Assembly: GCA_045589455.1 (NCBI GenBank)
Contig: JAZNPC010000066.1
Span: 127,227 to 191,226 of the forward strand
Source: Kiritimatiellia bacterium
Lineage (GTDB): Bacteria; Verrucomicrobiota; Kiritimatiellia; RFP12; UBA3636
Reading direction: 5' to 3'
DNA length: 64,000 nucleotides
Shown here: positions 1 through 64,000 of the stretch, one piece after another
Layout: the number at the start of each line of letters is the position of its first letter
How positions within the stretch are numbered: the stretch's first letter is position 1
Translations under genes and position numbers: made by a program
Notes under the pieces: generated by a model
Databases searched by the model: none
Told to the model about the DNA's origin: nothing
The model's input: the letters and a program-made list of their open reading frames with translations, nothing else

Positions 1-105
1 CCAGAAATAGTAAATCGGATTACTGAGGCAGGTGGAAAATATAAGGTCGGTCATCCACGTATTCCTTTAGAGGAATACTTTCTTAAAACGCTTAAAAAAA
101 AGTAA
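1..105 (+). CDS. 3' end of a CDS truncated by the window start; C-terminal tail resembles an ABC transporter ATP-binding protein (...PRIPLEEYFLKTLKKK*).
   Basis: The open frame runs from position 1 to a TAA stop at 103-105. The C-terminal 'LEEYFLK' resembles the ends of ABC ATPases. The next gene downstream is a polytopic membrane protein. Confidence 0.35.
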   Translation, partial: PEIVNRITEAGGKYKVGHPRIPLEEYFLKTLKKK

Positions 106-124
106 ATAATTAAAGAGCATTTAA

Positions 125-1492
125 ATGAAAACATCAATTTTTGCAATAACAAAATTGGCAATCAAGCAATGCTTTAAGACTTGCTTTGTATGGATATTGC
201 TTGCTTTTTCCATTTTGTGTATAGCTGGCGCTATGGGCAAGGGCTCAAATCCTGATATGGTACGCCAAATAGCGTTTTGTTGGCTTCCTACAGGAATACT
301 CACGATATTTGTAGTAGGTGTCCTTTGGATGGGTTGTAGTTCAATTGCCAATGATATAGAAGAAAATAGATTTATTGGAACTGCAGTTGCACCAGTAAGG
401 AAGGGTGTTGTATGGCTTGGTCGCTGGTTAGGATTAATGCTTTCAACAGCCCTTATTTTGGGCGTTGTTTTTGTGCTTATTGGTATAAATGGATTGTATT
501 CTTGTGGTTTAGAACGACCTCGAGAACAACTAGTATTACTGCCAGAAGCTAAGGAACAAACTATTCACGAGATTCATCAGCATTTACTTGCTGAAGAGTC
601 AAAAGCCGCTGGTGGAGAATTCGTCCAAACACCAGAGCAAAGTGAAAGAACAATTAATGAATTGCGTAAAAGATTGGAAAGCCAATATTTCCCATTGCCA
701 GTAGCTTCCTCTCGAGTATGGGATTATTCTTTGAATGGGTTTGATTTTGATGAAGGAGAAACAATTTTTCTCGAGATATCATTTCTCACGAGCTACGGAA
801 CTACTGGTGGAGCTAATGGGTTAGTAAAAGTCTACGGAATACCTAAAGAAAAAAACGCTTCGGTTGTGCATTTATATGATTATCCAACAACAAATGATGT
901 CCATGGAAAAACATTTTTCAATATTCCTACAGAGCATATGGGTGATATGTCTGCGCTACGTATAGTTTTTGAGAATGCTTCAGCGGAGGCGGGTGGAGCT
1001 ACTGTTTTTATTAACTATGGAGAATCTCTTTTGGCTTTTGCACCAAAAGGAACCTTTGGAATTAATTTACTTTATGCATATTTAATGAGCTTAGGTCTTC
1101 TTTCAATAGTAGCAGGAATAGGTGTTACATCAGGTATGCAATTTTCATTTCCGGTTGCGATTTTTAGTGCATTTGTTTTGATGCTTATGGTTGTCATAGC
1201 TAGTGGTGATACAATAGCAAGCTATAGTTATTATTCTGGTCATTCTCATGGGGAAAAACAAGAGCCAAGTGTTGTTACAGAGATTATAGCAGCAAATGCG
1301 AAGATAATATCAAAGGGTGTGCATTATACAACAGAATCATATCTAGAAGAGGAGCCTTTTGCAAAATGGGGTAGAAACCTTTTGATTCACGATAAGAATG
1401 TTTTTGAATGGGTTTTTGTGTCATTTGTAATATTGCCATTTATTTTTTGCTTGGTGGGAAGCTCGACATTGTCGCATAAAGAATTTAAATAA
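125..1492 (+). CDS. Polytopic membrane protein, possibly an ABC-2-type permease partner of the upstream ATPase.
   Basis: ATG-initiated 455-aa ORF. It has several hydrophobic helices at the N- and C-termini and a large central hydrophilic loop. It lies directly downstream of the ABC-ATPase-like tail. Confidence 0.5.
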   Translation: MKTSIFAITKLAIKQCFKTCFVWILLAFSILCIAGAMGKGSNPDMVRQIAFCWLPTGILTIFVVGVLWMGCSSIANDIEENRFIGTAVAPVRKGVVWLGRWLGLMLSTALILGVVFVLIGINGLYSCGLERPREQLVLLPEAKEQTIHEIHQHLLAEESKAAGGEFVQTPEQSERTINELRKRLESQYFPLPVASSRVWDYSLNGFDFDEGETIFLEISFLTSYGTTGGANGLVKVYGIPKEKNASVVHLYDYPTTNDVHGKTFFNIPTEHMGDMSALRIVFENASAEAGGATVFINYGESLLAFAPKGTFGINLLYAYLMSLGLLSIVAGIGVTSGMQFSFPVAIFSAFVLMLMVVIASGDTIASYSYYSGHSHGEKQEPSVVTEIIAANAKIISKGVHYTTESYLEEEPFAKWGRNLLIHDKNVFEWVFVSFVILPFIFCLVGSSTLSHKEFK

Positions 1493-1504
1493 TAAGGTTA
1501 AAAA

Positions 1505-1936
1505 ATGAAGCTATTGATTAAAAAGCTTAGTGAAGAAGCAACCTTGCCACAATATGCACATCCAGAGGATGCTGGTATGGATTTGTATTCAATTGAGGCG
1601 CAAACTATTCAGCCAGGAGAGACGGCTCTCGTTCGCACAGGCATTGCAATTGCGTTACCTCCTAATACTGAGGCACAGGTGCGACCTAGGAGCGGACTTG
1701 CAGCAAAAAATAGCATAACAGTATTAAATACACCAGGAACAGTAGATGAAGGCTATCGAGGGGAAATTAAGGTTATAATGATTAACCTTGGTAAGGCACC
1801 CTTCGTAATAGAGCCCAAAATGCGAATAGCGCAGATGGTAATTTGTCCAGTTCTTCATCCTGAGATTATCTCGGTAGATGAATTAGATGAAACAGCTCGT
1901 GGTGTAGGTGGTTTTGGTTCTACAGGAGTTATTTAG
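1505..1936 (+). CDS. dut: dUTP diphosphatase (dUTPase).
   Basis: 143 aa containing the conserved dUTPase motifs ([38 protein letters not shown]). The start is 12 nt after the stop of the preceding gene. Confidence 0.92.
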
Positions 1937-2036
1937 TAATCTTGCTAAATTTTTTCAAATAAAATGTAAGAAAATTGATTTTAGTTCCGTATTAAATTAC
2001 GGAGATATTGTTTTCAGTCGTTTATTAGGGGAAAAA

Positions 2037-2648
2037 ATGCAATTAGAATGTCCATATTGTGATACCTTGCTAGAAGTAGAAGAAGAGATGGCAGGCATGA
2101 ATGTTGAATGCCCAATTTGTAGTAAAATATTTCTTGTGCCAGCAGAGGCTAGAGTTGTGCCTGCACAGGAAAACGTTGTACCATCAGTCACACCACAAAA
2201 CAATAATCAAGAAGATTTGACATCAAAATCTCGTGCGACAAGGACTGATTATTGGTGTATAACAATAGTTCTTTTAGTTTGGAGTTATTTTTTTAACCCA
2301 TTAGATTATGATTCTATATTACCATTATTATTATTTGCTGGATGTAAAGGTTATTGGTATACAGTATTCTATGGAAGATTAAAAGATATCAATATTTCTG
2401 AAGAAGGATTTGATCTGTTTTGGGATAAACTATTTTTTATTAGTATATTAGGCGAAATTTTTACGTATGTTTATATTCTTACAGGTGAATACATTGATCC
2501 AGCGAAATTTAAAGGAAAGGCACTGCTATTAATTTGCATAGCATATTATGCCCCTTGGGTTTGCATGGCATTGTCGTTTATAGTTGGCTTTATTGATGGA
2601 ACTGTAGGGAGAAATAGATATGGCGCAGATCCAAGAAAAAGAAAATAG
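2037..2648 (+). CDS. Zinc-ribbon plus DUF805-type inner-membrane protein.
   Basis: The N-terminus has CPYC...CPIC (MJ0042-type zinc ribbon). The C-terminal half has hydrophobic helices and the DUF805-like ending GRNRYGADP. ATG at 2037 is preceded by AGGGG; the longer ORF from 1908 overlaps dut and is unlikely. Confidence 0.6.
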   Translation: MQLECPYCDTLLEVEEEMAGMNVECPICSKIFLVPAEARVVPAQENVVPSVTPQNNNQEDLTSKSRATRTDYWCITIVLLVWSYFFNPLDYDSILPLLLFAGCKGYWYTVFYGRLKDINISEEGFDLFWDKLFFISILGEIFTYVYILTGEYIDPAKFKGKALLLICIAYYAPWVCMALSFIVGFIDGTVGRNRYGADPRKRK

Positions 2649-2688
2649 TTATTGATATCCTACAAAATAATATATAGATACTTCAATT

Positions 2689-2724
2689 ACCTAGAAAGCA
2701 TTCTGCTTCTAGGTAATTTTTTTA
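2689..2724 (+). terminator. Rho-independent terminator after the DUF805 gene.
   Basis: Hairpin acctagaaagcattctgcttctaggt followed by aattttttt. Confidence 0.5.
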
Positions 2725-3157
2725 TAAATAGGTTTAATCCTTATTTCGGTATAAAATAGCTGAAATAAGTTTTTTTTCAAAATTTGTATAAAAACAACTT
2801 TTTGTTCCGTATTAATTTAGTAGGTCGTATTGACTATTTAAAAAAAAATTTAATCTAAATGATAAAATTCTAGAATTTGGAGATGTTATGGGAAGAATGA
2901 GTGGAATTAAGAGCTCTGATTAGAGAAATAATAGATTTTTTTATGTAATATAATGTATTCTATTCTTCGTTGTTCGTTAAATAGAAAATATTGATGTCTA
3001 ATAAAGCATCAATTTTACATTTAGTCAATAATTTGACATTGAATGCGAAAATGGTTTTGGATATAATTTTTCTAAAATAATATATAAAGATATTAGTGTA
3101 AAATTTTTCATACCATTGCTAAAAATAATTTTATAACAACTTAATAATTAAAGATTC

Positions 3158-3778
3158 ATGCGTTACTATACATACAAGAGCGATATAACTAGATCAAGCG
3201 TAATGGATGGCGTAAAAGAGGGCACTGAAGCTGCGTGGAGTAGATTTTTTGATTTATATGCTGGCTTTATCTTTGGAATTGCTCGCTCAAAAGGCTTACT
3301 AGAGCAAGAGGCCAATGATGTTGTTCAAAATGTAATGGTAGATGTTATTCATCATTTTGAAAATGGCTTTGTATATGATCGAAAAAAAGGAAATTTTAGA
3401 GCGTGGTTGGGAAATCTCGTTGGTTGGCGTGTAAATGATATTTTGCGCCAGCGTAGTCATATTAGCAATGGTCAAAGAGTGTCCTTTACTCCAATAGATG
3501 AGGTGGATATTTCCCATAATCCAGAATTGGATTCTATCATCGATGAGGAATGGCGTGCTGTTACAATAGGGAGAGCATTAAAGATATTACGAGAAGAGGT
3601 TTCACCGGAGCATTTTCAAATTTTTCACGCTCTTGAAATTGAAGAATGGCCAACAGATAAGGTCTGCCAAACCTTTGGAGCTACGAAAAGTAATGTTTAT
3701 CAGATTCGTAGGCGATTAAGAGAAAAATTTGAAGCAATTTTAAAACGAGAAATAGATAATGACGGATTGCAATCTTAG
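3158..3778 (+). CDS. ECF-type RNA polymerase sigma-70 family factor.
   Basis: Sigma-70 region 2-like (FDLYAGFIFGIARS...) and region 4 HTH-like (EEWPTDKVCQTFGATKSNVYQIRRRLREKF). The alternative start M16 (3203) cannot be excluded. The gene overlaps the downstream kinase by 20 nt. Confidence 0.8.
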   Translation: MRYYTYKSDITRSSVMDGVKEGTEAAWSRFFDLYAGFIFGIARSKGLLEQEANDVVQNVMVDVIHHFENGFVYDRKKGNFRAWLGNLVGWRVNDILRQRSHISNGQRVSFTPIDEVDISHNPELDSIIDEEWRAVTIGRALKILREEVSPEHFQIFHALEIEEWPTDKVCQTFGATKSNVYQIRRRLREKFEAILKREIDNDGLQS

Positions 3779-4916
3779 CAAATATAGTTTCCTTAAGGAG
3801 ATTGGGTCTGGTGCATATGGTAGTGTTTGGCTTGCAAAATCATCAGATGATACTTTTTGCGCAGTAAAAATAGTTAACAAAACATCTATTGGTGATGCTG
3901 CATATGCAAGAGAAATGCGCGGAGTTTCAACATATGGTAGGCTTCCTTGGCATAAGGGTCTTATACCAGTATATGATTTTTGGGAGAATAAAGAAAAAAC
4001 CAAATTCTATAGCGTCATGGCTTTAGCTGATGATGAAAAGACAGGGCGCGAAATTAATCCCGAAACATATCGTCCAAAGACACTTTCTTCAATAATCTCT
4101 AGCCGTGTAGCATTGCCAATGGATGAATGTATTTCAATGGCACGTCTATTGCTGAATGGCCTAGAATATCTTCAAAATAACCATCTAATACATAGAGATA
4201 TTAAGCCAAGTAATGTCCTCATTATAAATGAAGAACCAGTTCTAACAGATTTTGGCTTAGCTATCGATTATAGAGAAGCAAATTCGATCGTTGGAACACC
4301 GGGATATGTACCACCAGAAAACCATGGAAGCGTACAAGGAGATATTTTTAGTCTTGGTAAGCTTTTTTATTCTATAAGCACGGGGCGTTCTGTTGATGAA
4401 TTTGGCTATGCTCCAAGAGCAGAAGCAGATATTTCTTCTCCATTATTTCCAGCTTGGATGAAGATTATTAATAAAGCATGTGCACCCCGTTTGGCGGATA
4501 GATATTTTTCTTCACGAGCCGTACTTGAAGATATTGAGAATATGCTTAAGAGACCACGTAAAAAGAAGCGATTTGTTGTTCTCTATATATGCTTTTTCAT
4601 TGCCTTAATGGCTGCCTTATTCTTTTTTCTCAACAACTTGTTTTTTAATAACATAGATCAAGCACAACCCTCTAATATAAATAAGGCAGAAATAGGGGAA
4701 GGTCAAAATAACGTAGGAGTGCCTGAAAACGTTACTGATGATGAAGCCCATGCTCAACAGGTAGAGCAAGCTAAAGAGACTCTGCGACATTCGGTTGATA
4801 ATCTTTCTCAAGCAATAGAAGAGCAGGTTTTAAGAAATGAAGCAGTTCGAGAAAAAATAGAAGAAAAAACCGAACAAGCGATAGAAGACTTTCATGAATC
4901 AGTAGGCATAGAATAA
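3759..4916 (+). CDS. Membrane-anchored Ser/Thr protein kinase (Hanks-type).
   Basis: Kinase motifs GSGAYGSVW, VAVK-like AVKIV, HRDIKPSNVLI, DFGLA and GTPGYVPPE. One TM helix (FVVLYICFFIALMAALFFFL) is followed by a ~95-aa coiled-coil-like tail. Confidence 0.88.
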   Translation: MTDCNLSKYSFLKEIGSGAYGSVWLAKSSDDTFCAVKIVNKTSIGDAAYAREMRGVSTYGRLPWHKGLIPVYDFWENKEKTKFYSVMALADDEKTGREINPETYRPKTLSSIISSRVALPMDECISMARLLLNGLEYLQNNHLIHRDIKPSNVLIINEEPVLTDFGLAIDYREANSIVGTPGYVPPENHGSVQGDIFSLGKLFYSISTGRSVDEFGYAPRAEADISSPLFPAWMKIINKACAPRLADRYFSSRAVLEDIENMLKRPRKKKRFVVLYICFFIALMAALFFFLNNLFFNNIDQAQPSNINKAEIGEGQNNVGVPENVTDDEAHAQQVEQAKETLRHSVDNLSQAIEEQVLRNEAVREKIEEKTEQAIEDFHESVGIE

Positions 4917-4954
4917 TCCTAATTTAGACAGTTACATGCAAATTTAGGATAGGC
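4914..4954. terminator. Imperfect hairpin in the convergent gap between the kinase gene and priA; possible bidirectional terminator.
   Basis: atcctaatttagacagttacatgcaaatttaggat inverted repeat. Confidence 0.3.
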
Positions 4955-5044
4955 AATGGGAAATAGAAAACAACGTATAGTTTAGGCTTATGAGTTTTGC
5001 TTGTACTCAATAGCGGCATAAAATTTAGCTGTCGTTTTACCCAA

Positions 5045-7282
5045 CTACATCGTATTCATTGCATCAATATCAATTGCAATTCCGACATCGCTTGGTGGAG
5101 GTAGAACACGCTGGGCCTCCTTTAAATAAGCAAGCACAAGATTTGTCTTGTTTGTAAATATCGATATTTGGTGTCGCCAATATTTTTTGATTCGCTCCAG
5201 TGGTGCTGGTGCAGGACCCAATACGCGAAAGCGATTGTTTGCAATCGCTTCTAATTGGCTGGCTAGTTTTTCTGCATAATTGCATACTGCTTCATTTGAC
5301 TCTGACCGTAGTGTGATGCAAATAAATTTTGAATAAGGAGGGTAGTCTAATTCCTTACGATCATCCAATTCCTGACAAGCAAAGGCATCAAAATTTTCTG
5401 TTGCTGCAAATTTAATTGCTGGTGCTTCAGGTGTTTGTGTTTGCACATAAACATCGCCTGGCAATAGCCCGCGGCCAGTACGCCCAGCCATTTGTGCAAT
5501 TAATTGGAAGGTGCGTTCTCCTGCTCTAAAATCTGGTATGTGTAGAGCACTGTCAGCATTCAAAATTCCAGCTAATGATACATTAGGGAAATCTAGCCCC
5601 TTGGTTATCATTTGTGTGCCAATAAGAATATCAATTTCTCGTGCACGAAAACGGGCAAGAATTTCCTCGTGACTATATTTGCGAGAAGTAATATCAGCAT
5701 CCATACGCTGTATTTTTGCATTAGGGAAAAGCTTTTGCGCAATTTTTTCAATTCTTTGTGTGCCGATGCCAGTGAAGCGATAATTTTCATTGCCACATTG
5801 AGGGCATACACTTGGGCAGCTGCGTTCAATACCACAAAGGTGGCAGCGTAACCGATTGTCATCGATGTGATAGGTCATACCTGTGGCACAATCTTCGCAT
5901 TCCTCTGTGTGACCACATGCAGGACATGTAACATGCGGTGCATAGCCACGGCGATTTAAAAATAGCATCACCTGTTCACCGGTTCTAAGCCTTCGTTGAA
6001 TTGCATCAATTAAATCCTTTGAAAACACAGGTGGCGCTGCTTTACCCATCGACTCCAAACGCATATCAATAATAATTGTATTTGGCTTACTCATCTGCTT
6101 TGAAGCGCGATTTGGCATGCTCGCAATAATGTATTTCCCATTCTTCGCATTGTGCCAGCTTTCTAGTGAAGGAGTGGCAGAGCCAAGAATTGTGGCAGCG
6201 TGTTCGTAGCTCGCGCGCATTACTGCAATATCACGCGCATTATAACGGGGAGCCTCCTCTTGCTTGTAGCTTGGCTCATGCTCTTCATCTACGATGATTA
6301 ACCCTAGATTGTGTACAGGTGCAAATACTGCAGAGCGAGGTCCTACAACTACGCGAGCCTCACCAGTATAAATGCGATGCCATTCATCATGTCTTTCTCC
6401 ATCAGAAAGCTTACTATGCAAAACCGCAGTTATTTTTCCGAAGCGTGAAGCAAAGCGTTGAATTGTTTGTGGAGTAAGAGAAATTTCTGGAACAAGAACG
6501 ATTGCAGATTTTCCTGCTGCTAATACTTCCGCAATCGCTTGTAAGAATACCTCTGTCTTGCCACTTGCAGTTACACCAAAAAGGAGAATTGGCTTTGGAG
6601 GTTGTTCTTCTAAATTACAAGCTTGATTAATTGCTTCACAAATTATTTTCTTTGCATTGGCTTGCTCTTCTGTTAGTGGAAGTGGCTTACTTGGAAGAAA
6701 GTTTTTTCCAGCAAGAGGATCACGGCGCTCTGTTTTTTCAAATATTTTAACTAAGCCTCTTTCTTCGAGCTTGCGTAGAGTTGCAGGAGTTGTTTTTTGC
6801 TCATTAGCAAATGCACTAAGAGGAATTGCTCCCTCATTAAATAGAGCAGACAAAAGGGAGTGCTGGCGTTCTGTAAGCTTTAAATCAACTCGTTCGGTGA
6901 GCTCATCTTCATCTTCAATAAGAGCTTCAATGTATAGCCTGCTTTGAAAACCATCGCCTTTATTTGTATTTCGTATTGGAGCGGGAATAACAGCCTTAAG
7001 ACAAAGCTCAATTGGTGCCATATAGTAGGATGCCATCCAGCTTACTAGCTTAAGGATATGCTTAGACATCCAAGGTCTATCCCCGATGACTTCCTTTATT
7101 TCGCGTAGCTTGCCATCGTATTCTGTTGTTTTTGTTGTTGCTAGAACATATCCTTCAAGTGTTCTCTTGCCAAATGGAACAACAACTCGAGACCCCGCCA
7201 TTACTTTGTCTTCAAATTCTGGCGGAATAATATAATCAAACGTTTTGTCTAATGCGGCATCAGTAGCAACCTTCGCAAACAT
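5045..7282 (-). CDS. priA: Primosomal protein N' (replication restart helicase PriA).
   Basis: 745 aa with Walker A (GVTASGKT) and DEEH motifs. It has the PriA-type Cys-rich zinc-binding insert (CPACGHTEECEDCATG...CHLCG...CPQCG) and a C-terminal helicase domain. Confidence 0.92.
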   Translation of the reverse strand: MFAKVATDAALDKTFDYIIPPEFEDKVMAGSRVVVPFGKRTLEGYVLATTKTTEYDGKLREIKEVIGDRPWMSKHILKLVSWMASYYMAPIELCLKAVIPAPIRNTNKGDGFQSRLYIEALIEDEDELTERVDLKLTERQHSLLSALFNEGAIPLSAFANEQKTTPATLRKLEERGLVKIFEKTERRDPLAGKNFLPSKPLPLTEEQANAKKIICEAINQACNLEEQPPKPILLFGVTASGKTEVFLQAIAEVLAAGKSAIVLVPEISLTPQTIQRFASRFGKITAVLHSKLSDGERHDEWHRIYTGEARVVVGPRSAVFAPVHNLGLIIVDEEHEPSYKQEEAPRYNARDIAVMRASYEHAATILGSATPSLESWHNAKNGKYIIASMPNRASKQMSKPNTIIIDMRLESMGKAAPPVFSKDLIDAIQRRLRTGEQVMLFLNRRGYAPHVTCPACGHTEECEDCATGMTYHIDDNRLRCHLCGIERSCPSVCPQCGNENYRFTGIGTQRIEKIAQKLFPNAKIQRMDADITSRKYSHEEILARFRAREIDILIGTQMITKGLDFPNVSLAGILNADSALHIPDFRAGERTFQLIAQMAGRTGRGLLPGDVYVQTQTPEAPAIKFAATENFDAFACQELDDRKELDYPPYSKFICITLRSESNEAVCNYAEKLASQLEAIANNRFRVLGPAPAPLERIKKYWRHQISIFTNKTNLVLAYLKEAQRVLPPPSDVGIAIDIDAMNTM

Positions 7283-7358
7283 TTAAATATACTCCAACAG
7301 CAAAGAAAAGTAGACCATTATTGCACAACAAATATATAGCGCAAAAACCAAGGCAATG

Positions 7359-8816
7359 TTAACCTTGCTGATCCTCTATGCTTGAATTAGGATTAAATGG
7401 TTCATCTGAACGAGATCCATAAACGCGATTACTGAAGCGAGTAAATGAGTCCTCAAAGTTTAACTCTACTTCTCCAGTCGGACCATTACGATTCTTTGCT
7501 ACATCAACGATTGCAAGAGTCTTATCATCAGAATGCTCAGAGCCCTCATACTTACATGGACGGCGAAGCATCATTACAACGTCAGCATCCTGCTCAATCG
7601 CACCAGAGTCACGTAGGTCAGATAGCTTTGGCTTACCGCTCTTATCACGCTGCTCTGGGCTACGTGATAGCTGAGATAGCACGATTACAGGAACATTAAG
7701 CTCCTTGGCCATTGCCTTGATCTGAGAAGAAATGTGAGAGGTTTCTAGCTGACGGCCTTGATGTGAATATGCTTTGCTGTTGAGTAGCTGCAAGTAGTCA
7801 ATCATAATTAACTTTACACCAAAACGCTTGTGCATGCGGCGAGCGCGAGCACGCATTTCCATTACGTCTAAGCCACCAGTATCATCAACATAAATAGGAA
7901 GCTGACTTAAATCATCTGCAGCACGCATTAAGCGCTTGGTCATAACCTGCTTGTCACCAGTTCCCTTCATAATGCTTACAGCAGGAACGCCAGCAGCAGA
8001 GCAGAGCATACGTGTGATAAGTGCCTCTGTTGACATTTCACATGAGAAAATTAAAACAGGATTTGGCTCTGTATGTGTGCCACTTGTTGTTCTTCCTGCA
8101 GCAACATTCTCACAAATATTCATTGCAAGAGATGTCTTACCCATAGAAGGTCGTGCAGCAAGCACAATCATCTCTGTTGGGCGTAAGCCTTGCATGCGGT
8201 TGTCTAGGTCTGTTAATCCTGTAGATAAACCATTCAAGCCATCCGTATGACTCATTAATGAATTTAAATGATCAAATGTTGTCGCTACAGATGATGCCCA
8301 AGTAGGCGCCTTATACTTTTGCTTTTCTGAAATAGAGAGAACAGCTTGCTCTGTTTCGCTTAAAATCAAGTCTGTGCTACGATCGCGTGCATAACACTTT
8401 GTTTCTGCAGATAATGCCACGTCAATGATACGACGTAATAATTCGTTGTCATGTAATATTTCTACATAGTGTGCTGCATATCCAACAGACATAGTGCGTT
8501 CTGCAAGGTGCTCAAGTGTGGCAATGCCACCAATTTCATCAAGCTTACCCATGCGCTGTAGCTCGTCAGAAATAGATACTGGGTCAACCGGCAACCCCTT
8601 GTTATAAAGATCACGTGCAGTTGCAAAAATTATTTTATGAGAATGAATGTAGAAGCTATCCTCAGATATGTCTTCATTAGAGCATAAATCAAGGGTTCTT
8701 TCTGGATCTATAAGAATTGCACCAAGAATTGCGCCCTCTGCTTCAGGATTGTATGGCTGAATCTTTTGTGGCTGCTCTGACTCTATATAGTCTGTTCGTT
8801 TCCGTTTTGGTGGCAT
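7359..8816 (-). CDS. dnaB: Replicative DNA helicase DnaB.
   Basis: 485 aa with the N-terminal DnaB domain (NPEAEGAILGAILIDPE) and the RecA-like core with Walker A (ARPSMGKTSLAMN). Confidence 0.92.
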   Translation of the reverse strand: MPPKRKRTDYIESEQPQKIQPYNPEAEGAILGAILIDPERTLDLCSNEDISEDSFYIHSHKIIFATARDLYNKGLPVDPVSISDELQRMGKLDEIGGIATLEHLAERTMSVGYAAHYVEILHDNELLRRIIDVALSAETKCYARDRSTDLILSETEQAVLSISEKQKYKAPTWASSVATTFDHLNSLMSHTDGLNGLSTGLTDLDNRMQGLRPTEMIVLAARPSMGKTSLAMNICENVAAGRTTSGTHTEPNPVLIFSCEMSTEALITRMLCSAAGVPAVSIMKGTGDKQVMTKRLMRAADDLSQLPIYVDDTGGLDVMEMRARARRMHKRFGVKLIMIDYLQLLNSKAYSHQGRQLETSHISSQIKAMAKELNVPVIVLSQLSRSPEQRDKSGKPKLSDLRDSGAIEQDADVVMMLRRPCKYEGSEHSDDKTLAIVDVAKNRNGPTGEVELNFEDSFTRFSNRVYGSRSDEPFNPNSSIEDQQG

Positions 8817-8867
8817 AAATTGTCTCGTAAATTTATTGTTTTTAAGTACTTAAAAAAACAAGGTGTC

Positions 8868-9857
8868 TTATTTGATTACAATGTTCAAATTTGTTTCCAA
8901 ATTTATATCACGTTTTGCACCTAATTTTAAAGCAAGAGTATAACTCATAATTGCTGCGTCTCTATAGGTTGCAGGATCCATCATCAAAAGAAGATAAGCA
9001 TAATTTACGCGAGCCTCTGCATAATCTGGATATTCTTCTATAATTTTATCTAACTGAAGCATCGCTTCCATGGGCTTCCCTTCTGCAATAGCTAAGGCAG
9101 CAGCCAAGCTACGCACAGAAGGATTATTTGGTTCCAATTCCTTTAGTTTGTTAAGCTCGGATTTTGCTAGTGCTCTATTACCCACAGAAATTAGTGCTTT
9201 AACATATAGGCAGCGTATGGAAATATCTGTCTTATCTCCCTCAATTTCAACGAGTTCGTCTATATAAAGAATAGCATCAGTTGTATATCCGTTTTTAAGC
9301 ATGCTAGTTATAAGTTGAATTCTCTTCTCATTATTTGCTCCAGCAAGAGGATTATTTGGAGAAAATGCGATGCTATACGAATCTTCTGTAGAGTCATCCT
9401 CATTATCTTGTTGAGAGGATGTTTTTTTTACAACAGTTCCTTCTGAGTTAGGCATACCAATATTGATAGGGGCATTGTTACCTGTGGAACCTGCTCCTGC
9501 GAGAACTTCATCTGGAGATGGTACAGATATTTCACCAGACACTATGCCATCTTTAATGATTTTCATTTGATGTTTACATAAGCCCAATCTATCGTTTATA
9601 TGCTCTGATTCAAAACCTGGATATGTATTTTTAATAGATGAATATTGGCTGTGGGCATTAGAAAAAAGAGCCATAGCATCATTTGCTCGGCCTTCTTCAC
9701 AGGCAACAATAGCAGACTCATAGGTATTGTCTGCTTCCTCAAGAGCATCATCCTTTTCGCTGCCAAATAAAGACCAAGCATTAGCTTCGCTAGGCATTGC
9801 AATAAAAGAGATAAATGTAGCGAAGAATAGGATGCGTTTTAAAAAAATGGTTTTCAT
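8868..9857 (-). CDS. Secreted TPR-repeat protein.
   Basis: A signal peptide (MKTIFLKRILFFATFISFIAMPSEANA) from the ATG at 9857 is preceded by AAGGA. TPR-like helical repeats run through the C-terminal half. The longer ORF to 9938 lacks a ribosome-binding site. Confidence 0.7.
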   Translation of the reverse strand: MKTIFLKRILFFATFISFIAMPSEANAWSLFGSEKDDALEEADNTYESAIVACEEGRANDAMALFSNAHSQYSSIKNTYPGFESEHINDRLGLCKHQMKIIKDGIVSGEISVPSPDEVLAGAGSTGNNAPINIGMPNSEGTVVKKTSSQQDNEDDSTEDSYSIAFSPNNPLAGANNEKRIQLITSMLKNGYTTDAILYIDELVEIEGDKTDISIRCLYVKALISVGNRALAKSELNKLKELEPNNPSVRSLAAALAIAEGKPMEAMLQLDKIIEEYPDYAEARVNYAYLLLMMDPATYRDAAIMSYTLALKLGAKRDINLETNLNIVIK

Positions 9858-10044
9858 ATGTAATCCTTTGTTTCTGTATCTGCGGAATATTCTAACATAA
9901 GAAGAAAAAAGTCGCAAGACTTGAAAAAATTCTTCCATAATAGAATAATGTTAATTGATAGTTGTATAAAATATAAGTTTTTTGCTAATAAATGGCGATT
10001 TTAAAGGTAAAAGTGTTTATAATTAAAAAATAATTTTTAAGTGT

Positions 10045-10073
10045 TGACTTGCCAGTCGCGGTTGTGGTAGAAT
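10045..10073 (+). promoter_or_regulatory. Sigma-70-type promoter for tRNA-Phe.
   Basis: TTGACT, a 17-nt spacer containing TG at -15/-14, then TAGAAT. It lies about 35 nt upstream of the tRNA 5' end. Confidence 0.55.
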
Positions 10074-10107
10074 ATGCGCATTCTTTTGACATAAAAGAAG
10101 TTTAAGT

Positions 10108-10183
10108 GGCGAGATAGCTCAGTTGGTAGAGCAGGGGACTGAAAATCCCCGTGTCGGGGGTCCGATTCCCTCTCTCGCCACCA
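10108..10183 (+). tRNA. tRNA-Phe (anticodon GAA), with encoded CCA.
   Basis: 76-nt cloverleaf with acceptor GGCGAGA/TCTCGCC, D-arm AGCTCAGTTGGTAGAGC, anticodon loop CTGAAAA and T-arm GGGGGTCCGATTCCC, ending ACCA. Confidence 0.9.
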
Positions 10184-10193
10184 TTTTTGTTTT

Positions 10194-10219
10194 AAGGCCA
10201 GTCGTTTGACTGGTTTTTT
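10194..10219 (+). terminator. Rho-independent terminator after tRNA-Phe.
   Basis: aaggccagtcgtttgactggtt followed by ttttgttttt. Confidence 0.6.
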
Positions 10220-10584
10220 GTTTTTATAAGTTCTTTTTTTCGCTGTTAAATTTAATTTCAAAAACTTTATTCCTTGTTGTATCCAAATATGGTGTAGTAT
10301 GCAAAAGTAAATGCAACTTTGCACGACTAAATGCACCTTTTCCCATAGAAAACTTTGTGTTTTTACTAAAACCCCTTACTTTTAAAATATTTATGCAACT
10401 CTAATCCCTATCGCACGACTAAACGCACCAAAACAGGTGCATTTAGTTTTGCAAATAACATTCTAAGAATTTGGGACTTTTATGTTTTCTTTTCTGTTTA
10501 CAAATATTTTTTTGTTATGTAGAATGTAAGTCAACAGAGAACATCATACATAATCAGTTGAATAATACATAAGAGAGTTAGACG

Positions 10585-11655
10585 ATGAATAAAAATGCAG
10601 AAATCGTTCCTTGTATGTTAAAAAAGGGAACAGAACCTACGACGAATAAAGTATGTCGCAGACCACAACTTAGGAATAATAGAATAAATTATCAGTTTGG
10701 GTGGTTTTTTGTTACATTCCAGGTGACAGAGAATAAGAGTGAACTAGGTGCGATAGTTGGTGAAAAATGTGTGTTGAATGCACTTGGGGAAGCTGTTGTA
10801 TCACTCATTAAATCATTGCAGCAATATAATCCTGAGGTTTTTGTAGATTCTTTTGTTGTGATGCCAAATCATGTTCATTTAATTTTAAAAATAGAGAATA
10901 AACTTAGTAATGGTGAGCGGCATCTCAGTAAAATTATCGGCAAGCTTAAAAGCCTTGCTGCGTATGAATATCGTTTGCTTAGAAATAATGGGTTGGCACG
11001 TGATATTGGTACAAGTCTTTGGCAAGAGAATTATTGGGAGAAGATAATCTCTTCGTATAAGCAACTTGATGCGATTCGTGTTTATGTGGAGAATAATCCT
11101 AAGTGTTGGTCCATGGATAGATTTGGTCCAGTGACAGCATATTATCTGGGAAATATAGAGCTGTTAAATAAGCCATTCGTTGCTTTTGTGGCGAGTCAGG
11201 AATCAAGAGCTGATGAGCCTGTGTTTAAGTTGGAGCGGAGGCGTGGGACGAGGCGGGGGGCGACGCCCCCGCACCCCGAGAAAATAGATTTTTTGCATTT
11301 AGGGGAAATGGATACTTTGCAGTTGGAGGAATCTTTTTCAGGGGTGTTGGCTCCTGTTATTTCTACTTTTACCAGTCCTCAAGAGCGAGCTGTTCTACGG
11401 CGTATAATAATGAAGAAACGTCGTTTTATAGCAGTTTATCCAGGTGGTTTGCCAACAGTTTTGCCACTAGAGATTGCTGCCTGTGTTAAGTCAGGTATTG
11501 CACTTTTGCTATCTCCGGTTGAATCAGGCACAGGTATCAATAAGCAACGTGCAATTTGGTGTAATGAATATGTAGTTCGCCGTGCAAAAGAGGTGTGGTG
11601 TGGTTATATCAAGCCAGGAGGCACATTAGAATCAATTTTGAAAGCTCTAATGTAA
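10585..11655 (+). CDS. HuH Y1-type (IS200/RAYT-like) transposase homologue fused to a C-terminal DprA-like domain.
   Basis: The N-terminal ~180 aa carry the HuH motif MPNHVHLIL and the catalytic-tyrosine helix SLWQENYWEKII...AIRVYVENNP typical of IS200/REP-associated tyrosine transposases. The C-terminal ~170 aa show a weak DprA-like pattern (FVAFVASQES..., RFIAVYPGG..., LLSPVESGTG..., EVWCGYIKPGG). A GC-rich REP-like palindrome is embedded in the linker. Confidence 0.7.
   Translation: MNKNAEIVPCMLKKGTEPTTNKVCRRPQLRNNRINYQFGWFFVTFQVTENKSELGAIVGEKCVLNALGEAVVSLIKSLQQYNPEVFVDSFVVMPNHVHLILKIENKLSNGERHLSKIIGKLKSLAAYEYRLLRNNGLARDIGTSLWQENYWEKIISSYKQLDAIRVYVENNPKCWSMDRFGPVTAYYLGNIELLNKPFVAFVASQESRADEPVFKLERRRGTRRGATPPHPEKIDFLHLGEMDTLQLEESFSGVLAPVISTFTSPQERAVLRRIIMKKRRFIAVYPGGLPTVLPLEIAACVKSGIALLLSPVESGTGINKQRAIWCNEYVVRRAKEVWCGYIKPGGTLESILKALM
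11255..11285. repeat. GC-rich REP-like palindrome (gcggggggcgacgcccccgc) inside the CDS.
   Basis: It contains the perfect palindrome gggggcg-a-cgccccc. Its reverse-complement partner lies at 11737..11775. Confidence 0.6.
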
Positions 11656-11671
11656 TAAATTTTCTTGTGGA

Positions 11672-11739
11672 GCAAAAATTACCTCACTCAAGTTTATCTC
11701 GGGGTGCAAAAATTGCCTCACTCAAGTTTATCTTGGGGT
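11672..11739 (+). repeat. Tandem direct repeat, 2 x 34 nt (gcaaaaatt[a/g]cctcactcaagtttatct[c/t]ggggt).
   Basis: Two adjacent near-identical copies lie immediately 3' of the HuH-fusion gene, followed by the second GC palindrome. Confidence 0.7.
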
Positions 11740-11775
11740 GCGGGGGCGTCGTCCCCCGCCTTTCCCGCCTTCCCC
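11737..11775. repeat. GC-rich REP-like palindrome (gggtgcgggggcgtcgtcccccgcc), inverted copy of 11255..11285.
   Basis: The stem gcggggg/cccccgc is the reverse complement of the intragenic copy and is flanked by a CCGCC-rich tail. Confidence 0.6.
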
Positions 11776-11840
11776 GCCTCGGATGCGCCCAGATAGTTGG
11801 AGACTGTTGTATGTTGTATTGTTTTCCAAAATGTGAATAA

Positions 11841-11932
11841 TTTCCCCTAATCGCCAAAATCAAGATTAGGGGAAATTTTTTTAAGCCATAAAAAATTTCC
11901 CCTAAATTCAAAAAACGACTTTAGGGGAAATT
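11841..11932. repeat. Two tandem hairpins sharing the stem tttcccctaa/ttaggggaaa.
   Basis: Hairpin 1 is tttcccctaatcgccaaaatcaagattaggggaaa. Hairpin 2 is atttcccctaaattcaaaaaacgactttaggggaaat. Both are followed by T-runs. Confidence 0.55.
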
Positions 11933-11993
11933 TTATTGTTGTATTACCATGCGTAATTTTGTTATATTAAATGCTATAAAAAGGAGTATGGTC

Positions 11994-13424
11994 ATGTTTA
12001 TTGGTAGAGAAAATGCTTTGGATCAGTTAAATGCGCTGTTGCAAAAACAAACCGCATCGCTTGTTACTTGTAGAGGACGTCGACGAATCGGTAAGAGTAC
12101 TCTTATTGAGGTTTTTGCAGAACGCTCTAAAAGCAGATTTATTAAATTAGAGGGGCGTCGTCCAGAAAAAGGACTAACTAACAATGACGAACTTGCTACT
12201 TTTGCTAAACAACTTGCTAACCAAACATCGATAGAATCAACACCTCCATCCAACTGGTTGGATGCGTTTAGAAGAATTGATTCACAAATAAATGATTCTG
12301 AGCGCACAGTTGTCTTGCTCGATGAGGTATCGTGGATGGCATATTATGACAAAAGTTTTGCCTCTGACCTTAAAATGGCTTGGGATAATTTATTCAAAAA
12401 ACATAAAAAATTAATTTTTGTTGTTTGTGGTAGTGTCTCAACATGGATACGAGAAAATATTGTAGATAATGGTGCTTTCTTGGGAAGACGCTCCTTGGAT
12501 ATCGTTCTTAAAGAATTACCAATTTCAGATTGTGTTAAGTTTTGGGGTAAAGCAGCTTCGCGTATAGATGAAAGAGAAATTATAGATGTTCTTTCTGTCA
12601 CAGGCGGTGTTCCTAGATATCTAGAGGAGATAAATCCTTCGCTTTCAGCTTTTGAAAATATTAGACGTCTTTGTTTTATGCCTAATAGTATTCTAAGAAC
12701 AGATTTTGACGAAATGTTTAATGATGTCATAAGTAAAGAACAAGACTTTTCTGCTCAAGTTCTTAGATGTTTAGCGGATGGTTCTAAAACGGGTACGGAA
12801 ATTTCTAAAATGCTTCGAGTAGATAAGGGAGGTAGAGTTTCTGCTGCGTTAAGACGATTAGAAGAAGCAGGGCTTGTTTCTAGTGATGTATCTATCAATC
12901 CTGAGACAGGAAAACCATCAAGAGAAATTCGCTTTCGTTTAAGAGATAATTATTCTAGGTTTTATATAAAATATATAGAACCAATGAAAAGAATTATTGA
13001 TGATGGTGCATTTGATTGTGTTTCTTTAGAAGCATTAGAAGGAATAGAAACCGTACTAGGTTTAGCATTTGAAAATTTAGTAGTTAATAATTATAGAGAG
13101 CTAATCCCACTAATCAATTTAAAAGGGACTTTGGTTACATCTGCTGCACCATATAGACGTGTTGGTGGAAGCAAAAAAGGATGTCAAATAGATTTGCTTA
13201 TACAAACAAGAAGAACCATTTGTGTCGTTGAGATAAAGCGACGTCAAGAAATTGGCAGAGAAATAATAAATGAGGTAGACAATAAAATAAGAGCGATAGA
13301 ACGCCCTTCTGGAGTTTCGGCAAGGGCTGCACTTGTTTATTTAGGTCATCTTTCTCCAGTTGTTGAGGCCGATGGATATTTTGATTCGATTATTCATTTT
13401 AGAAAAGTACTTGGATTATCCTGA
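11994..13424 (+). CDS. ATP-binding protein of the archaeal-type ATPase family (PF01637-like with a DUF234-like C-terminus), STAND-like.
   Basis: The N-terminus FIGRENALDQL...GRRRIGKSTL has a Walker A motif, a Walker B motif (VVLLDEVSWM) and a C-terminal winged-helix-like region. ATG at 11994 lies 7 nt after AAGGAG; upstream ATGs at 11949 and 11988 have poorer spacing. Confidence 0.7.
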   Translation: MFIGRENALDQLNALLQKQTASLVTCRGRRRIGKSTLIEVFAERSKSRFIKLEGRRPEKGLTNNDELATFAKQLANQTSIESTPPSNWLDAFRRIDSQINDSERTVVLLDEVSWMAYYDKSFASDLKMAWDNLFKKHKKLIFVVCGSVSTWIRENIVDNGAFLGRRSLDIVLKELPISDCVKFWGKAASRIDEREIIDVLSVTGGVPRYLEEINPSLSAFENIRRLCFMPNSILRTDFDEMFNDVISKEQDFSAQVLRCLADGSKTGTEISKMLRVDKGGRVSAALRRLEEAGLVSSDVSINPETGKPSREIRFRLRDNYSRFYIKYIEPMKRIIDDGAFDCVSLEALEGIETVLGLAFENLVVNNYRELIPLINLKGTLVTSAAPYRRVGGSKKGCQIDLLIQTRRTICVVEIKRRQEIGREIINEVDNKIRAIERPSGVSARAALVYLGHLSPVVEADGYFDSIIHFRKVLGLS

Positions 13425-13490
13425 TTTTTTATTGATTTTATTATAGATATTGGGAGTATAGATTATCAAATTGCTTTAAAGGAATAGCCT

Positions 13491-14489
13491 ATGTCATTTT
13501 CTTTTAATCCTATTTTCACAAATTCTGCAGTATTTCCGCATTCAAAGCCAATTCGCATATATGGCGAAAGCATTGCTCCAGTCACTGTGTCATTTAATGG
13601 GGTAAAGCTAGAGGCTCAACCAGTTGATGGTAAGTGGTTAGTCACCCTGCCACCGATGGAATGTGGTGGACCCTATGAGCTTGTGGCAGAGTCAGCAGGG
13701 GAGTGCATTTGCCTAAAGGATATTTATGTTGGTGAGGTAATTCTAATTACAGGCCAATCAAATGCAGAAATGAAGCTTGAAAACACAAATGAGCCAAAGG
13801 AAAACTATGCTTCAGAAAATTTGCTTCGCCTTTTCACTATAGATTTTGAGCTCCATACTTGTGAGCATTTTAAAACAAAGGATGGCTGGCAAATCTGCGA
13901 AAAAGAAACTGCTAAGTATTGGACAGCAATAGGGTATTTTATTGGACAAAAGCTTTGTAAGGAACGCGGTGTTGCTGTTGGCATAATCGCATGCTATCAA
14001 GGAGCATCTACAATTCAAAGCTGGCTCGCATACGACCGTGCCACAAAGCCAGAGCTTTTTGTGCCAATGGAAGCACGACATCTTGATTCGATGCACGAAA
14101 CCTATGGGGCGTGGAATGCAGATGGATATTTATATGAAAAGATGATGACAAGACTTATCCCATATTCTCTATCAAGAGTAGTTTTTTATCAGGGAGAGTC
14201 TAATACATCAATGTCAGATGCACAAGTATATGATAAGCTACTGCTAGAATATTTTGATCAGCTTCGCACAGACTTTCAGGATGCAGAGCTTCCAATAACA
14301 ATTGTGCAGATTGCTAACTACATCTGGCGCAAGGATGAAGAATGGAAGGCAATCCAACGCGTGCAGGCCAAAATCCCAGAGCTTGCAAAAGGTGTTAATA
14401 CAGTCCCTTGTGCAGATATTTGTGAAGAAGATGATATTCACCCTCCGTCAAAGCGTGCACTTTCTGAACGCATTGTAGATAGCTTTTAA
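13491..14489 (+). CDS. Sialate O-acetylesterase family (SGNH-type carbohydrate esterase).
   Basis: An N-terminal beta-sandwich-like region (DGKWLVTLPPMECGGPYEL) is followed by the diagnostic ILITGQSNAE motif and a catalytic D...HP near the C-terminus. Confidence 0.7.
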   Translation: MSFSFNPIFTNSAVFPHSKPIRIYGESIAPVTVSFNGVKLEAQPVDGKWLVTLPPMECGGPYELVAESAGECICLKDIYVGEVILITGQSNAEMKLENTNEPKENYASENLLRLFTIDFELHTCEHFKTKDGWQICEKETAKYWTAIGYFIGQKLCKERGVAVGIIACYQGASTIQSWLAYDRATKPELFVPMEARHLDSMHETYGAWNADGYLYEKMMTRLIPYSLSRVVFYQGESNTSMSDAQVYDKLLLEYFDQLRTDFQDAELPITIVQIANYIWRKDEEWKAIQRVQAKIPELAKGVNTVPCADICEEDDIHPPSKRALSERIVDSF

Positions 14490-14521
14490 TCAATGATAAA
14501 AATAAATTGGAGATTTTACCT

Positions 14522-15064
14522 ATGACCATTTTTGAGAAAACACCTAGATTTTGTAAGCTGACAATTTCAAGCACAAGCAGTGTGACAGCAAAAACCTATT
14601 CAATAGTAGCCTTCAATGTTTTTGCTTTTGTATTTGGACAGCTATTAGCATTTGCAGGAGTGTTTTTAATTTTTATTGCAGCATTTATTGGTAAGCCGAT
14701 TTCTGATGTTATATTTTATGTGATTGCACTCATGCTGATTTCAACATTGTTTGGGCTTTATTTTATGTATTGCTTGCTCTTTAGTCCATCCATATCTTTT
14801 GATATGTTGAGAGGGACATTTTCTGTAAAGGGTAAGGGCTTTTTATCAAAGAAGCTTGTAGAAGGAAAGCTTTCTGAGGTTGAAGCAGTTCAAGTTGTGC
14901 CTGTATATATTGATAGCGTTGATTTAGCAACACCTTGGTATTCTATAACGCTTTCGGTATTGCAGCAAGAGGATATTACAATTTGTAGCTTTAAAAATAA
15001 ACATTCTGCAGAGAAGCTTGCAAGAAAGCTTGCAAGGAAGCTTGGCATACAATTATCTTGTTAA
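14522..15064 (+). CDS. Hypothetical small membrane protein.
   Basis: Two predicted TM helices plus a soluble tail. ATG at 14522 is preceded by GGAG; the ORF-track start at 14507 is a TTG. Confidence 0.4.
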   Translation: MTIFEKTPRFCKLTISSTSSVTAKTYSIVAFNVFAFVFGQLLAFAGVFLIFIAAFIGKPISDVIFYVIALMLISTLFGLYFMYCLLFSPSISFDMLRGTFSVKGKGFLSKKLVEGKLSEVEAVQVVPVYIDSVDLATPWYSITLSVLQQEDITICSFKNKHSAEKLARKLARKLGIQLSC

Positions 15065-15068
15065 AAAT

Positions 15069-15959
15069 ATGAGTATTAGAGAAACAAAAATTTGTCATGT
15101 TACATTTATAGGTGCAATAGTGAATATTGCACTATCGTTGGCTAAACTATGTGCTGGAATATTTGGTAATAGTACAGCAATGATAGCGGACGCAATTCAT
15201 TCTATCTCCGATCTAGCTACAGATGTTGCAGTTGTGGTTTTTGTAAGAGTGGCATCAAAGCCATCTGATGAGGATCATGATTTTGGACATGGAAAATACG
15301 AAACACTATCATCTATTTTGGTGGGACTTGCATTGTGTGGAGTTGGATTTGGTATTTTGAAGCATGGAGTAGTTGAAGTATCCAATATTATAAATGGAAG
15401 AGAGATTGCAGGTCCAAGTATTATTGCGTTTGTTGCTGCAATCGTTTCTATAGTTGCAAAGGAGTGGCTTTATAGATTTACCATTAAGCAAGGGAAGAAG
15501 CTTTCTAGCCCTGCAGTGATAGCAAATGCTTGGCATCATCGGTCAGACGCATTTTCTTCTATAGGTACGGCAATTGGTATCGGGGGAGCTATCGCATTGG
15601 GAGATAAGTGGAGTATCTTGGACCCAATAGCAGCGATAATAGTTAGTGTTGTTGTAATTAAAGCAGGAATTGAATTTGTGTTACCTGGAGTTAATGAGCT
15701 TATGGAGCATTCTCTTCCTAAGGAAATAGAAGATGAAATGCTTGCTATTATCAAAAGCAGCAGCCCAATAATTTGTGACCCACATAATTTACGTACACGA
15801 AGCATTGGTGCAAATTATGCGGTTGAGGTGCATATACGACTACCAGAGGATATGCCAGTGGTAGAGGCTCATGAATTAACAAAGAAAATAGAGCTAATGC
15901 TAAAGGAGCGCTTCGGTAAGCGAACACACATAATTGTTCATGTTGAGCCAATAAAGTAG
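15069..15959 (+). CDS. Cation diffusion facilitator (CDF) family metal efflux transporter.
   Basis: CDF signature NIALSLAKLCAGIFGNSTAMIADAIHSISD, six TM helices and a C-terminal cytoplasmic domain. ATG at 15069; the upstream start at 15018 is a TTG. Confidence 0.85.
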   Translation: MSIRETKICHVTFIGAIVNIALSLAKLCAGIFGNSTAMIADAIHSISDLATDVAVVVFVRVASKPSDEDHDFGHGKYETLSSILVGLALCGVGFGILKHGVVEVSNIINGREIAGPSIIAFVAAIVSIVAKEWLYRFTIKQGKKLSSPAVIANAWHHRSDAFSSIGTAIGIGGAIALGDKWSILDPIAAIIVSVVVIKAGIEFVLPGVNELMEHSLPKEIEDEMLAIIKSSSPIICDPHNLRTRSIGANYAVEVHIRLPEDMPVVEAHELTKKIELMLKERFGKRTHIIVHVEPIK

Positions 15960-16281
15960 TAAATAAACACGCAAATTGCGTTGCCTATTTAATTATCTAA
16001 TTTAATGAAATTACGAAAATACCGAGCAGAGATAGCGTAAATTTTATCGCTTGTGCTTAGCCTTCTGTGAAATACTTTTCCTAAGGATTTACGGGTGCAG
16101 ATATAATTGTCTTGATTTGTTTTAGATATTTTGAGATATTATTTAAGTAAATGGTTTCGTTATTGTGTTGATTTGTAAGTAGTTAGATTTTTTATGCAAT
16201 ATAAATGAAACCGTTTTTATTCACCTAATGGGTGAAGTTAACAATTGAATTTATGATTAAGGAAATAACTAAGGGATAATT

Positions 16282-19200
16282 ATGAAAAAGATTATATCGA
16301 TATTGTTTGCATTTGTTACCGTGTTGTCTATTGATGCTTTTGCTGCATGGACTATTGTTTCAGAGGGTTCAAATCCTCAGGTTACAGATGGTAATTGGGT
16401 GATCGAATTAAATTCAAAGTATAAAGCCAAGTTTGTATCTAAGGCTGATGGCGGAAGCACTGTTCTTGATATGTCAACCTTGAATAGCGACTTGGCTGCT
16501 GCTGGCTATTCGTATACATGTACTGAGTTTGATGCAAATGGCTTCCGAGGTAACGCTTATGCTATTCTAAAAACAGAGCTTACGGAAATTTATTTCCCAG
16601 ATGAGGTTACAAAAATCGGTCAGCAGTGTTTCCAAAATTGTAATGCCCTAGTAACAGTTGAGTTAGGAAGTAACTTCACCTCTTTTGCTAATACTCACGG
16701 CTTTTCACAGTGTCATTCATTAACGACATTATACACACGTGGAGAAGAAAAGGTTGTTGGTACAATTAAGCTTCCTGATGCGGTTACAACACTTCCAAAC
16801 TACACATTTGAAGCCTGTAAATCATATACTAACATGATTGCTAGAGGTGTAAAAAAAATTGGTCAGGCAACATTTTATCAAAATGGAGCAGTATGTAGCA
16901 TTGAGCTATCTCCAGAGTTATATTCTGTAACTAGTGGTAATAATAATGGAACAATGTATCAAAACTGGAACTTAACAAATTTTTATCCATCTGTTATGGC
17001 TTTAACAGATAATGTTGGAAATAGCTCCTTCCGTGAACTCCCTTTAAAGCACGGACTTGATTTTTCAAAATCAACCTTTACTGCTGTTGAAGAAAGTTCT
17101 TTTTATGGTATAGCATTGCCTAATGATAAAAAAATTATTTTGCCTTCAACACTGAACAACGTCGGCGCAAATGCATTTCGTCAGCAACAGAATGGCAGAA
17201 CGGAGTATGTAAATCTTCGTTTTCTTGGTGAGGTCCCTGTAACTTTGGGAACAGACTGCTTTACTCCACGTAATAGTGGCAGACATAATGTATTATATGT
17301 TGATGCAAAGAAGTGCACATCTTGGACAGCACAAAATTTCACTCCTCTAACAGAGGATATGAAGAGCGAAGCCTCTTATCCTGGAGAGAAGACACTTGGT
17401 AAGTCAACAATTGGTGTGAACCAAAGCGGCTGGTGGAACTGGCTTGTTCAGGAGGATCTTCCAAAGGGACCAACTGAGTGGAATATCGTTTCAGAAAATG
17501 ATGATGGCTCTATTACAATTTGTAATACTGTAGACACCTGGACCTTTAAGCTAATCCCAGATGGAAATGGTGCTTATCTTGTAAAATACGTTTCTGATGA
17601 GTTGGCTGCTGATGCAACTGTTGAGCTTGAGCTAGTAAAAATTTCTGATGACTTGGAAATTGAAATTGCAGGCTTGGCAGATGAAGCATTTAAGGGCGTG
17701 ACAAAGATTAGTAAGCTTATTCTCCCTGTAGGTGCAGATTATATGGGTGATTATGCTTTGGAAAATTGCACAAATCTTAAAGAGCTAATTCTTTCTTCCG
17801 GCTTTAATTATAATGAAGCAGGTAAGGGTGCATTCAAGGGCTGCTCAAGTCTAAGTATTGTAGGTCTTTCAACTCAATCAATTACTGCAGGTGTTGTTGT
17901 GCTTCCAGATAGTGTTACATCAATATCTGAAGAACTATTTGCAGGTTGCACAAGCATCACACAAGTTACTGGTAAGGGAGTTGCCACAATTGGTGCAAAT
18001 GCTTTTGCTAATGCTTCTGCTCTTGCACGTGTTGCATTCTCTAAGGATCTTGGTGCGCTAACCTTAGGTGAGGGATCATTCATGGGTACAGCACTTATTC
18101 AGACAATTGATTTAACACTAACACCAATGACAAAAATTCCAGCAAATGCATTTGCAAATTGCTCTGGAATTTCACTTGTTATTGTTCCTGCATCTGTAAC
18201 TGAAATCGGTGCTAATGCATTTGCTAATATGGCAGGTGGCGCAAATATCAGCTTTGCTGGTTCTGTTCCAACGCTTGGTGCAAATGCTCTAATGCCTTCA
18301 AGTGGTGCCGCAGGTTCTCGTTATGTTATCCGTGTAGAGGATGAGTATAAGGCATCATGGCAGGAAAATAACTTTACAGCTATTACAGATTCTATGATGG
18401 AGGAGTCTGATTATTATTCAAACTTCTATGTAGGACAAACTACTGCTGGTACAGACGGTACTGCAAACTGGATGTTCTGCAAAGATCCTTCAAAGACTTG
18501 GTGGATCAGTGGTGTTGGTACATATACACGCCTAGATAACAATCAGAAATTTTCTACTCAGACTGTAACTGATGGCACTTACATTATGCATGTAGTTAAA
18601 GACGGAGGAAAGCTATATCTTGCTCCAAGCGTTTGTGTTGCTGGCGGTGTTCTTGATATGTCAACATTGGATGTTGATATTGGTCTTGAGCCAGTGTCAC
18701 TACATGCAAGAGCTTTCTTTAAATTTGAAAATACACCTGCTGTTGTAAGACTGCCTGATAGTATGACATCTATCGGTTATCAAGCATTCCACGAAAATAA
18801 GAAAATTGTTGAGGTTGAACTAGGTGCTGGCATCACATCATTAGGTGATAGCCCATTTAGAGAGTGCGAGGCTTTCTCTACAATGTATCAGCGCGGAACA
18901 GCAGAGCGCATTGAGGGTCAGGTAAATATCCCTGCAACAGTAACATCTATTTCTGCTGGTGCAGAATTCTTTAATTGCGATGGCATTAAAGAGGTTATCG
19001 CTACTGGAGTAGTTGTTGTAGGTAATTCAACATTCTACGAGTGCAGCTATGTCACAAATATTGTTTTATCTCCTGATCTTTATGAATTTAAGGCAGGTGG
19101 ACAAGGTGCTTTCTATCAGTGTAAGTCGCTAAAAACAATTAGTCCAAATGAGATGAAGCTTGTAGCAACAGGCTCCGGAACCTTCCGTGAGTTACGTCTT

Positions 19201-19677
19201 TCCCATGGTTTGGATCTGTCTAAGAGTACATTCACATATGTTGGCGATAAGGCTTTCTATGCAACAAAGTGTACTGATGAAAATGGCTTTGCATGCCCAA
19301 TGGTAATGCCAAAGACTGTTACAAAACTAGATGGACAGGCATTCTGGGGCCAGAATGGAAATGGTAATCAGATTATCGTCTTCAAGGGTGATAAGCCAAC
19401 AAGCGTTCAATCAAACTCGTTAGATACAAATAATAATGGTCTGAATACTCTTGTTGTTGATGCTGAGGCATACCCAGCTTGGCTGGATGCTGGTGAGTTT
19501 ACACCTGCTTCAGAGCTTCCTGAGGCTGATGTTGCAAAGATTAATCTTCAGCTTAATTCAAATCCAAATTATCCTGGCGTAAAGCTTCTTGGTAAACTAT
19601 CAACAGGAACAGCTGGAAAATATCTAAACTGGATTGCTCAGCTTGAACAGCCTTTGACAATGATTATTATTAAATAA
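16282..19677 (+). CDS. Large secreted surface protein (1131 aa) with BspA-type LRR (LRR_5) modules and an internally duplicated two-domain architecture.
   Basis: Signal peptide MKKIISILFAFVTVLSIDAFA. Two homologous halves share VLDMSTL... and FRELxLxHGLDxSKSTFT... modules. LRR_5-like modules (e.g. GAFKGCSSL, ANAFANCS) are present. The C-terminal tail is ...EQPLTMIIIK. Confidence 0.85.
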   Translation: MKKIISILFAFVTVLSIDAFAAWTIVSEGSNPQVTDGNWVIELNSKYKAKFVSKADGGSTVLDMSTLNSDLAAAGYSYTCTEFDANGFRGNAYAILKTELTEIYFPDEVTKIGQQCFQNCNALVTVELGSNFTSFANTHGFSQCHSLTTLYTRGEEKVVGTIKLPDAVTTLPNYTFEACKSYTNMIARGVKKIGQATFYQNGAVCSIELSPELYSVTSGNNNGTMYQNWNLTNFYPSVMALTDNVGNSSFRELPLKHGLDFSKSTFTAVEESSFYGIALPNDKKIILPSTLNNVGANAFRQQQNGRTEYVNLRFLGEVPVTLGTDCFTPRNSGRHNVLYVDAKKCTSWTAQNFTPLTEDMKSEASYPGEKTLGKSTIGVNQSGWWNWLVQEDLPKGPTEWNIVSENDDGSITICNTVDTWTFKLIPDGNGAYLVKYVSDELAADATVELELVKISDDLEIEIAGLADEAFKGVTKISKLILPVGADYMGDYALENCTNLKELILSSGFNYNEAGKGAFKGCSSLSIVGLSTQSITAGVVVLPDSVTSISEELFAGCTSITQVTGKGVATIGANAFANASALARVAFSKDLGALTLGEGSFMGTALIQTIDLTLTPMTKIPANAFANCSGISLVIVPASVTEIGANAFANMAGGANISFAGSVPTLGANALMPSSGAAGSRYVIRVEDEYKASWQENNFTAITDSMMEESDYYSNFYVGQTTAGTDGTANWMFCKDPSKTWWISGVGTYTRLDNNQKFSTQTVTDGTYIMHVVKDGGKLYLAPSVCVAGGVLDMSTLDVDIGLEPVSLHARAFFKFENTPAVVRLPDSMTSIGYQAFHENKKIVEVELGAGITSLGDSPFRECEAFSTMYQRGTAERIEGQVNIPATVTSISAGAEFFNCDGIKEVIATGVVVVGNSTFYECSYVTNIVLSPDLYEFKAGGQGAFYQCKSLKTISPNEMKLVATGSGTFRELRLSHGLDLSKSTFTYVGDKAFYATKCTDENGFACPMVMPKTVTKLDGQAFWGQNGNGNQIIVFKGDKPTSVQSNSLDTNNNGLNTLVVDAEAYPAWLDAGEFTPASELPEADVAKINLQLNSNPNYPGVKLLGKLSTGTAGKYLNWIAQLEQPLTMIIIK

Positions 19678-19703
19678 AAGTTTACCATTTTAAGTAAAGA
19701 AGA

Positions 19704-19744
19704 ATGCTCCTGCTACATAGAATTGTGGTAGGGGCATTTTTTTT
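19704..19744 (+). terminator. Rho-independent terminator after the 1131-aa gene.
   Basis: An imperfect 14-bp stem atgctcctgctaca...tgtggtaggggcat is followed by T8. Confidence 0.55.
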
Positions 19745-19892
19745 ACACTATTTGTCTTGTGGAGAGATTTGACGCTAGAGATTGCGTCAATTTGGATTCA
19801 CGAACACCAATTGGGCATGCTATTGCACGCATGCCTATGGCGTGAACAAGTGTGATGCGTGAGCTATCATGTGCACAACAAATCCATCTTCT

Positions 19893-19933
19893 CTATTTTA
19901 GAAAAATGTAAAAAAGTTAAAAATCTAAAATAG
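19893..19933 (+). repeat. 41-bp repeat, copy 1 (ctattttagaaaaatgtaaaaaagttaaaaatctaaaatag), with 9-bp terminal inverted repeats.
   Basis: Identical to copy 3 at 21253..21293. The termini ctattttag/ctaaaatag are reverse complements. Confidence 0.8.
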
Positions 19934-19967
19934 GTTGTTGATTTTCTGCTTACAAAATGATATATTT

Positions 19968-20008
19968 CTATTTTAGAAAAACACAAAAAAGTTAAAAATC
20001 TAAAATAG
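19968..20008 (+). repeat. 41-bp repeat, copy 2 (variant ...aaaaacacaaaaaag...), 8 nt upstream of the ATPase ATG.
   Basis: 38 of 41 positions are identical to copies 1 and 3. Confidence 0.8.
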
Positions 20009-20016
20009 AGACACCT

Positions 20017-21249
20017 ATGAAAATTAAAAGAGACTTTTATTTGACACAGCTAATTGATCGAAAGCATAATCGGATGATCAAAATAGTGAGTGGTATTAGG
20101 CGATGTGGCAAATCATATTTACTGTCTGAATTATTTACTCAACATTTACTAGATGAAGGTGTTGATAGGCATCATATCATACATATTGATTTAGATACTA
20201 GAGACAATTTAGAATATAGGAATCCAGATGCATGTAATCAATATGTAAAATCATTAATTAAGGATGATAACATGTACTATCTTCTTTTGGACGAGGTCCA
20301 ATTGATGGAGGACTTTGTTAGTGTTTTAAATGGCTTTTTGCATATTAAAAATCTTGATGTTTATGTAACAGGAAGCAATTCAAAGTTTTTATCATCTGAT
20401 ATTGTCACAGAATTTAGGGGACGCGGGGATGAAATAAGGGTATATCCATTAAGCTTTGCAGAAATTTATCCTATTTATGACAACAATTGGGAGAAAGCCT
20501 GGGGTGATTACACTGTTTATGGTGGAATTCCTTTAGTTTTTACCTATCAAAAGGAAGAAGACAAGGTTAAGTATTTGAAAAATTTGTTTAAAGAAACCTA
20601 TTTAAAGGATATTATTGAGAGAAATAGAATTAAAAGCACAGAGGAACTAGAGGAATTATTAAATATATTAGCATCTAACATAGGTTCTTTGGTTAATCCC
20701 CAAAAATTGACCGCAACCTTTAAAAGTGTAAAAAAAGTAGACTTATCAGCTCCAACAATAAAGCAATATTTAGATTATTTACAGGATGCATTTTTTGTTA
20801 ATAAAGTACTTAGGTATAATATTAAGGGGAAGAAATATATTAATACACCATTTAAGTGTTATTTTACAGATATTGGATTAAGGAATACTAGCCTTTATTT
20901 CCGCCAAATAGAAGAGACACATATTATGGAGAACATCATATATAATGAATTACAAATTCGTGGTTATAATGTAGATGTTGGGGAGGTGAATATAGGCGGC
21001 AACAGAATGACAGAGGTAGATTTTATAGCAAATCTTGGCAACAAGAGGTATTATATTCAATCTGTATTATCTATGCCAACAGTAGAAAAAATTATGCAGG
21101 AAAAGAAATCCTTACTAGGGATAAGAGACGGCTTTAAGAAAATAATTATTACAAAAGAGAATATATTGCGAGCATATCAGGATGAGGATGGAATAACCAT
21201 TATGAGTTTAAAAGAATTTCTCTTAAATAAGAACAGTTTAGATATATAG
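20017..21249 (+). CDS. AAA_14/DUF4143-family ATP-binding protein.
   Basis: Walker A GIRRCGKSYLL, LLLDEVQLM, the sensor region TGSNSKFL...RGRGDEIRVYPLSFAEI, and a C-terminal DUF4143-like EVDFIANLG. Confidence 0.85.
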   Translation: MKIKRDFYLTQLIDRKHNRMIKIVSGIRRCGKSYLLSELFTQHLLDEGVDRHHIIHIDLDTRDNLEYRNPDACNQYVKSLIKDDNMYYLLLDEVQLMEDFVSVLNGFLHIKNLDVYVTGSNSKFLSSDIVTEFRGRGDEIRVYPLSFAEIYPIYDNNWEKAWGDYTVYGGIPLVFTYQKEEDKVKYLKNLFKETYLKDIIERNRIKSTEELEELLNILASNIGSLVNPQKLTATFKSVKKVDLSAPTIKQYLDYLQDAFFVNKVLRYNIKGKKYINTPFKCYFTDIGLRNTSLYFRQIEETHIMENIIYNELQIRGYNVDVGEVNIGGNRMTEVDFIANLGNKRYYIQSVLSMPTVEKIMQEKKSLLGIRDGFKKIIITKENILRAYQDEDGITIMSLKEFLLNKNSLDI

Positions 21250-21252
21250 AAT

Positions 21253-21293
21253 CTATTTTAGAAAAATGTAAAAAAGTTAAAAATCTAAAATAG
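21253..21293 (+). repeat. 41-bp repeat, copy 3, immediately 3' of the ATPase stop codon.
   Basis: Exact copy of 19893..19933. Confidence 0.8.
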
Positions 21294-21525
21294 GGAACAT
21301 TACTCCCCGCAGAACTTAGTACTCCACATTCGAGTATCCCTTAGCTTCCCTCTGAATATATATTTTTTGTGAGTCTGCAAAAAAAATGCAAATAACACAT
21401 TTTTTATTGTAGAAAGAATAGCACTAGTCTTGACAAATATGCAAGATAGATGATATATTTATTATTAAATATATAAGTGGTTAAACCATTGATATATAGA
21501 ATTTTGTAATCAAATAAGGACTTTT

Positions 21526-22791
21526 ATGAAAAAATCATTGTTCGTTTTGACAATCGGTGCTTTAACAGCACTATGCTTCGCAGATCCAGTTTGGACAGAA
21601 ACAGCAGATTCAACATCCTCAAATCGCAGGGCTACGGACGGAAATTTCGTTGTTGGTTGGGATGGCACAGGTGGTTCAGCATGGCGGCTATATTATGTTT
21701 CTCATGATGCTTCTGTGAGCACTGTGCTTGATATGACAACACTTTGCTCTGATATGGATGCAGCAGGAATAAAATATCCTAATACAGTAAATGGATCTGG
21801 ATTTGCTAATAAATCTGGAATTACAAGAATTGTTTTCCCTGAGGAGATTATTTATTTTCATCAAAATGCTTTCTCATCTATGTCAGACCTAGAGTCTGTT
21901 GTAATTTCTTCTAAGACAACTTGGTCGCCTAGCTCAAATCCTAAGCAGTGCTTCAGTAGTTGTACTTCTCTTTCTATGATTACACCTCGTGGTGTTGCAG
22001 AAACGAATGGTGTTGTATATCTTCCTGAGGGTTGTACCGCAATCCCAAACAATATGTTTCAGTTTTGTTATGATGCACCAATTAAGCATGTTATAGCTCC
22101 TTGGGTTGTTTCTATTAAGGAAGCTGCATTTTACACCATGTCTAAACTTGAAACAATAACAGTTTCACCAGATATACATACTATTGGTGGTAATTACCCT
22201 ATAAGCGACTGTGCCTCTCTTACAAAAATCATAGCAGGAGATAACTCTTTTAGAAACTTATCTTCATTGGATGGTAGTCAAGTTTTTAAAAATTGTAAAA
22301 ATTTTTCTATGCCATTAAATTTTTCAAAGTCAACTTTTACCTCTATCCCATATAGATGTTTTTGGGGTACAACTGACAAGGTGCCTGAAATACATTTGCC
22401 AGCTACATTAACTTATGTTGGGAAGAATGCTTTTCGTATGGACAATACTATAATGCAAAATTTATTCTATTTCTATGGCATGCCACCAACCTTTGAGTGT
22501 GATGAGGATAATATATTTGGTAAGCATGGATGTTCTTCTTCTACTCACCCAAGGCGTATTGTTTTTATTAAAGCTGAATACAAGACGGAATGGTTAACAA
22601 TGTTTGGGGATAAGTTAGCTCCTATAACAGATGCAGATAAGGCAAGAGACGATTATCCAACAAAGTCTGAAGTTGTAAAGGTTGTAGGTGCAAACGTTTT
22701 AGGTGTATCTACATATGAATCTCGCTATTGCCCATACTATGTTTGCACATTTGTTGAGCCAAATATGCCTCTATCAATCATAATAAAATAA
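21526..22791 (+). CDS. Secreted protein (421 aa), paralogue of the N-terminal half of the 1131-aa surface protein.
   Basis: Signal peptide MKKSLFVLTIGALTALCFA. Shared VLDMTTLCSDM and SKSTFTSI modules. C-terminal tail ...EPNMPLSIIIK. Confidence 0.85.
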   Translation: MKKSLFVLTIGALTALCFADPVWTETADSTSSNRRATDGNFVVGWDGTGGSAWRLYYVSHDASVSTVLDMTTLCSDMDAAGIKYPNTVNGSGFANKSGITRIVFPEEIIYFHQNAFSSMSDLESVVISSKTTWSPSSNPKQCFSSCTSLSMITPRGVAETNGVVYLPEGCTAIPNNMFQFCYDAPIKHVIAPWVVSIKEAAFYTMSKLETITVSPDIHTIGGNYPISDCASLTKIIAGDNSFRNLSSLDGSQVFKNCKNFSMPLNFSKSTFTSIPYRCFWGTTDKVPEIHLPATLTYVGKNAFRMDNTIMQNLFYFYGMPPTFECDEDNIFGKHGCSSSTHPRRIVFIKAEYKTEWLTMFGDKLAPITDADKARDDYPTKSEVVKVVGANVLGVSTYESRYCPYYVCTFVEPNMPLSIIIK

Positions 22792-22851
22792 ATCGCCTTA
22801 AACAAAGTAAATTAACATATGAATTACTTGTTTTAAAGAGGACTATGTAAT

Positions 22852-24111
22852 ATGAAAAAATCATTGTTTGTTTTGACAATCGGTGCTTTAACAGCACTAT
22901 GCTTTGCAGATCCAGTTTGGGTAGAAACAGCAGATTCAACATCCTCAAAGCGTAGAGCTACTGACGGAAATTTCGTTGTTGGTTGGGAAGGCGGAAGACT
23001 GTATTATGTCTCTCATGATTCATCAGTAGGAACAGTGCTTGATATGACAACACTTTGCTCTGATATGGAAGCAGCAGCAATAGGATATCCAACAATTGTT
23101 AATACGGAAGGATTTCTCAGTAAATCTGGAATTACAAGAATTGTATTCCCAGAGGAGATTGTTACTTTTTATAAGAAAGCCTGCTCATCTATGCCAGACC
23201 TAGAGTCTGTTGTGATTTCTTCCAAGACTGCGTGGGATAAAAAATCATATCCACAGCAGTGTTTTTCTTCTTGTACAAATTTATGTTCAATTACACCTCG
23301 TGGTGTTGCAGAAACAAATGGTGTTGTATATCTTCCAGAGGGTTGCACAAGTATTGCAAACAATATGCTTCAGTCATGTAATAATGCACCGATAAAGCAT
23401 ATTATTGCTCCATGGGCTACAGCTATTACGGAAGCAGCTTTTCAATATTGCTATAATCTTGAAACAGTAACGGTTTCAAAGGATTTGCAAACTATAGAAT
23501 CTTTTGCATTTCAGAATTGCTCATCTTTTACAAATCTTATAGCAGGGGATAATTCTTTTGAGAAGCTTTCATCAATGGGAGGATCAAGATCCTTTCAAGG
23601 ATGTTCTAAGTTAGCTCAAAAGTTTGATTTTTCAAAGTCAACATTTACTTCTATAGGATCTCAGTTTATGTATGGAGCAGACAATGTTTCAGAGATTCAT
23701 TTGCCAGCGACATTAACTCAAGTATCAGGACAAGCTTTTCGTGCAGATACCCGACCAGTGCAGCGCTTGATTTATTTCTATGGTGCTCCTCCAACATTTA
23801 ATGATGGTGAAAAGCTTGCTTTAGGTAGTACAAATAATAATCCAACGCCTAGATTTATTGTATTTATCAAAGATGAGTATAAAGAGGAATGGTTGGAATT
23901 ATTTGCAACAGATTCCTTTAATGAAATAACCGATGCAGATAAGGCAAGAGACGATTATCCAACAAAGTCAGAGGTCGTAAAAGTCTCTGCAAATCGCGTT
24001 TTAGGTACTTCAACATTTATGGCTCACTTTAATAATGGAAATAAACTTTCTACATACTATGTTTGCACATTTGTTGAGCCAAACCTACCTCTTACAATTA
24101 TAATTAAATAA
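22852..24111 (+). CDS. Secreted protein (419 aa), tandem paralogue of 21526..22791.
   Basis: The first ~70 nt are nearly identical to the previous gene, giving the same signal peptide. Protein identity is ~60%. C-terminal tail ...EPNLPLTIIIK. Confidence 0.85.
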   Translation: MKKSLFVLTIGALTALCFADPVWVETADSTSSKRRATDGNFVVGWEGGRLYYVSHDSSVGTVLDMTTLCSDMEAAAIGYPTIVNTEGFLSKSGITRIVFPEEIVTFYKKACSSMPDLESVVISSKTAWDKKSYPQQCFSSCTNLCSITPRGVAETNGVVYLPEGCTSIANNMLQSCNNAPIKHIIAPWATAITEAAFQYCYNLETVTVSKDLQTIESFAFQNCSSFTNLIAGDNSFEKLSSMGGSRSFQGCSKLAQKFDFSKSTFTSIGSQFMYGADNVSEIHLPATLTQVSGQAFRADTRPVQRLIYFYGAPPTFNDGEKLALGSTNNNPTPRFIVFIKDEYKEEWLELFATDSFNEITDADKARDDYPTKSEVVKVSANRVLGTSTFMAHFNNGNKLSTYYVCTFVEPNLPLTIIIK

Positions 24112-24153
24112 AACAAAATTATTAAAAGATAAATTACCCATAGGAAATAGAAA

Positions 24154-27100
24154 ATGAAAAGAGCACAAAATATATTTCTAGCATTTTTTGCTTTATTTCT
24201 GATGGCACAAGAAGCAAATGCTACTGTGTATAGACCAGGTTTCCAACAGTTCAGATATAGCTGTGCTAAGGACAAGGAAGCTGATTTAACAGTTACCTAT
24301 GATTCTATTACAGATGCAAATAAACGTGATATTACAGCCACAACACTCATGGCAAGCATCAATGGCACAGGTAGTGTTGTTAATCCACTTACTGGTAAAA
24401 CTTGGAATTGGTCAGACAATACCACCTTTGGCTATGAATCACAAATTTGGTTGGAGCCAGGTACTTATACCTTCTGGGGACGCTATGATGATGGTGGTGC
24501 AGTTCTTATCAATGGTGATGTGATTTATACACATGGTGCAAAATCAGGTTATAATGAATCTCCAGCTTCAGGAGATTTTGTTGTTACAAAAGCTGGTTGG
24601 TATGATTTCCGTGGCTATGTATGGGACTGGTCTGGTGGTAAGAACCCTATGGGAGAAGCTAAGAGTGCTATCCAAATGAAAAAGGATGGCGGAGCCTGGA
24701 TTATCAATATGGAGGGTGTTCCTGCTCGTTATGCAACAGGTGTAGAATATTTAGAAATCCAAAAAGCTGTTGCTTCTGAAACAGAAGGTTGCTTTGATGT
24801 GACTGTTGCTGCAACATTTCCAAGTGGAACAACGGCTCAGGTTTGGGCATTAGCTACAAATGGTAATGTTGGTCATTTACCTAAAGATAAATGGAGTTCT
24901 TCTTCTGAAGCACAGTCTATAACTAGTGATGGAACAACACAAATTTTAACTTTTACAGTCGATGCTTCTGCTCTCGGAAATCCATATGTTGTTGCATATT
25001 CAGAAAATGTTTATACAGATATTTTGACAGAGGAATCTGCAGCAAATCCAGATTTTAATTTAGAAAAAGCATATTCTTCACTTGTTCCTGTGGCTACCGC
25101 TGCAGCAGGCTATATAATAATTGATGAAGTTAAGTATTTAGATGTTGATATATTTACAAATATTGATAGTTTTGGTGTGGGAGCAACTGGTGTTGAGGGA
25201 ACAATTGAGGTTAGTACTTCAGTAGATTTCTCTAATCCTATAACTGTAGAATTAGGCTCTTTAGCTTTTGGTGCTTCACTACATACTATCTCGGGTTTAA
25301 CAACGAATGTAACCTATAATATTCGCCTTGTGATGGTCAATAGCGAAGGAGCAACAACATATACAGATCCTGTAGAGTTTACAACATTGAATCCTCAACC
25401 TGCGATTATTACTTCTACGCTTTATACCACAGAGTATAATGTGTTTAAACCAACTGTAATACTTGAGTCTTATGGTGCTGGTTCTACCACAGCAACAGTC
25501 AGCTATCAAGTTTCTACAACAGAGGATTTCTCTGATATTGTAATAGAACAAGAAGTTCCAAATGCTATGCTTGGGCAAGGGGTAGAGATTAAAATTAACA
25601 AATTAGATGACGGTTCACCACTTGTTGGAGCAAGTACTTACTACTTCCGCCCAGTTGTTGTTAATGAGTGGGGGCTTGTCACCTATGGTGATACAATTAA
25701 AGCACAATTGGCTGATACTATTATTACCTATAATGGATTTGGGTATAATAAAACCGATGCTGGTTTAGAGCTTGTTGCCTATGTCACATACGTTCTAGAA
25801 GATGCAATCTTTGATGCAACCCTAGAAATCAACAATGTTGTAGTTAAAGAGTGGAATGGTATAAATGCTGCAACTACCTTAGCATATACTATAGAAAATG
25901 ATTCACTAAAATCTCAAAATACTGCAAAACTAACATTTGATATCACAACAAATAATGGCCAAACCGTTGAAGTGCTGGAGGAAGAGTTTATCAAGAATCA
26001 GCAACGTGTTATGGCTTTTAGCTCAATTGCAGAATTGGATAATAATGATGCAAGCTATACAATAGCTAAGATTGGTGATGTGATTAAGATGCCTAAGCTC
26101 ATCGACGATAACGAAAATTATGTTGCTGGTGATACTCGCGTGGCAAGGCTCTTAGAAGATGGTAATTCTATTGAAATTATCGGTCATGGATTCACTAAGA
26201 TTACAAAGCGCATAGTTGATCCTGCCTCTGGAAATATAACGCTAGAGCGTGGTCTTGTGGTTGTTCCTCCAACTCCAGCAGGTGAGGGCAATGTTTATAT
26301 GCTAATCATTCCTCAGGCAGATAGATATTGGGATACAACTCACTGGAAAAACTTAACCAATCCAGAGGCTGGTGGCTATCCTTCTAAGAAGGATGATATC
26401 GCTATGATTTTTATGTATGGCACAAAGAGTATGTTTGTTAATACTGATATTACAGTAGGTCAGATTTGGATTGGTGTAGAAGGAGGAAACTTCTACTTAC
26501 GAGGACAACAAGGCGGCGAAGGAGCTAAAACAGTCACATTTGAGCGTAGCGATAAAGAGATGCCTCTTTTCAGAATTTCTGGTTTAGAGCAGACAGATGG
26601 CGTTGTTCTTCCTTGGGCATTGCCACACTTTTATATTCAACCAAGCTTAAAAACCCCTCTAATATTTGACTGTTCAAATGATTTATTATTTGATGCAGGA
26701 TGTCCTTTTGATCCTTTAAGTAGAGATGATGTAACAGGTAAGTCTCTTCAGAGAGTTTCATTAGAAACAGGATTTATTTTAAATATACCAAAGGGAGCAA
26801 GGGTTGTTTTTGATGGAACAAATGCAGGCAATAGAGATGGTGATACCCAAAGAGGTAATGTAACCTTCCGTTTTTCGAGTAACGCTTTTGTTGGAGAGGG
26901 AACAGTTGATTATAATGGACCAAGTAGTGTGTGCTTTACTCCAGATGCATCAGATTTTAATGGTGTATTTGATTTGACCCACATGAATAAGTACGATTCC
27001 TTTGGAATTGGAGATCGTGGTGGTGGTGTATACATGCTATTCTGGGAGGGCAGTCAACCAGGAGCAAATGCTTCTCAGCGTCTTGAGGGGCATATTGGCT

Positions 27101-28419
27101 TAGGGTCTTCTTCTAATGTTTATGCTTGGAATGATTCCTTTGGTATTATTAACTGTGGATCGGCTCACGGATATGGTTCATATGGCCCAGTGCCTAATCA
27201 CTTTGCCCCTAAAGCATTCTATTCGCGCGGTGGTGGTATAAATATTAATAATCAGAATAATGGAGATTGGGCAGCTAAGGGAATTCTAGATTCTATCTAT
27301 GCTTCTGAGCAACTTGTTCTTGAGGATGGTTTATTGTGCGCAAATTCAGAACCAACAGATGCGGCTAATTATCCAACAAATTCTCTATTATTTGCAGAAG
27401 TAAGCAATCCAGACGGAAAAGGCGTTTTTGCTGTTAATTTCAGGCATATTAGAGAGTCAAGCAACCAATCTACTGTTACTAATGGTGTTTCAAAATATAA
27501 GGGAAGAGTTCAAATTGGAAACTTCCAAGATATAGCAATTGGTGAAGGCTCTTCAGAAAATGCAAAAATTGTCCCTTGGATAGTAAATGCTATTGGTGGT
27601 TCACAATTTTGGTATTTTGCAAAAGCAGACGAGGATGGATTCTTGCTTCCAGCAGGTTATCCTTCAACAGAAAACCTAAGAAATTTCGCTTCAACTGCCA
27701 ATGCATACTGCGTAAATGGAAACTCCTTGAATCTATTGCAAGATAAGACTGTTAATTCTCTAGTTCTAAAGGGGCTTACTGGAGATAGGTCAACATTGGG
27801 TGAGGGTATGACTGCAACAATTACCTCTGGTGGTCTAATCTTTACTTCTGATATTTCTCATATTGATTCAGAAGAGGTTTATAATGCTGGAACACGAGGT
27901 AATCTAGTATTCCCTAATCGAGCATTTATCTTCGCAGGTATAAAGTCAACAACTTCACCATCAGAGATTTGGGCAAATATTTCTGCACCAAAGGGTATGA
28001 CAATTACTTACCCTGGAACATTGTTGCTTGGTGGTGATCAGACTGGTATTGATAAGGAAATACATATTTCCAATAGTAATCTAATTCTTGGTAAGAATAC
28101 AACTCCAGCAGTGATTGATGTGCCAATTTCTATGCACTCTGGTGGTTCTTCATTAACTATTGCTAATGCAGGTTCTTTGTGCAAGCAGGAGATTGTATGT
28201 ACAACAGCAACTCGCCAGTTCCCTAAAATCAATGTTGCCTTTGATGGAACAGAAAATTGCCAAAAGCTAACAATTGATGGCGAAACTCTACCAAGAGGTA
28301 CTTATGGTGCAACAGGCTCAGGAGCTGAATTTATCAACGATAAAATATTTACTGGTGTAGGTATATTGAAGGTCTTGAGCGACGATTTACTACAGCCTAC
28401 AATAATTTTTATTAGGTAA
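24154..28419 (+). CDS. Giant secreted protein (1421 aa) with an N-terminal PA14-like domain and repeated beta-sandwich-like domains.
   Basis: Signal peptide MKRAQNIFLAFFALFLMAQEANA. The PA14-like motif is GTYTFWGRYDDGGAVLINGDVIYTH...AGWYDFRGYVWDWSGG. The body is long and rich in S, T, G and N. C-terminal tail ...LLQPTIIFIR. Confidence 0.85.
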   Translation: MKRAQNIFLAFFALFLMAQEANATVYRPGFQQFRYSCAKDKEADLTVTYDSITDANKRDITATTLMASINGTGSVVNPLTGKTWNWSDNTTFGYESQIWLEPGTYTFWGRYDDGGAVLINGDVIYTHGAKSGYNESPASGDFVVTKAGWYDFRGYVWDWSGGKNPMGEAKSAIQMKKDGGAWIINMEGVPARYATGVEYLEIQKAVASETEGCFDVTVAATFPSGTTAQVWALATNGNVGHLPKDKWSSSSEAQSITSDGTTQILTFTVDASALGNPYVVAYSENVYTDILTEESAANPDFNLEKAYSSLVPVATAAAGYIIIDEVKYLDVDIFTNIDSFGVGATGVEGTIEVSTSVDFSNPITVELGSLAFGASLHTISGLTTNVTYNIRLVMVNSEGATTYTDPVEFTTLNPQPAIITSTLYTTEYNVFKPTVILESYGAGSTTATVSYQVSTTEDFSDIVIEQEVPNAMLGQGVEIKINKLDDGSPLVGASTYYFRPVVVNEWGLVTYGDTIKAQLADTIITYNGFGYNKTDAGLELVAYVTYVLEDAIFDATLEINNVVVKEWNGINAATTLAYTIENDSLKSQNTAKLTFDITTNNGQTVEVLEEEFIKNQQRVMAFSSIAELDNNDASYTIAKIGDVIKMPKLIDDNENYVAGDTRVARLLEDGNSIEIIGHGFTKITKRIVDPASGNITLERGLVVVPPTPAGEGNVYMLIIPQADRYWDTTHWKNLTNPEAGGYPSKKDDIAMIFMYGTKSMFVNTDITVGQIWIGVEGGNFYLRGQQGGEGAKTVTFERSDKEMPLFRISGLEQTDGVVLPWALPHFYIQPSLKTPLIFDCSNDLLFDAGCPFDPLSRDDVTGKSLQRVSLETGFILNIPKGARVVFDGTNAGNRDGDTQRGNVTFRFSSNAFVGEGTVDYNGPSSVCFTPDASDFNGVFDLTHMNKYDSFGIGDRGGGVYMLFWEGSQPGANASQRLEGHIGLGSSSNVYAWNDSFGIINCGSAHGYGSYGPVPNHFAPKAFYSRGGGININNQNNGDWAAKGILDSIYASEQLVLEDGLLCANSEPTDAANYPTNSLLFAEVSNPDGKGVFAVNFRHIRESSNQSTVTNGVSKYKGRVQIGNFQDIAIGEGSSENAKIVPWIVNAIGGSQFWYFAKADEDGFLLPAGYPSTENLRNFASTANAYCVNGNSLNLLQDKTVNSLVLKGLTGDRSTLGEGMTATITSGGLIFTSDISHIDSEEVYNAGTRGNLVFPNRAFIFAGIKSTTSPSEIWANISAPKGMTITYPGTLLLGGDQTGIDKEIHISNSNLILGKNTTPAVIDVPISMHSGGSSLTIANAGSLCKQEIVCTTATRQFPKINVAFDGTENCQKLTIDGETLPRGTYGATGSGAEFINDKIFTGVGILKVLSDDLLQPTIIFIR

Positions 28420-28583
28420 GTAGTAGGTAAGAGTAAAGTTTATAATTAAAGCAGCTATGGACACATAAAGTCTGTAGCTGCTTTTATATTTAATATCGTA
28501 ATTATGCTAAAATATGTAGCGAAATGAGTTTTTTCATAAAAAATGCTTGCGTTTTTACCCAGTTATATGAGAAAATTAACGCC

Positions 28584-28649
28584 ATGAAAACAAATATTAC
28601 TTTTAATCAATTCAATTTACGACTTACAAGCCTTACATTGCTTAGCTAA
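28584..28649 (+). CDS. Candidate leucine leader peptide (21 aa, MKTNITFNQFNLRLTSLTLLS).
   Basis: Five of its last ten codons are Leu. It lies 150 nt upstream of leuA and directly abuts the 5' arm of a predicted antiterminator. Confidence 0.35.
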   Translation: MKTNITFNQFNLRLTSLTLLS

Positions 28650-28695
28650 TGCGGGGATTGTGCGTATTGTATTTGTGTTAATAGTAGTAAGAAGA

Positions 28696-28733
28696 GCCCC
28701 GCAGGATAATTTATTAGCTCCTGGGGGTTTTTT
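28696..28733 (+). terminator. Attenuator terminator hairpin upstream of leuA.
   Basis: Stem gcccc-g-cagga / tcctg-gggg(t) with a 12-nt loop, followed by TTTTTT. The alternative pairing tgcgggg (28650-28656) with ccccgca (28697-28703) would prevent its formation. Confidence 0.5.
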
Positions 28734-28799
28734 AGTAACTCCGTCAAGCTCCTTGGAGTTGTTGGTTATAGACGGAGAAAATAGTAGGAAAGAAGATAT

Positions 28800-30344
28800 A
28801 TGAGTACCCAAGATTCAAGAAAAATTCGTATTTTTGATACAACACTTCGCGATGGTGAGCAATCTCCTGGTTGCACAATGAACCTACGTGATAAGCTTCT
28901 TGTTGCTGAGATGCTCGAAGCAATGAAGGTAGATATCATTGAGGCCGGCTTTGCTATTGCTTCTACTGGTGACTTTGAGTCTGTTAATTCCATTGCAAAG
29001 CTTGTTAAGAATTCTACAGTTGCAAGCTTGAGTCGTGCATTGGTAAAGGATATTGATTGTGCATGGGAGGCAGTAAAGGTTGCTCCTCGCCCACGCATTC
29101 ACACATTTTTGGCAACATCACCACTACACATGGCTGCAAAGCTACGTAAGACACCTGATGAGGTTTATGCTCAGGCAGTAGAGGCAGTGAAGTATGCACG
29201 TAATTTGTGTGATGATATTGAGTTCTCACTAGAGGATTGCTCTCGCAGTGAGCGTCCTTTTATCTACAAGGTTGTTGAGGGCGTAATTGCAGCAGGTGCA
29301 ACAACAGTTAATATCCCAGATACAGTTGGCTATGCAATCCCTGAGGAATTTGGTGCATTGATTCGTGATATTCGCAATAATGTTCCAAATATTGATAAGG
29401 CTGTTATTGCTGTACACTGCCACAATGATTTGGGCTTGGCTGTGGCAAACTCATTGGCAGCTATCGCAGCAGGTGCAGGTCAGGTTGAGTGTACTATCAA
29501 TGGTATCGGCGAGCGTGCTGGTAATGCAGCTATGGAAGAAATTGTTATGGCTCTAAAGACACGCCATGAGTGCTTCCATGCTCACACTGATATTGATACA
29601 ACAAAGATTTATGCAGCAAGTCGCTGTGTTTGCAATGTCACAGGCAGTCGCGTACAGGCCAATAAGGCAATTGTTGGCGAGAACGCATTTGCTCATGAGT
29701 CTGGAATCCATCAGCATGGCGTAATGGCAAATCCGTTGACCTATGAGATTATGACACCGGAGTCAATTGGTGTTCCTCGCAATAAGATGGTATTGGGTAA
29801 GCATTCCGGTAAGCATGCATTTGCTCAACGTCTTGAGGATTTGGGCTTCCATTATGATGACGATTATGTAACCGAGCTATTCACAAAGTTCAAGGCATTG
29901 GCAGATCGTAAAAAGACAGTGTCTGACGCTGATATTGAGGCATTGGCAAGCAAGGCTGGTGTAAATGAGGTTCAGCTAGCAAAGCTAGATCGCTTTAGCT
30001 CAATGGCAAGTAATGCAATTACCTCAGTTAGCACAATCCGCTTAGCAGTCGGGGATCGCTTGATTGAGAAGGTTGCAACAGGCGATGGACCAATCAATGC
30101 TTCCTTCCGTGCAATTTGCGATATTCTGGGTGTGACCTGCCGTTTGGAGGACTTCCAGCTTTCAGCAGTCACAGAGGGTATGGATGCACAGTGCGAGGCA
30201 AGTGTTCGCGTGCTATTTGAGGACGGCAGAACATATCGTGGTAGAGGTGTTTCTACCGATATTGTTGAGGCATCTATTCTTGCATATTTGCAAGCTATCA
30301 ATACTGCAATTAGCGAAGGTGCTCCAAGTATTCTAACTCACTAA
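28800..30344 (+). CDS. leuA: 2-isopropylmalate synthase.
   Basis: 514 aa with the HMGL-like TIM-barrel (IFDTTLRDGEQSPG, HCHNDLGLAVANSLAAI) and the C-terminal LeuA dimerisation/regulatory domain. Confidence 0.95.
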   Translation: MSTQDSRKIRIFDTTLRDGEQSPGCTMNLRDKLLVAEMLEAMKVDIIEAGFAIASTGDFESVNSIAKLVKNSTVASLSRALVKDIDCAWEAVKVAPRPRIHTFLATSPLHMAAKLRKTPDEVYAQAVEAVKYARNLCDDIEFSLEDCSRSERPFIYKVVEGVIAAGATTVNIPDTVGYAIPEEFGALIRDIRNNVPNIDKAVIAVHCHNDLGLAVANSLAAIAAGAGQVECTINGIGERAGNAAMEEIVMALKTRHECFHAHTDIDTTKIYAASRCVCNVTGSRVQANKAIVGENAFAHESGIHQHGVMANPLTYEIMTPESIGVPRNKMVLGKHSGKHAFAQRLEDLGFHYDDDYVTELFTKFKALADRKKTVSDADIEALASKAGVNEVQLAKLDRFSSMASNAITSVSTIRLAVGDRLIEKVATGDGPINASFRAICDILGVTCRLEDFQLSAVTEGMDAQCEASVRVLFEDGRTYRGRGVSTDIVEASILAYLQAINTAISEGAPSILTH

Positions 30345-30349
30345 AATTA

Positions 30350-30404
30350 GCTTTTAGCCCATGCTTGCAAACAAGGCTTGCATGGGCTTCTTTATGAAAA
30401 GGAG
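30350..30404 (+). terminator. Hairpin after leuA (agcccatgcttgcaaacaaggcttgcatgggct), U-rich 3' side.
   Basis: An 8-9-bp stem gcccatgc/gcatgggc is followed by ttctttatg. Confidence 0.4.
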
Positions 30405-30409
30405 AAAAA

Positions 30410-31222
30410 ATGAATGTTTTAATGATTGGAAATAGTTTTTCAATTTGCGTTGGCTCTCATCTGCCACAATGCACAAAGTCTGTGCCTGGCAATGAGTTAG
30501 GTTTAACCTCGCTATATATTGGTGGTTGCTCTTTGGAGAGACATTGGAACAATATAGTTGAGCTTGAAAAGGATAGCTCATTTTGTCCTTATGGAATCCG
30601 TGACTGGGGCTATGCTGAGGGCGAGGGACCTGTTGCGAAGCTAGGTATAGAGGCAGCAAATGTTGTGGATATGCTAAAATTCTGCAAATGGGATGTGGTG
30701 ACCATTCAGCAGGCAAGCCATGAGAGCTGGGATTATACAAAATATCAGCCATTTGCTGATAAGCTAATTGCAAAAATTAAAGAGCTTTGCCCAACCGCTG
30801 AAATTGTAATTCAAGAGACTTGGGCATATAGCACAGCAGATTGGCGAATCTCCGATAAAAGCGACTGGGGGTTTGGTCAGGCAGAAATGCACACTCGCTT
30901 GCGAGCTGCTTATAAGAAACTTCAAGAGGCTACCGACTTCCGTGTAATTCCAACTGGTGATGCTGTTGCACTCGTTCGTGCAAAGACAAATAGTGACCCT
31001 GCATGGGAGCCAGTGAATAGTGGAGGCCCAGATGGCACTGGCGATACCTTCCACCTAAACATGAAAGGTGAGTATTTGCAGGCTTGCGTTTGGTTTGGCG
31101 CATTGTTTGGTCAAGATCCAGAGCTAATTAGTTATTTCCCAGAGGAAATGACTGAGGATGAAGCAAAATTCTATAGAGCCTGTGCAAAAGAGGCTCTAGC
31201 TAATGGCTATTGGAAAATATAG
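30410..31222 (+). CDS. SGNH/GDSL-like hydrolase family protein (DUF4886-like).
   Basis: N-terminal MIGNSFS motif typical of SGNH/DUF4886. It is 270 aa and has no signal peptide. Confidence 0.5.
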   Translation: MNVLMIGNSFSICVGSHLPQCTKSVPGNELGLTSLYIGGCSLERHWNNIVELEKDSSFCPYGIRDWGYAEGEGPVAKLGIEAANVVDMLKFCKWDVVTIQQASHESWDYTKYQPFADKLIAKIKELCPTAEIVIQETWAYSTADWRISDKSDWGFGQAEMHTRLRAAYKKLQEATDFRVIPTGDAVALVRAKTNSDPAWEPVNSGGPDGTGDTFHLNMKGEYLQACVWFGALFGQDPELISYFPEEMTEDEAKFYRACAKEALANGYWKI

Positions 31223-31283
31223 TTTTATTAATCTAAAGAACTTTGTGTTTATAACAAAGGATTTGCATTTTATAATAAACCTT

Positions 31284-31318
31284 AGAACTGCGGCAGTATT
31301 GTCGCAGTTCTGTTTTTT
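31284..31318 (+). terminator. Strong Rho-independent terminator.
   Basis: Perfect 9-bp stem agaactgcg/cgcagttct followed by gtttttt. Confidence 0.75.
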
Positions 31319-31406
31319 CTAACAATTTGTTGATATGCTTGCTCTTAATCTAAGGTTTTTGATAAAATATAAATGTAAAGTTGAGAATCGTTAATTTAAT
31401 ATTATT

Positions 31407-33548
31407 ATGAGCATAGAATCTAATTTTAAGGTAGCTACTCCAGTTTGGGAGCAGGGGACAACAAAGCAGATGAATCGTAGTCTAAGCTTTTGCTGCGATG
31501 TTCCAGGTCTTCCATCAGCAAAGCTTTCTCTAACAGCCTCCTGTTCGTTCATAGTTTTAGTTAATGGAGAATTTGTTGCTCATGGCCCAGCACGTTGTGC
31601 TCATGGCTTCTTTCGTGTAGATGAATATGAGCTTGCTCCATATCTAACAAAGGAACAAAATCGCGTAGCGATTCGTGTAGTAGGATATAATGTAAATTCA
31701 TATTGCTACCTTAATCAGCCATCATTTTTAGTCGCTGAAATTGTTTCAAATAATTCTATTATTGCAGCAACTGGTGCCGATGGCTTTTATTGCTTTTTAA
31801 CAAATGAGCGTGTAATAAAAACGCAACGCTTCTCCTTCCAACGTTGCTTCGTAGAAGCATATAATTTTACTTCAGAAGCACCTTTTGTTTATGAGCAAGA
31901 GTGTGGTGCCGTTGGTACAATGGTAGAGCTTGCTCCAGCAACTGCCGGAAAATTTATTGCCCGTGAAATTCCTTATTCAGAAAACGAGAGTCTAAAGCCA
32001 GTAAGCTTATTCCAAAAAGGAAGTGTCGCATATTCAGAAAAAGGAAAATATTATGATGGACGCGAGCTCTTCCCTTCGCCTGAATTTATTACTTATAGCC
32101 TAGATGAACTAGACATCGCCACACACATTGAAGCAGGGAAAATAGATTTTTCCGAACCAATAGCTACCTCCAATTGTGATACTGAAGAAATAGCAATTGA
32201 AACGGATTCATATGTTGATATAGATTGGGGAGTAAATTATTCTGGTATATATGATTTTACTGTTGAAGCAGCTGGTGATGGCGAGCTATTTGTTATCTTT
32301 GATGAAATTCTATCTGATAATCAAATCTACGCAAATCGCCTTGGTGCTTCGCAGTTAATTTATTTTAAGCTACAAAAAGGACAATGTCATTTTGTTTCAG
32401 CGGAGCCTTATGTTATGCGTTATACTCGCTTAGTTGCAAAAGGCGCGAATATTAAAATTAGTAAGCTTTGTCTTCGCCACATAGCATTCCCACAAGCAGA
32501 GATAAAAACACGCTTTGTTGGGGCTGACGAAAAGATGGCAAAAATCTATGCTGCAGCTGTTGAGACGTTTCGTGCAAACGCTGTAGATATTTACATGGAT
32601 TGTCCATCTCGTGAGCGTGCAGGCTGGTTATGCGATAGCTTCTTTACTTCGCGTGTTGAATATGCTCTAACAGGAAAATCAACATTAGAAAAGTGCTACC
32701 TTGAGAATTTTCTTCTACCAGAAAGGTTTGAGTTTCTTCCTAACGGAATGCTCCCAATGTGTTATCCTGCAGATCATAACGATAAAACATTTATCCCTAA
32801 TTGGTCAATGTGGTATGTGCTAGAGCTAGGCGAATATTTTAAACGTACAAGAGATAGAGCATTGATTGATAAAGCAAAGCCAAGAATGTTTGCTTTATTA
32901 GATTATTTCAAAGGCTTTGAAAATGAGTATGGCTTATTAGAGAAGCTACAGAGCTGGGTGTTTGTGGAGTGGTCTCGCTGTAATTCTCTAGTGCAGGATG
33001 TCTCCTTCCCAAGCAATATGATTTATGCGCTTGTTTTGGAAACGATGGCAGAGCTTTACAATGCACCTGAGCTAGCAGAAAAAGCATCAGCAATTAAATC
33101 CACCATAAATAAGCTTTCAATGACACCATCTGGATTTTATTGTGACAATGCAATCCGTAAAGAGTCTGGTGAGCTAGAGCTTAGTGGTGAGCGAACAGAG
33201 GCATGCCAATACTATGCCTTCTTCTCAAATGTCGCTACACCAACAACCCATCCAGAGCTTTGGAAAATTCTAGTAAATGATTTTGGTTATGATAGGGCAG
33301 AGAAGGGATTATATCCTGAGATTTGGCCAGCCAATGCCTTTATTGGAAATTATTTGCGACTTGAGCTACTTAATCGCTATGGCTATAAAGACGAGCTTTA
33401 CGATAATATCAAGGGCTACTTCTATTATATGGCAGAGCGTACAGGCACACTCTGGGAGAATGTTGGCACAGAAGCCAGCTGCAACCATGGCTTTGCCTCT
33501 CATGTAATCTATTGGCAAAAGCTTCTCGGTCTTTTGGTAGATTGTTAA
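31407..33548 (+). CDS. Six-hairpin glycoside hydrolase, alpha-L-rhamnosidase (GH78)-like.
   Basis: 713 aa carrying YMDCPSRERAGWLCDSF, which matches the GH78 DCPxRERxGWxGD catalytic-domain signature. It has no signal peptide. Confidence 0.65.
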   Translation: MSIESNFKVATPVWEQGTTKQMNRSLSFCCDVPGLPSAKLSLTASCSFIVLVNGEFVAHGPARCAHGFFRVDEYELAPYLTKEQNRVAIRVVGYNVNSYCYLNQPSFLVAEIVSNNSIIAATGADGFYCFLTNERVIKTQRFSFQRCFVEAYNFTSEAPFVYEQECGAVGTMVELAPATAGKFIAREIPYSENESLKPVSLFQKGSVAYSEKGKYYDGRELFPSPEFITYSLDELDIATHIEAGKIDFSEPIATSNCDTEEIAIETDSYVDIDWGVNYSGIYDFTVEAAGDGELFVIFDEILSDNQIYANRLGASQLIYFKLQKGQCHFVSAEPYVMRYTRLVAKGANIKISKLCLRHIAFPQAEIKTRFVGADEKMAKIYAAAVETFRANAVDIYMDCPSRERAGWLCDSFFTSRVEYALTGKSTLEKCYLENFLLPERFEFLPNGMLPMCYPADHNDKTFIPNWSMWYVLELGEYFKRTRDRALIDKAKPRMFALLDYFKGFENEYGLLEKLQSWVFVEWSRCNSLVQDVSFPSNMIYALVLETMAELYNAPELAEKASAIKSTINKLSMTPSGFYCDNAIRKESGELELSGERTEACQYYAFFSNVATPTTHPELWKILVNDFGYDRAEKGLYPEIWPANAFIGNYLRLELLNRYGYKDELYDNIKGYFYYMAERTGTLWENVGTEASCNHGFASHVIYWQKLLGLLVDC

Positions 33549-33601
33549 TGTAGTTTTATGATATAATCAAAAGGTAAAATTAATTAAGAAAGAAAACTTA
33601 T

Positions 33602-34423
33602 ATGAATTTTGTTAATCCAGATACAGCACCAATTTTTGAGAAGAAGCTTTATATTTTTGATATGGATGGCACCATATATCTTGGAAGCAAGATATTTCCA
33701 TTTGCTATTCGCTTTATAAATAATCTTCGGGCAGCAGGAAAGAAAATTTTGTTTTTCACAAATAATGCTTCTCACACAACAGATTTTTATGTGAATAAAT
33801 TGACTAAGCTTGGCTTTTCTCCAACTCGTGAGGAAATTATGACATCAGGTGATGTTACAATTGAATTTCTAAAGCGTCATCGTGAAGGAAAGAGTGTATA
33901 TCTCGTTGGAACAGATGAATTGGTGGAGAATTTCCGTGAGAATGGAATACAAATGCTTTCTGGCAAAGAGGAGTGTGGTGATATTGTTGTAACAAGCTTT
34001 GACACAACTCTTACATATGAGAAGTTAGATAATGCCTGCCGTATGGTTAGAAATGGTGCAGAGTATCTTTCTACACATCCAGATTACAATTGCCCAACAG
34101 AGAGCGGCTTTATTCCTGATAGTGGAGCAATTGCTGCATTTGTAACAGCATCTACAGGTAAGACCCCAACATACTTTGGTAAGCCACATAAAGAAACAAT
34201 TGAAATGATTTGTGAGGCAACCGGCTTTGATTGTAGCGAGATGTGTATCTTTGGTGATCGCCTATATACAGACATCGCCGTAGGTAAGCGTCATGGCGTT
34301 ACAGCAATTCTTGTGCTTTCTGGTGAAACCACAACCGAGGATGTTGATGCAGCAGCAGATGCAGATAAGCCAGACTATGTTTTTGATTCACTAGATAATG
34401 TAGATCAAATCATGTTTAAATAA
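33602..34423 (+). CDS. HAD-superfamily hydrolase, subfamily IIA (NagD-like sugar phosphatase).
   Basis: FDMDGTIY (motif I), FFTNNAS, GKP and FGDRLYTDIAVGKRHG (motif IV). Confidence 0.8.
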   Translation: MNFVNPDTAPIFEKKLYIFDMDGTIYLGSKIFPFAIRFINNLRAAGKKILFFTNNASHTTDFYVNKLTKLGFSPTREEIMTSGDVTIEFLKRHREGKSVYLVGTDELVENFRENGIQMLSGKEECGDIVVTSFDTTLTYEKLDNACRMVRNGAEYLSTHPDYNCPTESGFIPDSGAIAAFVTASTGKTPTYFGKPHKETIEMICEATGFDCSEMCIFGDRLYTDIAVGKRHGVTAILVLSGETTTEDVDAAADADKPDYVFDSLDNVDQIMFK

Positions 34424-34460
34424 ATTTTGATGCACCAAGATGGTTGTGCGCAAATAGTAT

Positions 34461-34813
34461 GGAGAAGCGACTTCTAGTCGCTTTGCGTCTCTGCGTCCCT
34501 TCGGCGTCACGTGCATCATGCTCGCTCTGCGCTTCTTGTTGATTGTTTTTTCCCGCTCCTTGTCTCAAAAGCCTTGGTGGGTCGTACACATTAGCGCTTG
34601 GCAGTTGCCTTATTGCTTCGCCAGATTTAGCAATAATTAAGGCAACAACAAGCGGTAATGTGCGCGTCAGCGCCCCATCACCACACCCATCACACCAGCC
34701 CAGCGCCCTCCGCGTCCTTTGCGTCTCTGCGTCCCTTCGGCGTCACGTTCACCATGCTGTTGATTGTTGGCTGTTGTATCGTTTTCCCGCTCCTCGTCTT
34801 AAAAGCCTTGTTG
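34461..34813. repeat. GC-rich intergenic repeat block: two copies of a ~90-nt unit (ctttgcgtctctgcgtcccttcggcgtcacgt...gttgattgtt...ttcccgctcct...aaaagccttg) plus the tggagaagcgacttctagtcgctttgcgt module.
   Basis: Copy 1 is ~34481-34570 and copy 2 is ~34717-34813. The tggagaagcgacttctagtcgctttgcgt module recurs exactly at 53636-53664. Confidence 0.7.
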
Positions 34814-34837
34814 TATATTCTAAAGCGAGGTCGTTGG

Positions 34838-36061
34838 TTATATTAATGCAACCGGGATAATATAATTTTGTTTATCAATTGCTGATAGAGATTCTGCCAT
34901 GCAAATGATTGCCCCATTCCCCCTTGGGATTGTTGTTTTATCCAATACTTTAAATTGTCTTGTTAATTCTGTGCCTGGGTTCGAAGTACGCTTAATTTCA
35001 ATTGGATGTAATTCTCCGTCGCTTTCCATTACTAAGTCAATTTCGTTATTATTTGTATCTCTATAGTACCACAAAAGACAGTCTTTTGCATTGTTATGAT
35101 ATGTTTTAATAATTTCAGAAATTACAAAATTTTCAAGTATAGCTCCGTTCATTGCTCCATTAGCAAGGATTTCTGGAGAAGAATATCTAGTGAGATATGC
35201 TACAAGACCTGTATCGAAAAAATAAAGCTTTGGAAATTTAATAGTCCTTTTCAATAAATTGTTTGAGTAGGAACGTAAGAAAAATATGATATCCGATTTT
35301 TCTAGAATCTTAAACCAACGCTTTGCTGTGTCAACGGATATGCCTACATCTTTTGCAATGTCTGAAAAATTAAGAATTTGACCCACTCGACATGCAGCAG
35401 AACGAATGAAGTCTGTGAATTGTAGTACATCTGTAATATTCGCAAAATCTCTAATATCTCGTTCAATGTATGTTTGTAAATAACTACTGTAAAATAAATC
35501 TCTATCAGTATATTTTCCGCTTATATGACCTGGCATAGAACCATTCCAAATACGTGTATAAATTTCTTTAGTATCTGCTTTTTTATTTGATTTGTTTCGG
35601 TTCTTTAGGTTTTCTAGGTTAATGGCAAAAGGTTCGGTTGGGCCCTTTCCAAAAATTTCATGTTGTGAAAGTGTGGGTAGGTGAATTACCGCAATTCGTC
35701 CAGCAAGTGATTCCTGTGCAAGCTCCATTAGTTTGAATGGCTGAGAACCAGTGAGCCAAAATGATGATGGTGCAGCACCATTATCTATTGCCATTTTTAT
35801 ATATGAAAAGAGTTCGGGTGCATACTGAACCTCGTCAATTAGAATTGGCAATGAATGCATTTGAAGAAATAGTGCTGGATCGTTAGCAGCAAGATGTCTT
35901 TCTTGCAAATTATCTAGAGAAACAACAGTCCTATTCTTTGACATTAGTTGTTTAAGCAATGTTGTTTTACCAACTTGACGGGCACCTGTGATAAGAATAC
36001 AAGCATATTCTTTAGAAATAGATTGTATTTTTTTTTCTATATCTCGAGTAATGTATCTCAT
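34838..36061 (-). CDS. AAA_14/DUF4143-family ATP-binding protein (second paralogue).
   Basis: Walker A ITGARQVGKTTLLKQL, ILIDEVQYAPEL and a C-terminal DUF4143-like region. ATG at 36061 is preceded by AAGGAG. Confidence 0.85.
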   Translation of the reverse strand: MRYITRDIEKKIQSISKEYACILITGARQVGKTTLLKQLMSKNRTVVSLDNLQERHLAANDPALFLQMHSLPILIDEVQYAPELFSYIKMAIDNGAAPSSFWLTGSQPFKLMELAQESLAGRIAVIHLPTLSQHEIFGKGPTEPFAINLENLKNRNKSNKKADTKEIYTRIWNGSMPGHISGKYTDRDLFYSSYLQTYIERDIRDFANITDVLQFTDFIRSAACRVGQILNFSDIAKDVGISVDTAKRWFKILEKSDIIFFLRSYSNNLLKRTIKFPKLYFFDTGLVAYLTRYSSPEILANGAMNGAILENFVISEIIKTYHNNAKDCLLWYYRDTNNNEIDLVMESDGELHPIEIKRTSNPGTELTRQFKVLDKTTIPRGNGAIICMAESLSAIDKQNYIIPVALI

Positions 36062-36627
36062 AAAATCTCCTTTTTTTGATAAAACTATATATAAAACGTT
36101 TTAAAATTTCAAGTAAAATTTACGATGCAATCGTAAATTTTACTAAAATTGTGTGCGCTTATTCCTTAATTCAGTAGTTAGATTTTAGTGCGCGTTAAAG
36201 CCACAATGAGCATTGCGAGACCTTAAAATTGCAATAGTAATTTTTCTCGCGCTAGACCAAATGATGGAGGAGCAGATGTTTTGCATTGCAAAACATAGGT
36301 GAGAAGTAAGAAGTAAAAGGTAAGAGATTCGGTATGTGCGTGCGCGGGCGGCTAACGCATGCGCACCGCTCTCGCCTACGGGAAGATTGGAAGCTGGGGA
36401 GGATGGGAGGTTTGTCTGATGGGTGGTGTGGTTGTGGCGCTAGCGCGTACATTTGTGTCGTGTGCGCTGTAAAATGTGCGCCAGCCAAGCTGCACAAAAA
36501 TGTAATTATTTCTATCATTATAGGTTTAAATGGTTTGCATAAATTATATCGGTATTTTGTTTGACTGATTTTGTTAAATAGTTGTAAAATATCAATAAAT
36601 TTAAATAAAGTTATTTTGGAGATTCTT

Positions 36628-37476
36628 ATGAAAAAATATTTTTCGTTGACGATATTGTTGTTTGCTTGTCTTGCTGTAACATCTTATGCAGATAGTGAAG
36701 GTAAGGTGAATATAGAAATTATTTATGGTGTTGAATGGGAATATACATCCTGTGATAATGGTGTAGAGATTTTAGGTGCAAATGCAGAGGGAGATGTTAA
36801 AATACCTTCTAAATTAGGAAATCTTCCTGTAACATCCATCGGCGAAGAAGCGTTTTCTGATTGTGGTAGTTTAACCAGTATTGTAATTCCAGATAGTGTA
36901 ACATCCATCGGCGACGATGCGTTTTCTGGCTGTTATAGTTTAACCAGCATTGTAATTCCATCAAGTGTAACATCCATCGGCGACGGTGCGTTTTCTTACT
37001 GTGGTAGTTTAACCAGCATAGAAGTTGCAAAAGGCAATCGAAATTATGTTTCAGTAGATAATGTATTGTTCTCTAAAGACATGAAAAAGATTATTTGTTG
37101 CTCTAAGAACAAAGCATCATATTCTATTCCTGAAGGTGTAACATCCATCGGCGACCATGCGTTTTCTGTCTGTGATAGTTTAACCAGCATTGTAATTCCA
37201 GATAGTGTAACAACCTTCGGCGAAGAAGCGTTTTCTGGCTGTTATCGTTTAACCAGCATTGTAATTCCATCAAGTGTAACATCCATCGGCGAAGAAGCGT
37301 TTTATGGCTGTCGGAGTTTAACCAGCATTGTAATTCCAGATAGTGTAACATCCATCGGCGATAGGGCGTTTTCTGGCTGTGAGAGTTTAACCAGCATAAT
37401 ACTACCAAGAAAATTTTCAGAAGACCGAGAGCGACTTGCTAATGAAAATTATGGAGAAATCATACCGAACGACTAA
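36628..37476 (+). CDS. Small BspA-type LRR (LRR_5) surface protein.
   Basis: Signal peptide MKKYFSLTILLFACLAVTSYA, then ~8 repeats of IP(D/S)SVTSIG(D/E)xAFSGCxSLTSIVIP. The start at 36628 is preceded by TTGGAG. Confidence 0.8.
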   Translation: MKKYFSLTILLFACLAVTSYADSEGKVNIEIIYGVEWEYTSCDNGVEILGANAEGDVKIPSKLGNLPVTSIGEEAFSDCGSLTSIVIPDSVTSIGDDAFSGCYSLTSIVIPSSVTSIGDGAFSYCGSLTSIEVAKGNRNYVSVDNVLFSKDMKKIICCSKNKASYSIPEGVTSIGDHAFSVCDSLTSIVIPDSVTTFGEEAFSGCYRLTSIVIPSSVTSIGEEAFYGCRSLTSIVIPDSVTSIGDRAFSGCESLTSIILPRKFSEDRERLANENYGEIIPND

Positions 37477-37602
37477 ACTATAAATTAAAACGAGAGAGGA
37501 TAATCGCTTCTCTCGTTTTAATTTTAGGTAATAGTTTCGGTAAAATTATAATTTGCCTGATTTATATCACGAGAGCCCTGCGTATCCCTCTGTGCCTCCC
37601 AA

Positions 37603-37690
37603 ACCACCGTCCTGTCCACCGTCCTGTCCACCGTAGTTTTAACGCAGGTGGAAGTTTTAACCTAGGAGGAAGTTTTAACGTAGGAGGTTG
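37603..37690. repeat. Short tandem repeats (ccaccgtcctgt x2; ttttaac[gc][ct]aggtggaag-like 18-nt unit x3).
   Basis: Direct inspection of the region just 3' of the mrp-like gene. Confidence 0.6.
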
Positions 37691-37745
37691 CGTCCCTTCT
37701 TCGTGCGCATAGTCATCACGCACGCTGGCAGCTACCACAGTAGCA

Positions 37746-38600
37746 TTACTGTGGTAGCTTTTCGCAGATGCTGTTGAAGGCATCGCGGATTGGAGATGGT
37801 GTGTCTTCGCCTGCAATTGGATTACCAGAATCACCACCCATGCATACGATTGGATCAATTGGAATCTGACCCAATAGAAGTGTGTTAAATTCCATTGCTA
37901 GCTTCTTACCTGCGCCCTCAGCAAAGATGTTTGTTAGTTCACCACACTTTGGACAAATGAAGCCACTCATATTCTCAACAATACCTAGGATTGGGAATTC
38001 TAGCTTTAAGCAGAAGTTGAGTGATTTACGTACATCATTTGCCGCAACCTCCTGTGGAGTTGTAACAATGATTGCGCCGGTTGGATCAGGAATGCGCTGA
38101 CAAATGCCTAGAGGCTCGTCACCTGTTCCTGGAGGGCAGTCGATAAACAAATAATCTAGCTCACCCCAAACAACATCAGAAATGAATTGCTGGATTACGC
38201 CATTCTTTGCAGGACCACGCAAGATGATTGCATCATCTGGATTAGGTAGGAAATATCCAATAGAAACTACCTTGATTCCGTGTGTCTCGTGAGGAATTAG
38301 CTTGCCATTCTCAGAATAAACATCTGCACAAACATTACCCAACATTTTTGGAATACTTGGTCCATTGATATCAACATCTAGTAGGCCAACCTTTTTACCT
38401 TGCTTTGCAAGTGCAATTGCCAGATTTACTGCAACAGTGCTTTTACCTACGCCACCTTTGCCAGACATAATAGCAACCTTGTGCTTAACATTTGCTAAGC
38501 AGCTGCGGATTTTCTTCTCTGAATCATCTTGGCAATTTCCTGAACCCTTGCAATCGCCACAAGCATCTGTCCTATTTGGACAAGTATTTTCCTCTGACAT
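37746..38600 (-). CDS. apbC: Mrp/NBP35/ApbC-family Fe-S cluster carrier ATPase.
   Basis: Deviant Walker A SGKGGVGKST, the C-terminal CPxC-type cysteines (FICPKCG) and an N-terminal Cys-rich extension. Confidence 0.85.
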   Translation of the reverse strand: MSEENTCPNRTDACGDCKGSGNCQDDSEKKIRSCLANVKHKVAIMSGKGGVGKSTVAVNLAIALAKQGKKVGLLDVDINGPSIPKMLGNVCADVYSENGKLIPHETHGIKVVSIGYFLPNPDDAIILRGPAKNGVIQQFISDVVWGELDYLFIDCPPGTGDEPLGICQRIPDPTGAIIVTTPQEVAANDVRKSLNFCLKLEFPILGIVENMSGFICPKCGELTNIFAEGAGKKLAMEFNTLLLGQIPIDPIVCMGGDSGNPIAGEDTPSPIRDAFNSICEKLPQ

Positions 38601-38630
38601 TTTATAATTTCCTTCGTATATATTTGTGTT

Positions 38631-40367
38631 TTAAACTTTAATTAAATTTGTTGAAATTGTTTTTTGTGTTTTTGCTACAAACAAAGCTTCACTATTCTTT
38701 ACAAGAGTTGCTTCATTATTGGCAATTTTAATTTCTAGCTGCGCATCAGCATCGCGTGCTTTCAAAATGGTTGCAAGCATGATTGCTTGCTCAAGCCCAT
38801 CGCCACACTGATAGTTCCAAACTTCGTCTGGTTGCGAAAGTCTAAATGCTTCCTCGTAAATTGATTCGTTAGTAATCGATGAAGCAATTGCTTCGCATAG
38901 CGCATTCTCGTCAGTAAATTGCTTGGTTTCTTCAATGCAGACAGGATTGCGCTCAAGCGCAGCCTTCATAAATGGCTCTAGCTCTGTATTGCTTAAATCG
39001 CGCCAAGCATAAAGAGCCATCTTGCAGTATTCGTTCTCTTCTTTGAGCTCATAGACGCGCTTAATAATTTCCTCGCGCTCCATTCCAGGTGTAATATCTA
39101 GTGGTGTGCCTTGGCTAACAAATTGTTTGTCGCTATGCTTAGGAAGGCGAGGAGTTGTTTTGCAGAAAGCAATCAGATGCTGAAGTGTTTCCTTAATATC
39201 TATGCACTTGGTGCAGAGGCGTTGCTCAAGTCGAGCAATATCCTCTTGTGAATTTATATCAACAGGATATTGGCGAAGATAGCTTTCCAAATCATCAAGA
39301 ACAATGCATTGGCTACAAATAGCGGAATGCATTTCCTCCTGGTCAATTGTTGCTAGCAATTGAGGGCGTGTATTATCAGTAACCTTAAATGGTGTATCTC
39401 GTTCATAAGCGAAGGCTCTTGATAGAGGTAGATAATGGAGATGCCCATTGATTACATATTTTAATACAAAGCAATTTTGTGCATCAGGATATTGGCGAAG
39501 GAAGTTACCAAGTATCTCAGGTGTGAGGCTTGTGGCAAGGTAATCAGTAAGCTTTGTTGAGAAGCTCTTAATTGCATCCTTTGAAATTGTGGCAGTGTCA
39601 TAAATTGTATGAATCCAACCAGAGCAGTGTGTGACAAAGGTAATGTTTTCATGTTCAATAGCACGACGTGCCTGAGCGGAAAGCTCTGTTCCATTGAACC
39701 ACATGTTCTTTGTAACAATGCGGCGATTGTTTGTAATTATGCCTTCTCCTAAATCAATAAAGTTTTGTGAGTGAAGTGGAGTTGCCATCAAATATATCTG
39801 CTCAAGAGGAATGTCTAGCACAACAAATAGGGCAGCAGCATAAAGAGCAGCAAGAGAAACACATTCTCCGGCACCGGTGCTATAGCCTGGCTTTCTTGAG
39901 AATGCGGTCATGGCCTCAAGGGTTTCTGTCTTCCAATATGGGATTACATTTGTATTATATTTATCTAGACCAAAGTGTCTACGAATGTCAATATCAAAAT
40001 AATACTTGTCTCCCTCATAGCCAAACAATGCATTTGATTTTGAAAGAGTATCTCTATCAATAAAGCTATTGAAGCGTGCTAGCTCTTTCTCTTGGGTTGT
40101 AAGTCCCCATGTCTCAAGATCAAGATTAAAGGTATAGTGATCCATTATGTATTGCTTGAGACGATTTATTCGAGCCACAGTGCCACGCTTATTAAACTCA
40201 GTAAACCAAGGGTCTTCACGCCAGCGCCAAAGGATTGGCGACATAATATTTGCCAACACAAGGCTAAATATCAGATCTGGAAAAATAAACATTTCCATAT
40301 CTGATAGGGAAATTGCGGAGGATTTCTTTTCAAGCTCGCGCTGTTGCTCAGGAGTTATTTCTTTCAT
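38631..40367 (-). CDS. Hypothetical 578-aa protein, translationally coupled to the upstream GspE-like gene; possible transglutaminase-like Cys/His core.
   Basis: ATG at 40367 overlaps the TAA of the GspE-like gene (TAATG). Motifs GAGECVSLAALYAAAL ... PLHSQNFID resemble a Cys-His-Asp papain/transglutaminase-like core (weak). No other recognisable domain. Confidence 0.55.
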   Translation of the reverse strand: MKEITPEQQRELEKKSSAISLSDMEMFIFPDLIFSLVLANIMSPILWRWREDPWFTEFNKRGTVARINRLKQYIMDHYTFNLDLETWGLTTQEKELARFNSFIDRDTLSKSNALFGYEGDKYYFDIDIRRHFGLDKYNTNVIPYWKTETLEAMTAFSRKPGYSTGAGECVSLAALYAAALFVVLDIPLEQIYLMATPLHSQNFIDLGEGIITNNRRIVTKNMWFNGTELSAQARRAIEHENITFVTHCSGWIHTIYDTATISKDAIKSFSTKLTDYLATSLTPEILGNFLRQYPDAQNCFVLKYVINGHLHYLPLSRAFAYERDTPFKVTDNTRPQLLATIDQEEMHSAICSQCIVLDDLESYLRQYPVDINSQEDIARLEQRLCTKCIDIKETLQHLIAFCKTTPRLPKHSDKQFVSQGTPLDITPGMEREEIIKRVYELKEENEYCKMALYAWRDLSNTELEPFMKAALERNPVCIEETKQFTDENALCEAIASSITNESIYEEAFRLSQPDEVWNYQCGDGLEQAIMLATILKARDADAQLEIKIANNEATLVKNSEALFVAKTQKTISTNLIKV

Positions 40368-41956
40368 TAAAATTGACCGATAGATGCGATTAGCTCTGCT
40401 GGGGTTGTGATGTGGTCGCGTAGCTTTTGTGCTGCATCGTCCTTCATTGCACACCAGGTTTGCTCGTTTGCTACAATTTCACGAAGCTCATTTGCGGAAA
40501 GTTTGCCAGAGTGAATTGCTGCTGCCACATTTGGAGTGCATGGCATAAATTCAAATATACCGATTCGACCGATAAAGCCTTCGCGACACTTTGGGCAGCC
40601 CTTTGCGACGGCAATTGTTTTTGCGCCTGCGGCTTCTGCGATTGCTGCCTCGTGTGGTGGCAGGGTGGAGATATCTGCAACCTCGTGGCAGTGTGGGCAA
40701 ACGCAGCGTACTAGGCGCTGAGCAAGTACACCGCGCAAGCACGATGCAAGCAAGTATGGTTCAATGCCCATATCTGTTAAGCGCATAACTGCAGCAGGTG
40801 CATCATTTGTGTGAAGTGTTGTTAGCACAAGGTGACCAGTTAATGATGAGCGAACAGCAATCTCTGCGGTCTCAGCATCACGAGTTTCACCAACGAGAAT
40901 TACATCTGGGTCTTGACGCAAAATATGGCGTAAGCCAGAAGCAAAGGTTAGTCCAATTTTTGGCTTAACTTGAATTTGAGCGATATTTGGAATGCGATAT
41001 TCAATTGGGTCTTCAATCGTAAGAATATTTCTACGAACTGAATCCATTGTGCCAAGTGCAGAATAAAGAGTTGTTGTTTTACCAGAGCCAGTAGGACCAG
41101 AAACAACGATTATACCATTTGGCTGATTCAATGCATTTGAGAAGCCCTCCAGCGCATTCTCTGGCATACCCAAATGATTTAGAGGGAGAAGAGAGCGGTC
41201 ACGGTTAAGTAGACGCAATACCACGCGCTCACCAGCTGCAACAGGAATTGTTGAAACACGAATATCTACAATGCGATTTGCCACACGAACCTGAGTCATG
41301 CCATCCTGAGGAAGTCTGCGCTCAGTAATATCCATGCTAGACATAACCTTGATGCGTGAAACAATCTGGAGAACTTGATTAGGCTGTGAGCTTTGGTAAT
41401 CATAGAGCTTACCATCTAAGCGATAGCGAATACGCACAGCACCATTTTCTTCTGGCTCAAGATGTATATCTGAAGCATCTCTACGGATAGCCTCAAGAAT
41501 GATGTTGTTGATAAATTGTGTGATAGGCTGATTATCGGAATCAGAAAGCAAATCAGAGAAATGAGTTTGTGCTGCTGGTGTAGTTACTGTTGCTTTTGGT
41601 GCTGTTTGTGGCAGAGTGTCGAGCGTATCCTTTGAGGTGGCACCTGCGCGAGGAATGTCTGCTGCAGCACCGAGCTCTAGCTTTTCTAAAATTCCAAGAA
41701 TGCACTCCTTTGGAGCGAATGCAGGTTCCAACTCTTTACCCAATAATAGTCCTGCTTGTTGAATAACAGAAATGCTTTCTAGCTTTGACATTGCTAGATA
41801 TAGCTTTTCTTCAATAAGAACCGGTATAACACAAAAGTCCTTTGCCCATGGTAGTGGCAAAAGAGAAAGTAGCTCTTTAGGTAGCTGGTCCACGGTAATC
41901 TCAGGAAGATATGGTAGCTCATATTCTTCAGCTAGCTTTTCTAATGTGCTATTCAT
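40367..41956 (-). CDS. GspE/PilB-family secretion ATPase (type II secretion / type IV pilus assembly ATPase family).
   Basis: N-terminal T2SSE_N-like domain, Walker A GPTGSGKTT, Asp and His boxes, and the tetracysteine zinc motif CPHC...CPKC. Confidence 0.88.
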   Translation of the reverse strand: MNSTLEKLAEEYELPYLPEITVDQLPKELLSLLPLPWAKDFCVIPVLIEEKLYLAMSKLESISVIQQAGLLLGKELEPAFAPKECILGILEKLELGAAADIPRAGATSKDTLDTLPQTAPKATVTTPAAQTHFSDLLSDSDNQPITQFINNIILEAIRRDASDIHLEPEENGAVRIRYRLDGKLYDYQSSQPNQVLQIVSRIKVMSSMDITERRLPQDGMTQVRVANRIVDIRVSTIPVAAGERVVLRLLNRDRSLLPLNHLGMPENALEGFSNALNQPNGIIVVSGPTGSGKTTTLYSALGTMDSVRRNILTIEDPIEYRIPNIAQIQVKPKIGLTFASGLRHILRQDPDVILVGETRDAETAEIAVRSSLTGHLVLTTLHTNDAPAAVMRLTDMGIEPYLLASCLRGVLAQRLVRCVCPHCHEVADISTLPPHEAAIAEAAGAKTIAVAKGCPKCREGFIGRIGIFEFMPCTPNVAAAIHSGKLSANELREIVANEQTWCAMKDDAAQKLRDHITTPAELIASIGQF

Positions 41957-41972
41957 AAAAAATCCTTTTGTG

Positions 41973-42467
41973 TTAATTATTCTTGTTTTTGTGCAAAGCA
42001 GATGTGATTAGCTCCGGAGGAAGTGAAATGGCATTTTCGTGATGTGTAATTTCAAAAGTGTCTGCGTTTGGTGATGTCTTAGTTACCTCAATGATGTCAA
42101 AGCGTATGGCATGTGGCTTAGAAAAATTTTTCTTCATATAGCCTTTTGCTGCTCTCGTAAGAGCCTTGCGCTTACGTTTATCAACCGCAGCCTTACCTCC
42201 ACCAAATAAGTTCGAGGAGCGTGTTTTTACCTCAACAAATACAAGCTGCTCAACCATTGAGTTTCTAAAATCAATTGCGATTAAATCTAGTTCATCAATC
42301 CCTACGTGTACGCGCTCACCAATTATTTTGAACCCTTTTGTTTTTAAATGCTCTGCTGCAAGTTTTTCTCCTCTAATACCAAGAGCATCTTTATCAAGGA
42401 TTGCTTGGGTATTAGCCGTGGATTGCTTTCTTGGGAAAAGCTTTACAAGGAGTTCTCTAATTGTCAT
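41973..42467 (-). CDS. YraN-family (UPF0102) endonuclease-like protein.
   Basis: GEKLAAEHLKTKGFKIIGERVHVGIDELDLIAID...LVFVEVKTRSS...RFDIIEV matches the YraN/UPF0102 pattern. Confidence 0.7.
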   Translation of the reverse strand: MTIRELLVKLFPRKQSTANTQAILDKDALGIRGEKLAAEHLKTKGFKIIGERVHVGIDELDLIAIDFRNSMVEQLVFVEVKTRSSNLFGGGKAAVDKRKRKALTRAAKGYMKKNFSKPHAIRFDIIEVTKTSPNADTFEITHHENAISLPPELITSALHKNKNN

Positions 42468-42470
42468 TCT

Positions 42471-43844
42471 CTATGTGTTTAATCCGTATTTCTTAATTAA
42501 ACGCTGGAGATATGTTCTTTCAATATCTGCTTCGCGGGCTGATTTAGAAACATTACCATTGTTGCGTGCTAAAAGCTCTTTGATATATTGGCGTTCAAAA
42601 TCGTCGATTAGGCGATTCTTCTCATCCTTAAATGGCTTGGTGGTGTCAACATTATTTGAAACAGAATTTTCGTCGTCGTTTGAACCGTTGTTTGATTGCT
42701 TTAATAAAGTGCCACCTTGTTGGCATTGAAGGATATCAACAGGCTTTTGAATGTGGTAATAAGCGCGATCAATAAGGTTGCGGAATTCACGAATATTACC
42801 TGGCCAATCGTAACGCATCAATGCATTCATTGCATTGTCAAAGTCTTGAATTTCATCACGTGCCTTAGCATTATGCAAGCGCTTCATAAAGGTCTCAGCG
42901 AGAAGAGGGATGTCCTCTTTGTGTTCTCTAAGAGGAGGTAGCTCTATATTTACAACAGATAGGCGATAGTATAAATCTTCACGGAAATTGCCTTCGCTAA
43001 TTTCCTTTTTGATATTTCTATTTGTTGCACAAATTATTCTTACATCAATTTTGCGAACCTCATTAGAGCCAACACGTTTGATTTCACGTTTTTCTAGTAC
43101 ACGCAATAGCTTTGGCTGAAGCTCTTGAGGAAGCTCTCCAATTTCGTCAAGAAATACCGTGCCACCATCAGCGCTTTCAAAGGCACCAGGGCGGTCGCTT
43201 GTTGCGCCAGTAAATGCTCCCTTAATGTGGCCAAATAATTCACTCTCCACGATATCACGAGAAATTGATGTGCAGTCAATAACAACAAATGGTTTCTCAG
43301 AACGCTTGCTATGTTTGTGAATTTCCTCTGCAAGAATTTCCTTACCTGTGCCTGTTTCACCAGTAAGCATAATTGTTGCATCAGTTGGTGCATAGCTTTC
43401 TGCTAAATAGAAAATGCGACGCATTGGGTCACTAGCACCAATAGCATTACCAAAGTGATCGTTTTGGCTTAATGGAATATCTGCAAATTCTAGAGAAGGA
43501 GAAAATAGTAGGCGAGTATTGCCTAGGCGAAGCTCTGAGCCTGGGGTGAGATATGCATGCATGATGCGTAGCCCACAAAGGAATGAGCCATTTGTGCTAT
43601 TAGTATCTTCAATAGAAAAGGTGTGACCATCAGAGTTGATGATGCAGTGCTTGCGTGAAACTGCTGTGTCTTTTAGCTGCAAATCACAGCTGTCACTAGA
43701 GCCAATTGAAAAAGGAGTGTTTTCAATAATAATTTCTTTTCCTTGCTGTGGACCAGAAAGGATTAGTATTGATGCTTTTTTCTTAATGAGAGGACGCTCT
43801 TCATTTTTTGCTGGTACAACAAAGGTTTGATGTGCTTCTTTCAT
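42471..43844 (-). CDS. Sigma-54-dependent transcriptional activator with an N-terminal FHA domain.
   Basis: FHA motifs ([21 protein letters not shown]...NGSF), the AAA+ sigma-54-interaction domain ([21 protein letters not shown]) and a C-terminal Fis-type HTH. ATG at 43844; the ORF-track start at 43868 is a TTG. Confidence 0.88.
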
Positions 43845-43885
43845 AAGATATCCATTGATGAAATTCAAATTTGCGCAATCAAAAA

Positions 43886-45052
43886 TTAGGCATTAACAAA
43901 AGGTGAAATTTTGCGTAGCTTATCTACGATTCCAGGCATTACTTCTATAACCTGATTGATATCATCCTCTGTGTTGTAGCGGCTTAGGCTAAAACGTAGG
44001 GATCCATGAACTGCGGTGAAAGGAACACCCATTGCACGAATAACATGTGATGGCTCAAGAGAACCAGATGAGCATGCAGAACCAGATGAAGCACAAATTC
44101 CTGCATCACTTAGGTGATAAAGAAGTGCTTCTCCTTCGATAAATTCAAAGCTGATATTAAGTGTATTTGGAAGGCGCTTTGTTAGAGAGCCATTGAGGCG
44201 TGCATCTGGAAGCTTTAGTAGCTCCTCTTGAAGCTTATCGCGCAAACGAGCAATACGTTCAATTTCATCTGAGGCAAGATCTGCCTTTGCGAGCTCAGCT
44301 GCTTTACCTAGACCAACAATGTAAGGAACATTTTCTGTGCCTGCGCGGCGGCCATTCTCTTGGTGTCCTCCAAGTAGGAAAGGATTAATATGTGTACCCT
44401 TACGTACATATAGCGCGCCAATGCCCTTAGGTGCATGTAGCTTGTGGCCAGAAAGTGAAAGCATATCAGCAGGAATCTCTGCCATATTTACTTCAGAGAG
44501 CTTACCCATCGCTTGGACAGCATCTGTGTGGAAATAAGCTCCTGCTGCCTTTGCAAGCTCAGCACACTCCTTGATTGGGAAGATAACGCCAGTTTCATTG
44601 TTTGCCCACATCATGGTAACAAGCTTTTTGCCAGGAGCAGATAGTGCTGCCTTATACTCGTCCATATCAAGTGTGCCATCGCCATGCACGCCAATCTCAA
44701 AAACCTTGTAGCCCATTTCCTTTAGCTTGCGGCAAGGCTGAAGTACAGCAGGGTGCTCAACGCGAGTGGTAATGATTGTTCCGCCAGGGCCAATTGAATT
44801 TGCTGCGCCGAAAATTGCTGTGTTGTCAGATTCGCTACCGCAGCTTGTGAAAATAATTTCTGATGGGTCTGCGTGTACAAGGTCAGCTAGCTTCTCACGT
44901 GCTGCATCAACCTTCTTTTGTACAACGCCACCAAAGGCATGCATACTAGAAGGATTGCCATAATACTCCTTAAAGAATGGTAGCATTTCCTCTAGCACCT
45001 CAGGTGCCACCTGAGTTGTTGCATTGTTGTCTAAATAAGCAAGTCTGCTCAT
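43886..45052 (-). CDS. nifS: Cysteine desulfurase (NifS/IscS family).
   Basis: YLDNNATT, the PLP-binding SLSGHKLHAPKG and the active-site SSGSACSS. Confidence 0.9.
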   Translation of the reverse strand: MSRLAYLDNNATTQVAPEVLEEMLPFFKEYYGNPSSMHAFGGVVQKKVDAAREKLADLVHADPSEIIFTSCGSESDNTAIFGAANSIGPGGTIITTRVEHPAVLQPCRKLKEMGYKVFEIGVHGDGTLDMDEYKAALSAPGKKLVTMMWANNETGVIFPIKECAELAKAAGAYFHTDAVQAMGKLSEVNMAEIPADMLSLSGHKLHAPKGIGALYVRKGTHINPFLLGGHQENGRRAGTENVPYIVGLGKAAELAKADLASDEIERIARLRDKLQEELLKLPDARLNGSLTKRLPNTLNISFEFIEGEALLYHLSDAGICASSGSACSSGSLEPSHVIRAMGVPFTAVHGSLRFSLSRYNTEDDINQVIEVMPGIVDKLRKISPFVNA

Positions 45053-45054
45053 TT

Positions 45055-45903
45055 TTATGCCTCGCCTTCCTCTACAACAGTAATTTCAGGAGTTACAAAT
45101 TCCTTTAGCTTTGCTTCAACAAGAAGCTGCTTTGTAATGTGAGCAGAACGGCAGCCTGCGCACATGCCACGGAATGCAATTACTACTTCATTGCCACGAA
45201 CATCGACTAGCTCAATATCACCACCATCGCGCTGTAATAGTGGGCGAACTTCTGTATCGATTGTTTGCTCAACAAGCTTAATCTTTTGTAGCTGAGTCAT
45301 AGCGCGTGGCTTTGCTTCTTCCTTTGGCTCTGGAGCAGTGTGAGTAACAGAGTTTAGAACCTCTTGAATGTCTGCCTTACATTTGCCACATGCGCCACCA
45401 GCTTTGCAGTAGTTTGTGATTTGCTCTACTGTGGTTAGGTGATTCTCTGTTGCTAGGCGCACGATTTCAGATTTATGAATATCAAAGCATTGGCAGATTA
45501 CAGGGTCCTCACCAACAGAGCGCATAGAGGTTTCACCAGTCTTGTAATTGTGAATTGCTGCCTCAAGAGCTTCACGACCCATAACGGAGCAGTGCATCTT
45601 TTCTTCAGGAAGTCCACCAAGAAATTCTGCGATGTCTTGGTTTGTTACATTCTGTGCTTCCTCAAGAGTCATGCCCTTAATCATTTCTGTTAGAGCAGAT
45701 GAGGACGCAATTGCAGATGCGCAGCCAAAGGTTTGGAACTTAACATCGGCGATTCTTCCATTTTCGTCGAGCTTAAACATAAGAGTAAGTGCGTCGCCGC
45801 AAGCGAGTGCACCAACCTGGCCAATGCCATCTGGGTTTTCGATTTTTCCTACATTGCGTGGGTTATGAAAATGATCTAAAACTTTATCTGTATAATTCCA
45901 CAT
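45055..45903 (-). CDS. nifU: NifU-type Fe-S cluster assembly scaffold (full three-domain NifU).
   Basis: N-terminal IscU-like domain (GALACGD...FGCASA), a central CxxC ferredoxin-like domain (GGACGKC) and a C-terminal Nfu domain (CAGCRSA). ATG at 45903 is preceded by GAGG; the longer ORF starts with TTG. Confidence 0.85.
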   Translation of the reverse strand: MWNYTDKVLDHFHNPRNVGKIENPDGIGQVGALACGDALTLMFKLDENGRIADVKFQTFGCASAIASSSALTEMIKGMTLEEAQNVTNQDIAEFLGGLPEEKMHCSVMGREALEAAIHNYKTGETSMRSVGEDPVICQCFDIHKSEIVRLATENHLTTVEQITNYCKAGGACGKCKADIQEVLNSVTHTAPEPKEEAKPRAMTQLQKIKLVEQTIDTEVRPLLQRDGGDIELVDVRGNEVVIAFRGMCAGCRSAHITKQLLVEAKLKEFVTPEITVVEEGEA

Positions 45904-45999
45904 AATTAGCCTCATAAAAAAGCTTAAAAACAATTCGTTTACTTAAGTTATAATTATAACATAATTATACGGAGGAAAGCAAATAACAAAATGCGCAAG

Positions 46000-46680
46000 A
46001 AAAGTGCACATTTCAAGAACACGGACACACGGATGGGGTTTTTGGGGGTGCTTGTGTGATGGCTAGGCGTGCGAGGATTGGCGTGCGGGGCACGCGAGTG
46101 CGCTCTCGCGCAGGAACAGGATTGGCAGGATTATGCAGGATGGTCATGATTGCTTGGGTGTGTGCGTAGCGCACGACACTAGCGCTTGACGTTGGACATG
46201 GTCTTGCTCTCGTTGTCGCAAGGCCAACTTACAAGCGCTAGTGTGGGGGCAACCCATGTGCTTGTGTGGTGTTTCTTTTGACAGGATTAACTGGATTTGT
46301 GCGGATGCTGGGCTGGTGTGCTATAGGATTCAAGACACTAGCGCTTGTTGTTGCCTTAATTATTGCAAAATCTATGAAGCAATAAGGCACCATCCAAGCG
46401 CCAGTGTTTTGGATGCACCAAGCTTGGTTGTGCGCTGCGCCGCGTGCGGCGCAGTTTGAGCGTAGCGTATGTGCAAAACTCTCTCGCACCAGAGCGGGCA
46501 CTGAGCACTGCGAGACACAAAATGCTCTTGCATTTTTGGCTCGCGCCAGACAAAACGATGGAGGAGCCCTGTCACTATTGTTCTCGGCACCTCCATCAAC
46601 CGAAAGGAGTGGCGCGCGGCTTACCACACTGCCAATTGTGGCAAAACTCTTAAGACTGCTATTAATGAACTAGCATCGTA
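46000..46680. repeat. GC-rich non-coding repeat block of the 'CACGGAT / GGCTAGGCGTGCGAGGAT / GTGTGGGGGCAACCCATGTGCTTGTGTG' family.
   Basis: It shares a 26-nt exact match and several other modules with 52128..52440. It is GC-rich in an AT-rich genome. All ORFs in it are short, overlapping and of low complexity. Confidence 0.7.
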
Positions 46681-46929
46681 GGAATAATGCTAGGAGGATT
46701 TTATAGGAGAGTTAATGGGTTCATCCCGCATTATCTTTCAACAATTTTTAAAAAAAACAATTGCTAACTGTTTGCTCTTGTTTTGCCTCTCTTATTGGGT
46801 TCTTGTATAAAAAAATAGAAAAAAATGACAAATTTCTAAGATTAAATCTTCAAAAATTAAAAAAAACATTATATAATTATTGATAAATAAAGTGTTATTC
46901 TATGTTTTGTTATAAAATTGGGGTCCAAT

Positions 46930-49053
46930 ATGACTTCTGAAATTAAAAAATTTGTAAAAATGCTTATTGCTGAAGCTAATGAGCGAGAAGAAAAGCTCAC
47001 CCTTAAAGCTTGGGGTAAAGAGCGTACATTTGTTGCTTTTGATTTGTTTGATGATACTTTTATTTTTGAGGAAGGAATTTGGGATAATCTTGAAAATAAA
47101 GATTCTGTAATTCTTGTACCAAAATCAGCATTTTCACCTCCAAATCCAGAAGGGAAAAAGCGCCGTACCTTTGGTAATATCATGACAATTAGCTCTGGAA
47201 ACCATGCTGTTACGTCTATTCCATTACTTTCTGGCCAATTTTGGGATATTCCTGGAGTGCCAGAGGAGCAACGCTCAGATACGCTTGTAAAACGTCTTGT
47301 ATGTGCAAATGTTGTAGGAAATACAATTGAAATATCTCAGCGTGATGTTGCCACACCTGATGTTGTAGAAATGGATGATTGGTTGCAAGCACTTGGTTGC
47401 CCTATGCGTAGTGTTGTTTTAATTGACCGAATTGATTCAACACTTCAATACTACAACAAGCGAGGACAAGAATGGCGCATCAAACCGCTTGCGTGGACAT
47501 TTTCTGAGATGAATGCTGCTATACGCTCTTCAATTAGCCATATGCATTCTTGCATTAAATATTATCACAATGTAAAAGGTGTTCATTTTTTAACATATAA
47601 AAATTTCTGCACATGGGGTGAGCAAATAGAGGAAAATTACTCTGAATTTTTAAGTGGTTTGACAGAGCTTGCTGGAACAAGTGAATTAACCCAAGTGCCT
47701 AATTTGCTATTAAGCAAATATCGTACTCATCACGAGGTTGAGCTATTTGGTCTTCCTGATGGTGTGGCAGAGCGTATAATTATTCCTGAGCTTCTTGAGC
47801 TATACAAAGAGGTTAATGAGGAAAAATATCAGCCTCGTGATGTACGAGAGCGCTTCAATGCAATTGAAAGTACATTTAGAGCATCTTTGTTAGAGCCAGG
47901 TTTGTTGGAAGAAGATAGTCCGGATTTTATACAAAATCTTTATCGTAATATTACTGGGCAGATTTATTTTGACGAGACATATGGCTTAGTATCTAGTGCT
48001 TTTGATGACATGCGTACTGCACTTCCTGGTGCAACCTATATGCTTGGTAATCGCTTTATTCATGATGGTGCAGATGCTCGTACAGTTGCAATACTTGACG
48101 TTTTAGAGCGTGAAATTAGTCATGGTGATAGAATTGAACATGTAAATATTTACGAGATTCGCTCAAACAGTGAGAAAATTCACCTCGGTGAAGGTAAGTC
48201 CCGTGAAATCGTGTTCAAGACAATGTGGAACCCAAAGGATACACGTATTATTGAAAAGCGTTTGGCACACAGCTCAACTGGTTATGGTGCATATACACTT
48301 GCTCGTGTTTCTGCATTTCGTAGCCTTGGTATTTCATATGGTCGCCATCGTTTGATTGCCCGTAATGATGGTGCAGCTGGTGATATTCACTACTTTACAC
48401 GTGCACGTTATCCTGGAATACCTTTTAACAAGATTCCAAAAATGCTTTTCTGTAATCGTGATTTAAATACAGGTAAGTATGATTTATCAAAGGAATCTGC
48501 AGATATTGTTCGCGCATTGATTCGACTTCTTGGCGGATCTGCCGCAGAGGCAATGATTCTTAAGAAATATCGTAAAGGACAGGAAAATCACTATTGCGAT
48601 AGCAAGGAAATTATCGAATTTGGCTATGACGTACGCTACGGAAAAGAGATGCCAATTGGGCTACATCTTTGCTCAATCCGCGGAACAATGGGTTGGGAGG
48701 ATACTAGCCTGACTGAAGATAATCTTCTTAAAATGTTTGACTTTTTTATGAGTGAATTTGTTAAAACTGTAAAAAAATATGCAGAAGATCATCCTGTGCT
48801 TTCTCGTTATGATATAGCAGATGCTTTCTTCGAGGGATTTTCTGCAAAGACTCGCGAGGTGTATTGGAATTACATGAATAGGCGTGATCAATTCGATAAC
48901 TATTCTCCACGAGTTTATGGCGATTATCGTTTTACCGAAAAATGGTCATTTGTGCTTTGGAGCCTTCAAGAGCAGCGCAAGCGTCTAGATTATCTTTATG
49001 ATTTATTCAATGAGAAATTGGCTCGTGAATATCCAGAAGAGCTAGAAGGCTAA
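46930..49053 (+). CDS. Hypothetical protein (~707 aa), no recognisable domain.
   Basis: Long, clean ORF with normal amino-acid composition. ATG at 46930; the track start at 46918 is a TTG. Confidence 0.6.
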   Translation: MTSEIKKFVKMLIAEANEREEKLTLKAWGKERTFVAFDLFDDTFIFEEGIWDNLENKDSVILVPKSAFSPPNPEGKKRRTFGNIMTISSGNHAVTSIPLLSGQFWDIPGVPEEQRSDTLVKRLVCANVVGNTIEISQRDVATPDVVEMDDWLQALGCPMRSVVLIDRIDSTLQYYNKRGQEWRIKPLAWTFSEMNAAIRSSISHMHSCIKYYHNVKGVHFLTYKNFCTWGEQIEENYSEFLSGLTELAGTSELTQVPNLLLSKYRTHHEVELFGLPDGVAERIIIPELLELYKEVNEEKYQPRDVRERFNAIESTFRASLLEPGLLEEDSPDFIQNLYRNITGQIYFDETYGLVSSAFDDMRTALPGATYMLGNRFIHDGADARTVAILDVLEREISHGDRIEHVNIYEIRSNSEKIHLGEGKSREIVFKTMWNPKDTRIIEKRLAHSSTGYGAYTLARVSAFRSLGISYGRHRLIARNDGAAGDIHYFTRARYPGIPFNKIPKMLFCNRDLNTGKYDLSKESADIVRALIRLLGGSAAEAMILKKYRKGQENHYCDSKEIIEFGYDVRYGKEMPIGLHLCSIRGTMGWEDTSLTEDNLLKMFDFFMSEFVKTVKKYAEDHPVLSRYDIADAFFEGFSAKTREVYWNYMNRRDQFDNYSPRVYGDYRFTEKWSFVLWSLQEQRKRLDYLYDLFNEKLAREYPEELEG

Positions 49054-49090
49054 ACAAAATTGTTTGTTGTTATATAGGCGAGGAATTGTT

Positions 49091-50665
49091 ATGAAAGCAT
49101 TACACACAACAACAATATATGAACTTGATAGAGTGACATCCGCTTGGAATCGAAGTGGTGTAACACCTGATAACTTGGCATTGATGAATGATGCTGTTGT
49201 TGGTATTTCTGATTTCATAATAAATCAAATTTCTGCAAAAGATAAATTTCGACACATTATTTGCTGCATAGGTGCTGGGAATAATGGCTTTGATGCTTTG
49301 TGGAGCGGCTGGATATTAGAGCAATCAGGATATACAGTAGATTATTTTGCTATTGCAGAAGAGGAGAAATACTCTTCACAAATGCAAGGATTTATGGGAT
49401 TTCTTGATTCAAAAGGAATCTTTGTCCATTATGCAGACAAGGAGGGGAAGTGCTGGGAAGAACGCCGCCATATGTCTTTCCCCAAAAATCCAATTATTTT
49501 AGATGGTATTCTTGGCATTGGCTTTGATCCAAGCCGTAGCCTTTCCACAGGCACAGCAAAAGCAATTGATTGGATTAATTCGTGGCAGGGTCATGCTCAA
49601 ATTGTAGCGATAGATATTCCTTCTGGTTTACCAGCTAATGTGGCAGGGTCAGATTATAAAGAATTTGTGCAAAAGCATGATGCAAAGATTGTTCATGCAT
49701 CAGCAACTCTTACTATGGGTTGCCCAAAGCTTGTTATGCAAGAGCCTTCTTCTGCTGAGTTTTGTGGCAGTGTGTATGTTATCGATTTAGGTTATCAGCC
49801 GCCAGCTCCATCTTCTCCAATTGATTTTGTGACAGAGGCTGCTGTCCAACCATTTTCTATGATGCAACAACCATGGAATGCACATAAGGGTAGCCTTGGC
49901 CATGTTGCAGTAATTGCTGGCAGTGAAAAATATTCAGGAGCAGCGGCATTGGCTTCTCTTGGGGCATTGCGAGGTGGGGCAGGGCTATGCACCTGCTATA
50001 CATTGCCATGTTGTACTAACCGTGTTGGTGCTGTGGCTCCAGAGCTAATCGTACAATCCGTTACTCAAGAACAAGCAGCTGAATGGAAGCCAAATTTTAT
50101 CGAAGCATTGCTTCCATCTCTTGTTGGTAAGACAATTGTTTGTGGTCCTGGTATGGGTAATACACCGGCTGTGGCAGAGTGTGTGAAGCTGCTTCTTCAA
50201 GCACGCTGCAAGGGGCTTATATTTGATGCAGATGCACTTAATGCCATTGCTTCAAATCCATCTATTTTGCGTGAAGCATCTGTTCCTGTAATAATTACAC
50301 CACATCCTGGTGAGGCTGCTCGCTTGCTCAACTGTAGTGTAGCGGAGGTTGAAGCAGACAGACAGACGGCTGTTAGAAAGCTACGAGAGCTTACTGGTGC
50401 TATAGTAATCCTAAAGGGCGCTCGTACATTGATTTGTGGCAATGAATTACATATGCTAATCAATGGTAATCAAGCTATGGCTACGGGTGGAGGAATGGGG
50501 GATGTTCTTGCGGGACTTTGTGCTGCATATTTTGCTCGTTCTAATGGTGATGCAGAAGGTGCTGCTTGTGCTGCAACGTGGGCTCATGCACACGCTGGTG
50601 ATTTAATGCATTGGTTGAGTCCACATGCACCTGTCCGTGCTAGCGAATTAGCCAATTTAATCTAA
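49091..50665 (+). CDS. nnr: Bifunctional NAD(P)H-hydrate repair enzyme Nnr (NAD(P)HX epimerase / ADP-dependent dehydratase).
   Basis: N-terminal YjeF_N domain (CCIGAGNNGFDA) and a C-terminal carbohydrate-kinase-like domain (HVAVIAGSEKYSGAAALAS...GGMGDVLAG). ATG at 49091 after AGGCGAGGAA. Confidence 0.85.
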   Translation: MKALHTTTIYELDRVTSAWNRSGVTPDNLALMNDAVVGISDFIINQISAKDKFRHIICCIGAGNNGFDALWSGWILEQSGYTVDYFAIAEEEKYSSQMQGFMGFLDSKGIFVHYADKEGKCWEERRHMSFPKNPIILDGILGIGFDPSRSLSTGTAKAIDWINSWQGHAQIVAIDIPSGLPANVAGSDYKEFVQKHDAKIVHASATLTMGCPKLVMQEPSSAEFCGSVYVIDLGYQPPAPSSPIDFVTEAAVQPFSMMQQPWNAHKGSLGHVAVIAGSEKYSGAAALASLGALRGGAGLCTCYTLPCCTNRVGAVAPELIVQSVTQEQAAEWKPNFIEALLPSLVGKTIVCGPGMGNTPAVAECVKLLLQARCKGLIFDADALNAIASNPSILREASVPVIITPHPGEAARLLNCSVAEVEADRQTAVRKLRELTGAIVILKGARTLICGNELHMLINGNQAMATGGGMGDVLAGLCAAYFARSNGDAEGAACAATWAHAHAGDLMHWLSPHAPVRASELANLI

Positions 50666-50678
50666 AGATAAGGTTTTT

Positions 50679-52127
50679 ATGAAAGAAATTAAACTAAATG
50701 AATTTGCAAAGCTGGAATGCTTTGTAGACGAGAGTTCTCAATCCCAAGCTCCTGCACCAGCACTATTGATTCTTCCTGGTGGCGGCTATGGTTGCATCTG
50801 TTACGACACAGAGGGTGGCCCAATGGTAGACCGCTTTACTAAGCTAGGGCTACGCTGCTTTGTTTTGCATTATCGTGTAGGTGAGAATCAAACCTATCCT
50901 GATGCTTTGCGTGATGGAGTGGAGGCAATTCAACTTATCCGTAAAAATGCAGCTGAGTGGGGTGTTATCCCTGAAAATCTTGCTGTAGTTGGTTTTTCTG
51001 CTGGCGGACATCTTGCTGCAGCATTGGGTACTCTTTGCACAAAGCTCCCTCGTGAGCTTCTAACGGATGATGCTTCAACGCCATATATTCCTAATGCAAT
51101 GCTACTTTCATTTGCTGTTCTTTCTGGCTCAGAAATTGGTCATGTTGGCTCTATGAAATCATTCTTCCACACAGAGGAGCTAACAGAAGAGCAAAAAGAG
51201 CTTTTCTCACTAGAGAAGCAAATTACGGACAAGACTCCACCTGCATTTCTTTGGGCAACAGTAGAGGATCAGGTTGTGCCATTTGAAAATTCTTCACGCT
51301 TCCATCTTGCAATGGTTAAAGCAAAGCGTACTGCTGAGCTTCACGTTTACCCAGTTGGCGTTCATGGCATGCAATTTGGCTATGGACGTAATGACATTGT
51401 GCGTTGGCCAGAGCAAGCCGTTACCTTCTTAAAGGATACATGTGGCTTCAAGTTCCCATCAGAAGCACCAAAAAAACGCATTGTGCTTTCATTTGATGAT
51501 GCTGTAGTAAATCATTGTACATTCGTTGCTCCTGTTCTTAAAAAATACGGCTTTAATGCAACCTTCTTCATTAGTGGTTTTGATAAGAAATGGTATGAGG
51601 AGCATAATGCAGAAAATCTCATGACTCCGGAGCAGATTCGTTCACTTCACGAGCAGGGCTTTGAAATCGGCAACCACACTGCCACACATAATATGGGAAC
51701 AAAAGAGGAGTGTGAAAAAGAATTGGATGCAATGACAGAGTATTTGACAAAGGATTGCGGTGTTCCTGTACCAATATCTTTTGCATATCCTGGTGGTCCA
51801 TATTCTGATGAGATGGCAGCAGTTCTAAAGGAGCGTGGCTATAAATATGCTCGCACCTGTGATGAACGCTTCTATCAGCCAGCAACTGATGATCCTTTAA
51901 AGGTCCCTGCATTTAATATTTGCTATCAAACATACTTCGGTTATTTTTCAAGAATAAATAAAAATTTGCCTTCATTAAATTTTGATGAGAATGTTCCTGT
52001 TTTTGTATTCCACGGAATACCAGATGTAGAGCATCCATGGGTAAATATGGATCCATATCATTTTGAGCATTTTATTGCTTTCCTAGCAGGAAATGGCTAT
52101 CAAGGCATTGCTTTTAAGGATTTGTAA
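50679..52127 (+). CDS. Fusion protein: alpha/beta-hydrolase esterase domain plus polysaccharide deacetylase (NodB/CE4-like) domain.
   Basis: The N-terminal half has the GxSxG motif (VGFSAGGH), the oxyanion HGGG-like LPGGGY and D/H residues. The C-terminal half has LSFDDAVVNHCTFVAPVLKKYGFNATFF...H motifs typical of CE4. Confidence 0.8.
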   Translation: MKEIKLNEFAKLECFVDESSQSQAPAPALLILPGGGYGCICYDTEGGPMVDRFTKLGLRCFVLHYRVGENQTYPDALRDGVEAIQLIRKNAAEWGVIPENLAVVGFSAGGHLAAALGTLCTKLPRELLTDDASTPYIPNAMLLSFAVLSGSEIGHVGSMKSFFHTEELTEEQKELFSLEKQITDKTPPAFLWATVEDQVVPFENSSRFHLAMVKAKRTAELHVYPVGVHGMQFGYGRNDIVRWPEQAVTFLKDTCGFKFPSEAPKKRIVLSFDDAVVNHCTFVAPVLKKYGFNATFFISGFDKKWYEEHNAENLMTPEQIRSLHEQGFEIGNHTATHNMGTKEECEKELDAMTEYLTKDCGVPVPISFAYPGGPYSDEMAAVLKERGYKYARTCDERFYQPATDDPLKVPAFNICYQTYFGYFSRINKNLPSLNFDENVPVFVFHGIPDVEHPWVNMDPYHFEHFIAFLAGNGYQGIAFKDL

Positions 52128-52440
52128 ACACGGATGAGCACGGATGGGTGGTTTTCAAGAACACGGATGGACACGGATAGTCACGGATGGGGGCTAGGGT
52201 TGCTTGTGTGGTGGTGTAAAGTGTGGGTTCAAGAACACGGATGGACGCGGATGGACACGGATAGTCACGGATGGGGGCTAGGGTTGCTTGTGTGGGGGCA
52301 ACCCATGTGCTTGTGTGTTGGCTAGGCGTGCGAGGATCAAGAACACGGATGGACACGGATAGTCACGGATGGGTGATGGGGATGCTTGGGTTTATGGGTA
52401 GTTTAATGTCGTGGCATGGTAGGCTCAGCCCTATCATGAA
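52128..52440. repeat. GC-rich repeat block, tandem (c/a)cacggat(a/g)g units plus modules shared with 46000..46680.
   Basis: cacggatgg is repeated more than 12 times. It carries the same gtgtgggggcaacccatgtgcttgtgtg and ggctaggcgtgcgaggat modules as the block 6 kb upstream, in the same orientation. Confidence 0.75.
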
Positions 52441-52478
52441 ATTTTGAATGGTTTTGTAAAAGAGGATGTAAGAATAAG

Positions 52479-53501
52479 ATGAATCCAATGATTTCTACTG
52501 AGCATAAGTTCTTTCTCTTCGGTATGGGCGATAGAGAAAAATTTATCTACATGAATGGTAAGCTCATCCGGGTAGTAGATGGAACAACAGCCTTTGAGTG
52601 GGACGTTGCTAATGAAGAGTTTTTACTTGCAGAATATACAGTAAAGCTTCAGTTGGCATCTGGTGCTAACCTTATTCTCCGAGAGGATGAAACGGGCTTC
52701 TACATTGATGAAAAGTGCATCACAGCTTCTTCTATAAATCTTCCAAGCTTTGCTGGATATAAGTATGCTGAGCAGCTACGCATTTTGCATCAAGAGATAC
52801 TGTTCAATATAAAGGATGGAAAGCCTCTTCCAAATATTTTTGTATATGACAAGCCATGGTATCGTGATGGAGCAATGGTTGGTATGGTGTTAAAGTATAC
52901 CAATAACCTACATCTTATTAAGGATTGGATTCTTGGAATAACTGAGCTCTACGATAGAAACAATAAAGGAAATTGCGAACCAGATAACCTTGGACAGCTA
53001 CTATATTTAATTTCTCTTGTTGCAGATAAGTCTCATCCAATAGTTAGTAAAATCATTGATGAGGCAAAGCGTATTACAGAGGGTGGACTTTTGCGAGGCA
53101 TAACAGATTATTCCAAGCATGAGATTTATTCTTCTCTTTGGCTTGATTATGCATTACAGCAACTAGGTATTGATAACTCATTTATTTGCATTCCTAATGA
53201 ATTTGATAATTATTCACGAATGTTTTGGATGGATAGAACAAAGGTTGAACGCACAACACTTTATGAAAATAAATATAACGAAAAGTATCCTTATCTTTGG
53301 TGGGCAGTAAAGCATTTTGAAAATGAGCCAATTGATGAAGAGTATCTTCAAATTACTTATCCAATGAGTTGGGAAATTTGTGCTAGCGAAGCTAATTATG
53401 AAGGAAGCCGAATTATTTCCGATAAATATGTAGAGAATAGGGTTGGTGCACCACACACGTGGCACGCTGCAGAAATGTTTCTCTACCTCATCGAAAAATA
53501 A
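52479..53501 (+). CDS. Hypothetical protein (340 aa).
   Basis: Clean ORF with no recognisable family. Confidence 0.55.
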   Translation: MNPMISTEHKFFLFGMGDREKFIYMNGKLIRVVDGTTAFEWDVANEEFLLAEYTVKLQLASGANLILREDETGFYIDEKCITASSINLPSFAGYKYAEQLRILHQEILFNIKDGKPLPNIFVYDKPWYRDGAMVGMVLKYTNNLHLIKDWILGITELYDRNNKGNCEPDNLGQLLYLISLVADKSHPIVSKIIDEAKRITEGGLLRGITDYSKHEIYSSLWLDYALQQLGIDNSFICIPNEFDNYSRMFWMDRTKVERTTLYENKYNEKYPYLWWAVKHFENEPIDEEYLQITYPMSWEICASEANYEGSRIISDKYVENRVGAPHTWHAAEMFLYLIEK

Positions 53502-53504
53502 AAA

Positions 53505-54420
53505 ATCCCTCATGCAGAGTGGATGCACATACACGGATGTGAGATTTGTCGCTAGCGCTCAAGCCTTCGGCGAAACACGGAGCACACGTAGTGTGATTTT
53601 CCTGAGAACGGAGGCACGGAGAGGATGCTAGTGGTATGGAGAAGCGACTTCTAGTCGCTTTGCGTGCGGTAGCACGCTTTAAAAGTGCGAAAAAGGGACG
53701 CAGAGACGCAAAGGACGCAGAGGACGCAGAGGACGCAGAGGACGCAGGGCTTGCGTGATGGCTTGTATGGTGGTATCGATGATAACACTACCGCTTGTCG
53801 GTGCCTTGTTTTGCTCCTGTTGTTGCAAAGGCAACTTCCAAGCGCTAGTGTGTTCGCCCACAAGAATGCAAAGACGCGGAGCTTATGCACGTGATGGCTA
53901 AAAGTGCGAAGAAGAGACGTTAGACGCGAGACGGTTAAACGACGTTAGACGTGAAAATGGAGAAAAACCAATTAACTCTACCTAAATTCTTCATTTTTCA
54001 TTCTTCATTCTTCATTTATTATAATGCGTTGCCTCCGCATCTTAATAGGCTTCTAGGCGAGGACACTAGTGGATGAGATTTGCCAAATTGCTTCGATAGA
54101 TAAAGCAATAGCCAAGGCAAAGTTCATTCCGCTAGTGTATTTGTTGCGTCACGGCTCTGCGACCTCTGCGACCTCCGCGTCTCTGCGTCCCTTTGGCGTC
54201 ACGTGCATCACGGTACACGGATTTGACGCTCCCGCTGTAGCCTTCGGCGAAACGCGGAGAATAAAGAGAACGGAGACACGGAGGGGTTCTGGGGGTTATT
54301 GTTGATGGTTGCTAGCATAGTTCTCCCTTGTCCTCCGTGAAAACCACACTATGTGTGTCCGTGTTAGGCGAAAGCAATATGTGCGAAAAAGGGACGCAGA
54401 AACGCTAAGAACGCTGAGTG
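53505..54420. repeat. GC-rich modular repeat cluster upstream of the giant BspA gene.
   Basis: Module C (gccttcggcgaaacacggagcacacgtagtgtgattttcctgagaacggag) recurs at ~59738-59800. A gacgcagag tandem run (53690-53750) is the reverse complement of the ctctgcgtc module at 34481-34500. The aattaactctacctaaattcttcatt...tattataatgc module recurs at ~60156-60230. A ~170-nt module (54231-54400) recurs at 59938-60110. Confidence 0.75.
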
Positions 54421-54953
54421 AGCATGGCTTGCGGTAAGCGAAATCCGGATAAATACCGATTGGCTTTCCGGGGTCTCATAAAGAGTGCGTCATGTGCGTG
54501 GCGTAAGTGTCTTTATCCATGCAAATTGCGTTATACAATTTTACCATATTATTAGGGTTTAAATCATTGATTTAGAGCGAAAAAAATCATATAATATGGG
54601 CATATCTTTTAAATAGAATGATTTGTTTTTCTTTTTTAGAGATATATTACATAGGTATGCAATGAAAGTTACATACTGTTGAACTAATCGCTTTTGAATG
54701 TAAAAGATTCAAAAGGAATAGTGTTAGTACGCAAGCTTGCGTATTTAGCTTTGATTGAAAATCGCCAATTTCCCATCTAACTAAGCTGAATATGTAAGGT
54801 GCGCTACGTGGTATTTTCCCGCGTGGCGTGTCTTCTTTTCATGTTTAGTTAGAGGCGTTTGGCGATGCCCCAATCAGAATATGAAAATTATGGCACGCCA
54901 CGTCTTTTTTGTGCAAGACGCTTCGTGTCCAATAAATGCACAAAAGGTATTAT

Positions 54954-57900
54954 ATGAAAAAGTTATTGTTGGGTTTTATAGTTGCAGTTACTGCGATTCC
55001 ATTGTTTTCAGACATTGCCATTATTGATGGTATGATGTGTCACTATCAAGTAAATGATGGCCAAGCTAGTATTTATAATGGTGGTTGGAGTTCTGCAATA
55101 CCATCTACAACTAAAGGGTCAATAACAATCCCATCAACCATTGGTGGTTATCCAGTAACTAGCATTGGAGATAGGGCGTTTTCTGGTTGCAGTGGTCTTA
55201 CGAGCATAACGATACCCGATAGCGTGACGAGCATCGGAAGTTGGGCGTTTGAGGATTGCAGTGGTCTTACGAGCATAACGATACCCGATAGCGTGACGAG
55301 CATTAGGGTTGGTGCGTTTTCTGGTTGCAATAACATTAAATCTGTGACTGTGGGTCAGTATATATGTAGCAAAGGATTAGATGTATTTCCATCCTATCAA
55401 TCAATAATAAATGTTGTTATTTCGGATGGTGTAACGAGCATCGAAAGTTGGGCGTATGAGGATTGCAGTGGTCTTACGAGCATAACGATACCCGACAGCG
55501 TGACGAGCATTGGATCTGGTGCGTTTTCGGGTTGCAGTGATTTACTATATGATACCACAACAATACAAGGTGTGAAGCTTGTTGATGATTGGGTTGTTGG
55601 TTATACGGATTCTTGTCCATCAGTTCTTGATTTAACAGATATAAGAGGAATTGGAGATCGCGCGTTTTCAGGTTGCATAGGACTTACAAGTATTACAATT
55701 CCAGATAGCGTGACTAGCATTGGCAATTCTGCGTTTGTGAATTGCAGTGGTCTTACGAGCATAACGATACCAGATAGCGTAACGAGCATTGGCTCTTCTG
55801 CGTTCCAAAATTGCAGTGGTCTCACCAGCATAACGATTCCAGATAGCGTAACTAGCATTGGCTCTTCTGCGTTCCAAAATTGCAGTGGTCTCACGAGCAT
55901 AACGATACCAGATAGCGTGACGAATATTGGCTCTTCTGCGTTCCAAAATTGCAGTGGTCTCACAAGCATAACGATTCCAGATAGCGTAACTAGCATTGGC
56001 TATTCTGCGTTTTGTTATTGCGATGGTCTAACAAGCATAACAATACCGAATAGCGTGACGAGCATCGGAAGTTGGGCGTTTTCAGGTTGCATAGGACTTA
56101 CAAGTATTACAATTCCAGATAGCGTGACGAGCATTGGCAATTCTGCGTTTTCTTATTGCGATGGTCTAACAAGCATAACAATACCGAATAGTGTGACGAG
56201 CATTGGCTCTTCTGCGTTCCAAAATTGCAGTGGTCTCACAAGCATAACGATTCCAGATAGCGTGACGAGCATTGGAGATAATGCGTTTGATGGGTGCAGT
56301 GGTCTCACGAGCATAACGATTCCAGATAGCGTGACGAGCATTGGATGGGATGCGTTTGTAGATTGCAGTGGCCTTACCAATTTTATAGTAGATTCCAATA
56401 ATCCCAACTATAAGTCAGTTAATAGTTTGCTACTTTCCAAAGATGGTAAATCTCTTATTGCGGGTATAAATGGTAATGTCGTAATTCCTAATAGCGTGAC
56501 TAGTATTGGCAATAGTGCGTTTGAGGATTGCAGTGGTCTCACGAGCATAACGATACCCGATAGCGTGACGAGCATTGGAGATAATGCGTTTGATGGGTGC
56601 AGTGGTCTCACGAGCATAACAATTCCCGATGGCGTGACTAGTATTGGCAATAGTGCGTTTGAGGATTGCAGTGGCCTTACGAGCGTCACGATACCTAATG
56701 GCGTGACGAGCATTGGCGATTATGCGTTTGAAGGTTGCAATGATTTTATATATGATACCACAACAATACAAGGTGTGGAGCTTGTTGATGGTTGGGTTGT
56801 TGGTTATACGGATTCTTGTCCATCAGTTCTTGATTTAACAGGTGTAAGAGGAATTGCCGATACTGCGTTTTATGATTGCAGTGGTCTAACAAGCATAACT
56901 ATACCCAACAGCGTGACGAGCATTGGGTATAGTGTGTTTACTGGTTGCAGTGGCCTTACGAGCATAACAATACCTGATAGCGTGACGAGCATTGGCGATT
57001 ATGCGTTTGAAGGTTGCAGTGGTCTTACGAGCATAACGATACCCGATAGCGTGACGAGCATTGGAGATGGTGCGTTTGGTGGTTGCAGTGGTCTTACGAG
57101 CATAACAATCCCAGATAGCGTGACGAGCATTGGAGATGATGCGTTTGGTGGTTGCAGTGGTCTAACAAGCATAACAATCCCAGATAGCGTGACGAGCATT
57201 GGAGATGATGCGTTTAGGGGTTGCAGTGGTCTAACGAGCGTGACGATCCCCGATAGCGTTACGAGCATTGGATGGGATGCGTTTTGGGGGTGTGATAATA
57301 TCAAGACTGTAACTGTAGGTCAGTATATATGCAGTAATGGTATATTTTCGTCGCATCAATCAATCACTAATGTTGTGATTTTAGATGGCGTAACTAGCAT
57401 TGGAGATGAGGCGTTTAGGGGTTGCAGTGGTCTAACAAGCATAACAATCCCAGATAGCGTGACGAGCATTGGGGATGAGGCGTTTGCTTGGTGCGATGGT
57501 CTTACGAGCGTGACGATCCCCGATAGTGTTACGAGCATTGGCAGATGGGCGTTTGAGTATTGCGATGGTCTTACGAGCTTGACGATAGGAAATAGCGTAA
57601 CAAGCATTGGAAGAGGTGCGTTTGAGTATTGCTATGGTCTTACAAGCATTACCATTCCTAATAGCATAACAAACATGTACATATATGAATTTGAGCATTG
57701 CGATAAAATCAAGAATTTAATAATAGGGCAATATATATGTACAAATGACATTTATCGTATGTTTCCTGAGTCATTTTCAATAATAGAAAATATTGAAATT
57801 TTAGATGGTGTAACGAGTATAGGTGATTGGACATTTCAAGGATGTTCTAGCATTACAAGTATAACAATTCCTGATAGCGTAACGAGCATTGGTAGAGCTC

Positions 57901-59591
57901 CGTTTTATCGAAGTGGTCTGACATCATTTTCCGTATCACCAGGCAATTTAAACTATAAATCAGAAAATGGGCTTTTATTGACTAAAGACGGAACAACACT
58001 TATCGCAGGAATAAATGGGATTGTTGTGATTCCCGATGGTGTGACGAATATTGGCGATTATGCGTTTTATGGTTGCACTGGTCTAACAAGTATAACGATA
58101 CCGAATAGCGTGACGAGCATTGGCGATTATGCGTTTCGTTATTGCAGTGGTCTTACGAGCATAACAATACCCGATAGCGTGACGAGCATTGGAAGTAGGG
58201 CGTTTGAAGGTTGCAATGATTTTCTATATGATACCACAACAATACAAGGAGTGAAACTAGTTGATGGATGGGTTGTTGGTCATACGGATTCTTGTCCATC
58301 AGTTCTTGATTTAGCAGGTGTAAGAGGAATTGGCGGTAGTGCGTTTTCTGGTTGCAGTGGCCTTACGAGCATAACGATACCCGATAGCGTGACGAGCATT
58401 GGAGATAATGCGTTTGATGGTTGCAGTAGTCTTACAAGCATAACGATACCCGATAGCGTGACGAGCATTGGAGATGGGGCGTTTTCTGGTAGCCGTAGTC
58501 TTACCCTGTTTATAGTAGATTCCAATAATCCAAGCTATAAGTCTGTTAATGGATTATTACTTTCAAAAGATGGTAAAACTCTTATTGCTGGAGTAAAAGG
58601 TGATGTCACTATACCGAATAGCGTTACGAGCATTGGCTCTTCTGCGTTTGGAGGTTGCAGTGGTCTAACAAGCGTAATAATTCCAGATAGCGTTACGAGC
58701 ATTGGAGATAATGCGTTTTTTGATTGCTATGGACTTACGAGCATAACCATTCCAGATAGCGTGACGAGCATTGGAAGTTATGCGTTTTATTGGTGCAGGG
58801 GTCTCACAAGCATAACGATTCCAGATAGCGTAACGAGCATTGGAAGTTATGCGTTTTATTGGTGCTATAACTTAAAATCTGCAATTTTCCTTGGGGATGC
58901 ACCAAGGAATATCGGAGATTATATTTTTGATGATTGTGCCGATGATTTTACAATCAAGGTTAAGAAAGGCACTAAGGGCTGGAATGGCGATCCAAATTCA
59001 ACGGAATTACCAGAAACTTGGTATGGCTATCCTATTGAATATGCAACTGAGGATGATTTATACCCAGTACTTGATGCTAATGCAACAGCTGAGGATGTAG
59101 CAAATGCTTTGTCTGGCTCAGTGGATGAAAACCTAGCTAAAAACATTACAAGCGTTGAGATGTACAATAACTATCGTGAATGGGCATTGTCTGTAAAGGC
59201 TCCTACAGGTGATGATGCAGCTGGCGTTGAGGCTGTTATGGCATCAACTACAGCTTGGATGTCCTTCGCTCTTGACCAGTCACGGCTTATTGCTAATGAG
59301 CCAGTTGAGGGTGATGTTGCTATCGCATCATTGGATGCAGTTGCAGCTGATGGCTCCTTTGAGTTTACTGTAAATATCAATCAAATTGATGTTGGTGATG
59401 GGGCAGTGGAAGAAAATCTGAAAAAGCTCTTCAAAATTGAAGGTGCAACATCACTCGGAAATGATGCGAACTTCTCAAGCGAAAATGTTGAAATTGAGCT
59501 TGCAGAGCCAGTTAATGGTGATGTTAAATTCAAGATATTACCTAAGAATTCGCCAGATTCCTTCTTTATAAGAGCAAAACTCTTGAAATAA
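54954..59591 (+). CDS. Giant BspA-type LRR (LRR_5) surface protein (~1545 aa).
   Basis: Signal peptide MKKLLLGFIVAVTAIPLFS; the start at 54954 has a better ribosome-binding site than 54936. It has ~50 copies of IPDSVTSIGxxAFxGCSGLTSITIP. Three copies of a non-LRR insert (DFxYDTTTIQGVxLVDGWVVGxTDSCPSVLDL) and two of VTVGQYICS are present. The C-terminal ~200 aa are non-repetitive. Confidence 0.9.
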   Translation: MKKLLLGFIVAVTAIPLFSDIAIIDGMMCHYQVNDGQASIYNGGWSSAIPSTTKGSITIPSTIGGYPVTSIGDRAFSGCSGLTSITIPDSVTSIGSWAFEDCSGLTSITIPDSVTSIRVGAFSGCNNIKSVTVGQYICSKGLDVFPSYQSIINVVISDGVTSIESWAYEDCSGLTSITIPDSVTSIGSGAFSGCSDLLYDTTTIQGVKLVDDWVVGYTDSCPSVLDLTDIRGIGDRAFSGCIGLTSITIPDSVTSIGNSAFVNCSGLTSITIPDSVTSIGSSAFQNCSGLTSITIPDSVTSIGSSAFQNCSGLTSITIPDSVTNIGSSAFQNCSGLTSITIPDSVTSIGYSAFCYCDGLTSITIPNSVTSIGSWAFSGCIGLTSITIPDSVTSIGNSAFSYCDGLTSITIPNSVTSIGSSAFQNCSGLTSITIPDSVTSIGDNAFDGCSGLTSITIPDSVTSIGWDAFVDCSGLTNFIVDSNNPNYKSVNSLLLSKDGKSLIAGINGNVVIPNSVTSIGNSAFEDCSGLTSITIPDSVTSIGDNAFDGCSGLTSITIPDGVTSIGNSAFEDCSGLTSVTIPNGVTSIGDYAFEGCNDFIYDTTTIQGVELVDGWVVGYTDSCPSVLDLTGVRGIADTAFYDCSGLTSITIPNSVTSIGYSVFTGCSGLTSITIPDSVTSIGDYAFEGCSGLTSITIPDSVTSIGDGAFGGCSGLTSITIPDSVTSIGDDAFGGCSGLTSITIPDSVTSIGDDAFRGCSGLTSVTIPDSVTSIGWDAFWGCDNIKTVTVGQYICSNGIFSSHQSITNVVILDGVTSIGDEAFRGCSGLTSITIPDSVTSIGDEAFAWCDGLTSVTIPDSVTSIGRWAFEYCDGLTSLTIGNSVTSIGRGAFEYCYGLTSITIPNSITNMYIYEFEHCDKIKNLIIGQYICTNDIYRMFPESFSIIENIEILDGVTSIGDWTFQGCSSITSITIPDSVTSIGRAPFYRSGLTSFSVSPGNLNYKSENGLLLTKDGTTLIAGINGIVVIPDGVTNIGDYAFYGCTGLTSITIPNSVTSIGDYAFRYCSGLTSITIPDSVTSIGSRAFEGCNDFLYDTTTIQGVKLVDGWVVGHTDSCPSVLDLAGVRGIGGSAFSGCSGLTSITIPDSVTSIGDNAFDGCSSLTSITIPDSVTSIGDGAFSGSRSLTLFIVDSNNPSYKSVNGLLLSKDGKTLIAGVKGDVTIPNSVTSIGSSAFGGCSGLTSVIIPDSVTSIGDNAFFDCYGLTSITIPDSVTSIGSYAFYWCRGLTSITIPDSVTSIGSYAFYWCYNLKSAIFLGDAPRNIGDYIFDDCADDFTIKVKKGTKGWNGDPNSTELPETWYGYPIEYATEDDLYPVLDANATAEDVANALSGSVDENLAKNITSVEMYNNYREWALSVKAPTGDDAAGVEAVMASTTAWMSFALDQSRLIANEPVEGDVAIASLDAVAADGSFEFTVNINQIDVGDGAVEENLKKLFKIEGATSLGNDANFSSENVEIELAEPVNGDVKFKILPKNSPDSFFIRAKLLK

Positions 59592-59612
59592 TAGGGGATA
59601 ACTTTGTGGTTA

Positions 59613-59644
59613 GGCGTGCAGACAAGAAATTGTTTGCACGCCTA
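59613..59644 (+). terminator. Hairpin 20 nt after the BspA stop (aggcgtgcagacaagaaattgtttgcacgcct), possible terminator.
   Basis: Perfect 9-bp stem with a weak T-tract (aattgttt). Confidence 0.4.
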
Positions 59645-59649
59645 ATTGT

Positions 59650-60300
59650 TTGCGGTGGAGAGAATTGCCCTCAGTGTTTCTGCGTCCCACCAGTATCATG
59701 GCACACAAATTTGTCGCTCTCGCTCTAGCCTTCGGCGAAACACGGAGCACACGTAGTGTGATTTTCCTGAGAACGGAGACACGGAGAGTATTCTTGGGTT
59801 ATTATTGCTTGCACTTTCCCTCCTTATCTCCGTACTCCGTGTTAAGCGAAAGCAATGAGTGTAATAATTAGCATAGTACTCCTTTGTCCTCCGTACTCCG
59901 TGTTAAGCGTAAGCAATAAGTGTAACGATTTAAACGCTTGCGCTGTGGCCTTCGGCGAAACACGGAGGTAAAAGAGAACGGAGACACGGAGGGGTTCTGC
60001 GGTTATTGTTGATGGTTGCTAGCATAATGCTACCTTGTCCTCCGTGAAAACCACACTATGTGTGTCCGTGTTAGGCGTAAGCAATGAGTGCGAAGAAGGG
60101 ATGCTGCGACGCGGAGGACGCAGCGGACGAGATTAGACGCGATAGCAAAAAACAATTAACTCTACCTAAATTCTTCATTCTTCACTCTTCATTCTTCATT
60201 TATTATAATGCATCGCCTCCGCGTCTCTGCGTCCCTTTGGCGTCACGTGCATCACGATCCGCGTCACGTGCATCACACTAGCAGATGGGTTGCAGAGCAC
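59650..60300. repeat. GC-rich modular repeat cluster downstream of the giant BspA gene, sharing modules in direct orientation with 53505..54420.
   Basis: The ~170-nt module at 59938-60110 is ~90% identical to 54231-54400. Module C, the aattaactctacc...tattataatgc module and the gcgtctctgcgtccctttggcgtcacgtgcatcac module are all shared with the upstream cluster. Confidence 0.75.
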
Positions 60301-60325
60301 TAGCAACAAATATCAACGAGGGGGA

Positions 60326-62419
60326 TTACTTATCCGTGAATGTGCAGCTAACAGTTTTATTGCCTGTTAGTGCTTCACTGCGAGCGTCTGGTTGAGAGAA
60401 GCCTGCGTAGATTGTGAAGGTGTTGGAGCGGATAGCACGCTCGCCATTGTCATCAACTGTTGTGAATGAACGTGGGGCAAGGTCAATCTCTACCTGTTTT
60501 TCTTCTCCAGCAGCAAGGCTTACACGCTTAAATGCACAAAGCCTATGGTTAAGAACATCACAGCCACTCTTTTCATCCTTAATGTAGATTTGAAGAACAT
60601 CCTCTGTGGCAAAGTCGCCTTCATTTTTAACTGTAACAGTGAGCTTTGCATTTGATGTATTGCCAGAAGCAGTGATAGCTGTTGCCTTGCAATTTCCGTA
60701 TGTTAAACCATAGCCAAAAGGATAGAGTGGTTTGCCTTCAAAGTACCTATAGGTCCTATTCTTCAATGAATAATCATGGAAGTCTGGTAAATCTTCATCA
60801 CTATTATAGAATGTAATTGGAAGCTTTCCTGAAGGGGATACTTCACCAAACAAAATGTCAGCAATGTCCTTGCCAGCTCTTGCTCCAGGGTACCATGCTT
60901 GAATAATTGCTCTTGCTTTTTCGTCGTGAATGCGCATGTCCATTGCACTACCAGTCATATTGATAACAACGACTGGCTTGCCACAAGCATATACAGCATC
61001 TGTTAGTTGGCGTTGAGGTTCTGGGTATTGAAGAGATGTTTTATCTCCAATGCCAGCATCACCTTCCTCACCTTCAATTTTTTCATCAAGTCCTAATACG
61101 AGAAATACAATATCTGATTCATCGCAAACAGCTTGTGCTTCAGCTAATTGATCAGAAATTCCCTTCTTGGATAGACCTTGAAGTCTATCCCACCAAACGT
61201 GGCAACCCTCTGAATAGAATACACGAGCAGAGTCACCAACATAGTCTTGGATGCCTTCGAGAACAGTGGTGTATCTAGATGATGTGCCATGGTAGTTACC
61301 CATTAGAGCAATGCGGCTATTTGCATTTGGACCAATTACACCAATCTTCTTTATTGAATCCTTCTTAAGAGGTAGAATGCCATCATTCTTAAGCATAACG
61401 ATGCACTCTTTTGTAGCACGTTTTGCAACATCTAGGTGTTCCTTGCATTCAACTACATCAAAAGGTATTTCGTCTAATTCTGTTTTATCAAACAAACCAA
61501 GAAGGAATCTTGTTGTGAATAGGCGAATGCATGATTGATCAATATACTTCTCATCAATTAAGCCTTGTGCATGAGCATCAAGAATTCTTTGATATGTGCA
61601 GCCGCAATTTACATCACAGCCCTTTTCAAGAGCTAGCTTTACAGATTGCTCAGGTGTTTCTGTGATTTTGTGGGTCTCGTGGAAGTTTTTGATTGCCCAG
61701 CAATCAGAAACATAATGACCTTGGAAGCCCCATTTGCCACGTAGGTATTCATTCATAAGAACCTCGTGTGCGCAGCATGGCTCTCCATTAGTTCTATTAT
61801 AAGCTCCCATAACAGCTTCAACATTTGCTTCTGTTACACATGCTTCAAATGCTGGAAGATATGTTTCTTCCATATCCTTTTTGGAGGCAATGGCATTGAA
61901 GTGATGTCTTTCTGGCTCTGGACCAGAATGCACGGCAAAGTGCTTTGCACAAGCAGCAGCCTTAAGGTATTCGCCATCGCCTTGTACACCCTTTACAAAT
62001 TGCACACCAAGGCGTGAGGTTAGGTATGGGTCTTCGCCATAAGTTTCTTGACCACGACCCCAGCGAGGATCTCTAAAAATATTTACATTTGGTGACCAGA
62101 AGGTTAGACCTTTATAAATATCTCTATCACCACGAGTGCTTTGCATATTGTATTTAGCACGACCCTCTATTGCAATAATCTCGCCAATTTTAAATAGTAG
62201 GTCTTCATCAAAGGTTGCAGCAAGAGCAATAGATTGAGGGAACATTGTGGCAGTTCCTGCACGAGCTACACCATGAAGAGCTTCATTCCACCAATTGTAT
62301 TCAGGGATACCAAGTCTTTCAATAGCAGGTGCATCAAATCTTAATTGTGATGCTTTTTCTTCGAGTGTCATTTTTGCAACAAGCTCGGTTGCACGTTTTT
62401 TTGCTTCTTGTCTATTCAT
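60326..62419 (-). CDS. Glycoside hydrolase family 3 (beta-glucosidase / beta-xylosidase type) with a C-terminal Fn3-like domain.
   Basis: GH3 N-terminal domain (EKASQL, NWWNEALHG, KHFAVHSG), the catalytic Asp region (GYVVSDWGA-like HYVSDCWAI), a GH3 C-terminal domain and an Fn3-like tail. Confidence 0.9.
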   Translation of the reverse strand: MNRQEAKKRATELVAKMTLEEKASQLRFDAPAIERLGIPEYNWWNEALHGVARAGTATMFPQSIALAATFDEDLLFKIGEIIAIEGRAKYNMQSTRGDRDIYKGLTFWSPNVNIFRDPRWGRGQETYGEDPYLTSRLGVQFVKGVQGDGEYLKAAACAKHFAVHSGPEPERHHFNAIASKKDMEETYLPAFEACVTEANVEAVMGAYNRTNGEPCCAHEVLMNEYLRGKWGFQGHYVSDCWAIKNFHETHKITETPEQSVKLALEKGCDVNCGCTYQRILDAHAQGLIDEKYIDQSCIRLFTTRFLLGLFDKTELDEIPFDVVECKEHLDVAKRATKECIVMLKNDGILPLKKDSIKKIGVIGPNANSRIALMGNYHGTSSRYTTVLEGIQDYVGDSARVFYSEGCHVWWDRLQGLSKKGISDQLAEAQAVCDESDIVFLVLGLDEKIEGEEGDAGIGDKTSLQYPEPQRQLTDAVYACGKPVVVINMTGSAMDMRIHDEKARAIIQAWYPGARAGKDIADILFGEVSPSGKLPITFYNSDEDLPDFHDYSLKNRTYRYFEGKPLYPFGYGLTYGNCKATAITASGNTSNAKLTVTVKNEGDFATEDVLQIYIKDEKSGCDVLNHRLCAFKRVSLAAGEEKQVEIDLAPRSFTTVDDNGERAIRSNTFTIYAGFSQPDARSEALTGNKTVSCTFTDK

Positions 62420-62470
62420 GTGTAGATTCTTTTGTTTTAAGTTATAATGTTGAAGCTTGAATTTAAGAGA

Positions 62471-64000
62471 TTAAATTTGTTTTTTTGATCTATTAAAAAA
62501 GATAATTATTCCTGTAATAATAGCCCAAATTACAAGCATGACACAGCTTACGATAAATACCTTAACCCAACCAATCGTAAAGACTAATGTTAAAGCAAAT
62601 GCTGTCCATAAACCTCCACCCATAATTGGCTCGTGAATTAACTGTTTATAACCAAAGGTTGCTACTGCATCTGTTTTATTCTCAGGATCTACCGTGCGGA
62701 GTAGCATCAAGCCTGTAGCTGTAACACCTGTTGCTTGGCCAAATTCAGCAATTGCTTTTTCAAACCAATTTTTCTTAAATAACTTTGGAGATACAAAAAT
62801 TACCATTAGGATACAGAAAATAGCACCAGTTGCAACCATAATGATAAGAGGGATGAAATTATCTGCAACAACACTTAATTGAATTGTGGCAATAGCAGCA
62901 ACCACTAGAAAATCAAGTGAAGCACCAGAAAGACGTTGCATTTGTTCCTTGTTGATTAGATTGCCAATATTAACTTTATTAAGCAATATCTGAAGTATAA
63001 CGCCACCAATCATACACAAAGGGAAGAGAGGAAAACCACTAAAGAAACGTATTTTAGCTTCTGGGAAGAAATAAATTTCTCCAAATTGTAAGCCTTTTAA
63101 AATTCCAAAACCAATTAGAATTGAGATACCAATTAATGAGATGTGGAATGCAAGTGAGTCAATGGAATCAGGGAATACAGTTTGTAAGCCTGCAGAGGGG
63201 CGTTGGTCTGACTTGTATACACCGATTCGCTCCATAAAACTGCGATCGTTGTAGGTTCTGATTTCTTTAACATGTCCCTTTTTTAGTGCCCAGTTGACCA
63301 TAGCCATTCCTGCAATAATACCGATTATCATGCCAAATGTTGCAACTGTAAATCCTAGGGCTACACCATCCTCCCAATTGAAATTTTGAAACACCTCAGT
63401 TACACCGCCAACAGTGCCATGTCCACCTTGAAATCCAATTTCCAATAGGTTGCCAAAAGCAGGGTTAAGGTTGAACATAGGTAAAAAAATGAAGCCGGCT
63501 AATCCAAGACCTATTACATATTGACCCCAAGCGAGGAGTTGTCCCATACAAATTTGTGGGAATGCAGTTTTAAAAACAGTTTTAAGTTTTGGAGTAACTG
63601 TCCCAAGAAATAGGGTAGCAAAGATTACATTAATCATAAAACCAGGAATTTTCTTTGTTCCTGCAATGATTTCATCGTACGTGATTGGATTTTTGTTTGA
63701 AGCTCCAATTTTATTCTTTGATTTATTTGCAATGCTTTCAGATTCGTTACTAGTGTTCGACGTTTTTACTTCCGGTTCAATTTCTTTAGCTGGTTCACTA
63801 ACCTTCTCAGTAATTGAGCTGGCTTCTATTACCTCGTTGACGATGTCATCATTGTTTGATTCGTTGGCGATATAATATCCCCATATAGAAAACAAGATAA
63901 GTCCAAGAATTCCTCCAATTACAGAACTAGGTAGATATAACTTTTGGAGCAATGGTATTGTTGTTCGTAATATTTTTCCTAATATAAGTAGTAGGGAGAG
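62471..64000 (-). CDS. gltS: Sodium/glutamate symporter GltS-family transporter; 5' end runs past the window edge.
   Basis: GltS-like N-terminus (LLILGKILRTTIPLLQKLYLPSSVIGG), the GltS signature GFQGGHGTVGG and the C-terminal GQATGVTATGLMLLRTV. The frame is open up to position 64000; the ORF-track start at 63952 is a TTG. A ~70-aa hydrophilic insert follows TM1. Confidence 0.6.
   Translation of the reverse strand, partial: LSLLLILGKILRTTIPLLQKLYLPSSVIGGILGLILFSIWGYYIANESNNDDIVNEVIEASSITEKVSEPAKEIEPEVKTSNTSNESESIANKSKNKIGASNKNPITYDEIIAGTKKIPGFMINVIFATLFLGTVTPKLKTVFKTAFPQICMGQLLAWGQYVIGLGLAGFIFLPMFNLNPAFGNLLEIGFQGGHGTVGGVTEVFQNFNWEDGVALGFTVATFGMIIGIIAGMAMVNWALKKGHVKEIRTYNDRSFMERIGVYKSDQRPSAGLQTVFPDSIDSLAFHISLIGISILIGFGILKGLQFGEIYFFPEAKIRFFSGFPLFPLCMIGGVILQILLNKVNIGNLINKEQMQRLSGASLDFLVVAAIATIQLSVVADNFIPLIIMVATGAIFCILMVIFVSPKLFKKNWFEKAIAEFGQATGVTATGLMLLRTVDPENKTDAVATFGYKQLIHEPIMGGGLWTAFALTLVFTIGWVKVFIVSCVMLVIWAIITGIIIFFNRSKKQI

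Follow-up and report, generated by a model that had tools for sequence, protein, structure and literature searches.

We describe a compact two-gene signalling module in which an ECF sigma factor is encoded immediately before a membrane-anchored Hanks-type Ser/Thr kinase, and in which the kinase probably regulates the sigma factor by direct phosphorylation. The pairing is kept in relatives from four lineages, the kinase appears to be under selection for catalysis, and the sigma factor retains the acidic core-binding residues that are missing from the best-studied kinase-regulated ECF sigma factors. The features of the locus are listed in Table 1, with positions given in the window, by which we mean the whole 64,000-nucleotide stretch of DNA that was analysed. 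This DNA comes from a Kiritimatiellae bacterium of the gut or rumen.

Table 1. Features of the sigma-kinase locus, numbered by position in the window.
Feature	Position	Strand	Details
Terminator-like hairpin and T-run, 5' boundary of the sigma-kinase unit	2740..2779	+	11-pair stem, then TTTTTTTT
Candidate sigma-70-type promoter TTGAAT-17-TATAAT	3039..3067	+	10/12 matches; ~90 nt 5' of the sigma ATG
ECF (group 4) sigma factor gene	3158..3778	+	206 aa, ATG start
Codons for T11-R12-S13-S14, N-cap and first turn of the first sigma-2 helix	3188..3199	+	Candidate phospho-acceptor or capping box
Sigma-2.2 core-binding motif E51-A-N-D54-V-V-Q-N	3308..3331	+	Equivalent of canonical DAED..QE, by alignment
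End of sigma-2 and linker to sigma-4, S100-S126	3455..3535	+	Homologue alignment
Sigma-4 domain, helices 150-202 including the helix-turn-helix	3605..3763	+	AlphaFold model, family alignment
20-nt sigma/kinase overlap	3759..3778	+	Kinase ATG at 3759 precedes sigma stop TAG at 3776-3778
Membrane Hanks-type Ser/Thr kinase gene	3759..4916	+	385 aa, ATG start
Predicted cytoplasmic kinase domain, residues 9-264	3783..4550	+	Pfam, motifs, AlphaFold
Catalytic loop HRDIKPSN, residues 145-152	4191-4214	+	Motif within kinase domain
DFG, residues 164-166	4248-4256	+	Motif within kinase domain
Predicted single transmembrane helix, residues ~271-293	4569..4637	+	Hydrophobic segment; AlphaFold TM helix 268-297
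Predicted extracytoplasmic long helix 327-381, coiled-coil-like stalk	4737..4901	+	AlphaFold

On the strength of its profile matches and modelled fold, we classify the first gene product as a member of the ECF (group 4) branch of the sigma-70 family. It scores 46.7 bits against the TIGR02937 sigma70-ECF profile, above the cutoff of 42.9, and 21.9 bits against Sigma70_r2, slightly below the model cutoff. The AlphaFold model (pLDDT 80.8) has two helical domains, with residues 1-9 disordered and a helix at 12-21, and its Foldseek matches in the PDB at E <= 0.001 are exclusively ECF sigma factors (AlgU, SigE, SigW, CnrH and RpoE). The family profile also aligns with R. sphaeroides RpoE and with M. 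tuberculosis SigE and SigK. The NCBIfam sigma subfamily models, scanned against the window sigma and eight relatives, all remained far under cutoff, Sig-70_plancto1 and Sig-70_gvs1 among them; with the window sigma, the planctomycete and verrucomicrobial models reached 17-20 bits against cutoffs of 124-184. Since this sigma also shares only 21-31% identity with kinase-linked sigmas from planctomycetes, the Kiritimatiellae sigma family may constitute a separate ECF group.

The product of the second gene matches Pkinase (PF00069; 1.2e-31, 110.6 bits) and carries a complete set of kinase motifs, comprising GSGAYG at residues 16-21, K37, E52, HRDIKPSN and DFG. Residues G18, G21, K37, E52, H145-R-D147, K149, N152, D164 and G166 are invariant in 43 homologues, as are S176 and T180 in the activation segment; the middle residue of DFG is the only one of the listed motif positions that varies. 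Further residues of the C-lobe (G209, R210, P219 and E222-A-D224) are invariant and specific to the family. Its motifs predict a catalytically active Hanks-type Ser/Thr kinase, and the invariance of its catalytic residues points to selection for catalysis. The kinase domain is modelled with pLDDT >90. A basic stretch, KRPRKKKR, precedes the transmembrane segment and predicts an inner-membrane kinase whose catalytic domain faces the cytoplasm. Beyond the membrane, the AlphaFold model is disordered at 302-326 and then forms one long 55-residue C-terminal helix, so that the architecture put forward in an earlier note on this DNA, one transmembrane helix and a short coiled-coil tail, agrees with both the hydrophobic segment and the model.

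The sigma and kinase genes share 20 nt, exactly as the earlier note had placed them. The kinase ATG is the earliest start in its frame, and between it and the start of the glycine loop at residue 16 no alternative in-frame ATG, GTG or TTG is present. The overlap suggests that sigma factor and kinase are co-transcribed and that translation of the kinase is probably coupled to that of the sigma factor. Upstream of the unit lies, besides the terminator-like hairpin of Table 1, a further hairpin with a T-run at about 2688-2725. The ORF on the far side of these hairpins (2037..2648) has weak MJ0042-type zinc-ribbon and DUF805 matches only, and Pfam and NCBIfam-type profile scans found no ZAS, zf-HC2 or other anti-sigma domain in it, in keeping with the claim that no anti-sigma gene adjoins the pair. 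We considered and rejected this ORF as a hidden anti-sigma factor, given that it has no anti-sigma domain, that a terminator stands between it and the sigma gene, and that synteny is not kept in relatives, the ORF being non-adjacent to the sigma gene in the related loci L001, L002 and L078.

Transcription of both genes would probably start from a housekeeping-type promoter, a type we infer, rather than from an autoregulated ECF promoter. The candidate at 3039-3067 is the best sigma-70-like site in the AT-rich upstream region, where such sites occur at chance frequency, and is to be read as a candidate only. Among relatives with the kinase gene first, an extended -10 element lies upstream of 8 of 19 operons (mean in shuffles, 0.3). 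A gapped-dyad search for ECF-type -35/-10 elements (5-mer, 14-19 nt spacer, 4-mer) returned no common motif from five sigma-first upstream regions (window, L001, L002, L024 and L078), and no autoregulatory ECF promoter was found in the upstream regions examined.

The pair is flanked by dut, priA and dnaB. By tblastn the 64-kb window contains no paralogous sigma-kinase pair. No PP2C phosphatase was found by tblastn with approximate PstP/PrpC queries in the window and 77 genome-scan loci (L001-L077), or by Pfam in another 30 ORFs of the window, which are those of 140 aa or longer other than 54936..59591; this is a weak negative. The window also encodes a phosphothreonine-reading FHA-domain sigma-54 activator at 42471..43868.

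Of 64 informative loci spanning Kiritimatiellae, Verrucomicrobiota, Phycisphaerae and Planctomycetes, 53 have a kinase homologue adjoining the sigma homologue on the same strand. The sigma-then-kinase order with an overlap occurs in the window and in L001, L002 and L078-L080, the overlap being 14 nt in L001, L002 and L078 and 11 nt in L079. In a Kiritimatiellae group of ~40% identity the order is kinase then sigma, with overlaps of 1-11 nt, and the sigma-first order is found again in Verrucomicrobiota, Phycisphaerae and Planctomycetes. Because adjacency is kept in so many loci and the overlap recurs in relatives, we judge the pairing to be beyond chance. The identities of the two proteins also covary (Spearman 0.78, n=53), and adjacency that survives an inversion of gene order and extends across phyla, together with this co-divergence, is what one sees in proteins that interact. 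When ORFs around the pair were clustered, no third family proved to be conserved, the flanking genes varying between relatives, and no anti-sigma-like gene is conserved near it in any of about 60 loci. Two marks of a kinase-associated ECF sigma factor are thus present: a Hanks-type kinase is conserved next door, and an anti-sigma factor is not co-encoded, either at the locus or in the neighbourhoods of its relatives, although one may be encoded elsewhere in the genome, beyond the 64 kb analysed.

Synteny that holds in four PVC lineages whichever gene comes first, together with co-divergence, therefore sustains the proposal of the earlier note that a Ser/Thr kinase, and not an anti-sigma factor encoded alongside, is the partner to which the ECF sigma factor is coupled. 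Its pointer to Planctomycetes-type groups was apt, since it is in Phycisphaerae and Planctomycetes that distant relatives retain the pair. The family is large, with >800 database clusters, chiefly from rumen and gut Kiritimatiellae, and was previously unnamed; a literature search on Kiritimatiellae sigma/kinase pairs, or on FGE-sulfatase kinases with ECF sigma factors, found nothing relevant.

The FGE-sulfatase domain sets the window kinase apart from its closest relatives. Among kinase clusters from beyond the lineage of the window, the seven nearest (579-616 aa) carry this domain on the extracytoplasmic side, and PF03781 is present in all of L001, L002, L078, L079 and P0122-P0128 (55-69% identical, 579-616 aa). 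The window kinase stops where the FGE-sulfatase domain of these orthologues begins; a Pfam scan found no PF03781 in it, and the domain is equally absent from a 99% identical twin (L080, P0121) that was sampled independently. By this comparison, the kinase of the window's lineage has lost the FGE-sulfatase domain and retains the helical stalk. Many other kinases of the family are short by nature, at 319-400 aa, and have no recognisable ectodomain. A truncated PknS that lacks its periplasmic domain autophosphorylates in the absence of stimulus (PMC13147305). With its sensor lost, the window kinase is likely ligand-independent: it would be active constitutively, or else its gating would not involve the FGE domain.

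If the kinase acts on the sigma factor, the acceptor residue should be sought outside sigma-2.2. Positions 51 and 54 are Asp or Glu in 100% of 120 sigma homologues and position 53 in 92%; Ser and Thr are absent at 51, 53 and 54, and Ser occupies position 52 in 12%. The window's E51-A-N-D54 aligns with 'DAEDLTQE' of M. tuberculosis SigE and with D45..D48 of E. coli RpoE. With the acidic motif intact, the charge-restoration mechanism of the ECF43 group cannot operate here, and the acceptor would have to lie elsewhere. A sigma factor with all of its core-binding charges may moreover be intrinsically active and call for a regulator that holds it in check, not for a kinase that activates it.

Candidate acceptors come from two places in the sigma factor. 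T11, S13 and S14 near the N-terminus are invariant in the 120 homologues and are the only family-wide invariant Ser/Thr residues that have no obvious structural explanation. T11..S14 fits a helix capping box, with Thr at N-cap and Ser at N3, and E. coli RpoE, which is not known to be regulated by a kinase, presumably has a Thr at the equivalent position, the register being extrapolated from the alignment; the invariance may thus be structural. In the linker region, S100, S103, S/T109, T111, S119 and S126 are mostly conserved in the window's subgroup, the serines being conserved in eight close sequences only, and S100-H-I-S103-N stands where other homologues have K-R-D-A-E. The conserved Ser/Thr that the earlier note suggested looking for in the region-2/4 linker is accordingly found in this subgroup and not across the family. 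The N-terminal motif is associated with kinase adjacency (47/53 loci with an adjacent kinase against 4/11 without; Fisher p = 6e-4), but phylogeny keeps the loci from being independent of one another and some motifs escaped the regular expression, and we set this association aside as evidence for a phosphosite.

The reading that we favour is that the kinase would phosphorylate the sigma factor directly and so replace an anti-sigma factor as its regulator, a mode of control with precedents in EcfK/PknS and EcfP/PknT, with the T11/S13/S14 cap as candidate acceptor and, in the window's subgroup, S100 and S103 in place of acidic residues. The conserved adjacency itself indicates coupling of sigma factor and kinase, not phosphorylation; the latter we infer, along with its site and sign. 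Control could instead be indirect, the kinase phosphorylating an unlinked anti-sigma factor or its membrane-anchored domain sequestering the sigma factor and releasing it on activation, which we regard as unlikely. An intact acidic sigma-2.2 region leads one to expect unaided binding to core polymerase and hence the need for a negative regulator, M. tuberculosis PknB acts on the anti-sigma factors RshA and RseA (PMC8999054; PMC13147305), and the family-specific residues of the C-lobe could form a docking surface. Yet no anti-sigma-like gene is conserved in the neighbourhoods, the invariant catalytic residues suggest that catalysis counts beyond binding alone, and sequestration is not known from any kinase-linked ECF group. 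It is less probable again that the two proteins are merely co-expressed in one pathway and that the kinase targets others, for example the FHA-domain activator. Hanks kinases usually have multiple substrates (PMC13147305), a protein able to read phosphothreonine is encoded in the same window, and no autoregulatory promoter came to light; against this, the FHA protein lies 38 kb away and is unlinked in the relatives examined, while the tight adjacency of the pair outlasts changes of order, phylum and neighbours and its proteins co-diverge.

The missing FGE-sulfatase domain could also be taken as a sign of decay, the pair being a relic whose kinase lost its signal with the deleted sensor. We consider this very unlikely, as both frames are intact, all catalytic and DNA-binding motifs are retained, the same 385-aa form recurs at 99% identity in the independent sample, and the naturally short kinases indicate that the sensor domain is dispensable for the family. 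Finally, the kinase domain scores 108 bits against PADLOC mad6, 103 bits against PD-T4-6 and 79 bits against NCBIfam MAD6, as might be expected of an anti-phage defence kinase (PD-T4-6-like or MADS Mad6-like) beside which the sigma factor is incidental. These matches are confined to the generic kinase domain, that to NCBIfam MAD6 falls far below its cutoff of 460, the sigma factor has no PADLOC match, the flanks contain no defence-island genes, and what is conserved beside the kinase is an ECF sigma gene. We rejected the PADLOC matches as generic kinase-domain matches, and a role in defence is extremely improbable.

The pair is otherwise an ordinary two-gene regulatory module of a described kind. 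ECF43 is the only group in which the kinase-ECF switch is understood, phosphate there substituting for a missing acidic residue, whereas the present locus belongs to a large family of the DAED-retaining type and offers a compact, tractable pair. The family supplies concrete candidate sites in the invariant T11/S13/S14 and the Ser-for-Asp/Glu swap of the linker, and its sensor-bearing and sensor-less kinases form a natural comparison. We suggest, as a speculative and rather doubtful extension, that the whole Kiritimatiellae family, and perhaps all DAED-retaining kinase-linked ECF sigma factors of PVC bacteria, might use a phospho-switch unlike that of ECF43, located at T11/S13/S14 or at the subgroup's linker serines, with the sensor-less window kinase as a natural constitutive variant. 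Phosphorylation would then gate something besides the restoration of charge in sigma-2.2.

Among known systems, ECF43 resembles the window pair in layout. In EcfP/PknT of Vibrio parahaemolyticus and EcfK/PknS of Xanthomonas citri, the sigma gene likewise stands beside that of a single-pass Hanks-type kinase, with a cytoplasmic kinase domain and an extracytoplasmic C-terminal part, and no anti-sigma factor is co-encoded. The kinase phosphorylates the sigma factor directly and affects RNA polymerase binding, both in EcfP/PknT, according to the account of Iyer 2020 given in PMC8999054, and in EcfK/PknS (PMC13147305). The description of kinase-linked ECF sigma factors as mechanistically uncharacterised, offered in the earlier note, is thus outdated for ECF43 and holds for the DAED-retaining kinase-linked groups (PMC8999054). 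In ECF43 sigmas, DAED is replaced by uncharged residues including the phospho-Thr (QTTA/STTA; QATE in EcfK), whereas the window sigma has E51-A-N-D54 and therefore neither the uncharged sigma-2.2 nor its acceptor Thr. For T106, the linker site of EcfK, S100/S103 offer no more than a subgroup-specific counterpart, and PknS carries a periplasmic TPR domain where the window kinase has a helical stalk only.

ECF59 and the original ECF60 from Planctomycetes are also kinase-linked sigma factors of PVC bacteria, but their DAED is substituted, with Ser in its place (PMC8103513), while the window sigma keeps the acidic motif and has no acceptor Ser there. M. tuberculosis SigH, phosphorylated by PknB in the sigma-2/sigma-4 linker at T106 and T110 (PMC13147305), shares with the window sigma an intact DAED motif; unlike it, SigH is paired with an anti-sigma factor of its own, RshA, and its gene does not neighbour that of PknB. 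There is also a likeness to ECF61, ECF62, ECF217 and ECF283 of PVC bacteria and actinobacteria (Casas-Pastor 2021), which have a conserved neighbouring Ser/Thr kinase, usually without an anti-sigma factor (PMC7826278; PMC8999054), and retain an acidic sigma-2.2. The window sigma shares this description, kinase-linked with a DAED-like motif, a likeness by description that leaves its group unassigned, and where the pairing recurs in its distant relatives, these belong to Planctomycetes and Phycisphaerae. Because the acidic residues at 51 and 54 are kept, we place the window sigma with the DAED-retaining PVC-type kinase-linked ECF sigma factors rather than with those resembling ECF43.

The earlier note had read this locus as an ECF sigma factor gene overlapping, by 20 nt, the gene for a Hanks-type Ser/Thr kinase with one transmembrane (TM) helix and a C-terminal coiled-coil tail, and each of these points is borne out in a window of 39.6% G+C. 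In the kinase frame no start precedes the ATG at 3759, and no further ATG, GTG or TTG lies before the glycine loop; as sigma ends with a TAG at 3776-3778, the two genes share exactly 20 nt. All members of the family alignment have the sigma M1, which supports this start. With 46.7 bits against TIGR02937, the model of the ECF superfamily, the sigma factor clears the cutoff of 42.9, and the PDB entries that its AlphaFold model (mean pLDDT 80.8) retrieves at E <= 0.001 are ECF sigma factors without exception. The downstream ORF matches Pkinase (1.2e-31) with a complete catalytic set (GSGAYG 16-21, K37, E52, HRDIKPSN 145-152, DFG 164-166). It has one hydrophobic segment (about 271-293) just after a basic stretch, KRPRKKKR, and in the AlphaFold prediction residues 268-297 form a TM helix, 302-326 are disordered and 327-381 make up one long helix.

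Coordinates of the features discussed, in the window unless a relative's locus (L) is named
Feature	Position	Strand	Remarks
Membrane protein	125..1492		upstream of pair
dUTPase	1505..1936		upstream of pair
Zn-ribbon/DUF805-like ORF	2037..2648	+	boundaries as called in twin contig L080
Best sigma-70-like site	3039-3067		TTGAAT-17-TATAAT
ECF sigma factor gene	3158..3778	+	206 aa; ORF listing and raw sequence
Hanks-type kinase gene	3759..4916	+	385 aa; ORF listing and raw sequence
AT-rich imperfect inverted repeat	4917..4950	+	TCCTAATTTAG...CAAATTTAGGA
ORF with IS200-like Y1 transposase domain	10585..11655		
ATPase_2 protein	11949..13424		
BspA-type LRR_5 proteins	16282..19677, 21526..22791, 22852..24111, 36571..37476	+	
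AAA_14/DUF4143 ATPase genes	20017..21249, 34838..36061	+, -	
Large ORFs	24154..28419, 38631..40454, 46918..49053		1421, 607 and 711 aa; no Pfam match at 1e-5
Sigma-54 enhancer-binding protein	42471..43868	-	N-terminal FHA 2.3e-15, Sigma54_activat 5.8e-70, HTH_8
NifS/NifU-like genes	43886..45933	-	
Large ORF	54936..59591		1551 aa; outside Pfam scan
FGE-sulfatase-bearing kinase orthologues	L001:5602-7341, L002:5602-7449, L078:3804-5654, L079:2427-4274		C-terminal PF03781 ectodomain
Extended -10	L012, L015, L020, L021, L022, L026, L027, L044		19-107 nt upstream of kinase start

The sigma factor has 833 database relatives, the named ones being from Kiritimatiellae MAGs. Scanning a single genome for each species yielded 77 sigma loci, and among the 64 with enough flanking sequence a same-strand kinase homologue directly adjoins sigma in 53. 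The sigma-then-kinase order, with overlaps of 11-20 nt, is found in the window, its twin L080, L001, L002, L078 and L079. Kiritimatiellae loci L003-L027 (roughly 40% identical) have the inverted order, kinase then sigma, with overlaps of 1-11 nt, and in Verrucomicrobiota, Phycisphaerae and Planctomycetes the sigma gene again comes first. Clustering of the ORFs revealed no third family common to the pair's loci. The more identical a relative's sigma is to the window's, the more identical its kinase tends to be (Spearman 0.78, n=53). Adjacency kept through inversion and changed neighbourhoods, together with this co-divergence, argues strongly for a joint function of the two proteins, in support of the coupling first proposed from the sequence alone.

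The claim that no anti-sigma gene adjoins the pair also stands. The product of the nearest upstream ORF is small, with a CxxC...CxxC zinc ribbon at its N-terminus (weak MJ0042-type match) and a weak DUF805 membrane region; the ORF lies directly 5' of sigma, separated from it by two hairpin/T-run terminators and then a 510-nt AT-rich spacer. It has no anti-sigma (zf-HC2) match and is not beside sigma in relatives, where we find an FAD oxidoreductase (L001, L078) or an opposite-strand gene (L002). Downstream, priA and dnaB lie on the opposite strand, convergent toward the pair. The 128 nt between the kinase gene and priA begin with the inverted repeat, which follows the stop codon at once and may act as a weak terminator in both directions; the terminator scan made no call there. 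Within the window we found no paralogous sigma or kinase and, as a weak negative, no PP2C phosphatase.

An extended -10 (TGnTAnAAT) precedes the kinase in 8 of the 19 kinase-first operons; shuffles average 0.3 such operons and never exceed 3. This excess suggests that these operons are transcribed by the housekeeping sigma factor, not by ECF autoregulation, with control exerted post-translationally. Sites like the best sigma-70-like one in the window occur there at chance density, and no ECF-type promoter or regulon was derivable from the sequences examined.

All 43 kinase homologues keep the catalytic residues as well as S176 and T180 of the activation segment, indicating that the family is under selection for catalysis. 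The middle DFG residue is variable (V in 13, F in 10 and P in 10 of the 43; alignment A4), with D164 and G166 invariant; DPG is found, for example, in the kinase-first group (L009, L014, L021). The sensor part is unconserved: distant relatives, between 319 and about 1050 aa long, carry WD40, TPR or nothing recognisable. Leaving aside the window's own lineage, the seven closest kinase clusters (P0122-P0128; 579-616 aa, 55-69% identical) have a C-terminal FGE-sulfatase domain (PF03781) throughout, as do the kinases of L001, L002, L078 and L079. The window kinase lacks this domain, and so does its 99% twin, which comes from an independent sample; in the alignment the window kinase ends at the domain boundary, past the helical stalk. 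Loss of the sensor domain in the window's lineage is the most economical reading of these alignments. Truncated PknS forms autophosphorylate without stimulus (PMC13147305), and by analogy the short window kinase, a natural sensor-less variant of modest interest, may signal constitutively.

The earlier note had suggested looking for a conserved phospho-acceptor Ser/Thr in the sigma-2/sigma-4 linker. Across 120 homologues the linker has no family-wide conservation; conserved serines are seen only in a subgroup of eight that includes the window's sigma, with S100-H-I-S103-N where the other 112 have K-R-D-A-E (its two acidic positions 89% and 88% D/E). These eight also largely keep V-[ST]-[FY]-T-P-I, S119 and S126. 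At the N-terminus, T11, S13 and S14 are invariant in 120/120 homologues; the sole other position above 93% Ser/Thr is 176, a common structural position in the sigma-4 helix-turn-helix. In the AlphaFold model, residues 1-9 form a disordered tail, T11 is the N-cap and R12-S14 lie in the first turn of helix 12-21. The T..S pattern is plausibly a helix capping box, and E. coli RpoE has a Thr at the equivalent site, the register being extrapolated from the alignment. Relatives with an adjacent kinase mostly show a T-x-x-[ST]-hydrophobic-hydrophobic motif (47 of 53), those without one less often (4 of 11), a phylogenetically confounded contrast. We hypothesize only that T11/S13/S14 could be a phospho-acceptor.

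We infer that the sigma factor is directly phosphorylated by its linked kinase, and no alternative is favoured over this reading. Mere co-expression, set beside the co-divergence of the two proteins, and a decaying module, set beside the intact catalytic motifs, are less likely; so is control of sigma by the kinase indirectly or by sequestration. A defence kinase is excluded.

Elsewhere in the window, the sigma-54 enhancer-binding protein, whose gene adjoins NifS/NifU-like genes, carries a phosphothreonine-binding FHA domain, and Ser/Thr kinases of this genome might signal through it as well. The four leucine-rich-repeat (LRR_5) proteins lie within 21 kb, and in L078 an LRR_5 protein also comes after the sigma-kinase pair.

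The locus is a kinase-linked ECF of PVC bacteria, a kind already known; the groups in the literature are ECF43, ECF59-62, ECF217, ECF267 and ECF283 (PMC7826278). ECF43 is understood by experiment: EcfP/EcfK lack the acidic sigma-2.2 DAED, with STTA, QTTA or QATE instead, and the kinase phosphorylates a Thr within the substituted motif; EcfK is phosphorylated at linker residues too, T106 being the one that matters (PMC13147305; PMC8999054). For ECF59 and ECF60 a Ser is reported within the substituted motif (PMC8103513). The window sigma has instead E51-A-N-D54-V-V-Q-N, which the profile places opposite DAEDLTQE in SigE of M. tuberculosis and D45..D48 in RpoE of E. coli. Among the 120 homologues, D/E occupies positions 51 and 54 in 100% and position 53 in 92%, with Ser/Thr at none of the three. 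The substitution that defines ECF43, ECF59 and ECF60 is thus absent, and by its sequence the window sigma is not of ECF43 type; with the acidic core-binding motif intact, any phospho-switch must act elsewhere. No NCBIfam subfamily model came near its cutoff for the window sigma or eight relatives, and planctomycete kinase-linked sigmas are only 21-31% identical to it. The earlier description of such pairs as mechanistically uncharacterised is superseded for ECF43 (PMC13147305; PMC8999054) and remains apt for the DAED-retaining class, for which this locus offers concrete candidate acceptor sites of modest interest. Within the small sample of eight sequences, the uncharged-for-acidic swap beside the linker serines echoes both the logic of ECF43 and the T106 linker site of EcfK.

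Follow-up and report, generated by a model that had tools for sequence, protein, structure and literature searches.

Class 2 TnpA-Y1 proteins are recognised by the tyrosine signature Y---NP, and REP insertions that keep the frame of the tnpA-REP gene are described as typical of their subclass 2.4 (PMC6006769). The TnpA-REP mechanism consists of the cleavage and strand transfer of single-stranded REP (PMC8266576). DprA loads RecA (as summarised in PMC11961720), and the DprA-like protein ShosA binds ssDNA (PMC11961720). The host role of RAYTs and the spread of REPs are still debated. To our knowledge, all characterised RAYTs are small stand-alone nucleases. The REPs of E. coli occur in hundreds of copies per genome. 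In DprA, as known from the H. pylori DprA literature, the ssDNA-binding motif G-[STA]-R follows strand β1.

The locus described here lies in a 64,000-nt stretch of DNA (the window) from a gut bacterium of the class Kiritimatiellia. It encodes a Y1/HuH nuclease fused to a DprA-like domain, with REP-like hairpins inside and behind the gene. A sequence-only reading had called such a fusion uncharacterised, and no published description was found in the literature searched. We consider it probable that the locus is of the REPtron type, namely a vertically inherited, approximately single-copy class 2 TnpA-Y1 with cognate REP hairpins, in which the Y1 enzyme is fused to a DprA-like domain. The function of the fusion is inferred here only from comparison. 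The locus extends REP/RAYT systems to Kiritimatiellia, for which none were described in the literature searched.

A Y1/HuH nuclease with a DprA-like domain

The open reading frame (10585..11655, plus strand) encodes 356 aa and was defined from sequence and homologues; the frame, motifs, palindromes and repeats listed by the sequence-only reading were all present at the coordinates it gave. An identical protein is already on record at NCBI, encoded on a 230-kb contig. The search returned 817 homologues, and the best 120 of these 817 cover 84-100% of the query (mostly ~95%) at 56-97% identity. A promoter-like site, TTTACA-17-TAGAAT, lies 60 nt 5' of the ATG (10497..10525, plus strand) within a block that starts at 10460 and is common to strains L001 and L002. 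It derives from a consensus scan only, in which the number of such sites was not above shuffle expectation.

The N-terminal half had been taken for a Y1/HuH transposase of the RAYT kind, and the profile, motif and fold evidence agrees. The catalytic domain spans aa ~30-178 (10672..11118, plus strand), has a TnpA fold and matches Pfam Y1_Tnp PF01797 over aa 82-171 with 37.1 bits (gathering cut-off 23; E 3.9e-9). The HuH motif, His96-Val97-His98 (10870..10878, plus strand), belongs to MPNHVH, which begins at 10861. Among 96 sequences, M93, P94, N95 and H98 never vary and H96 hardly does, and the motif reads H[VFA]H in distant loci. The presumed catalytic residue is Tyr167 (TAT, 11083..11085, plus strand) in the Y-V-E-N-N-P helix of IRVYVENNP; it is invariant in the 96 sequences, is kept in distant loci and aligns with the tyrosine of ISDra2 TnpA 'QKYIES'. 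Tyr150, in the WQENYW motif that begins at 11020, was rejected as the catalytic residue because several distant members have Phe in its place, whereas Tyr167 never varies and is ISDra2-aligned. YVENNP conforms to the Y---NP motif of class 2 TnpA-Y1. Additionally, the copy number is low, unlike that of IS200, and REP hairpins lie within ~1 kb of the gene. The NCBIfam model NF047646 (REP_Tyr_transpos) scored 50.5 bits, below its cut-off of 80.

The remaining ~170 aa had been read as DprA-like, which the fold and homology through intermediate sequences bear out, though below the PF02481 threshold. The first strand and helix of this fold (GNIELLNKPFVAFVASQ; aa 181-216) are encoded at 11125..11232 and the rest of the Rossmann domain (aa 256-356, with STFTSPQER, YPGG, LLLSP, NKQRAIWCN and PGGTL) at 11350..11652, both on the plus strand. 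Of the two profile searches that the sequence-only reading had suggested, PF01797 exceeded its cut-off as given above, and PF02481 (DNA_processg_A) gave no match for the window protein. Relatives with the intervening insert removed reached 11-13 bits on PF02481, against a cut-off of 29.6. Because Pfam gave only these faint signals, DprA homology had to be drawn from structure and intermediate sequences. Among 1.84 billion sequences, phmmer linked the protein to P0222 (E 1e-4), a bona fide DprA-family relative that scores 44 bits on PF02481 and has a helix at the position of the insert. A profile that included intermediate sequences reached DprA 3uqz at E 1e-4. The G-[STA]-R motif is absent, being A-S-Q in the window protein and A-S-E/D in relatives; A-S-R is retained only in a second, distant Y1-DprA-like fusion family (P0194, P0213, P0232, P0234). 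The C-terminal module is best described as a truncated, divergent DprA-type Rossmann domain. DprA-like DNA binding is not assured, since A-S-Q/E/D stands in place of GSR, the domain lacks helix α1 and its C-terminal end is cut short.

REP hairpins in and behind the gene

The palindrome gcggggggcgacgcccccgc at 11253-11272 is translated as part of ...RRGATPPHPEK, and its inverted partner lies at 11735-11759. Each is the core of a longer, polar unit. REP copy A (11251..11284, minus strand) consists of the foot TTTTCTCGGGGT and the hairpin GCGGGGG-CGTCGC-CCCCCGC, with 0 mismatches to the family core; copy B (11728..11761, plus strand) consists of the foot TTATCTTGGGGT and hairpin, with 1 mismatch. 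Together they form an inverted repeat with 34-nt arms that are 91% complementary, with 443 nt between them, so the REPIN arrangement previously suggested is not supported here in its compact form, in which a short spacer lets two inverted REPs fold into one long hairpin; the repeat extends past the palindrome into the asymmetric foot and the tandem units. Compact inverted REP doublets do occur in relatives (L008, 6648-6708; L009, 6342-6402; L048, 9147-9206). Copy A lies inside the open reading frame and copy B 80 nt past the stop codon, and in L001-L009 hairpin REPs likewise lie within ~1 kb of the gene. The degenerate palindrome pattern has only these 2 sites in 64 kb, where 0 are expected (100 shuffles), and both are among only 4 GC-rich segments of the window (GC 39.6%).

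Altogether, 82 instances share a polar foot, TCTYGGGGT, and a 7-bp stem. In these, 97.5% of cells were paired and 43 cells had changed on both sides, a result equalled by none of 500 shuffles; the stem changes are compensatory. The foot consensus is (A/T)TCTYGGGG, the stem is preceded on its 5' side by GGG[T/C/A], and the canonical 5' GT[AG]G tetranucleotide is absent from the hairpin foot in this family. Two genomes with GC contents of 40% and 65% have almost the same core, whereas their two proteins are only 56% identical. The proposal that the palindromes act as REPs associated with the gene is supported by a family with a defined foot and stem that is concentrated in and around it.

Outside the gene, the element appears sparse. 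In the JGI collection, the exact pattern occurs on only 17 contigs, 7 of which also carry the fusion gene; the other 10 have no fusion gene within the stretch examined, and the element there stands in arrays or in-frame in other genes. A search by shared 14-mers in the 10 kb on each flank of the gene at 33 loci revealed essentially no dispersal except in L009, which has a further copy at 14580. Among viral contigs, the strict pattern had 0 matches, and a looser one yielded two candidates, of which L055 is convincing and L054 doubtful. The outcome that the sequence-only reading had named as speaking against a REP, a palindrome confined to these two sites, holds for the 64-kb window and fails for related genomes and metagenomes, where copies also lie away from the gene. 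With 2 copies in the window and scattered copies in relatives and metagenomes, the REP copy number looks low. Classical REP dispersal is not established, because copies are few in the window, in the ±10 kb of relatives and in the JGI collection. The in-frame hairpin was also considered as an intrinsic terminator and rejected, as it did not appear in the terminator scan output and no T-run directly follows the stem.

Copy A is part of a hypervariable in-frame insert (aa 217-255; 11233..11349, plus strand) that replaces DprA helix α1 and is composed of 12-nt 'RRGT' units, the hairpin and 24-nt 'DFPHPEKx' foot units. It is disordered in the predicted structure (pLDDT <50 at aa 219-253), in which the strand before it is placed in the C-terminal fold. 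The palindromic stretch, once described as a linker joining two domains, is no such linker but belongs to the DprA-like fold itself, where it follows the first strand. The number of units differs between near-identical strains, and this minisatellite of 12- and 24-nt units has at least 12 alleles in one species. Furthermore, five assemblies (L056-L060) from two strain backgrounds have lost the segment between the two REPs, and with it the entire post-REP portion of the DprA-like domain, leaving a hybrid REP at the junction. Natural alleles that comprise just the N-domain have 230 or 255 aa. The deletion junctions lie in 7-nt microhomology and thus fit replication slippage, for which the enzyme is not needed. 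Short 'C-domain-only' and some 'N-only' proteins were not counted as alleles: P0279 was confirmed to be cut by a contig end, and P0274, P0269 and P0275 are assumed to be contig-end products as well.

In the window, REPs have colonised two places, the 3' flank and, within the DprA-like fold, the position of helix α1; the genes of relatives also carry them in the β3-αC loop, in the αC-β4 loop and at both protein ends. At these permissive loops REPs act as unstable repeats, as the many minisatellite alleles and microhomology deletions demonstrate. The REP changes the length of the gene and sometimes deletes its second half.

The 3' flank is similarly variable. Two tandem 34-nt units that are 85% identical, each ending in the REP foot (TTATCTCGGGGTGC), occupy 11660..11727 (plus strand), and their number varies between strains. 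The 3' hairpin arm is partly repeated in tandem (TCGTCCCCCGCC / TTTCCCGCC / TTCCCCGCC), as read from the sequence at 11748..11781 (plus strand), and the number of these copies is different in L001 and L002. Further downstream, two AT-rich hairpins, which have T/A runs and whose stems read TTTCCCCTAA (11839..11934, comprising 11839-11880 and 11892-11934, with no strand assigned; fold z = -5.9), represent a 55-nt duplication that is present as one copy in L001. They are probably transcription terminators, and the terminator scan listed only the stem between them (11866-11905, minus strand), not the two hairpins.

Age of the fusion and competing explanations

The two-domain protein was found at 36 loci in 35 assemblies by a scan seeded with short peptide patterns. 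These assemblies are MAGs, and nearly all of them bear the label of Kiritimatiellia or of another PVC group. Metagenomes add 7 loci and more than 100 protein clusters. It is kept across Kiritimatiellia at 37-97% identity, including in members without a REP at the insert site, and the GC content of the gene follows that of the genome (r = 0.87). The fusion is old, probably vertically inherited and approximately single-copy. The gene had been called domesticated-looking, and it does look so, because it has about one copy per genome and a GC content that tracks that of its host. The sequence-only reading had further supposed that an absorbed REP created the fusion. This is contradicted, since members that lack a REP at the insert site still have both domains and the DprA-like fold includes the strand that precedes the insert; the REP came later, into a permissive loop of a pre-existing fusion.

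The neighbours in the window encode a tRNA-Phe, a TPR protein, an ATPase_2 protein and a SASA esterase. Adjacency to a tRNA gene is not conserved, being confined to the window and L004 (tRNA-Phe) and L009 (tRNA-Ser). In one subclade, an MFS transporter gene lies downstream.

The REP hairpins are most likely the substrate of the enzyme encoded around them. The Y1 domain would recognise the REP as a folded single-stranded hairpin with its conserved 5' foot, and the strand would be cleaved and rejoined through a His96/His98-bound metal and Tyr167, as in E. coli TnpA-REP. The DprA-like module may contribute further ssDNA binding and might also mediate oligomerisation or interact with recombination proteins.

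An unlikely alternative is that the hairpins are not enzyme substrates but an independent, slippage-prone minisatellite or miniature mobile element that is tolerated in disordered loops. The same element does lie in-frame in unrelated genes, encoding a Mu-like head protease, a Mu F-like protein, a 2-hydroxyacid dehydrogenase and a GH42-like protein; microhomology slippage can explain both the unit arrays and the deletion junctions; and the foot is not GT[AG]G. However, such an element would not be expected to be so strongly enriched at one gene, where it has its sole copies in 64 kb and where low-GC relatives have their only GC-rich segments in 14-21 kb, or to share 7 of 17 metagenome contigs with it. 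Its foot and stem are kept over a 25-point GC range. In distant clades of the gene, the same loops hold GC-rich repeats of another kind, which co-evolution of enzyme and REP would predict, and REP association is established for related RAYTs. Quite unlikely, in our view, is the alternative that the two inverted REPs form a switch, in which recombination inverts or deletes the 443-nt segment, and with it most of the DprA-like domain, to give phase variation between a fused and a stand-alone RAYT. The 34-nt, 91% complementary arms do bracket this segment, the predicted inverted arrangement leaves both reading frames open, one contig (L062) shows exactly that arrangement, and the deletion with its hybrid REP recurs in 5 assemblies and 2 strain backgrounds. 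The inversion, however, is represented by one 1-kb contig of the Logan assembly set, which is built with k = 31; in the L002 and L062 sequences the two arms have an exact stretch of ~31 nt in common (derived by hand), so the inversion may be an assembly artefact. The deletion is irreversible and therefore not a switch. Moreover, the bracketing is specific to this species, the REP pairs of L005-L009 stand side by side within the insert, no recombinase gene lies near the locus, and ~40 other assemblies show the fused orientation. We give only a small chance to an enzyme-assisted form of this switch, in which inversion or excision would let cells alternate between the fusion and a stand-alone RAYT while the DprA-like module couples REP cleavage to ssDNA recombination. 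If it were true, enzyme activity rather than passive slippage would have left both the minisatellite and the in-frame REPs of prophage head genes.

The sequence-only reading had also considered a defence-type effector, and DprA-like antitoxins such as ShosA and PsyrA give the idea of an anti-phage protein its precedent. We regard it as very unlikely: the fusion protein has no PADLOC match, neither a PRTase toxin nor any conserved neighbour or operon partner was found across 33 loci, the PDC-S27 gene is missing from the closest strains, and an approximately single-copy gene with host-like GC is unlike defence-island cargo. That an assembly error or frameshift joined two genes is hardly credible. 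The junction region is repetitive and GC-rich, where such errors arise, and nothing else was found in its favour. The same continuous frame recurs in independent assemblies, at the 36 genome and 7 metagenome loci and in the more than 100 protein clusters counted above, and the predicted structure assigns the strand preceding the insert to the C-terminal fold.

If the hairpins are substrates of the REPtron-type enzyme, as we favour, the locus is a natural experiment in which the presumed substrate sits in-frame within the gene of its own enzyme. Wild populations harbour dozens of alleles that differ in length, two of independent origin that have lost the domain, and perhaps one that is inverted; therefore, the effect of REP instability on the protein can be read from metagenomes. 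A lineage-wide fusion to a DprA-type domain hints that REP processing on ssDNA touches the recombination machinery.

Comparison with known systems

The closest described group is TnpA-Y1 subclass 2.4 (Quentin, Siguier, Chandler & Fichant 2018, PMC6006769; Bertels group 4), which shares NH[IFV]H, WQ and YIxNNP with the fusion family, a likeness drawn from motifs (NHVH, WQ, YVENNP). Both have a low copy number, and in both the gene has REP hairpins less than 1 kb away on its flanks. A REP inside the reading frame is not new in itself; in-frame insertion was already described for subclass 2.4 (PMC6006769), notably between β3 and αC, a position that is also occupied here in the relatives L008, L009 and P0018. 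Insertions of the subclass 2.4 type occur in L004, L008, L009, P0018, P0077 and P0095, and the window copy has none there. Subclass 2.4 proteins have a median length of ~194 aa and no tail domain, whereas the fusion has 356 aa and a ~170-aa DprA-like domain; their REP foot is GT[AG]G rather than the TCTYGGGG[T/C/A] of the fusion family, in which REP copy number is apparently low; and their hosts are Cyanobacteria and Bacteroidetes rather than Kiritimatiellia. The E. coli TnpA-REP (RayT/YafM, PDB 4er8) differs from the fusion in being a stand-alone protein of 165 aa, and E. coli REPs have a GTAG foot and a bulged stem and lie outside the reading frame, whereas one REP is in-frame here.

Compared with DprA/Smf (DNA_processg_A; PDB 3uqz, 4ljk, 3maj) and ShosA (8zva), the fusion has no Pfam-level match, has lost the GSR arginine (ASQ/E/D) and has a variable REP-derived loop in place of helix α1. 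It lacks the last strands as well as the accessory domains SAM and DML1, a nuclease is fused, and the competence or toxin context of DprA and ShosA is missing. In ShosTA and PsyrTA, a DprA-like antitoxin stands beside a phosphoribosyltransferase toxin; this locus has no such toxin and no PADLOC match. Rickettsia palindromic elements (RPEs) are short palindromic repeats of ~100-150 bp inserted in-frame at permissive surface positions of genes, and they are not known to have a HuH enzyme of their own. The repeats described here, by contrast, are ~35 nt long and are concentrated in the gene of their presumed enzyme.

An old fusion of a Y1 transposase with a DprA-like domain

The gene at 10585..11655 on the forward strand encodes a 356-aa fusion of a Y1 transposase and a DprA-like domain, and every sequence feature listed in the sequence-only reading was found in the window. 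On the same strand, the MPNHVH motif starts at 10861 and the tyrosine codon of IRVYVENNP occupies 11083-11085. The palindrome gcggggggcgacgcccccgc lies within the ORF at 11253-11272, where it codes for ...RRGATPPHPEK; its inverted partner (11735-11759) stands between a 2 x 34-nt tandem repeat (11660-11727) and two hairpins with TTTCCCCTAA stems (11839-11934). The inverted repeat exceeds the palindromes in length: its two 34-nt arms, 11251-11284 and 11728-11761, are 91% complementary, and more complementary pieces lie outside them (I5, I16).

The N-terminal half is a Y1 transposase, as had been proposed. Pfam assigns aa 82-171 to Y1_Tnp at 37 bits (cut-off 23), and the NCBIfam model for REP-associated tyrosine transposases (RAYTs) gives 50.5 bits, under its cut-off of 80. 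Both histidines of the HuH motif, His96 and His98, are conserved. The predicted catalytic residue is Tyr167 of the Y-x-x-x-N-P helix: it is invariant and pairs in alignment with the 'QKYIES' tyrosine of ISDra2 TnpA; Tyr150 of WQENYW was rejected, being Phe in several distant members. In an AlphaFold2 model (96 input sequences; pLDDT 80.5, pTM 0.72), disorder is restricted to aa 1-29 and 219-253.

The proposed DprA-like nature of the C-terminal half was borne out through intermediates. Pfam found no match to this half by sequence alone, and phmmer with aa 176-356 retrieved only 116 proteins from 1.84 billion representatives. One of these, P0222, exceeds the Pfam DNA_processg_A cut-off, and a profile including the intermediates matches Streptococcus pneumoniae DprA (E 1e-4), placing GN.eLL..p.vAFvASQ opposite its GNLDLLKFPKVAVVGSR. 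Homology to DprA can thus be traced via intermediate sequences. Compared with DprA, the domain lacks the GSR arginine, helix α1, the final strands and the accessory domains. Since the fold starts at about aa 181, ahead of the palindrome, and the variable stretch occupies the position of helix α1 in a bona fide DprA-family relative, this stretch is an insertion within the DprA-like domain. It is therefore not a linker between the two halves, and the idea that a REP created the fusion is not upheld. In the same phmmer search, three giant proteins (P0177, P0189 and P0219; 2,078-5,636 aa) each matched aa 244-275, where the insert ends and the STFTS strand begins, in 5-8 separate stretches.

A search of 5.8 billion proteins returned 817 relatives; the best 120 of these cover 84-100% of the query (mostly ~95%) at 56-97% identity and are 293-429 aa long. 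With one genome scanned per species, 36 gene loci were located in 35 assemblies. Nearly all of these are MAGs that are labelled Kiritimatiellia/Kiritimatiellae or assigned to related PVC groups; the samples were from rumen, gut and digesters. The catalytic residues and both conserved blocks are kept down to 37% identity, and an artefactual fusion is excluded. Gene GC tracks genome GC (r = 0.87 over a range of 0.40 to 0.67), a sign that the gene has long resided in each lineage. Family-wide, no conserved neighbour emerged, and public records annotate the protein just as 'transposase' or 'RayT'. A second, more distant family of Y1_Tnp plus DprA-like proteins (P0194, P0213, P0232 and P0234; ~330-380 aa) has HGVVR/HGIVR at the HuH and retains an A-S-R motif; one member, P0194, scores E 6e-10 against the PADLOC PsyrA model. 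At locus L033 (1-2112), the frame does not stop after the DprA-like domain but reads on through a long downstream ORF to give 703 aa in total; GC-rich repeat peptides stand where the two meet, and the Y1 domain has an internal gap.

A polar REP family concentrated at the gene

The degenerate palindrome pattern has two sites in the 64-kb window, against 0 expected from shuffles, and both are among the four GC-rich segments of a window with 39.6% GC. We collected 82 instances from L001-L009, the clade nearest the window, and from 17 metagenome contigs matched by exact pattern. Their consensus, (A/T)TCTYGGGG(T/C/A)-GCGRGGS-CGTYGY-SCCYCGC, is polar, with a conserved foot on just one side. Compensatory changes (e.g., G-C to A-T or to C-G) maintain the 7-bp stem: pairing holds in 97.5% of cells and both sides are altered in 43, values reached by 0/500 shuffles, and slid controls pair at ~57%. 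The core is almost identical between the window's 40% GC genome and a 65% GC genome, the fusion proteins of the two being 56% identical, and in low-GC relatives no GC-rich segment other than those at the gene occurs within 14-21 kb. The suggestion of a REP family holds: the palindromes behave as REPs tied to the gene. Distant gene clades carry different GC-rich repeats at the same loops.

The 64-kb window holds only its two sites, and 10 of the 17 exact-pattern contigs carry the REP with no gene within the stretch examined (the gene is at the match in the other 7). In those 10, the REP forms tandem arrays or lies in frame within other genes, encoding a Mu-like head protease, a Mu F-like minor head protein, a 2-hydroxyacid dehydrogenase and a large GH42-like protein. 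The frame is unbroken at L041 (1178-1202 and 3515-3539), L051 (1060-1084 and 1698-1722), L045 (1444-1528) and L048 (9147-9206), with peptides such as AGGDAPAPR and SGCGGVAPR. Mu-like prophage head modules account for 2 of the 10. Almost no REP lies within 10 kb on either side of the gene at 33 loci, and the copy number looks low. The only other GC-rich stretch of the window, intergenic at 46020-46500, has no relation to the REP family: a motif resembling ACACTAGCGCTTG occurs there four times, counting both orientations, along with a palindrome, GTGCGCTGCGCCGCGTGCGGCGCAG.

Allelic instability and the surrounding breakpoints

In strains whose flanks are ~95-98% identical to the window, the insert differs by whole units, and clusters at 90% identity or more contain at least 12 length alleles of 344 to 377 aa. 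Two arrays are involved, on opposite sides of the hairpin: one of 12-nt units (RRGT), each a hairpin arm with the loop, and one of 24-nt units (DFPHPEKx), each a foot with half a stem. The array downstream of the stop codon is likewise variable, and 'foot plus half-stem' arrays recur alike at unrelated sites (L039, L046 and L050).

Deletion alleles of 230 or 255 aa occur in five assemblies (one 19-kb MEGAHIT contig and four Logan contigs) and two strain backgrounds. The inter-REP segment is gone, leaving a single hybrid hairpin directly followed by the downstream esterase gene; the junction lies within a 7-nt same-strand word, GCGGGGG, common to the two palindromes. Because the two REPs have no long same-strand word in common, the deletion is not an assembly artefact; slippage over the base of a large stem-loop would account for it. 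In another species (L036, 10001-10624), the gene lacks the segment between a REP in the HuH loop and one in the DprA-like insert, and with it the catalytic tyrosine, through either REP-to-REP deletion or assembly collapse.

Other differences between strains were observed nearby. The terminator-like hairpin at 11836-11937 is doubled as a 55-nt direct repeat, with one copy in the near-identical strain L001 and both in the deletion allele L056. The next gene, 11949-13424 (start probably 11994), encodes an ATPase_2 plus winged-helix protein matching the PADLOC defence candidate PDC-S27 (E 1e-77). L001, L002, L056 and L057, all near-identical strains, lack this gene entirely (~11969-13456), and in them the REP and hairpin cluster is followed at once by the esterase gene. 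Similarity to L001 and L002 begins abruptly at 10460, 125 nt 5' of the ATG; upstream of it, the window has a tRNA-Phe (10108-10183) and a TPR gene, and those two strains carry purL, GtrA and methyltransferase genes. At the junction, 10301-10460, TGCACGACTAAATGCACC is present in direct and inverted copies, and in the relative L004 a tRNA-Phe is also immediately upstream of the gene copy.

Interpretation and comparison with known RAYTs

Given the demonstrated folds, conserved catalytic residues, fusion age, REP structure and conservation, concentration at the gene and allelic instability, the locus is best supported as a REPtron variant, in which a domesticated class-2 RAYT is fused to a DprA-type module and has its own low-copy REP family. 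The protein would cleave its REPs, and the enzyme may play a role in the rearrangements. The DprA-like domain of ShosA binds ssDNA (PMC11961720), and that of the window protein would bind single-stranded DNA as well.

Three main rivals, all held unlikely, stand against the REPtron reading. The repeats could be passive hairpins with no relation to the enzyme, or they could bracket a real switch. For a switch, the inter-REP segment is inverted relative to the N-terminal domain in a 1-kb Logan contig (L062, 660-1029), as predicted for arm recombination. However, by manual comparison of L002 with L062 the two arms share ~31 exact bases, and Logan assembles at k = 31, so this inversion is unproven and may be an assembly artefact. 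A defence role is the remaining main rival, but the window protein has no match to defence-system models.

Quentin et al. split TnpA-Y1 proteins into subclasses (PMC6006769), and the window protein, with NHVH, WQ and YVENNP, matches the motif signature of subclass 2.4 (NH[IFV]H / WQ / YIxNNP). In-frame REP insertions in tnpA-REP genes, notably between β3 and αC, have been published for that subclass (PMC6006769) and are seen here in the relatives L008, L009, P0018 and P0077; a REP inside the ORF is already a known trait of related RAYTs. The REPs of subclass 2.4 have a GT[AG]G foot (PMC6006769), and Escherichia coli TnpA-REP binds one REP strand, requires a 5' tetranucleotide and cuts beside the hairpin (PMC8266576). 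A DprA-like tail on a RAYT is mentioned neither in PMC6006769 nor in the literature found. What is new is the conserved fusion of a RAYT with a DprA-like domain, an in-frame minisatellite of REP parts replacing a helix of that domain, and natural alleles that lack the domain by deletion. Unlike the subclass 2.4 proteins, which are ~194 aa long and have no tail domain (PMC6006769), the window protein extends to 356 aa and carries a DprA-like domain.

Follow-up and report, generated by a model that had tools for sequence, protein, structure and literature searches.

Our analysis of a 64,000-nt stretch of DNA (the window) from a ruminant-gut Kiritimatiellae bacterium confirmed four secreted proteins with the same C-terminus, P-[LT]-x-I-I-[IF]-[KR]. 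This is one form of a more general, fixed-length heptapeptide, [GP]-[TLMF]-Φ-Φ-Φ-Φ-[RK]-COOH (Φ, hydrophobic), which is described neither by Pfam or NCBIfam models nor in the searchable literature. On balance, the tail probably represents a portable, non-tripartite C-terminal sorting or retention tag that is separate from any fold and for whose action we infer a mechanism below. A previous sequence-only reading of this DNA had proposed a short, undescribed C-terminal sorting or anchor signal on divergent secreted proteins. This core idea held in every test that was run, while the specific function of the signal is a matter of interpretation, and the pattern suggested at the time, P[LT].II[IF][KR]$, proved too narrow.

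The four ORFs and their endings are as previously described (Table 1), and a Sec-type signal peptide is predicted in all four products (residues 1-21 of the 1131-aa, 1-19 of the 421-aa and 1-23 of the 1421-aa protein). However, the genes are not consecutive as had been stated, since an AAA_14/DUF4143 ATPase gene lies between the first and the second. Its product has neither tail nor signal peptide, its position is kept in the related strains L011-L013, and it is probably not part of the tail system. Nor are the proteins four paralogues with common N-terminal modules, because the 1421-aa giant is unrelated to the other three: similarity to them is undetectable (best BLASTP E 0.3), and the VLDM[ST]TL and SKSTFT motifs are absent from it. 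Pfam gives no match on the giant, and the PA14 domain (PF07691) that had been assigned to it is absent at E<=0.01 as well as at E<=10. The three remaining carriers combine an LRR solenoid fold with LRR_5 repeats (PF13306; E-values of 6e-72, 7e-20 and 7e-20), and they alone qualify as BspA-type LRR proteins, as had been recognized for the first of them. This 1131-aa protein had been taken for an internal duplication; it consists of three rather than two LRR modules, each of which aligns to the 421-aa protein. Both internal modules are tail-less, in agreement with the earlier description, and thus the tail is added only at the true C-terminus. Orthologues of the 1131-aa protein in other strains end in PLTMIIVR, PLTMIIIR and PATMIIIR. 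A Foldseek search with the model of the 421-aa protein matched LRR cell-surface proteins of gut bacteria as well as 4gt6, 4fs7 and PcpA. Other LRR_5 proteins of the window do not carry the tail.

Table 1. Tail-bearing genes and associated features; coordinates refer to the 64,000-nt window.
Feature	Position	Strand	Basis
1131-aa secreted BspA-type LRR protein, ends ...EQPLTMIIIK*	16282..19677	+	ORF and translation; LRR_5 E 6e-72
Internal LRR module 1 end, NWLVQEDLPKG, tail-less, equivalent to the pre-tail stretch	17437..17469	+	module alignment
Internal LRR module 2 end, NWMFCKDPSKT, tail-less	18466..18498	+	module alignment
Tail PLTMIIIK of the 1131-aa protein, P at -8	19651..19674	+	translation
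AAA_14/DUF4143 ATPase gene	20017..21249	+	Pfam
421-aa secreted LRR_5 protein, ends ...EPNMPLSIIIK*	21526..22791	+	ORF, Pfam, homologues
Heptapeptide tail PLSIIIK of the 421-aa protein	22768..22788	+	translation; AF2 coil
419-aa LRR_5 paralogue, ends ...EPNLPLTIIIK*	22852..24111	+	ORF, Pfam
Heptapeptide tail PLTIIIK of the 419-aa protein	24088..24108	+	translation
1421-aa secreted giant, ends ...LLQPTIIFIR*	24154..28419	+	ORF; without Pfam match
C-terminal GTYG module of the giant	28162..28395	+	alignment and profile search
Heptapeptide tail PTIIFIR of the giant	28396..28416	+	translation; AF2 coil
Terminator-like stem-loop closing the gene row	28448..28484	+	this analysis

The common endings might in principle reflect chance, a recent duplication or the by-product of a DNA element at the 3′ ends of genes. 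Two of the four genes are indeed close paralogues (the 419-aa and 421-aa proteins share 64% identity) and the codons are AT-rich, yet the probability of such an origin is practically negligible. Across 162 ORFs from the window and related loci, a sample biased towards tail-gene islands, the strict heptapeptide pattern occurs at 18 C-termini compared with 5 of 82,985 internal positions, which corresponds to an enrichment of ~1800-fold. In the same ORFs, tails and predicted signal peptides coincide, an association that the sequence-only reading had suggested testing (26 tail-bearing ORFs with and 8 without a signal peptide, versus 21 and 107 of the others; Fisher p = 7e-11), and the tails without a signal peptide mostly belong to truncated ORFs or missed signal peptides. 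Neither of the two observations that the earlier reading had regarded as contrary to its proposal was made: cytoplasmic proteins showed only look-alikes at chance level, none of them with G or P at position -7, and the tail cannot be traced to one recent duplication, since it is kept in homologues of 40% identity, in GC-rich homologues and on at least nine unrelated families. The C-terminus x-x-[PG]-[GT]-[TM]-Φ4-[KR] is found in nearly all full-length homologues of the 421-aa protein, which are 40-93% identical to it. Moreover, the tail codons of the 419-aa protein and of its neighbouring paralogue show synonymous differences, and the DNA that follows the genes is unrelated, which argues against a DNA element and indicates selection on the protein.

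What is conserved in the tail is its length and composition. Among 189 unique tails, in whose selection this position played no part, 85% have G or P at -7. When the last 15 residues were removed, 67 tail-bearing ORFs fell into 9 groups unrelated by BLAST, and G/P at -7 recurs in seven of these, the remaining two having G at -8. The hydrophobic run comprises 1-6 residues, mostly 3-5, and is followed by one K or R and the stop codon. The tail is rich in β-branched residues in an alternating pattern, with polar residues tolerated at -3 and -5, and a flexible linker of few residues, which is often acidic and rich in Pro/Gly, connects it to the passenger. K and R as well as I, L, V and F interchange freely between near-identical strains. 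In about 20% of homologous tails, the last residue is Q, L, F, Y, E or H instead of K/R, and one subfamily ends in ...FRP; a basic last residue with its free carboxylate is therefore preferred rather than obligatory. The carriers, whose architectures were counted in related ruminant-gut Kiritimatiellae contigs, include LRR_5, Laminin_G_3, Beta_helix, Pel9A-like and Gly_rich_2 proteins and proteins without Pfam domains.

The giant links the tail to a known sorting signal. Its C-terminal part is beta-rich and contains a 'GTYGATGSGA..F.G.G.L.V' module, a widespread element without a Pfam model that an exhaustive profile search detected in 1595 proteins (cluster representatives) at E<=1e-3 and that merits definition as a family. 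The tail is present in all 17 homologues of this C-terminal part, with K/R as the last residue in 14 and IIL as the ending in three, and a strain orthologue of the giant ends in TILLLK although the proteins are 96% identical overall. A tail-like stretch follows 92 of 117 terminal GTYG copies versus 1 of 79 internal ones. The C-termini inspected after the module are mostly tails, and in a few homologues (P0109, P0250, P0310, P0317 and P0331) a canonical PEP-CTERM stands in the tail's place. The tail might be a functionless remnant, a PEP-CTERM truncated after loss of the exosortase, as could be suspected from the Pro, often an acidic-Pro 'EP', before the hydrophobic run (for example VEPNMPLSIIIK and AAVEPAKGLTIVVR), and neither an exosortase gene nor a PEP-CTERM protein was found in the tail-bearing loci examined (~20 kb each). 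However, random truncation predicts variable lengths and endings, whereas the tail retains its length, its G/P at -7 and its basic end in different families and over deep divergence; such signs of purifying constraint make a remnant highly improbable.

Structure models suggest that the tail lies outside the protein fold. The AF2 model of the 421-aa protein (mean pLDDT 89.4) has its last fold strand at residues 404-409 and predicts the tail as coil, with pLDDT dropping from ~61 to 51, and in the model of the last 372 residues of the giant (pLDDT 88) the tail is likewise coil, dropping from 60 to 49. Thus, in two unrelated and otherwise confident models, the last 12 residues are predicted as coil at a pLDDT of ~50-60. 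Since these are monomer models, packing of the tail in an oligomer would escape them, and the tail could be a terminal β-strand that packs on a second copy or on a different tail protein, through strand exchange or as a cross-β zipper, to build multimers or a surface lattice without any role in sorting. The alternating β-branched residues with polar ones allowed at -3 and -5, the hairpin-like position of most tails after a β-strand and a G/P turn, and the many LRR proteins among the carriers are in line with such a strand; concave LRR sheets bind extended peptides. We nevertheless consider it unlikely, as the same heptapeptide occurs on nine unrelated folds, both confident models leave it unplaced, a sorting signal (PEP-CTERM) substitutes for it in homologues, and its residues turn over rapidly with composition alone being kept, which would be unusual for a specific packing interface.

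Two further explanations take up the chemistry of the tail and its exposure. As a direct anchor in lipid or LPS, it would enter the outer membrane or the acyl chains of lipid A, with K/R pairing with phosphates and no protein partner involved. Its surfactant-like make-up of 4-6 hydrophobic residues plus one basic residue, the constraint on composition rather than sequence, and the gene neighbourhoods examined, which hold no conserved candidate for a receptor, peptidase or transporter, are compatible with this proposal; the dedicated protease or sortase-like gene that the sequence-only reading had suggested looking for was not found there either. Unspecific partitioning would hardly account for the strictness of length or for G/P at position -7, though, the charged end would be buried if the chain entered from its N-terminal side, and the tail would appear too short to anchor proteins of 1000-4700 aa stably; overall, we regard direct anchoring as quite unlikely. 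Alternatively, the tail could be a periplasmic degron or removable pro-peptide, read by an S41/Prc-type or other protease that sets turnover or keeps adhesins inactive until export. Tail-specific proteases recognize apolar free C-termini, and the tail needs a true C-terminus and is exposed in the models. However, proteases of the Prc type favour last residues that are small and uncharged, unlike the K/R of the tail, and replacement by PEP-CTERM in homologues indicates localization rather than degradation. Beside the tail islands, no S41 gene was seen and a Peptidase_C69 gene occurred once. A degron or pro-peptide therefore seems very unlikely.

Under the sorting or retention tag that we favour, the proteins, to judge from their predicted signal peptides, would be exported by Sec and the signal peptide cleaved, after which the folded passenger may leave the tail exposed. 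An envelope factor might then bind the tail as an extended β-strand, in a register set by the basic last residue and the free carboxylate, which would explain why G/P keeps a constant distance of seven residues from the C-terminus. This factor could pass the protein on for passage through the outer membrane or hold it on the cell surface, possibly with cleavage at G/P, and the tag would serve as the counterpart of the PEP-CTERM/exosortase system of relatives. As the tag has no membrane-spanning segment, a different, non-intramembrane reader is to be expected. More speculatively, the heptapeptide could be the first very short bacterial signal for export or surface retention that works through a receptor and requires a free C-terminus, a counterpart of PTS1/KDEL or a 'β-signal for non-barrel proteins' with an outer-membrane or periplasmic reader, and may have replaced PEP-CTERM/exosortase in gut Kiritimatiellae and Lentisphaerae, a taxonomic range judged from a few records. 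We advance this extended version only tentatively. If this holds, diderm bacteria would possess a different way of sorting or tethering their surface proteins, based on a helix-less tag that dozens of unrelated secreted proteins carry in each genome and that is interchangeable with PEP-CTERM. The carriers are adhesin-like and located in strain-variable islands, which fits a variable surface coat. The tag offers a convenient means of recognizing the surface proteome, including these adhesin islands, of uncultured bacteria abundant in the herbivore gut, and could become a small surface-display tag if its reader is found.

Like PEP-CTERM, the tail occupies the extreme C-terminus of signal-peptide proteins in diderm bacteria, has many unrelated carriers per genome, places a Pro, often within E-P, before a hydrophobic run with a basic end, and takes the identical place after the GTYG module. 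With a hydrophobic run of 4-6 residues compared with the ~20 of PEP-CTERM, however, it is too short for a transmembrane helix and thus out of reach of an intramembrane exosortase. It also ends in a single basic residue where PEP-CTERM has an Arg cluster, and it lacks the conserved P-E-P, with G/P at -7 and E-P often a few residues upstream, and PF07589 and TIGR02595 gave no match at E<=10 to tails or whole proteins. To our knowledge, every small prokaryotic C-terminal sorting signal described, folded domains such as the type IX secretion (T9SS) CTD aside, combines a motif with a helix that spans the membrane and a cluster of basic residues, and sortases or intramembrane enzymes act on every such tripartite signal we know of. 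A run of five or six hydrophobic residues is too short to cross a membrane, and known sortase-type mechanisms therefore cannot apply; all tails lack the LPXTG motif, the transmembrane segment and the basic tail that mark sortase substrates. The published definition of tripartite signals asks for at least three invariant signature residues, a hydrophobic region of transmembrane length and 2-5 basic residues (Haft 2023, 10.1101/2023.06.07.544157). With these signals (LPXTG, GlyGly-CTERM, MYXO-CTERM, PGF-CTERM and others) the tail shares C-terminal location, several occurrences per genome, signal peptides and otherwise unrelated carriers, but not the invariant residues, the transmembrane helix or the basic cluster.

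The type IX CTD likewise serves as a signal at the C-terminus of adhesin-like proteins with a signal peptide, BspA-type LRR proteins among them, and hydrophobic residues followed by K tend to close its last strand. It is, however, a folded β-sandwich of ~70-100 aa, whereas here only ~7 residues are common, the upstream sequence is unrelated between families and the tail is predicted to be unstructured coil; no Por_Secre_tail model of Pfam or NCBIfam matched. The tail therefore corresponds to neither LPXTG, PEP-CTERM nor the type IX CTD, as the sequence-only reading had concluded. The β-signal of outer-membrane proteins is a short C-terminal β-strand motif, Φ-x-Φ-x-Y-x-F in bacteria and Po-x-G-x-x-Hy-x-Hy in mitochondria. 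Some tail variants end in F, and tails that combine G at -7 with hydrophobic residues at both -4 and -2 agree with the mitochondrial G-x-x-Hy-x-Hy. The tail nevertheless does not conform to the β-signal of BAM substrates, as the modelled carriers form an LRR solenoid or a beta-rich rod rather than β-barrels and the last residue is mostly R/K, not aromatic. PTS1 (-SKL) and KDEL belong to another domain of life and differ in compartment and chemistry; by analogy only, they resemble the tail in comprising few residues, needing a free C-terminus, serving unrelated cargo and being recognized by a receptor, soluble or in a membrane, instead of an intramembrane protease.

The sequence-only reading had described four consecutive secreted paralogues with a common candidate C-terminal sorting or anchor motif, and a PA14 domain in the last of them, a 1421-aa giant. 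[quoted passage not shown] The motif itself, a heptapeptide of the form [GP]-[TLMF]-Φ-Φ-Φ-Φ-[RK]-COOH (Φ, hydrophobic; hereafter the tail), is confirmed and extends well past these proteins, while the genealogy has to be revised. An AAA_14/DUF4143 ATPase gene interrupts the series, and by sequence comparison the giant is not a paralogue of the LRR_5 proteins, since its best BLASTP match to the 1131-aa protein has an E-value of 0.3, the VLDM[ST]TL and SKSTFT motifs are absent from it and neither PA14 nor any other Pfam family matches it at a cut-off as loose as E<=10. Identity between the 421- and 419-aa proteins is 64%. The 1131-aa protein, previously read as a duplication, holds three LRR modules (~30% identity); as had been stated, only the terminal one bears the tail (NWIAQLEQP-LTMIIIK), the internal modules ending in NWLVQEDLPKG and NWMFCKDPSK. 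A terminator-like hairpin follows the giant gene. An exact look-up of the 421-aa protein returned no database record.

Tail genes and associated features. Positions without prefix refer to the window; L-numbers are related Kiritimatiellae loci.
Feature	Position	Strand	Basis
1131-aa BspA-type LRR_5 protein, ...EQPLTMIIIK	16282-19677	+	ORF, Pfam
AAA_14/DUF4143 ATPase, between first and second tail genes	20017-21249		Pfam
421-aa BspA-type LRR_5 protein, ...EPNMPLSIIIK	21526-22791	+	ORF, Pfam
419-aa BspA-type LRR_5 protein, ...EPNLPLTIIIK	22852-24111	+	ORF, Pfam
1421-aa giant, ...LLQPTIIFIR	24154-28419	+	ORF
GTYG module of the giant	28162-28395		
Tail of the giant	28396-28416		
Tail of its orthologue	L002:15655-15672		
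Split giant	L002:11335-12534, 12535-15675		
Island of variable content	21526-28419		
Second AAA_14+DUF4143 gene	34838-36100	-	
AAA-ATPase_like+PDDEXK_9 gene	L017:8165-9745		
IS200-like Y1 transposase	10582-11655		
ATPase_2/HTH gene	11925-13424		
Sigma70_r2 gene overlapping Ser/Thr protein kinase gene	3152-4916		
Sigma/LRR long ORFs	L005:1216-3294, L005:7292-9475, L007:7711-9891		
LRR signal-peptide proteins with non-basic end	L006:11333-12892, L001:11454-12185, L002/L003:9968-11305		
Signal-peptide LRR_5 proteins without tail (303 aa; 1551 aa)	36565-37476; 54936-59591		
TPR protein, ...ETNLNIVIK	8868-9950	-	
HAD hydrolase	33584-34423		
Peptidase_C69 gene	L017:11467-12642		

The tail is portable between proteins, constant in length and specific to the C-terminus. 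We compiled 189 unique tails, for which we required only a basic residue (K/R) at -1, a hydrophobic one at both -2 and -4, and three or more hydrophobic residues of five. Position -7, left free in this selection, was G in 59% and P in 26%, against an estimated G+P background of ~13%, and in 160 of these tails the final G/P stood exactly seven positions from the C-terminus. Position -6 was T (39%), L (21%), M (19%) or F (8%), positions -5 and -3 were hydrophobic in 76% and 79%, and position -1, where K/R was required by the selection, was R in 75% and K in 25%. The upstream linker differs from tail to tail and frequently combines acidic residues with Pro or Gly, 'EP' being common (for example VEPNMPLSIIIK, AAVEPAKGLTIVVR and TVEPTAGMYLIIR). 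Carriers in the window and related loci include LRR_5, Laminin_G_3, Beta_helix, Pel9A-like beta-helix and Gly_rich_2 proteins as well as several without a Pfam match, one of them a giant of 4736 aa. When the last 15 residues were removed, 67 tail ORFs fell into nine BLAST-unrelated groups, seven with G/P at -7 and two with G at -8. The strict heptapeptide pattern occurred at 18 C-termini and at 5 of 82,985 internal positions, a ~1800-fold enrichment, and chance is effectively excluded as its source.

The tail is also associated with exported proteins, as judged from predicted signal peptides. Among 162 ORFs (non-redundant, 150 aa or longer) from the window and related loci, with signal peptides called by a crude rule, 26 tail ORFs had a signal peptide and 8 had none, compared with 21 and 107 of the ORFs lacking the tail (Fisher p = 7e-11). 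Most of the eight were cut by the locus end or had a missed or internal signal peptide. Two signal-peptide LRR_5 proteins of the window lack the tail, which is thus not simply an LRR trait; they are natural controls for comparing the localisation of tailed and untailed proteins. Two further window proteins, a TPR protein and a HAD hydrolase, end in a Φ-rich stretch and K without G/P at -7 and were set aside as chance look-alikes. The TPR protein has a signal peptide and may be a carrier or a reader of the tail; TPR domains are able to bind free C-terminal peptides.

Several long ORFs of related loci, and the database proteins P0052, P0067, P0079 and P0083, run in frame without a stop from an ECF-type sigma factor through a single transmembrane segment and a Ser/Thr-rich linker into a tail-bearing LRR protein. 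We rejected them as tail proteins devoid of a signal peptide, since the long ORF still encloses the complete signal peptide of the LRR gene. They may represent genuine membrane-tethered fusions of sigma factor and LRR protein, or else read-through from a regulator gene into its target. At locus L010 a separate Sigma70_r2 gene lies just upstream on the other strand.

Conservation points to selection on the peptide. Database searches gave 91 relatives of the 421-aa protein; of the full-length ones nearly all, down to 40% identity and including GC-rich genomes, end in [E]-x-x-[PG]-[GT]-[TM]-Φ4-[KR] (for example REAAPGMIIVVR and REAAPGTIVLIK); a few deviate (...STIICIF or ...STCLIIL). All 17 relatives of the giant's C-terminal 521 aa (28-58% identity) end in '...GTYGATGSGA.fIDD.HF.G.G.L.V..DDl..P.vI.I[KR]', with K/R as the last residue in 14 and IIL at the end of the other three. 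Recent duplication is effectively excluded as the origin of the common ending. The same holds for a DNA element, because the four window tails differ in synonymous codons and are followed by unrelated DNA, which argues for constraint on the peptide. The giant and its orthologue in a sister strain are 96.2% identical over 1046 aa and end in TIIFIR and TILLLK; four of the six positions differ, each by a conservative change, which makes the tail a hot spot of substitution between these orthologues. K/R swaps are frequent between close strains. Judged from these sequences, length, hydrophobicity, β-propensity and the basic end are constrained and exact residues are free, a composition-level constraint that resembles that of signal-peptide-like signals. 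Some LRR signal-peptide proteins of related loci end in ...PPGLAIVIL or ...ADSTIICIF, so the last residue is not always K/R.

Window DNA is 93-98% identical to ruminant-gut Kiritimatiellae MAG contigs (among them RGIG4692 from roe deer rectum, an 'uncultured Verrucomicrobia' bin and ENA metagenome contigs), and island content differs among these strains (window versus L003, L011-L013 and L002). There are two 42x-aa genes in the window; some strains have one, of 422 aa, and lack the giant, which in L002 is split into two ORFs. AAA-ATPase genes of two lineages, AAA_14+DUF4143 and AAA-ATPase_like+PDDEXK_9, lie in or beside tail-protein islands and may be linked to island plasticity; the position of the window AAA_14+DUF4143 copy is kept in sister strains. 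Just upstream of the island are an IS200-like Y1 transposase and an ATPase_2/HTH gene, and farther upstream a Sigma70_r2 gene overlaps a Ser/Thr protein kinase gene.

Structural models place the tail outside the fold. AF2 modelled the 421-aa protein (53-sequence alignment) with a mean pLDDT of 89.4 and a last fold strand at 404-409, residues 410-421 being predicted as coil with pLDDT falling from ~61 to 51. The giant's last 372 aa (18 sequences; pLDDT 88) gave a final strand at 355-358 and a coil for the last 12 residues (pLDDT 60 to 49). For these two families we therefore rejected the reading that the tail closes its own fold as a final strand; packing as a β-strand between chains remains an alternative. 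In Foldseek the LRR model resembled gut-bacterial LRR 'cell surface proteins' such as 4gt6, 4fs7 and PcpA, and the giant's C-terminal part showed only insignificant likeness to beta-helix or autotransporter passengers.

An exhaustive profile search with the last 85 aa of the giant family (A2) returned 1595 cluster representatives at E<=1e-3, which shows that the GTYG module is a common domain without annotation. It is often repeated within large proteins (up to 13 copies in one), Pfam has no model for 'C.KLYvDG…GTYGATGSGA..IDD.HF.G.G.L.V', and we regard it (representatives P0109-P0251) as a possible new family of domains in giant surface proteins of PVC type. We inspected 160 C-termini (143 newly returned representatives and the 17 giant relatives): 93 had the K/R tail, ~25 the tail closed by Q, L, F, Y, E or H instead, four ended in ...GFSMVFRP and three in a canonical PEP-CTERM (P0109, P0182, P0250), in P0109 and P0250 immediately after the module. 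P0310, P0317 and P0331 are further PEP-CTERM cases. The tail thus alternates with PEP-CTERM in homologues. A tail-like stretch follows 92 of 117 terminal copies of the module versus 1 of 79 internal copies, and tails also occur where the last domain differs (P0176 ...GVKIILR, P0177 ...GGTIMILR, P0191 ...PLVIYLR). None of the 162 ORFs of tail-bearing loci has a PEP-CTERM-like ending. As an explanation of the tail, a functionless PEP-CTERM remnant is effectively excluded. A second recurrent ending of proteins in which GTYG modules lie internally, ...[KG]-x-[FL]-[FLA]-R-[VLIA]-x(2-6)-P/Q (PKGFLRAAIAEP, GSVFFRVKQ, NKLFARILVTTSNP; P0183, P0184, P0190, P0194, P0215, P0231, P0238, P0239, P0244 and others), may represent either a further signal or the closing strand of a different C-terminal domain.

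We infer that the tail is a sorting or surface-retention tag, in which case an envelope factor would bind it as an extended strand with a free basic end and may or may not cleave it at G/P. Neighbourhoods of tail genes held no recurrent peptidase, Omp85 or sortase-like gene; in one lineage only, a Peptidase_C69 gene with a signal peptide lies between tail-bearing LRR genes. Direct insertion of the hydrophobic tail into lipid or LPS remains an alternative to such a tag, as does a role as degron or pro-peptide.

Pfam and NCBIfam (release of June 2026) gave no match to whole proteins or isolated tails at E<=10, a full-text literature search found no description of the tail, and the motif appears undescribed so far. 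Its distinctness from LPXTG, PEP-CTERM and the T9SS CTD, asserted in the sequence-only reading, holds: it is not of the LPXTG type, and not a T9SS CTD because it has no folded domain and no model match. Because it is too short to span a membrane, mechanisms of the sortase, exosortase or rhombosortase kind cannot apply to it. Haft (10.1101/2023.06.07.544157) gives criteria by which small C-terminal sorting domains are recognised; compared with these, the tail agrees in location, multiplicity, signal peptides and otherwise unrelated carriers, but has neither an invariant signature of three or more residues nor a transmembrane helix or Arg cluster. The pattern G(-7)-x-x-Φ(-4)-x-Φ(-2) is similar to the G-x-x-Hy-x-Hy of the OMP β-signal, and some variants end in F; the carriers, however, do not form barrels and the tail has a basic end, so that it is not a strict β-signal. 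Overall, the sequence-only reading is supported in part: the idea of a signal survives the loss of the four paralogues and the PA14 domain, we rate the tail among the C-terminal sorting signals, and there is a realistic chance that its mechanism is one not yet known in bacteria.

Follow-up and report, generated by a model that had tools for sequence, protein, structure and literature searches.

A single-gene cassette of the candidate defence family PDC-S01 carries 41-bp repeat units around its predicted promoter and after its stop codon

Some DNA-binding initiators regulate their own synthesis through operators placed around their own promoter, as is the case for the Rep proteins of iteron plasmids, for DnaA and for archaeal Orc1/Cdc6 with its ORB repeats. 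Among phages, the morons of lambda and the hot spots for defence genes in P2 and P4 prophages provide a second set of comparable systems. The locus described here resembles the initiators in that an AAA+ winged-helix protein (as modelled) is encoded beside phased repeats that bracket a promoter, and it differs from them by an extra nuclease-like domain, by a third site after the gene and by the absence of any sign of replication, its binding to the repeats being a prediction. It resembles morons and hot-spot genes in that relatives with 81-82% identity lie in prophages as a promoter-plus-gene(-plus-terminator) unit, at a junction that is empty or occupied by other cargo elsewhere; yet, unlike these, the cassette has copies of its own cognate site at each end and also occurs in bacterial chromosomes, as in the DNA analysed here.

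The family to which the gene was assigned, PDC-S01, consists of an ATPase fused to a PD-(D/E)XK domain and ranks fourth in frequency among the candidate systems of prokaryotes (PMC12988326). It is very abundant in rumen genomes and present in several chromosomal copies in many genomes (PMC12988326, PMC13356809), and its role in defence has candidate status in the literature (PMC12988326; bioRxiv 10.1101/2024.01.29.577857). DUF4143, its C-terminal domain in the present protein, is listed within the PD-(D/E)XK superfamily (PMC3424549). The PDC-S01 literature that we found is confined to the gene-family call and does not describe an architecture of two or three units in cis, a one-unit indel or concerted evolution of the units. 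The present locus adds these features, with cognate units of 41 bp, as well as a subfamily without the canonical ExK motif. Our preferred explanation, to which we give a probability of roughly 0.6, is that the segment from 19893 to about 21320 is a horizontally mobile single-gene cassette, in which the units serve as operators bound by the protein that the cassette encodes, and the gene is lost or regained when the outer repeats recombine.

The gene (20017-21249, plus strand, 410 residues) lies in a window of 64,000 nucleotides, which is the whole stretch of Kiritimatiellia DNA that was analysed. Its assignment to PDC-S01, a single-gene system made up of AAA_14 + DUF4143 ATPases (COG1373), is based on matches to Pfam AAA_14 (residues 19-150, E 3e-31) and DUF4143 (residues 197-347, E 3e-19) and on a full-length match to the PADLOC PDC-S01 profile PDLC04787 (E 3.7e-113), in which residues 3-405 align with positions 11-409 of the 412 in the profile. 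An AF2 model (pLDDT 76.9) comprised an AAA+ domain, a winged helix and, in the C-terminal DUF4143 region, a PD-(D/E)xK-like domain. Fold matches of this model were SSO1545, Orc1/Cdc6 bound to origin DNA, NB-ARC and Can2/Card1; the similarity to Orc1/Cdc6-type proteins is of the generic AAA+ kind, with low whole-chain TM scores. Searches of PHROGs, NCBIfam and PDB sequences returned no named family, look-ups of the exact proteins found neither the ATPase nor the downstream BspA gene on record, and all relatives in cultured-phage records were below 55% identity.

In the protein alignment, the GKS of Walker A and the DE of Walker B were invariant, and so were E305, E311, E333 and D335 in the nuclease-like domain. 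The canonical PD-(D/E)xK signature was not recovered, ExK being replaced by IQS(A/V) in the 17 aligned subfamily sequences (45-100% identity); ATPase-2, ATPase-3 and the paralogue in the window have VEVK or IEIK at this position. The predicted model is compatible with a PD-(D/E)xK fold despite the missing ExK. Since the subfamily lacks this motif, the biochemical activity of the nuclease-like domain is uncertain.

The surroundings proved to be those of surface proteins, as a preliminary description of the window had stated: the flanking genes at 16282-19677, 21526-22791 and 22852-24111 encode BspA-type LRR proteins, and no Pfam family was matched by the next gene (24154-28419). The G+C content is about 30% in the ATPase segment versus about 40% in these genes. 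Two further ATPases reported for the window were also recovered, one with AAA_14 and DUF4143 (34838-36061, minus strand) and one with ATPase_2 and an HTH domain (11949-13424). The ATPase is the sole ORF of the cassette, and we found no gene for a recombinase, integrase or transposase in or beside it.

Three 41-bp units accompany the gene, with the sequences and positions given in the preliminary description. R1 (19893-19933) and R3 (21253-21293) are exact copies, and R2 (19968-20008) differs from them at three interior positions; all are on the plus strand. Dinucleotide-preserving shuffles yielded 0.00 matches to the 41-bp repeat. The identity of R1 and R3 extends over 43 bp (TCTATTTTAG...ATAGG). 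The ORF fits between the copies as had been described, starting 8 nt after R2 and ending 3 nt before R3. Inverted repeats are indeed present at the ends of the units, though they measure 10 bp (CTATTTTAGA / TCTAAAATAG), and 11 bp in R2, rather than the 9 bp first reported. Each unit contains two inverted half-sites of 9-10 bp, about three helical turns apart, with the arms CTATTTTAG. A scan for consensus matches predicted a sigma-70-like promoter at 19938-19966 (plus strand; TTGATT, 17 nt, TATATT, with TG before the -10 hexamer) in the AT-rich spacer of 34 nt between R1 and R2. R1 lies upstream of the promoter, with its end 4 nt from the -35 hexamer; on the other side, R2 begins 1 nt past the -10 hexamer, and 8 nt separate it from the ATG.

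The sequence of the units is AT-rich and of low complexity. A search for two 8-bp half-sites with the correct spacing and at most two mismatches had no match in the 64-kb window other than R1, R2 and R3, the 41-mer is restricted to the ATPase locus within its genome, and the right-hand 22-mer of the unit occurs in only two contigs among 185,579 species genomes; these counts do not support a dispersed, MITE-like element. R3 was also considered as a terminator and rejected, as its RNA fold is worth -6 kcal/mol, has a 21-nt loop and is followed by no U tract. The unit recalls an integron attC site in being an imperfect palindrome, conserved at its inverted ends and variable in between, placed right after an ORF, in cassettes that are exchanged at a fixed place. 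Unlike attC, only the 10-bp ends of the 41-bp unit pair, the interior, an open loop, is not self-complementary, and on reading the unit we found no GTTRRRY/RYYYAAC core pair (GTTAAAA fails at its last position); furthermore, the cassette has its own promoter, and no integrase was seen in or beside it.

A comparison of syntenic loci, as had been proposed, showed that the sister genome L001 has the left flank, one unit and the right flank but no ATPase, the repeat being the exact boundary of the polymorphism. The two alleles differ by an indel of 1,360 bp that has the repeat at its borders (19934-21293, plus strand, in the alignments; its register within the repeat is arbitrary, 19893-21252 being equivalent). 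The single unit of L001 is identical to R1 and R3 and is accompanied by the tail of about 27 nt that follows R3 in the window (21294-21320, plus strand). It had been argued beforehand that a 41-mer occurring only here, together with a related genome carrying the ATPase without repeats, would indicate a local duplication; the 41-mer is indeed found only here, yet the relative has the repeat without the ATPase. This configuration is reminiscent of solo-LTR formation, where identical direct repeats lie at both ends of the element and the other allele retains one repeat, here with the tail of the element; the differences are that the present repeats are only 41-43 bp long and that they enclose a single bacterial gene and not a retroelement. 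As L001 is a metagenome bin, there is a small chance that its allele is due to mis-assembly at the 43-bp exact repeat. A scan of metagenomes for alleles without any unit, using a conserved 24-mer of the left flank, returned no match. In Rfam scans covering 19000-22000 and the uninterrupted site of L001, no match rose above chance level, and no tRNA was found near the cassette site, so that a known RNA gene can be discarded as the target.

A 97% relative of the window, L002, allowed rates of change to be compared. The units showed 0 differences over 123 nt, versus 17 mismatches and 7 gaps over 447 nt of flanking intergenic DNA, and the overall divergence was 1.0% for the cassette versus 3.8% for the flanks. 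For the ATPase, dN/dS was about 0.12 and the synonymous divergence 0.034, close to the value of about 0.04 in the flanking intergenic DNA. Judging from these sequences, the indel may be a loss in L001 or a gain in the lineage of the window. We dropped the idea that the cassette is younger than its flanks, a synonymous divergence of 0.034 not being clearly smaller than about 0.04.

Relatives with 79-95% protein identity were found in at least six other contexts (the L004-type prophage, L014/L219, L128, L129, L215, L218 and L226), and the 41-bp CTATTTTA..TAAAATAG units are kept in them. The terminal half-sites of these units are conserved and their interiors are variable. In every such relative examined, exactly 8 nt lie between the end of R2 and the ATG. 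The distance from the end of R1 to the ATG is 80-83 nt wherever R1 was recognised. In L129, R1 is 8 nt shorter; no R1 was recognised in L226, of which the plan is R, ORF, R. R3 begins 2-3 nt after the stop codon in L215, L004, L218, L129 and L226, and is missing in L014 and L128. For autoregulation alone, a third site after the stop codon would be superfluous.

L215 is a 95%-identical cassette in a different locus. From R1 through R3 of the window, 1279 of 1401 positions are identical in L215; on the left, where homology begins at R1, the similarity drops to a random level, and on the right it continues through the tail (19 of 27 positions identical) before the sequences become unrelated, so that R1 and the tail are the left and right boundaries of what travels with the gene. 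In the four three-unit cassettes compared, R1 and R3 were always the most similar pair, with 41, 39, 36 and 39 identities out of 41, and a pattern of A runs is shared by all three units of a cassette, A6..A5 in L215 and A5..A6 in the window. The units of a cassette thus evolve in concert, and these A-run patterns, the similarity of R1 to R3 and the 0/123 differences from L002 show that the units are under constraint and homogenised.

To place the locus in its family, we surveyed 82 non-redundant loci (43-100% identity), using as a threshold the 95th percentile of the repeat-pair null, a score of 12. A significant upstream pair of direct repeats was present in 42 of them, with offsets clustering at 65-68, 72-77, 85-88, 128-134, 147 and 155 nt, that is, near multiples of 10.5. 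A sigma-70-like promoter (at least 9/12) lay between the copies in 25 of these 42 relatives, compared with 15% in shuffled controls. Distant relatives have two direct units, which are usually palindromic or have inverted ends, and the downstream copy is often absent; the sequences vary with the protein subfamily. The family thus displays what is expected of an operator pair, i.e., palindromic repeated sites in helical phase on either side of the gene's own promoter. Their fixed positions in relatives, along with sequences that change with the protein subfamily, show that the units belong to the gene.

The 81-82% relatives (L004-L013, L043 and L218) are located in lambda-like prophages, with the portal gene on one side and the gene for the prohead protease on the other. 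In the sister phages L048, L050, L051 and L053-L060 this junction is empty and without a unit, and in further phages it holds other cargo, including two other DUF4143 ATPases, various ORFs and unknowns; some of the cargo ORFs are, by motif only, Fic-like, Sel1-like, SMR-like or kinase-like. The 81-82% relatives, in contrast with the copy of the window, are thus arranged as phage morons are, i.e., as an independent transcription unit between conserved phage genes that is absent in close relatives. A scan of viral contigs for the phage-type unit recovered no contig besides the five that the portal search had yielded, and no single unit. In phage L045, the stop codon of another ATPase, whose upstream units are its own and of a different sequence, is directly followed by a type-1 unit, and the left edge of this type-1 unit is the homology boundary. 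Such a placement suits a site of recombination or landing more than an operator reserved for one gene. These observations indicate that PDC-S01-type genes move, as compact modules, among bacterial chromosomes and a hot spot in prophages.

In our preferred explanation, an oligomer, most likely of the cassette's own protein, would bind the units via the winged helix. As R1 and R2 bracket the -35 and -10 hexamers, their occupancy would repress the gene, resulting in autoregulation, and R3, just past the stop codon, would be a third site of the same kind. Binding and repression by the gene product are suggested by the cassette-specific sequences of the units together with the modelled winged helix. 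Site specificity is likewise probably encoded by the cassette, to judge from units that differ between subfamilies and between paralogues in one genome and from the modelled winged helix of its sole protein. A recombination event between R1 and R3, made possible by their being direct repeats, would delete the gene and leave one unit with a short tail, as found in L001; the reverse reaction or homologous exchange could restore the gene. PDC-S01 (AAA_14/DUF4143) genes are reported to rank among the commonest defence candidates of bacteria, archaea and rumen microbiomes, and the locus offers several handles on them: a defined candidate DNA ligand site (inverted 9-10-bp half-sites in two or three copies), a promoter on which autoregulation could be studied, and a cassette boundary with a natural empty allele. 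If the protein acts on its own repeats, the meaning of very many 'defence' annotations would change.

We considered the possibility that the units are att-like sites, a circular form of 1.36 kb (the gene with its promoter, R2 and one R) integrating at and excising from a single chromosomal R with the help of a recombinase acting in trans or of the cassette's own ATPase/nuclease-like protein. This accounts well for an empty allele with one unit and an occupied allele with identical 43-bp units at both ends, as expected for an att core; repeated excision and integration would also keep R1 and R3 the closest pair, and both the R, ORF, R plan of L226 and the type-1 unit behind a different ATPase in L045 would fit. 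Contig L003 (1,377 bp) corresponds to the loop between the repeats and is compatible with a circle, but it is equally expected from an assembly graph with k=31; as it consists of 1,317 unique bases plus 30 and 30 bases of repeat, like a k=31 unitig between identical repeats, we did not retain it as a circle. Yet the recombinase gene to be expected in or next to an att-flanked cassette is absent, and the empty portal/protease junctions of the sister phages, like the viral scan, revealed no single unit, implying that insertion needs no pre-existing unit. In addition, the L001 unit carries the 27-nt tail of the cassette and is therefore a remnant rather than a naive target, and the placement of R1 and R2 relative to the promoter and the ATG is explained by regulation. 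We consider att-like sites a possible but rather improbable explanation.

A related and still more doubtful idea is that the AAA+/winged-helix/nuclease-like protein itself mobilises the cassette, by binding the units at both ends, synapsing R1 and R3 and catalysing excision and re-insertion. Were this true, PDC-S01 genes would at least in part form a new class of self-mobilising single genes, rather than, or besides, immunity genes.

The preliminary description had proposed a mobile cassette or recombination module. A discrete cassette that moves horizontally is borne out; its other component, a small transposon or MITE-like element with 41-bp terminal repeats and the ATPase as passive cargo, is not, and we regard it as very unlikely. 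According to this proposal, the cassette begins with CTATTTTAGA and ends with TCTAAAATAG, the internal arms are subterminal sites and a transposase moves the ATPase. At the ends of the cassette, the outer arms of R1 and R3 do match as a 10-bp inverted repeat without a mismatch, with four half-sites on the left and two on the right, and the left boundary is sharp in several unrelated loci. However, none of the five contexts inspected for a target-site duplication next to the outer repeats (the flanks of the window, L215, L004, L218 and L129) had one, the 41-mer is not a dispersed sequence, homology continues for about 27 nt past the right 'end', and the empty allele retains a complete unit, unlike a cut-and-paste footprint. 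The cassette is also devoid of a transposase-like gene, and distant relatives have two direct units, often with no downstream copy.

It is even less probable that the units are functionless, having arisen when the AT-rich intergenic DNA that surrounds an ordinary accessory gene was duplicated locally, with the indel as a chance deletion between them. Their AT-rich, low-complexity sequence and the confinement of the 41-mer to one locus in its genome would agree with this, but not the conservation of the architecture, of the length of 41 bp and of the distances of 8 and 80-83 nt across 79-95% relatives in unrelated contexts, nor half-sites that are conserved while interiors vary, a two-unit plan that is family-wide and helically phased, and units without a change in 123 nt versus about 4-5% in the flanks. 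Equally hard to credit is a minimal selfish integrating replicon, with an Orc1/Cdc6-like AAA+ winged-helix protein acting as initiator on repeats that flank an AT-rich spacer: the fold matches to origin-DNA-bound Orc1/Cdc6 and SSO1545, the 34-nt spacer immediately upstream of the gene and the circle-sized contig L003 point that way, but the promoter in the spacer is a simpler explanation, the fold similarity is generic for AAA+ proteins, many genomes have several chromosomal copies (PMC12988326, PMC13356809) and there was no sign of an extrachromosomal form.

Units of other kinds accompany paralogous genes. The neighbouring paralogue in L014 has different units of 30 nt, and the second PDC-S01 gene of the window is associated with a different palindrome of 33 bp at 36112-36144.

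The three copies of a 41-bp unit announced in the preliminary description were exactly where it had placed them: R1 (19893-19933) and R3 (21253-21293) are identical, the identity of these outer copies extending over 43 bp, and R2 (19968-20008) has three interior differences. The inverted ends of the unit were also present, though they measure 10 bp (CTATTTTAGA / TCTAAAATAG) rather than 9 bp. Shuffled sequence yielded no copy of the unit. The ATPase ORF (20017-21249; AAA_14 and DUF4143 by Pfam) does fit between the second and third copies, its start lying 8 nt past R2 and its stop 3 nt ahead of R3. The 34-nt gap between R1 and R2 appears to be filled by a sigma-70-like promoter (19938-19966; TTGATT, 17 nt, TATATT) found by consensus scan. 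In G+C content, the neighbouring genes exceed the ATPase segment by about 10 points. Three of the four co-oriented neighbours are BspA-type LRR genes according to Pfam, and a Pfam search with the fourth (24154-28419) gave no match.

PADLOC assigned the ATPase over its full length to PDC-S01 (E 3.7e-113), and the two further ATPases of the window, already named in the preliminary description, to PDC-S01 and PDC-S27. PDC-S01, which joins an ATPase to a PD-(D/E)XK domain, is an unvalidated candidate that ranks fourth among candidate systems by frequency across prokaryotes and is the commonest individual locus in rumen genomes (PMC12988326, PMC13356809, bioRxiv 10.1101/2024.01.29.577857). DUF4143 is included in a listing of the PD-(D/E)XK superfamily (PMC3424549). 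The AF2 model (pLDDT 76.9) comprises an AAA+ core (residues 21-142), a helical lid, a winged helix made of three helices and a beta-hairpin (208-283) and a C-terminal alpha/beta module (300-379). Its fold matches in the PDB were SSO1545, Orc1/Cdc6, NB-ARC, clamp loaders and McrB, as well as the nucleases Can2 and Card1, which we assume to match the modelled C-terminal module. In 17 aligned subfamily sequences (45-100% identity), no acidic residue of the nuclease motif varies, K358 is nearly invariant, and residues 346-350 (window about 21052-21066) always read YIQS(A/V). The catalytic motif (V/I)E(V/I)K, a canonical ExK, occupies this place in other DUF4143 subfamilies. The nuclease-like domain may lack activity or rely on a lysine at another position.

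The copy count that had been proposed as a check spoke against a dispersed element. The 41-mer was restricted to its three copies in the 64-kb window, where no further unit was found even when the search asked only for a pair of correctly spaced 8-bp half-sites, and its right-hand 22-mer occurred in only two contigs, L001 and L002, of a collection with one genome for each of 185,579 species. L002, from a Kiritimatiellae MAG of roe-deer rectum and a 97% relative of the window, has the same three units and the gene. In the syntenic L001, from a Verrucomicrobia/Kiritimatiellae-type MAG, a single unit with the R1/R3 sequence joins the left flank to the right flank, and there is no ATPase; L001 differs from the window by a clean 1,360-bp indel with both ends inside the repeat. 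Since its single unit is followed by the same short tail as the cassette, this 'empty' site reads as a cassette remnant, not as a naive target. L001 belongs to a metagenome bin, but an assembly artefact at the 43-bp repeat is judged unlikely because reads that exceed it in length resolve such a repeat.

Proteins 79-95% identical to the ATPase were found in quite different places, all with 41-bp units ending CTATTTTA..TAAAATAG. The distance from the end of R2 to the ATG is 8 nt in all of these relatives, and that from the end of R1, wherever recognised, is 80-83 nt. The cassette lies between portal and prohead protease in lambda-like prophages (L004-L013, L043, L218; unit spacings of 73 and 1284 nt versus 75 and 1285 in the window), beside a second, divergent DUF4143 gene (L014/L219), near a DUF2924 gene (L128), among hypothetical genes (L129, with an R1 8 nt shorter that was read by eye, outside the pattern match), after a comEC-like gene (L226, R2 and R3 only), and at a separate locus in a related bacterium, where the protein is a 95% relative (L215-L217). 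A third unit follows the stop by 2-3 nt in L004, L218, L129, L215 and L226, and is absent after it in L014 and L128. In place of this unit, L128 (an 80% relative) has on both sides another direct repeat, imperfect and about 43-50 nt long (TTTTCACCAAATCCGGTCGGAGTTTCGGGAATTTTTGAGGGA; 2503-2545 and 3951-3993). Between the window and L215, the stretch from R1 to R3 matches at 1279 of 1401 positions, the match left of R1 is no better than random, and homology right of R3 covers only about 27 nt (19/27). From these limits, the transferable unit runs from R1 through the promoter, R2, the ORF and R3 into a short tail (about 19893-21320).

The three units showed no difference in 123 nt between the window and L002, compared with 17 mismatches and 7 gaps in 447 nt of flanking intergenic DNA. 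The ATPase gene itself (dN 0.004, dS 0.034) is under purifying selection. R1 and R3 were the most similar pair in all four three-unit cassettes compared (41, 39, 36 and 39 of 41), the best match of a unit was usually another unit of the same cassette, and the run pattern is A6..A5 in all three L215 units versus A5..A6 in all three window units. These shared features show that the units of one cassette are homogenised, through gene conversion or repeated recombination through the units.

A two-unit plan extends across the family. In a survey of 82 non-redundant loci from viral and metagenome collections (homologues 43-100% identical), 42 had a significant upstream direct-repeat pair (null 95th percentile score 12). 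The offsets cluster at 65-68, 72-77 (22 loci), 85-88, 128-134, 147 and 155 nt, approximately multiples of the helical turn, and the proximal copy mostly ends 5-20 nt ahead of the ATG. A sigma-70-like promoter separates the copies in 25 of these 42 loci versus 15% of shuffles. Most units are palindromes or carry inverted ends, as in TGCCAATATTGGCA and GGTAAATTTACC, and unit sequences vary between protein subfamilies and between paralogues of one genome; the neighbouring paralogue in L014 has different 30-nt units. The second PDC-S01 gene of the window (34838-36061, minus strand) has upstream a perfect 15+3+15 palindrome (36112-36144; AGTAAAATTTACGAT tgc ATCGTAAATTTTACT) abutting the -35 hexamer of its promoter (TTGAAA, 17 nt, TATAGT). 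This palindrome is operator-like, and its sequence is unrelated to that of the 41-bp unit. A downstream third copy is rarer: the only loci in which its score clearly exceeds the null are those of the window group, L004, L129, L131 and L037/L040. Directly upstream of the PDC-S27-type gene (11949-13424; ATPase_2 and ArsR-like HTH) lie two 47-nt hairpin units (11836-11937; AAATTTCCCCTAA..TTAGGGGAAATTT), 79% alike and 55 nt apart, in a layout resembling that of the 41-bp units, yet with a different ATPase family.

The best-supported reading of these patterns and of the modelled fold is that the units would be cognate binding sites of the cassette's own winged-helix ATPase, and that the cassette is a candidate-defence module that resembles a moron and moves horizontally. 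By bracketing the promoter, R1 and R2 would allow autoregulation, R3 being a putative third site at the 3' boundary. Recombination between R1 and R3 as direct repeats accounts for the one-unit allele, by a route that may be passive (RecA on 43 bp), site-specific or driven by the ATPase itself.

We considered the possibility that the units are instead att-like recombination sites. The lambda-like phages (L043-L122) of the family in which the 81% relative occurs have a hot spot for cargo at the portal/protease junction. Many relatives have an empty junction, with an overlap or a 5-35-nt gap and no unit; one occupied version contains the cassette (type 1), and others contain two other DUF4143 ATPases, several ORFs (Fic-like, Sel1-like, SMR-like and kinase-like, read by motif only) or unknowns. 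In L044-L047, a different DUF4143 ATPase has three upstream units of its own (TTCCATCCGAAAAGTGT), and its stop is directly followed by a type-1 unit and the same terminator as in L004. This layout is the strongest hint that the unit, apart from its own gene, might be used for recombination or landing, and because of it the att-like alternative keeps appreciable weight. Several occupied junctions have in common a left motif (ATCTGGGAATATCTGGTAAT), seen in L128 too, and two right-hand CCTTTAC..GTAAAGG hairpins.

That the ATPase mobilises its own cassette is of low probability, though of high value if true. Readings of the unit as a MITE, an attC site, a terminator or a meaningless duplication each failed tests. 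Of the initial interpretation, the mobile cassette and the repeat as boundary of a recombination event were retained; the MITE-like nature of the unit was abandoned, the unit probably being the gene's own regulatory or recognition site. The gene family was already known; the papers searched gave no description of its conserved repeat architecture, of the allele with one unit or of concerted evolution.

A dispersed G+C-rich repeat family (core CCGCGTCTCTGCGTCCCTT) was also noted at 34481-34522, 34703-34758, 53680-53723, 53899-53919, 54163-54194, 54381-54405, 60087-60121 and 60216-60238. A tandem duplication spanning about 235 bp, made up by one pair, lies just downstream of the second ATPase gene, and the repeat recurs 15 nt past R3 in L217, from the related bacterium. 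The intergenic stretches left and right of the cassette (19750-19892 and 21294-21360) are unusually conserved across the three genomes and have a G+C content above their surroundings; Rfam and tRNA searches of them gave no match. A terminator-like hairpin lies at about 19706-19744. The BspA-like array (21617-28537) varies between close relatives, L002 having one gene versus three in the window (21526-22791, 22852-24111, 24154-28419), and the upstream BspA gene of L001 is only about 77-82% identical versus 96-99% for the intergenic region. Between the window and L002, dS is 0.22 for the leuA-like gene (28800-30344), 0.085 for the BspA 3' end and 0.034 for the ATPase, and intergenic divergence is about 0.04. 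The last two values fit a loss in L001 as well as a gain in the window lineage as the origin of the indel. Given how far the leuA-like value exceeds the others, exchange between lineages seems to have reached the surface-protein/ATPase region more recently than the core genome.
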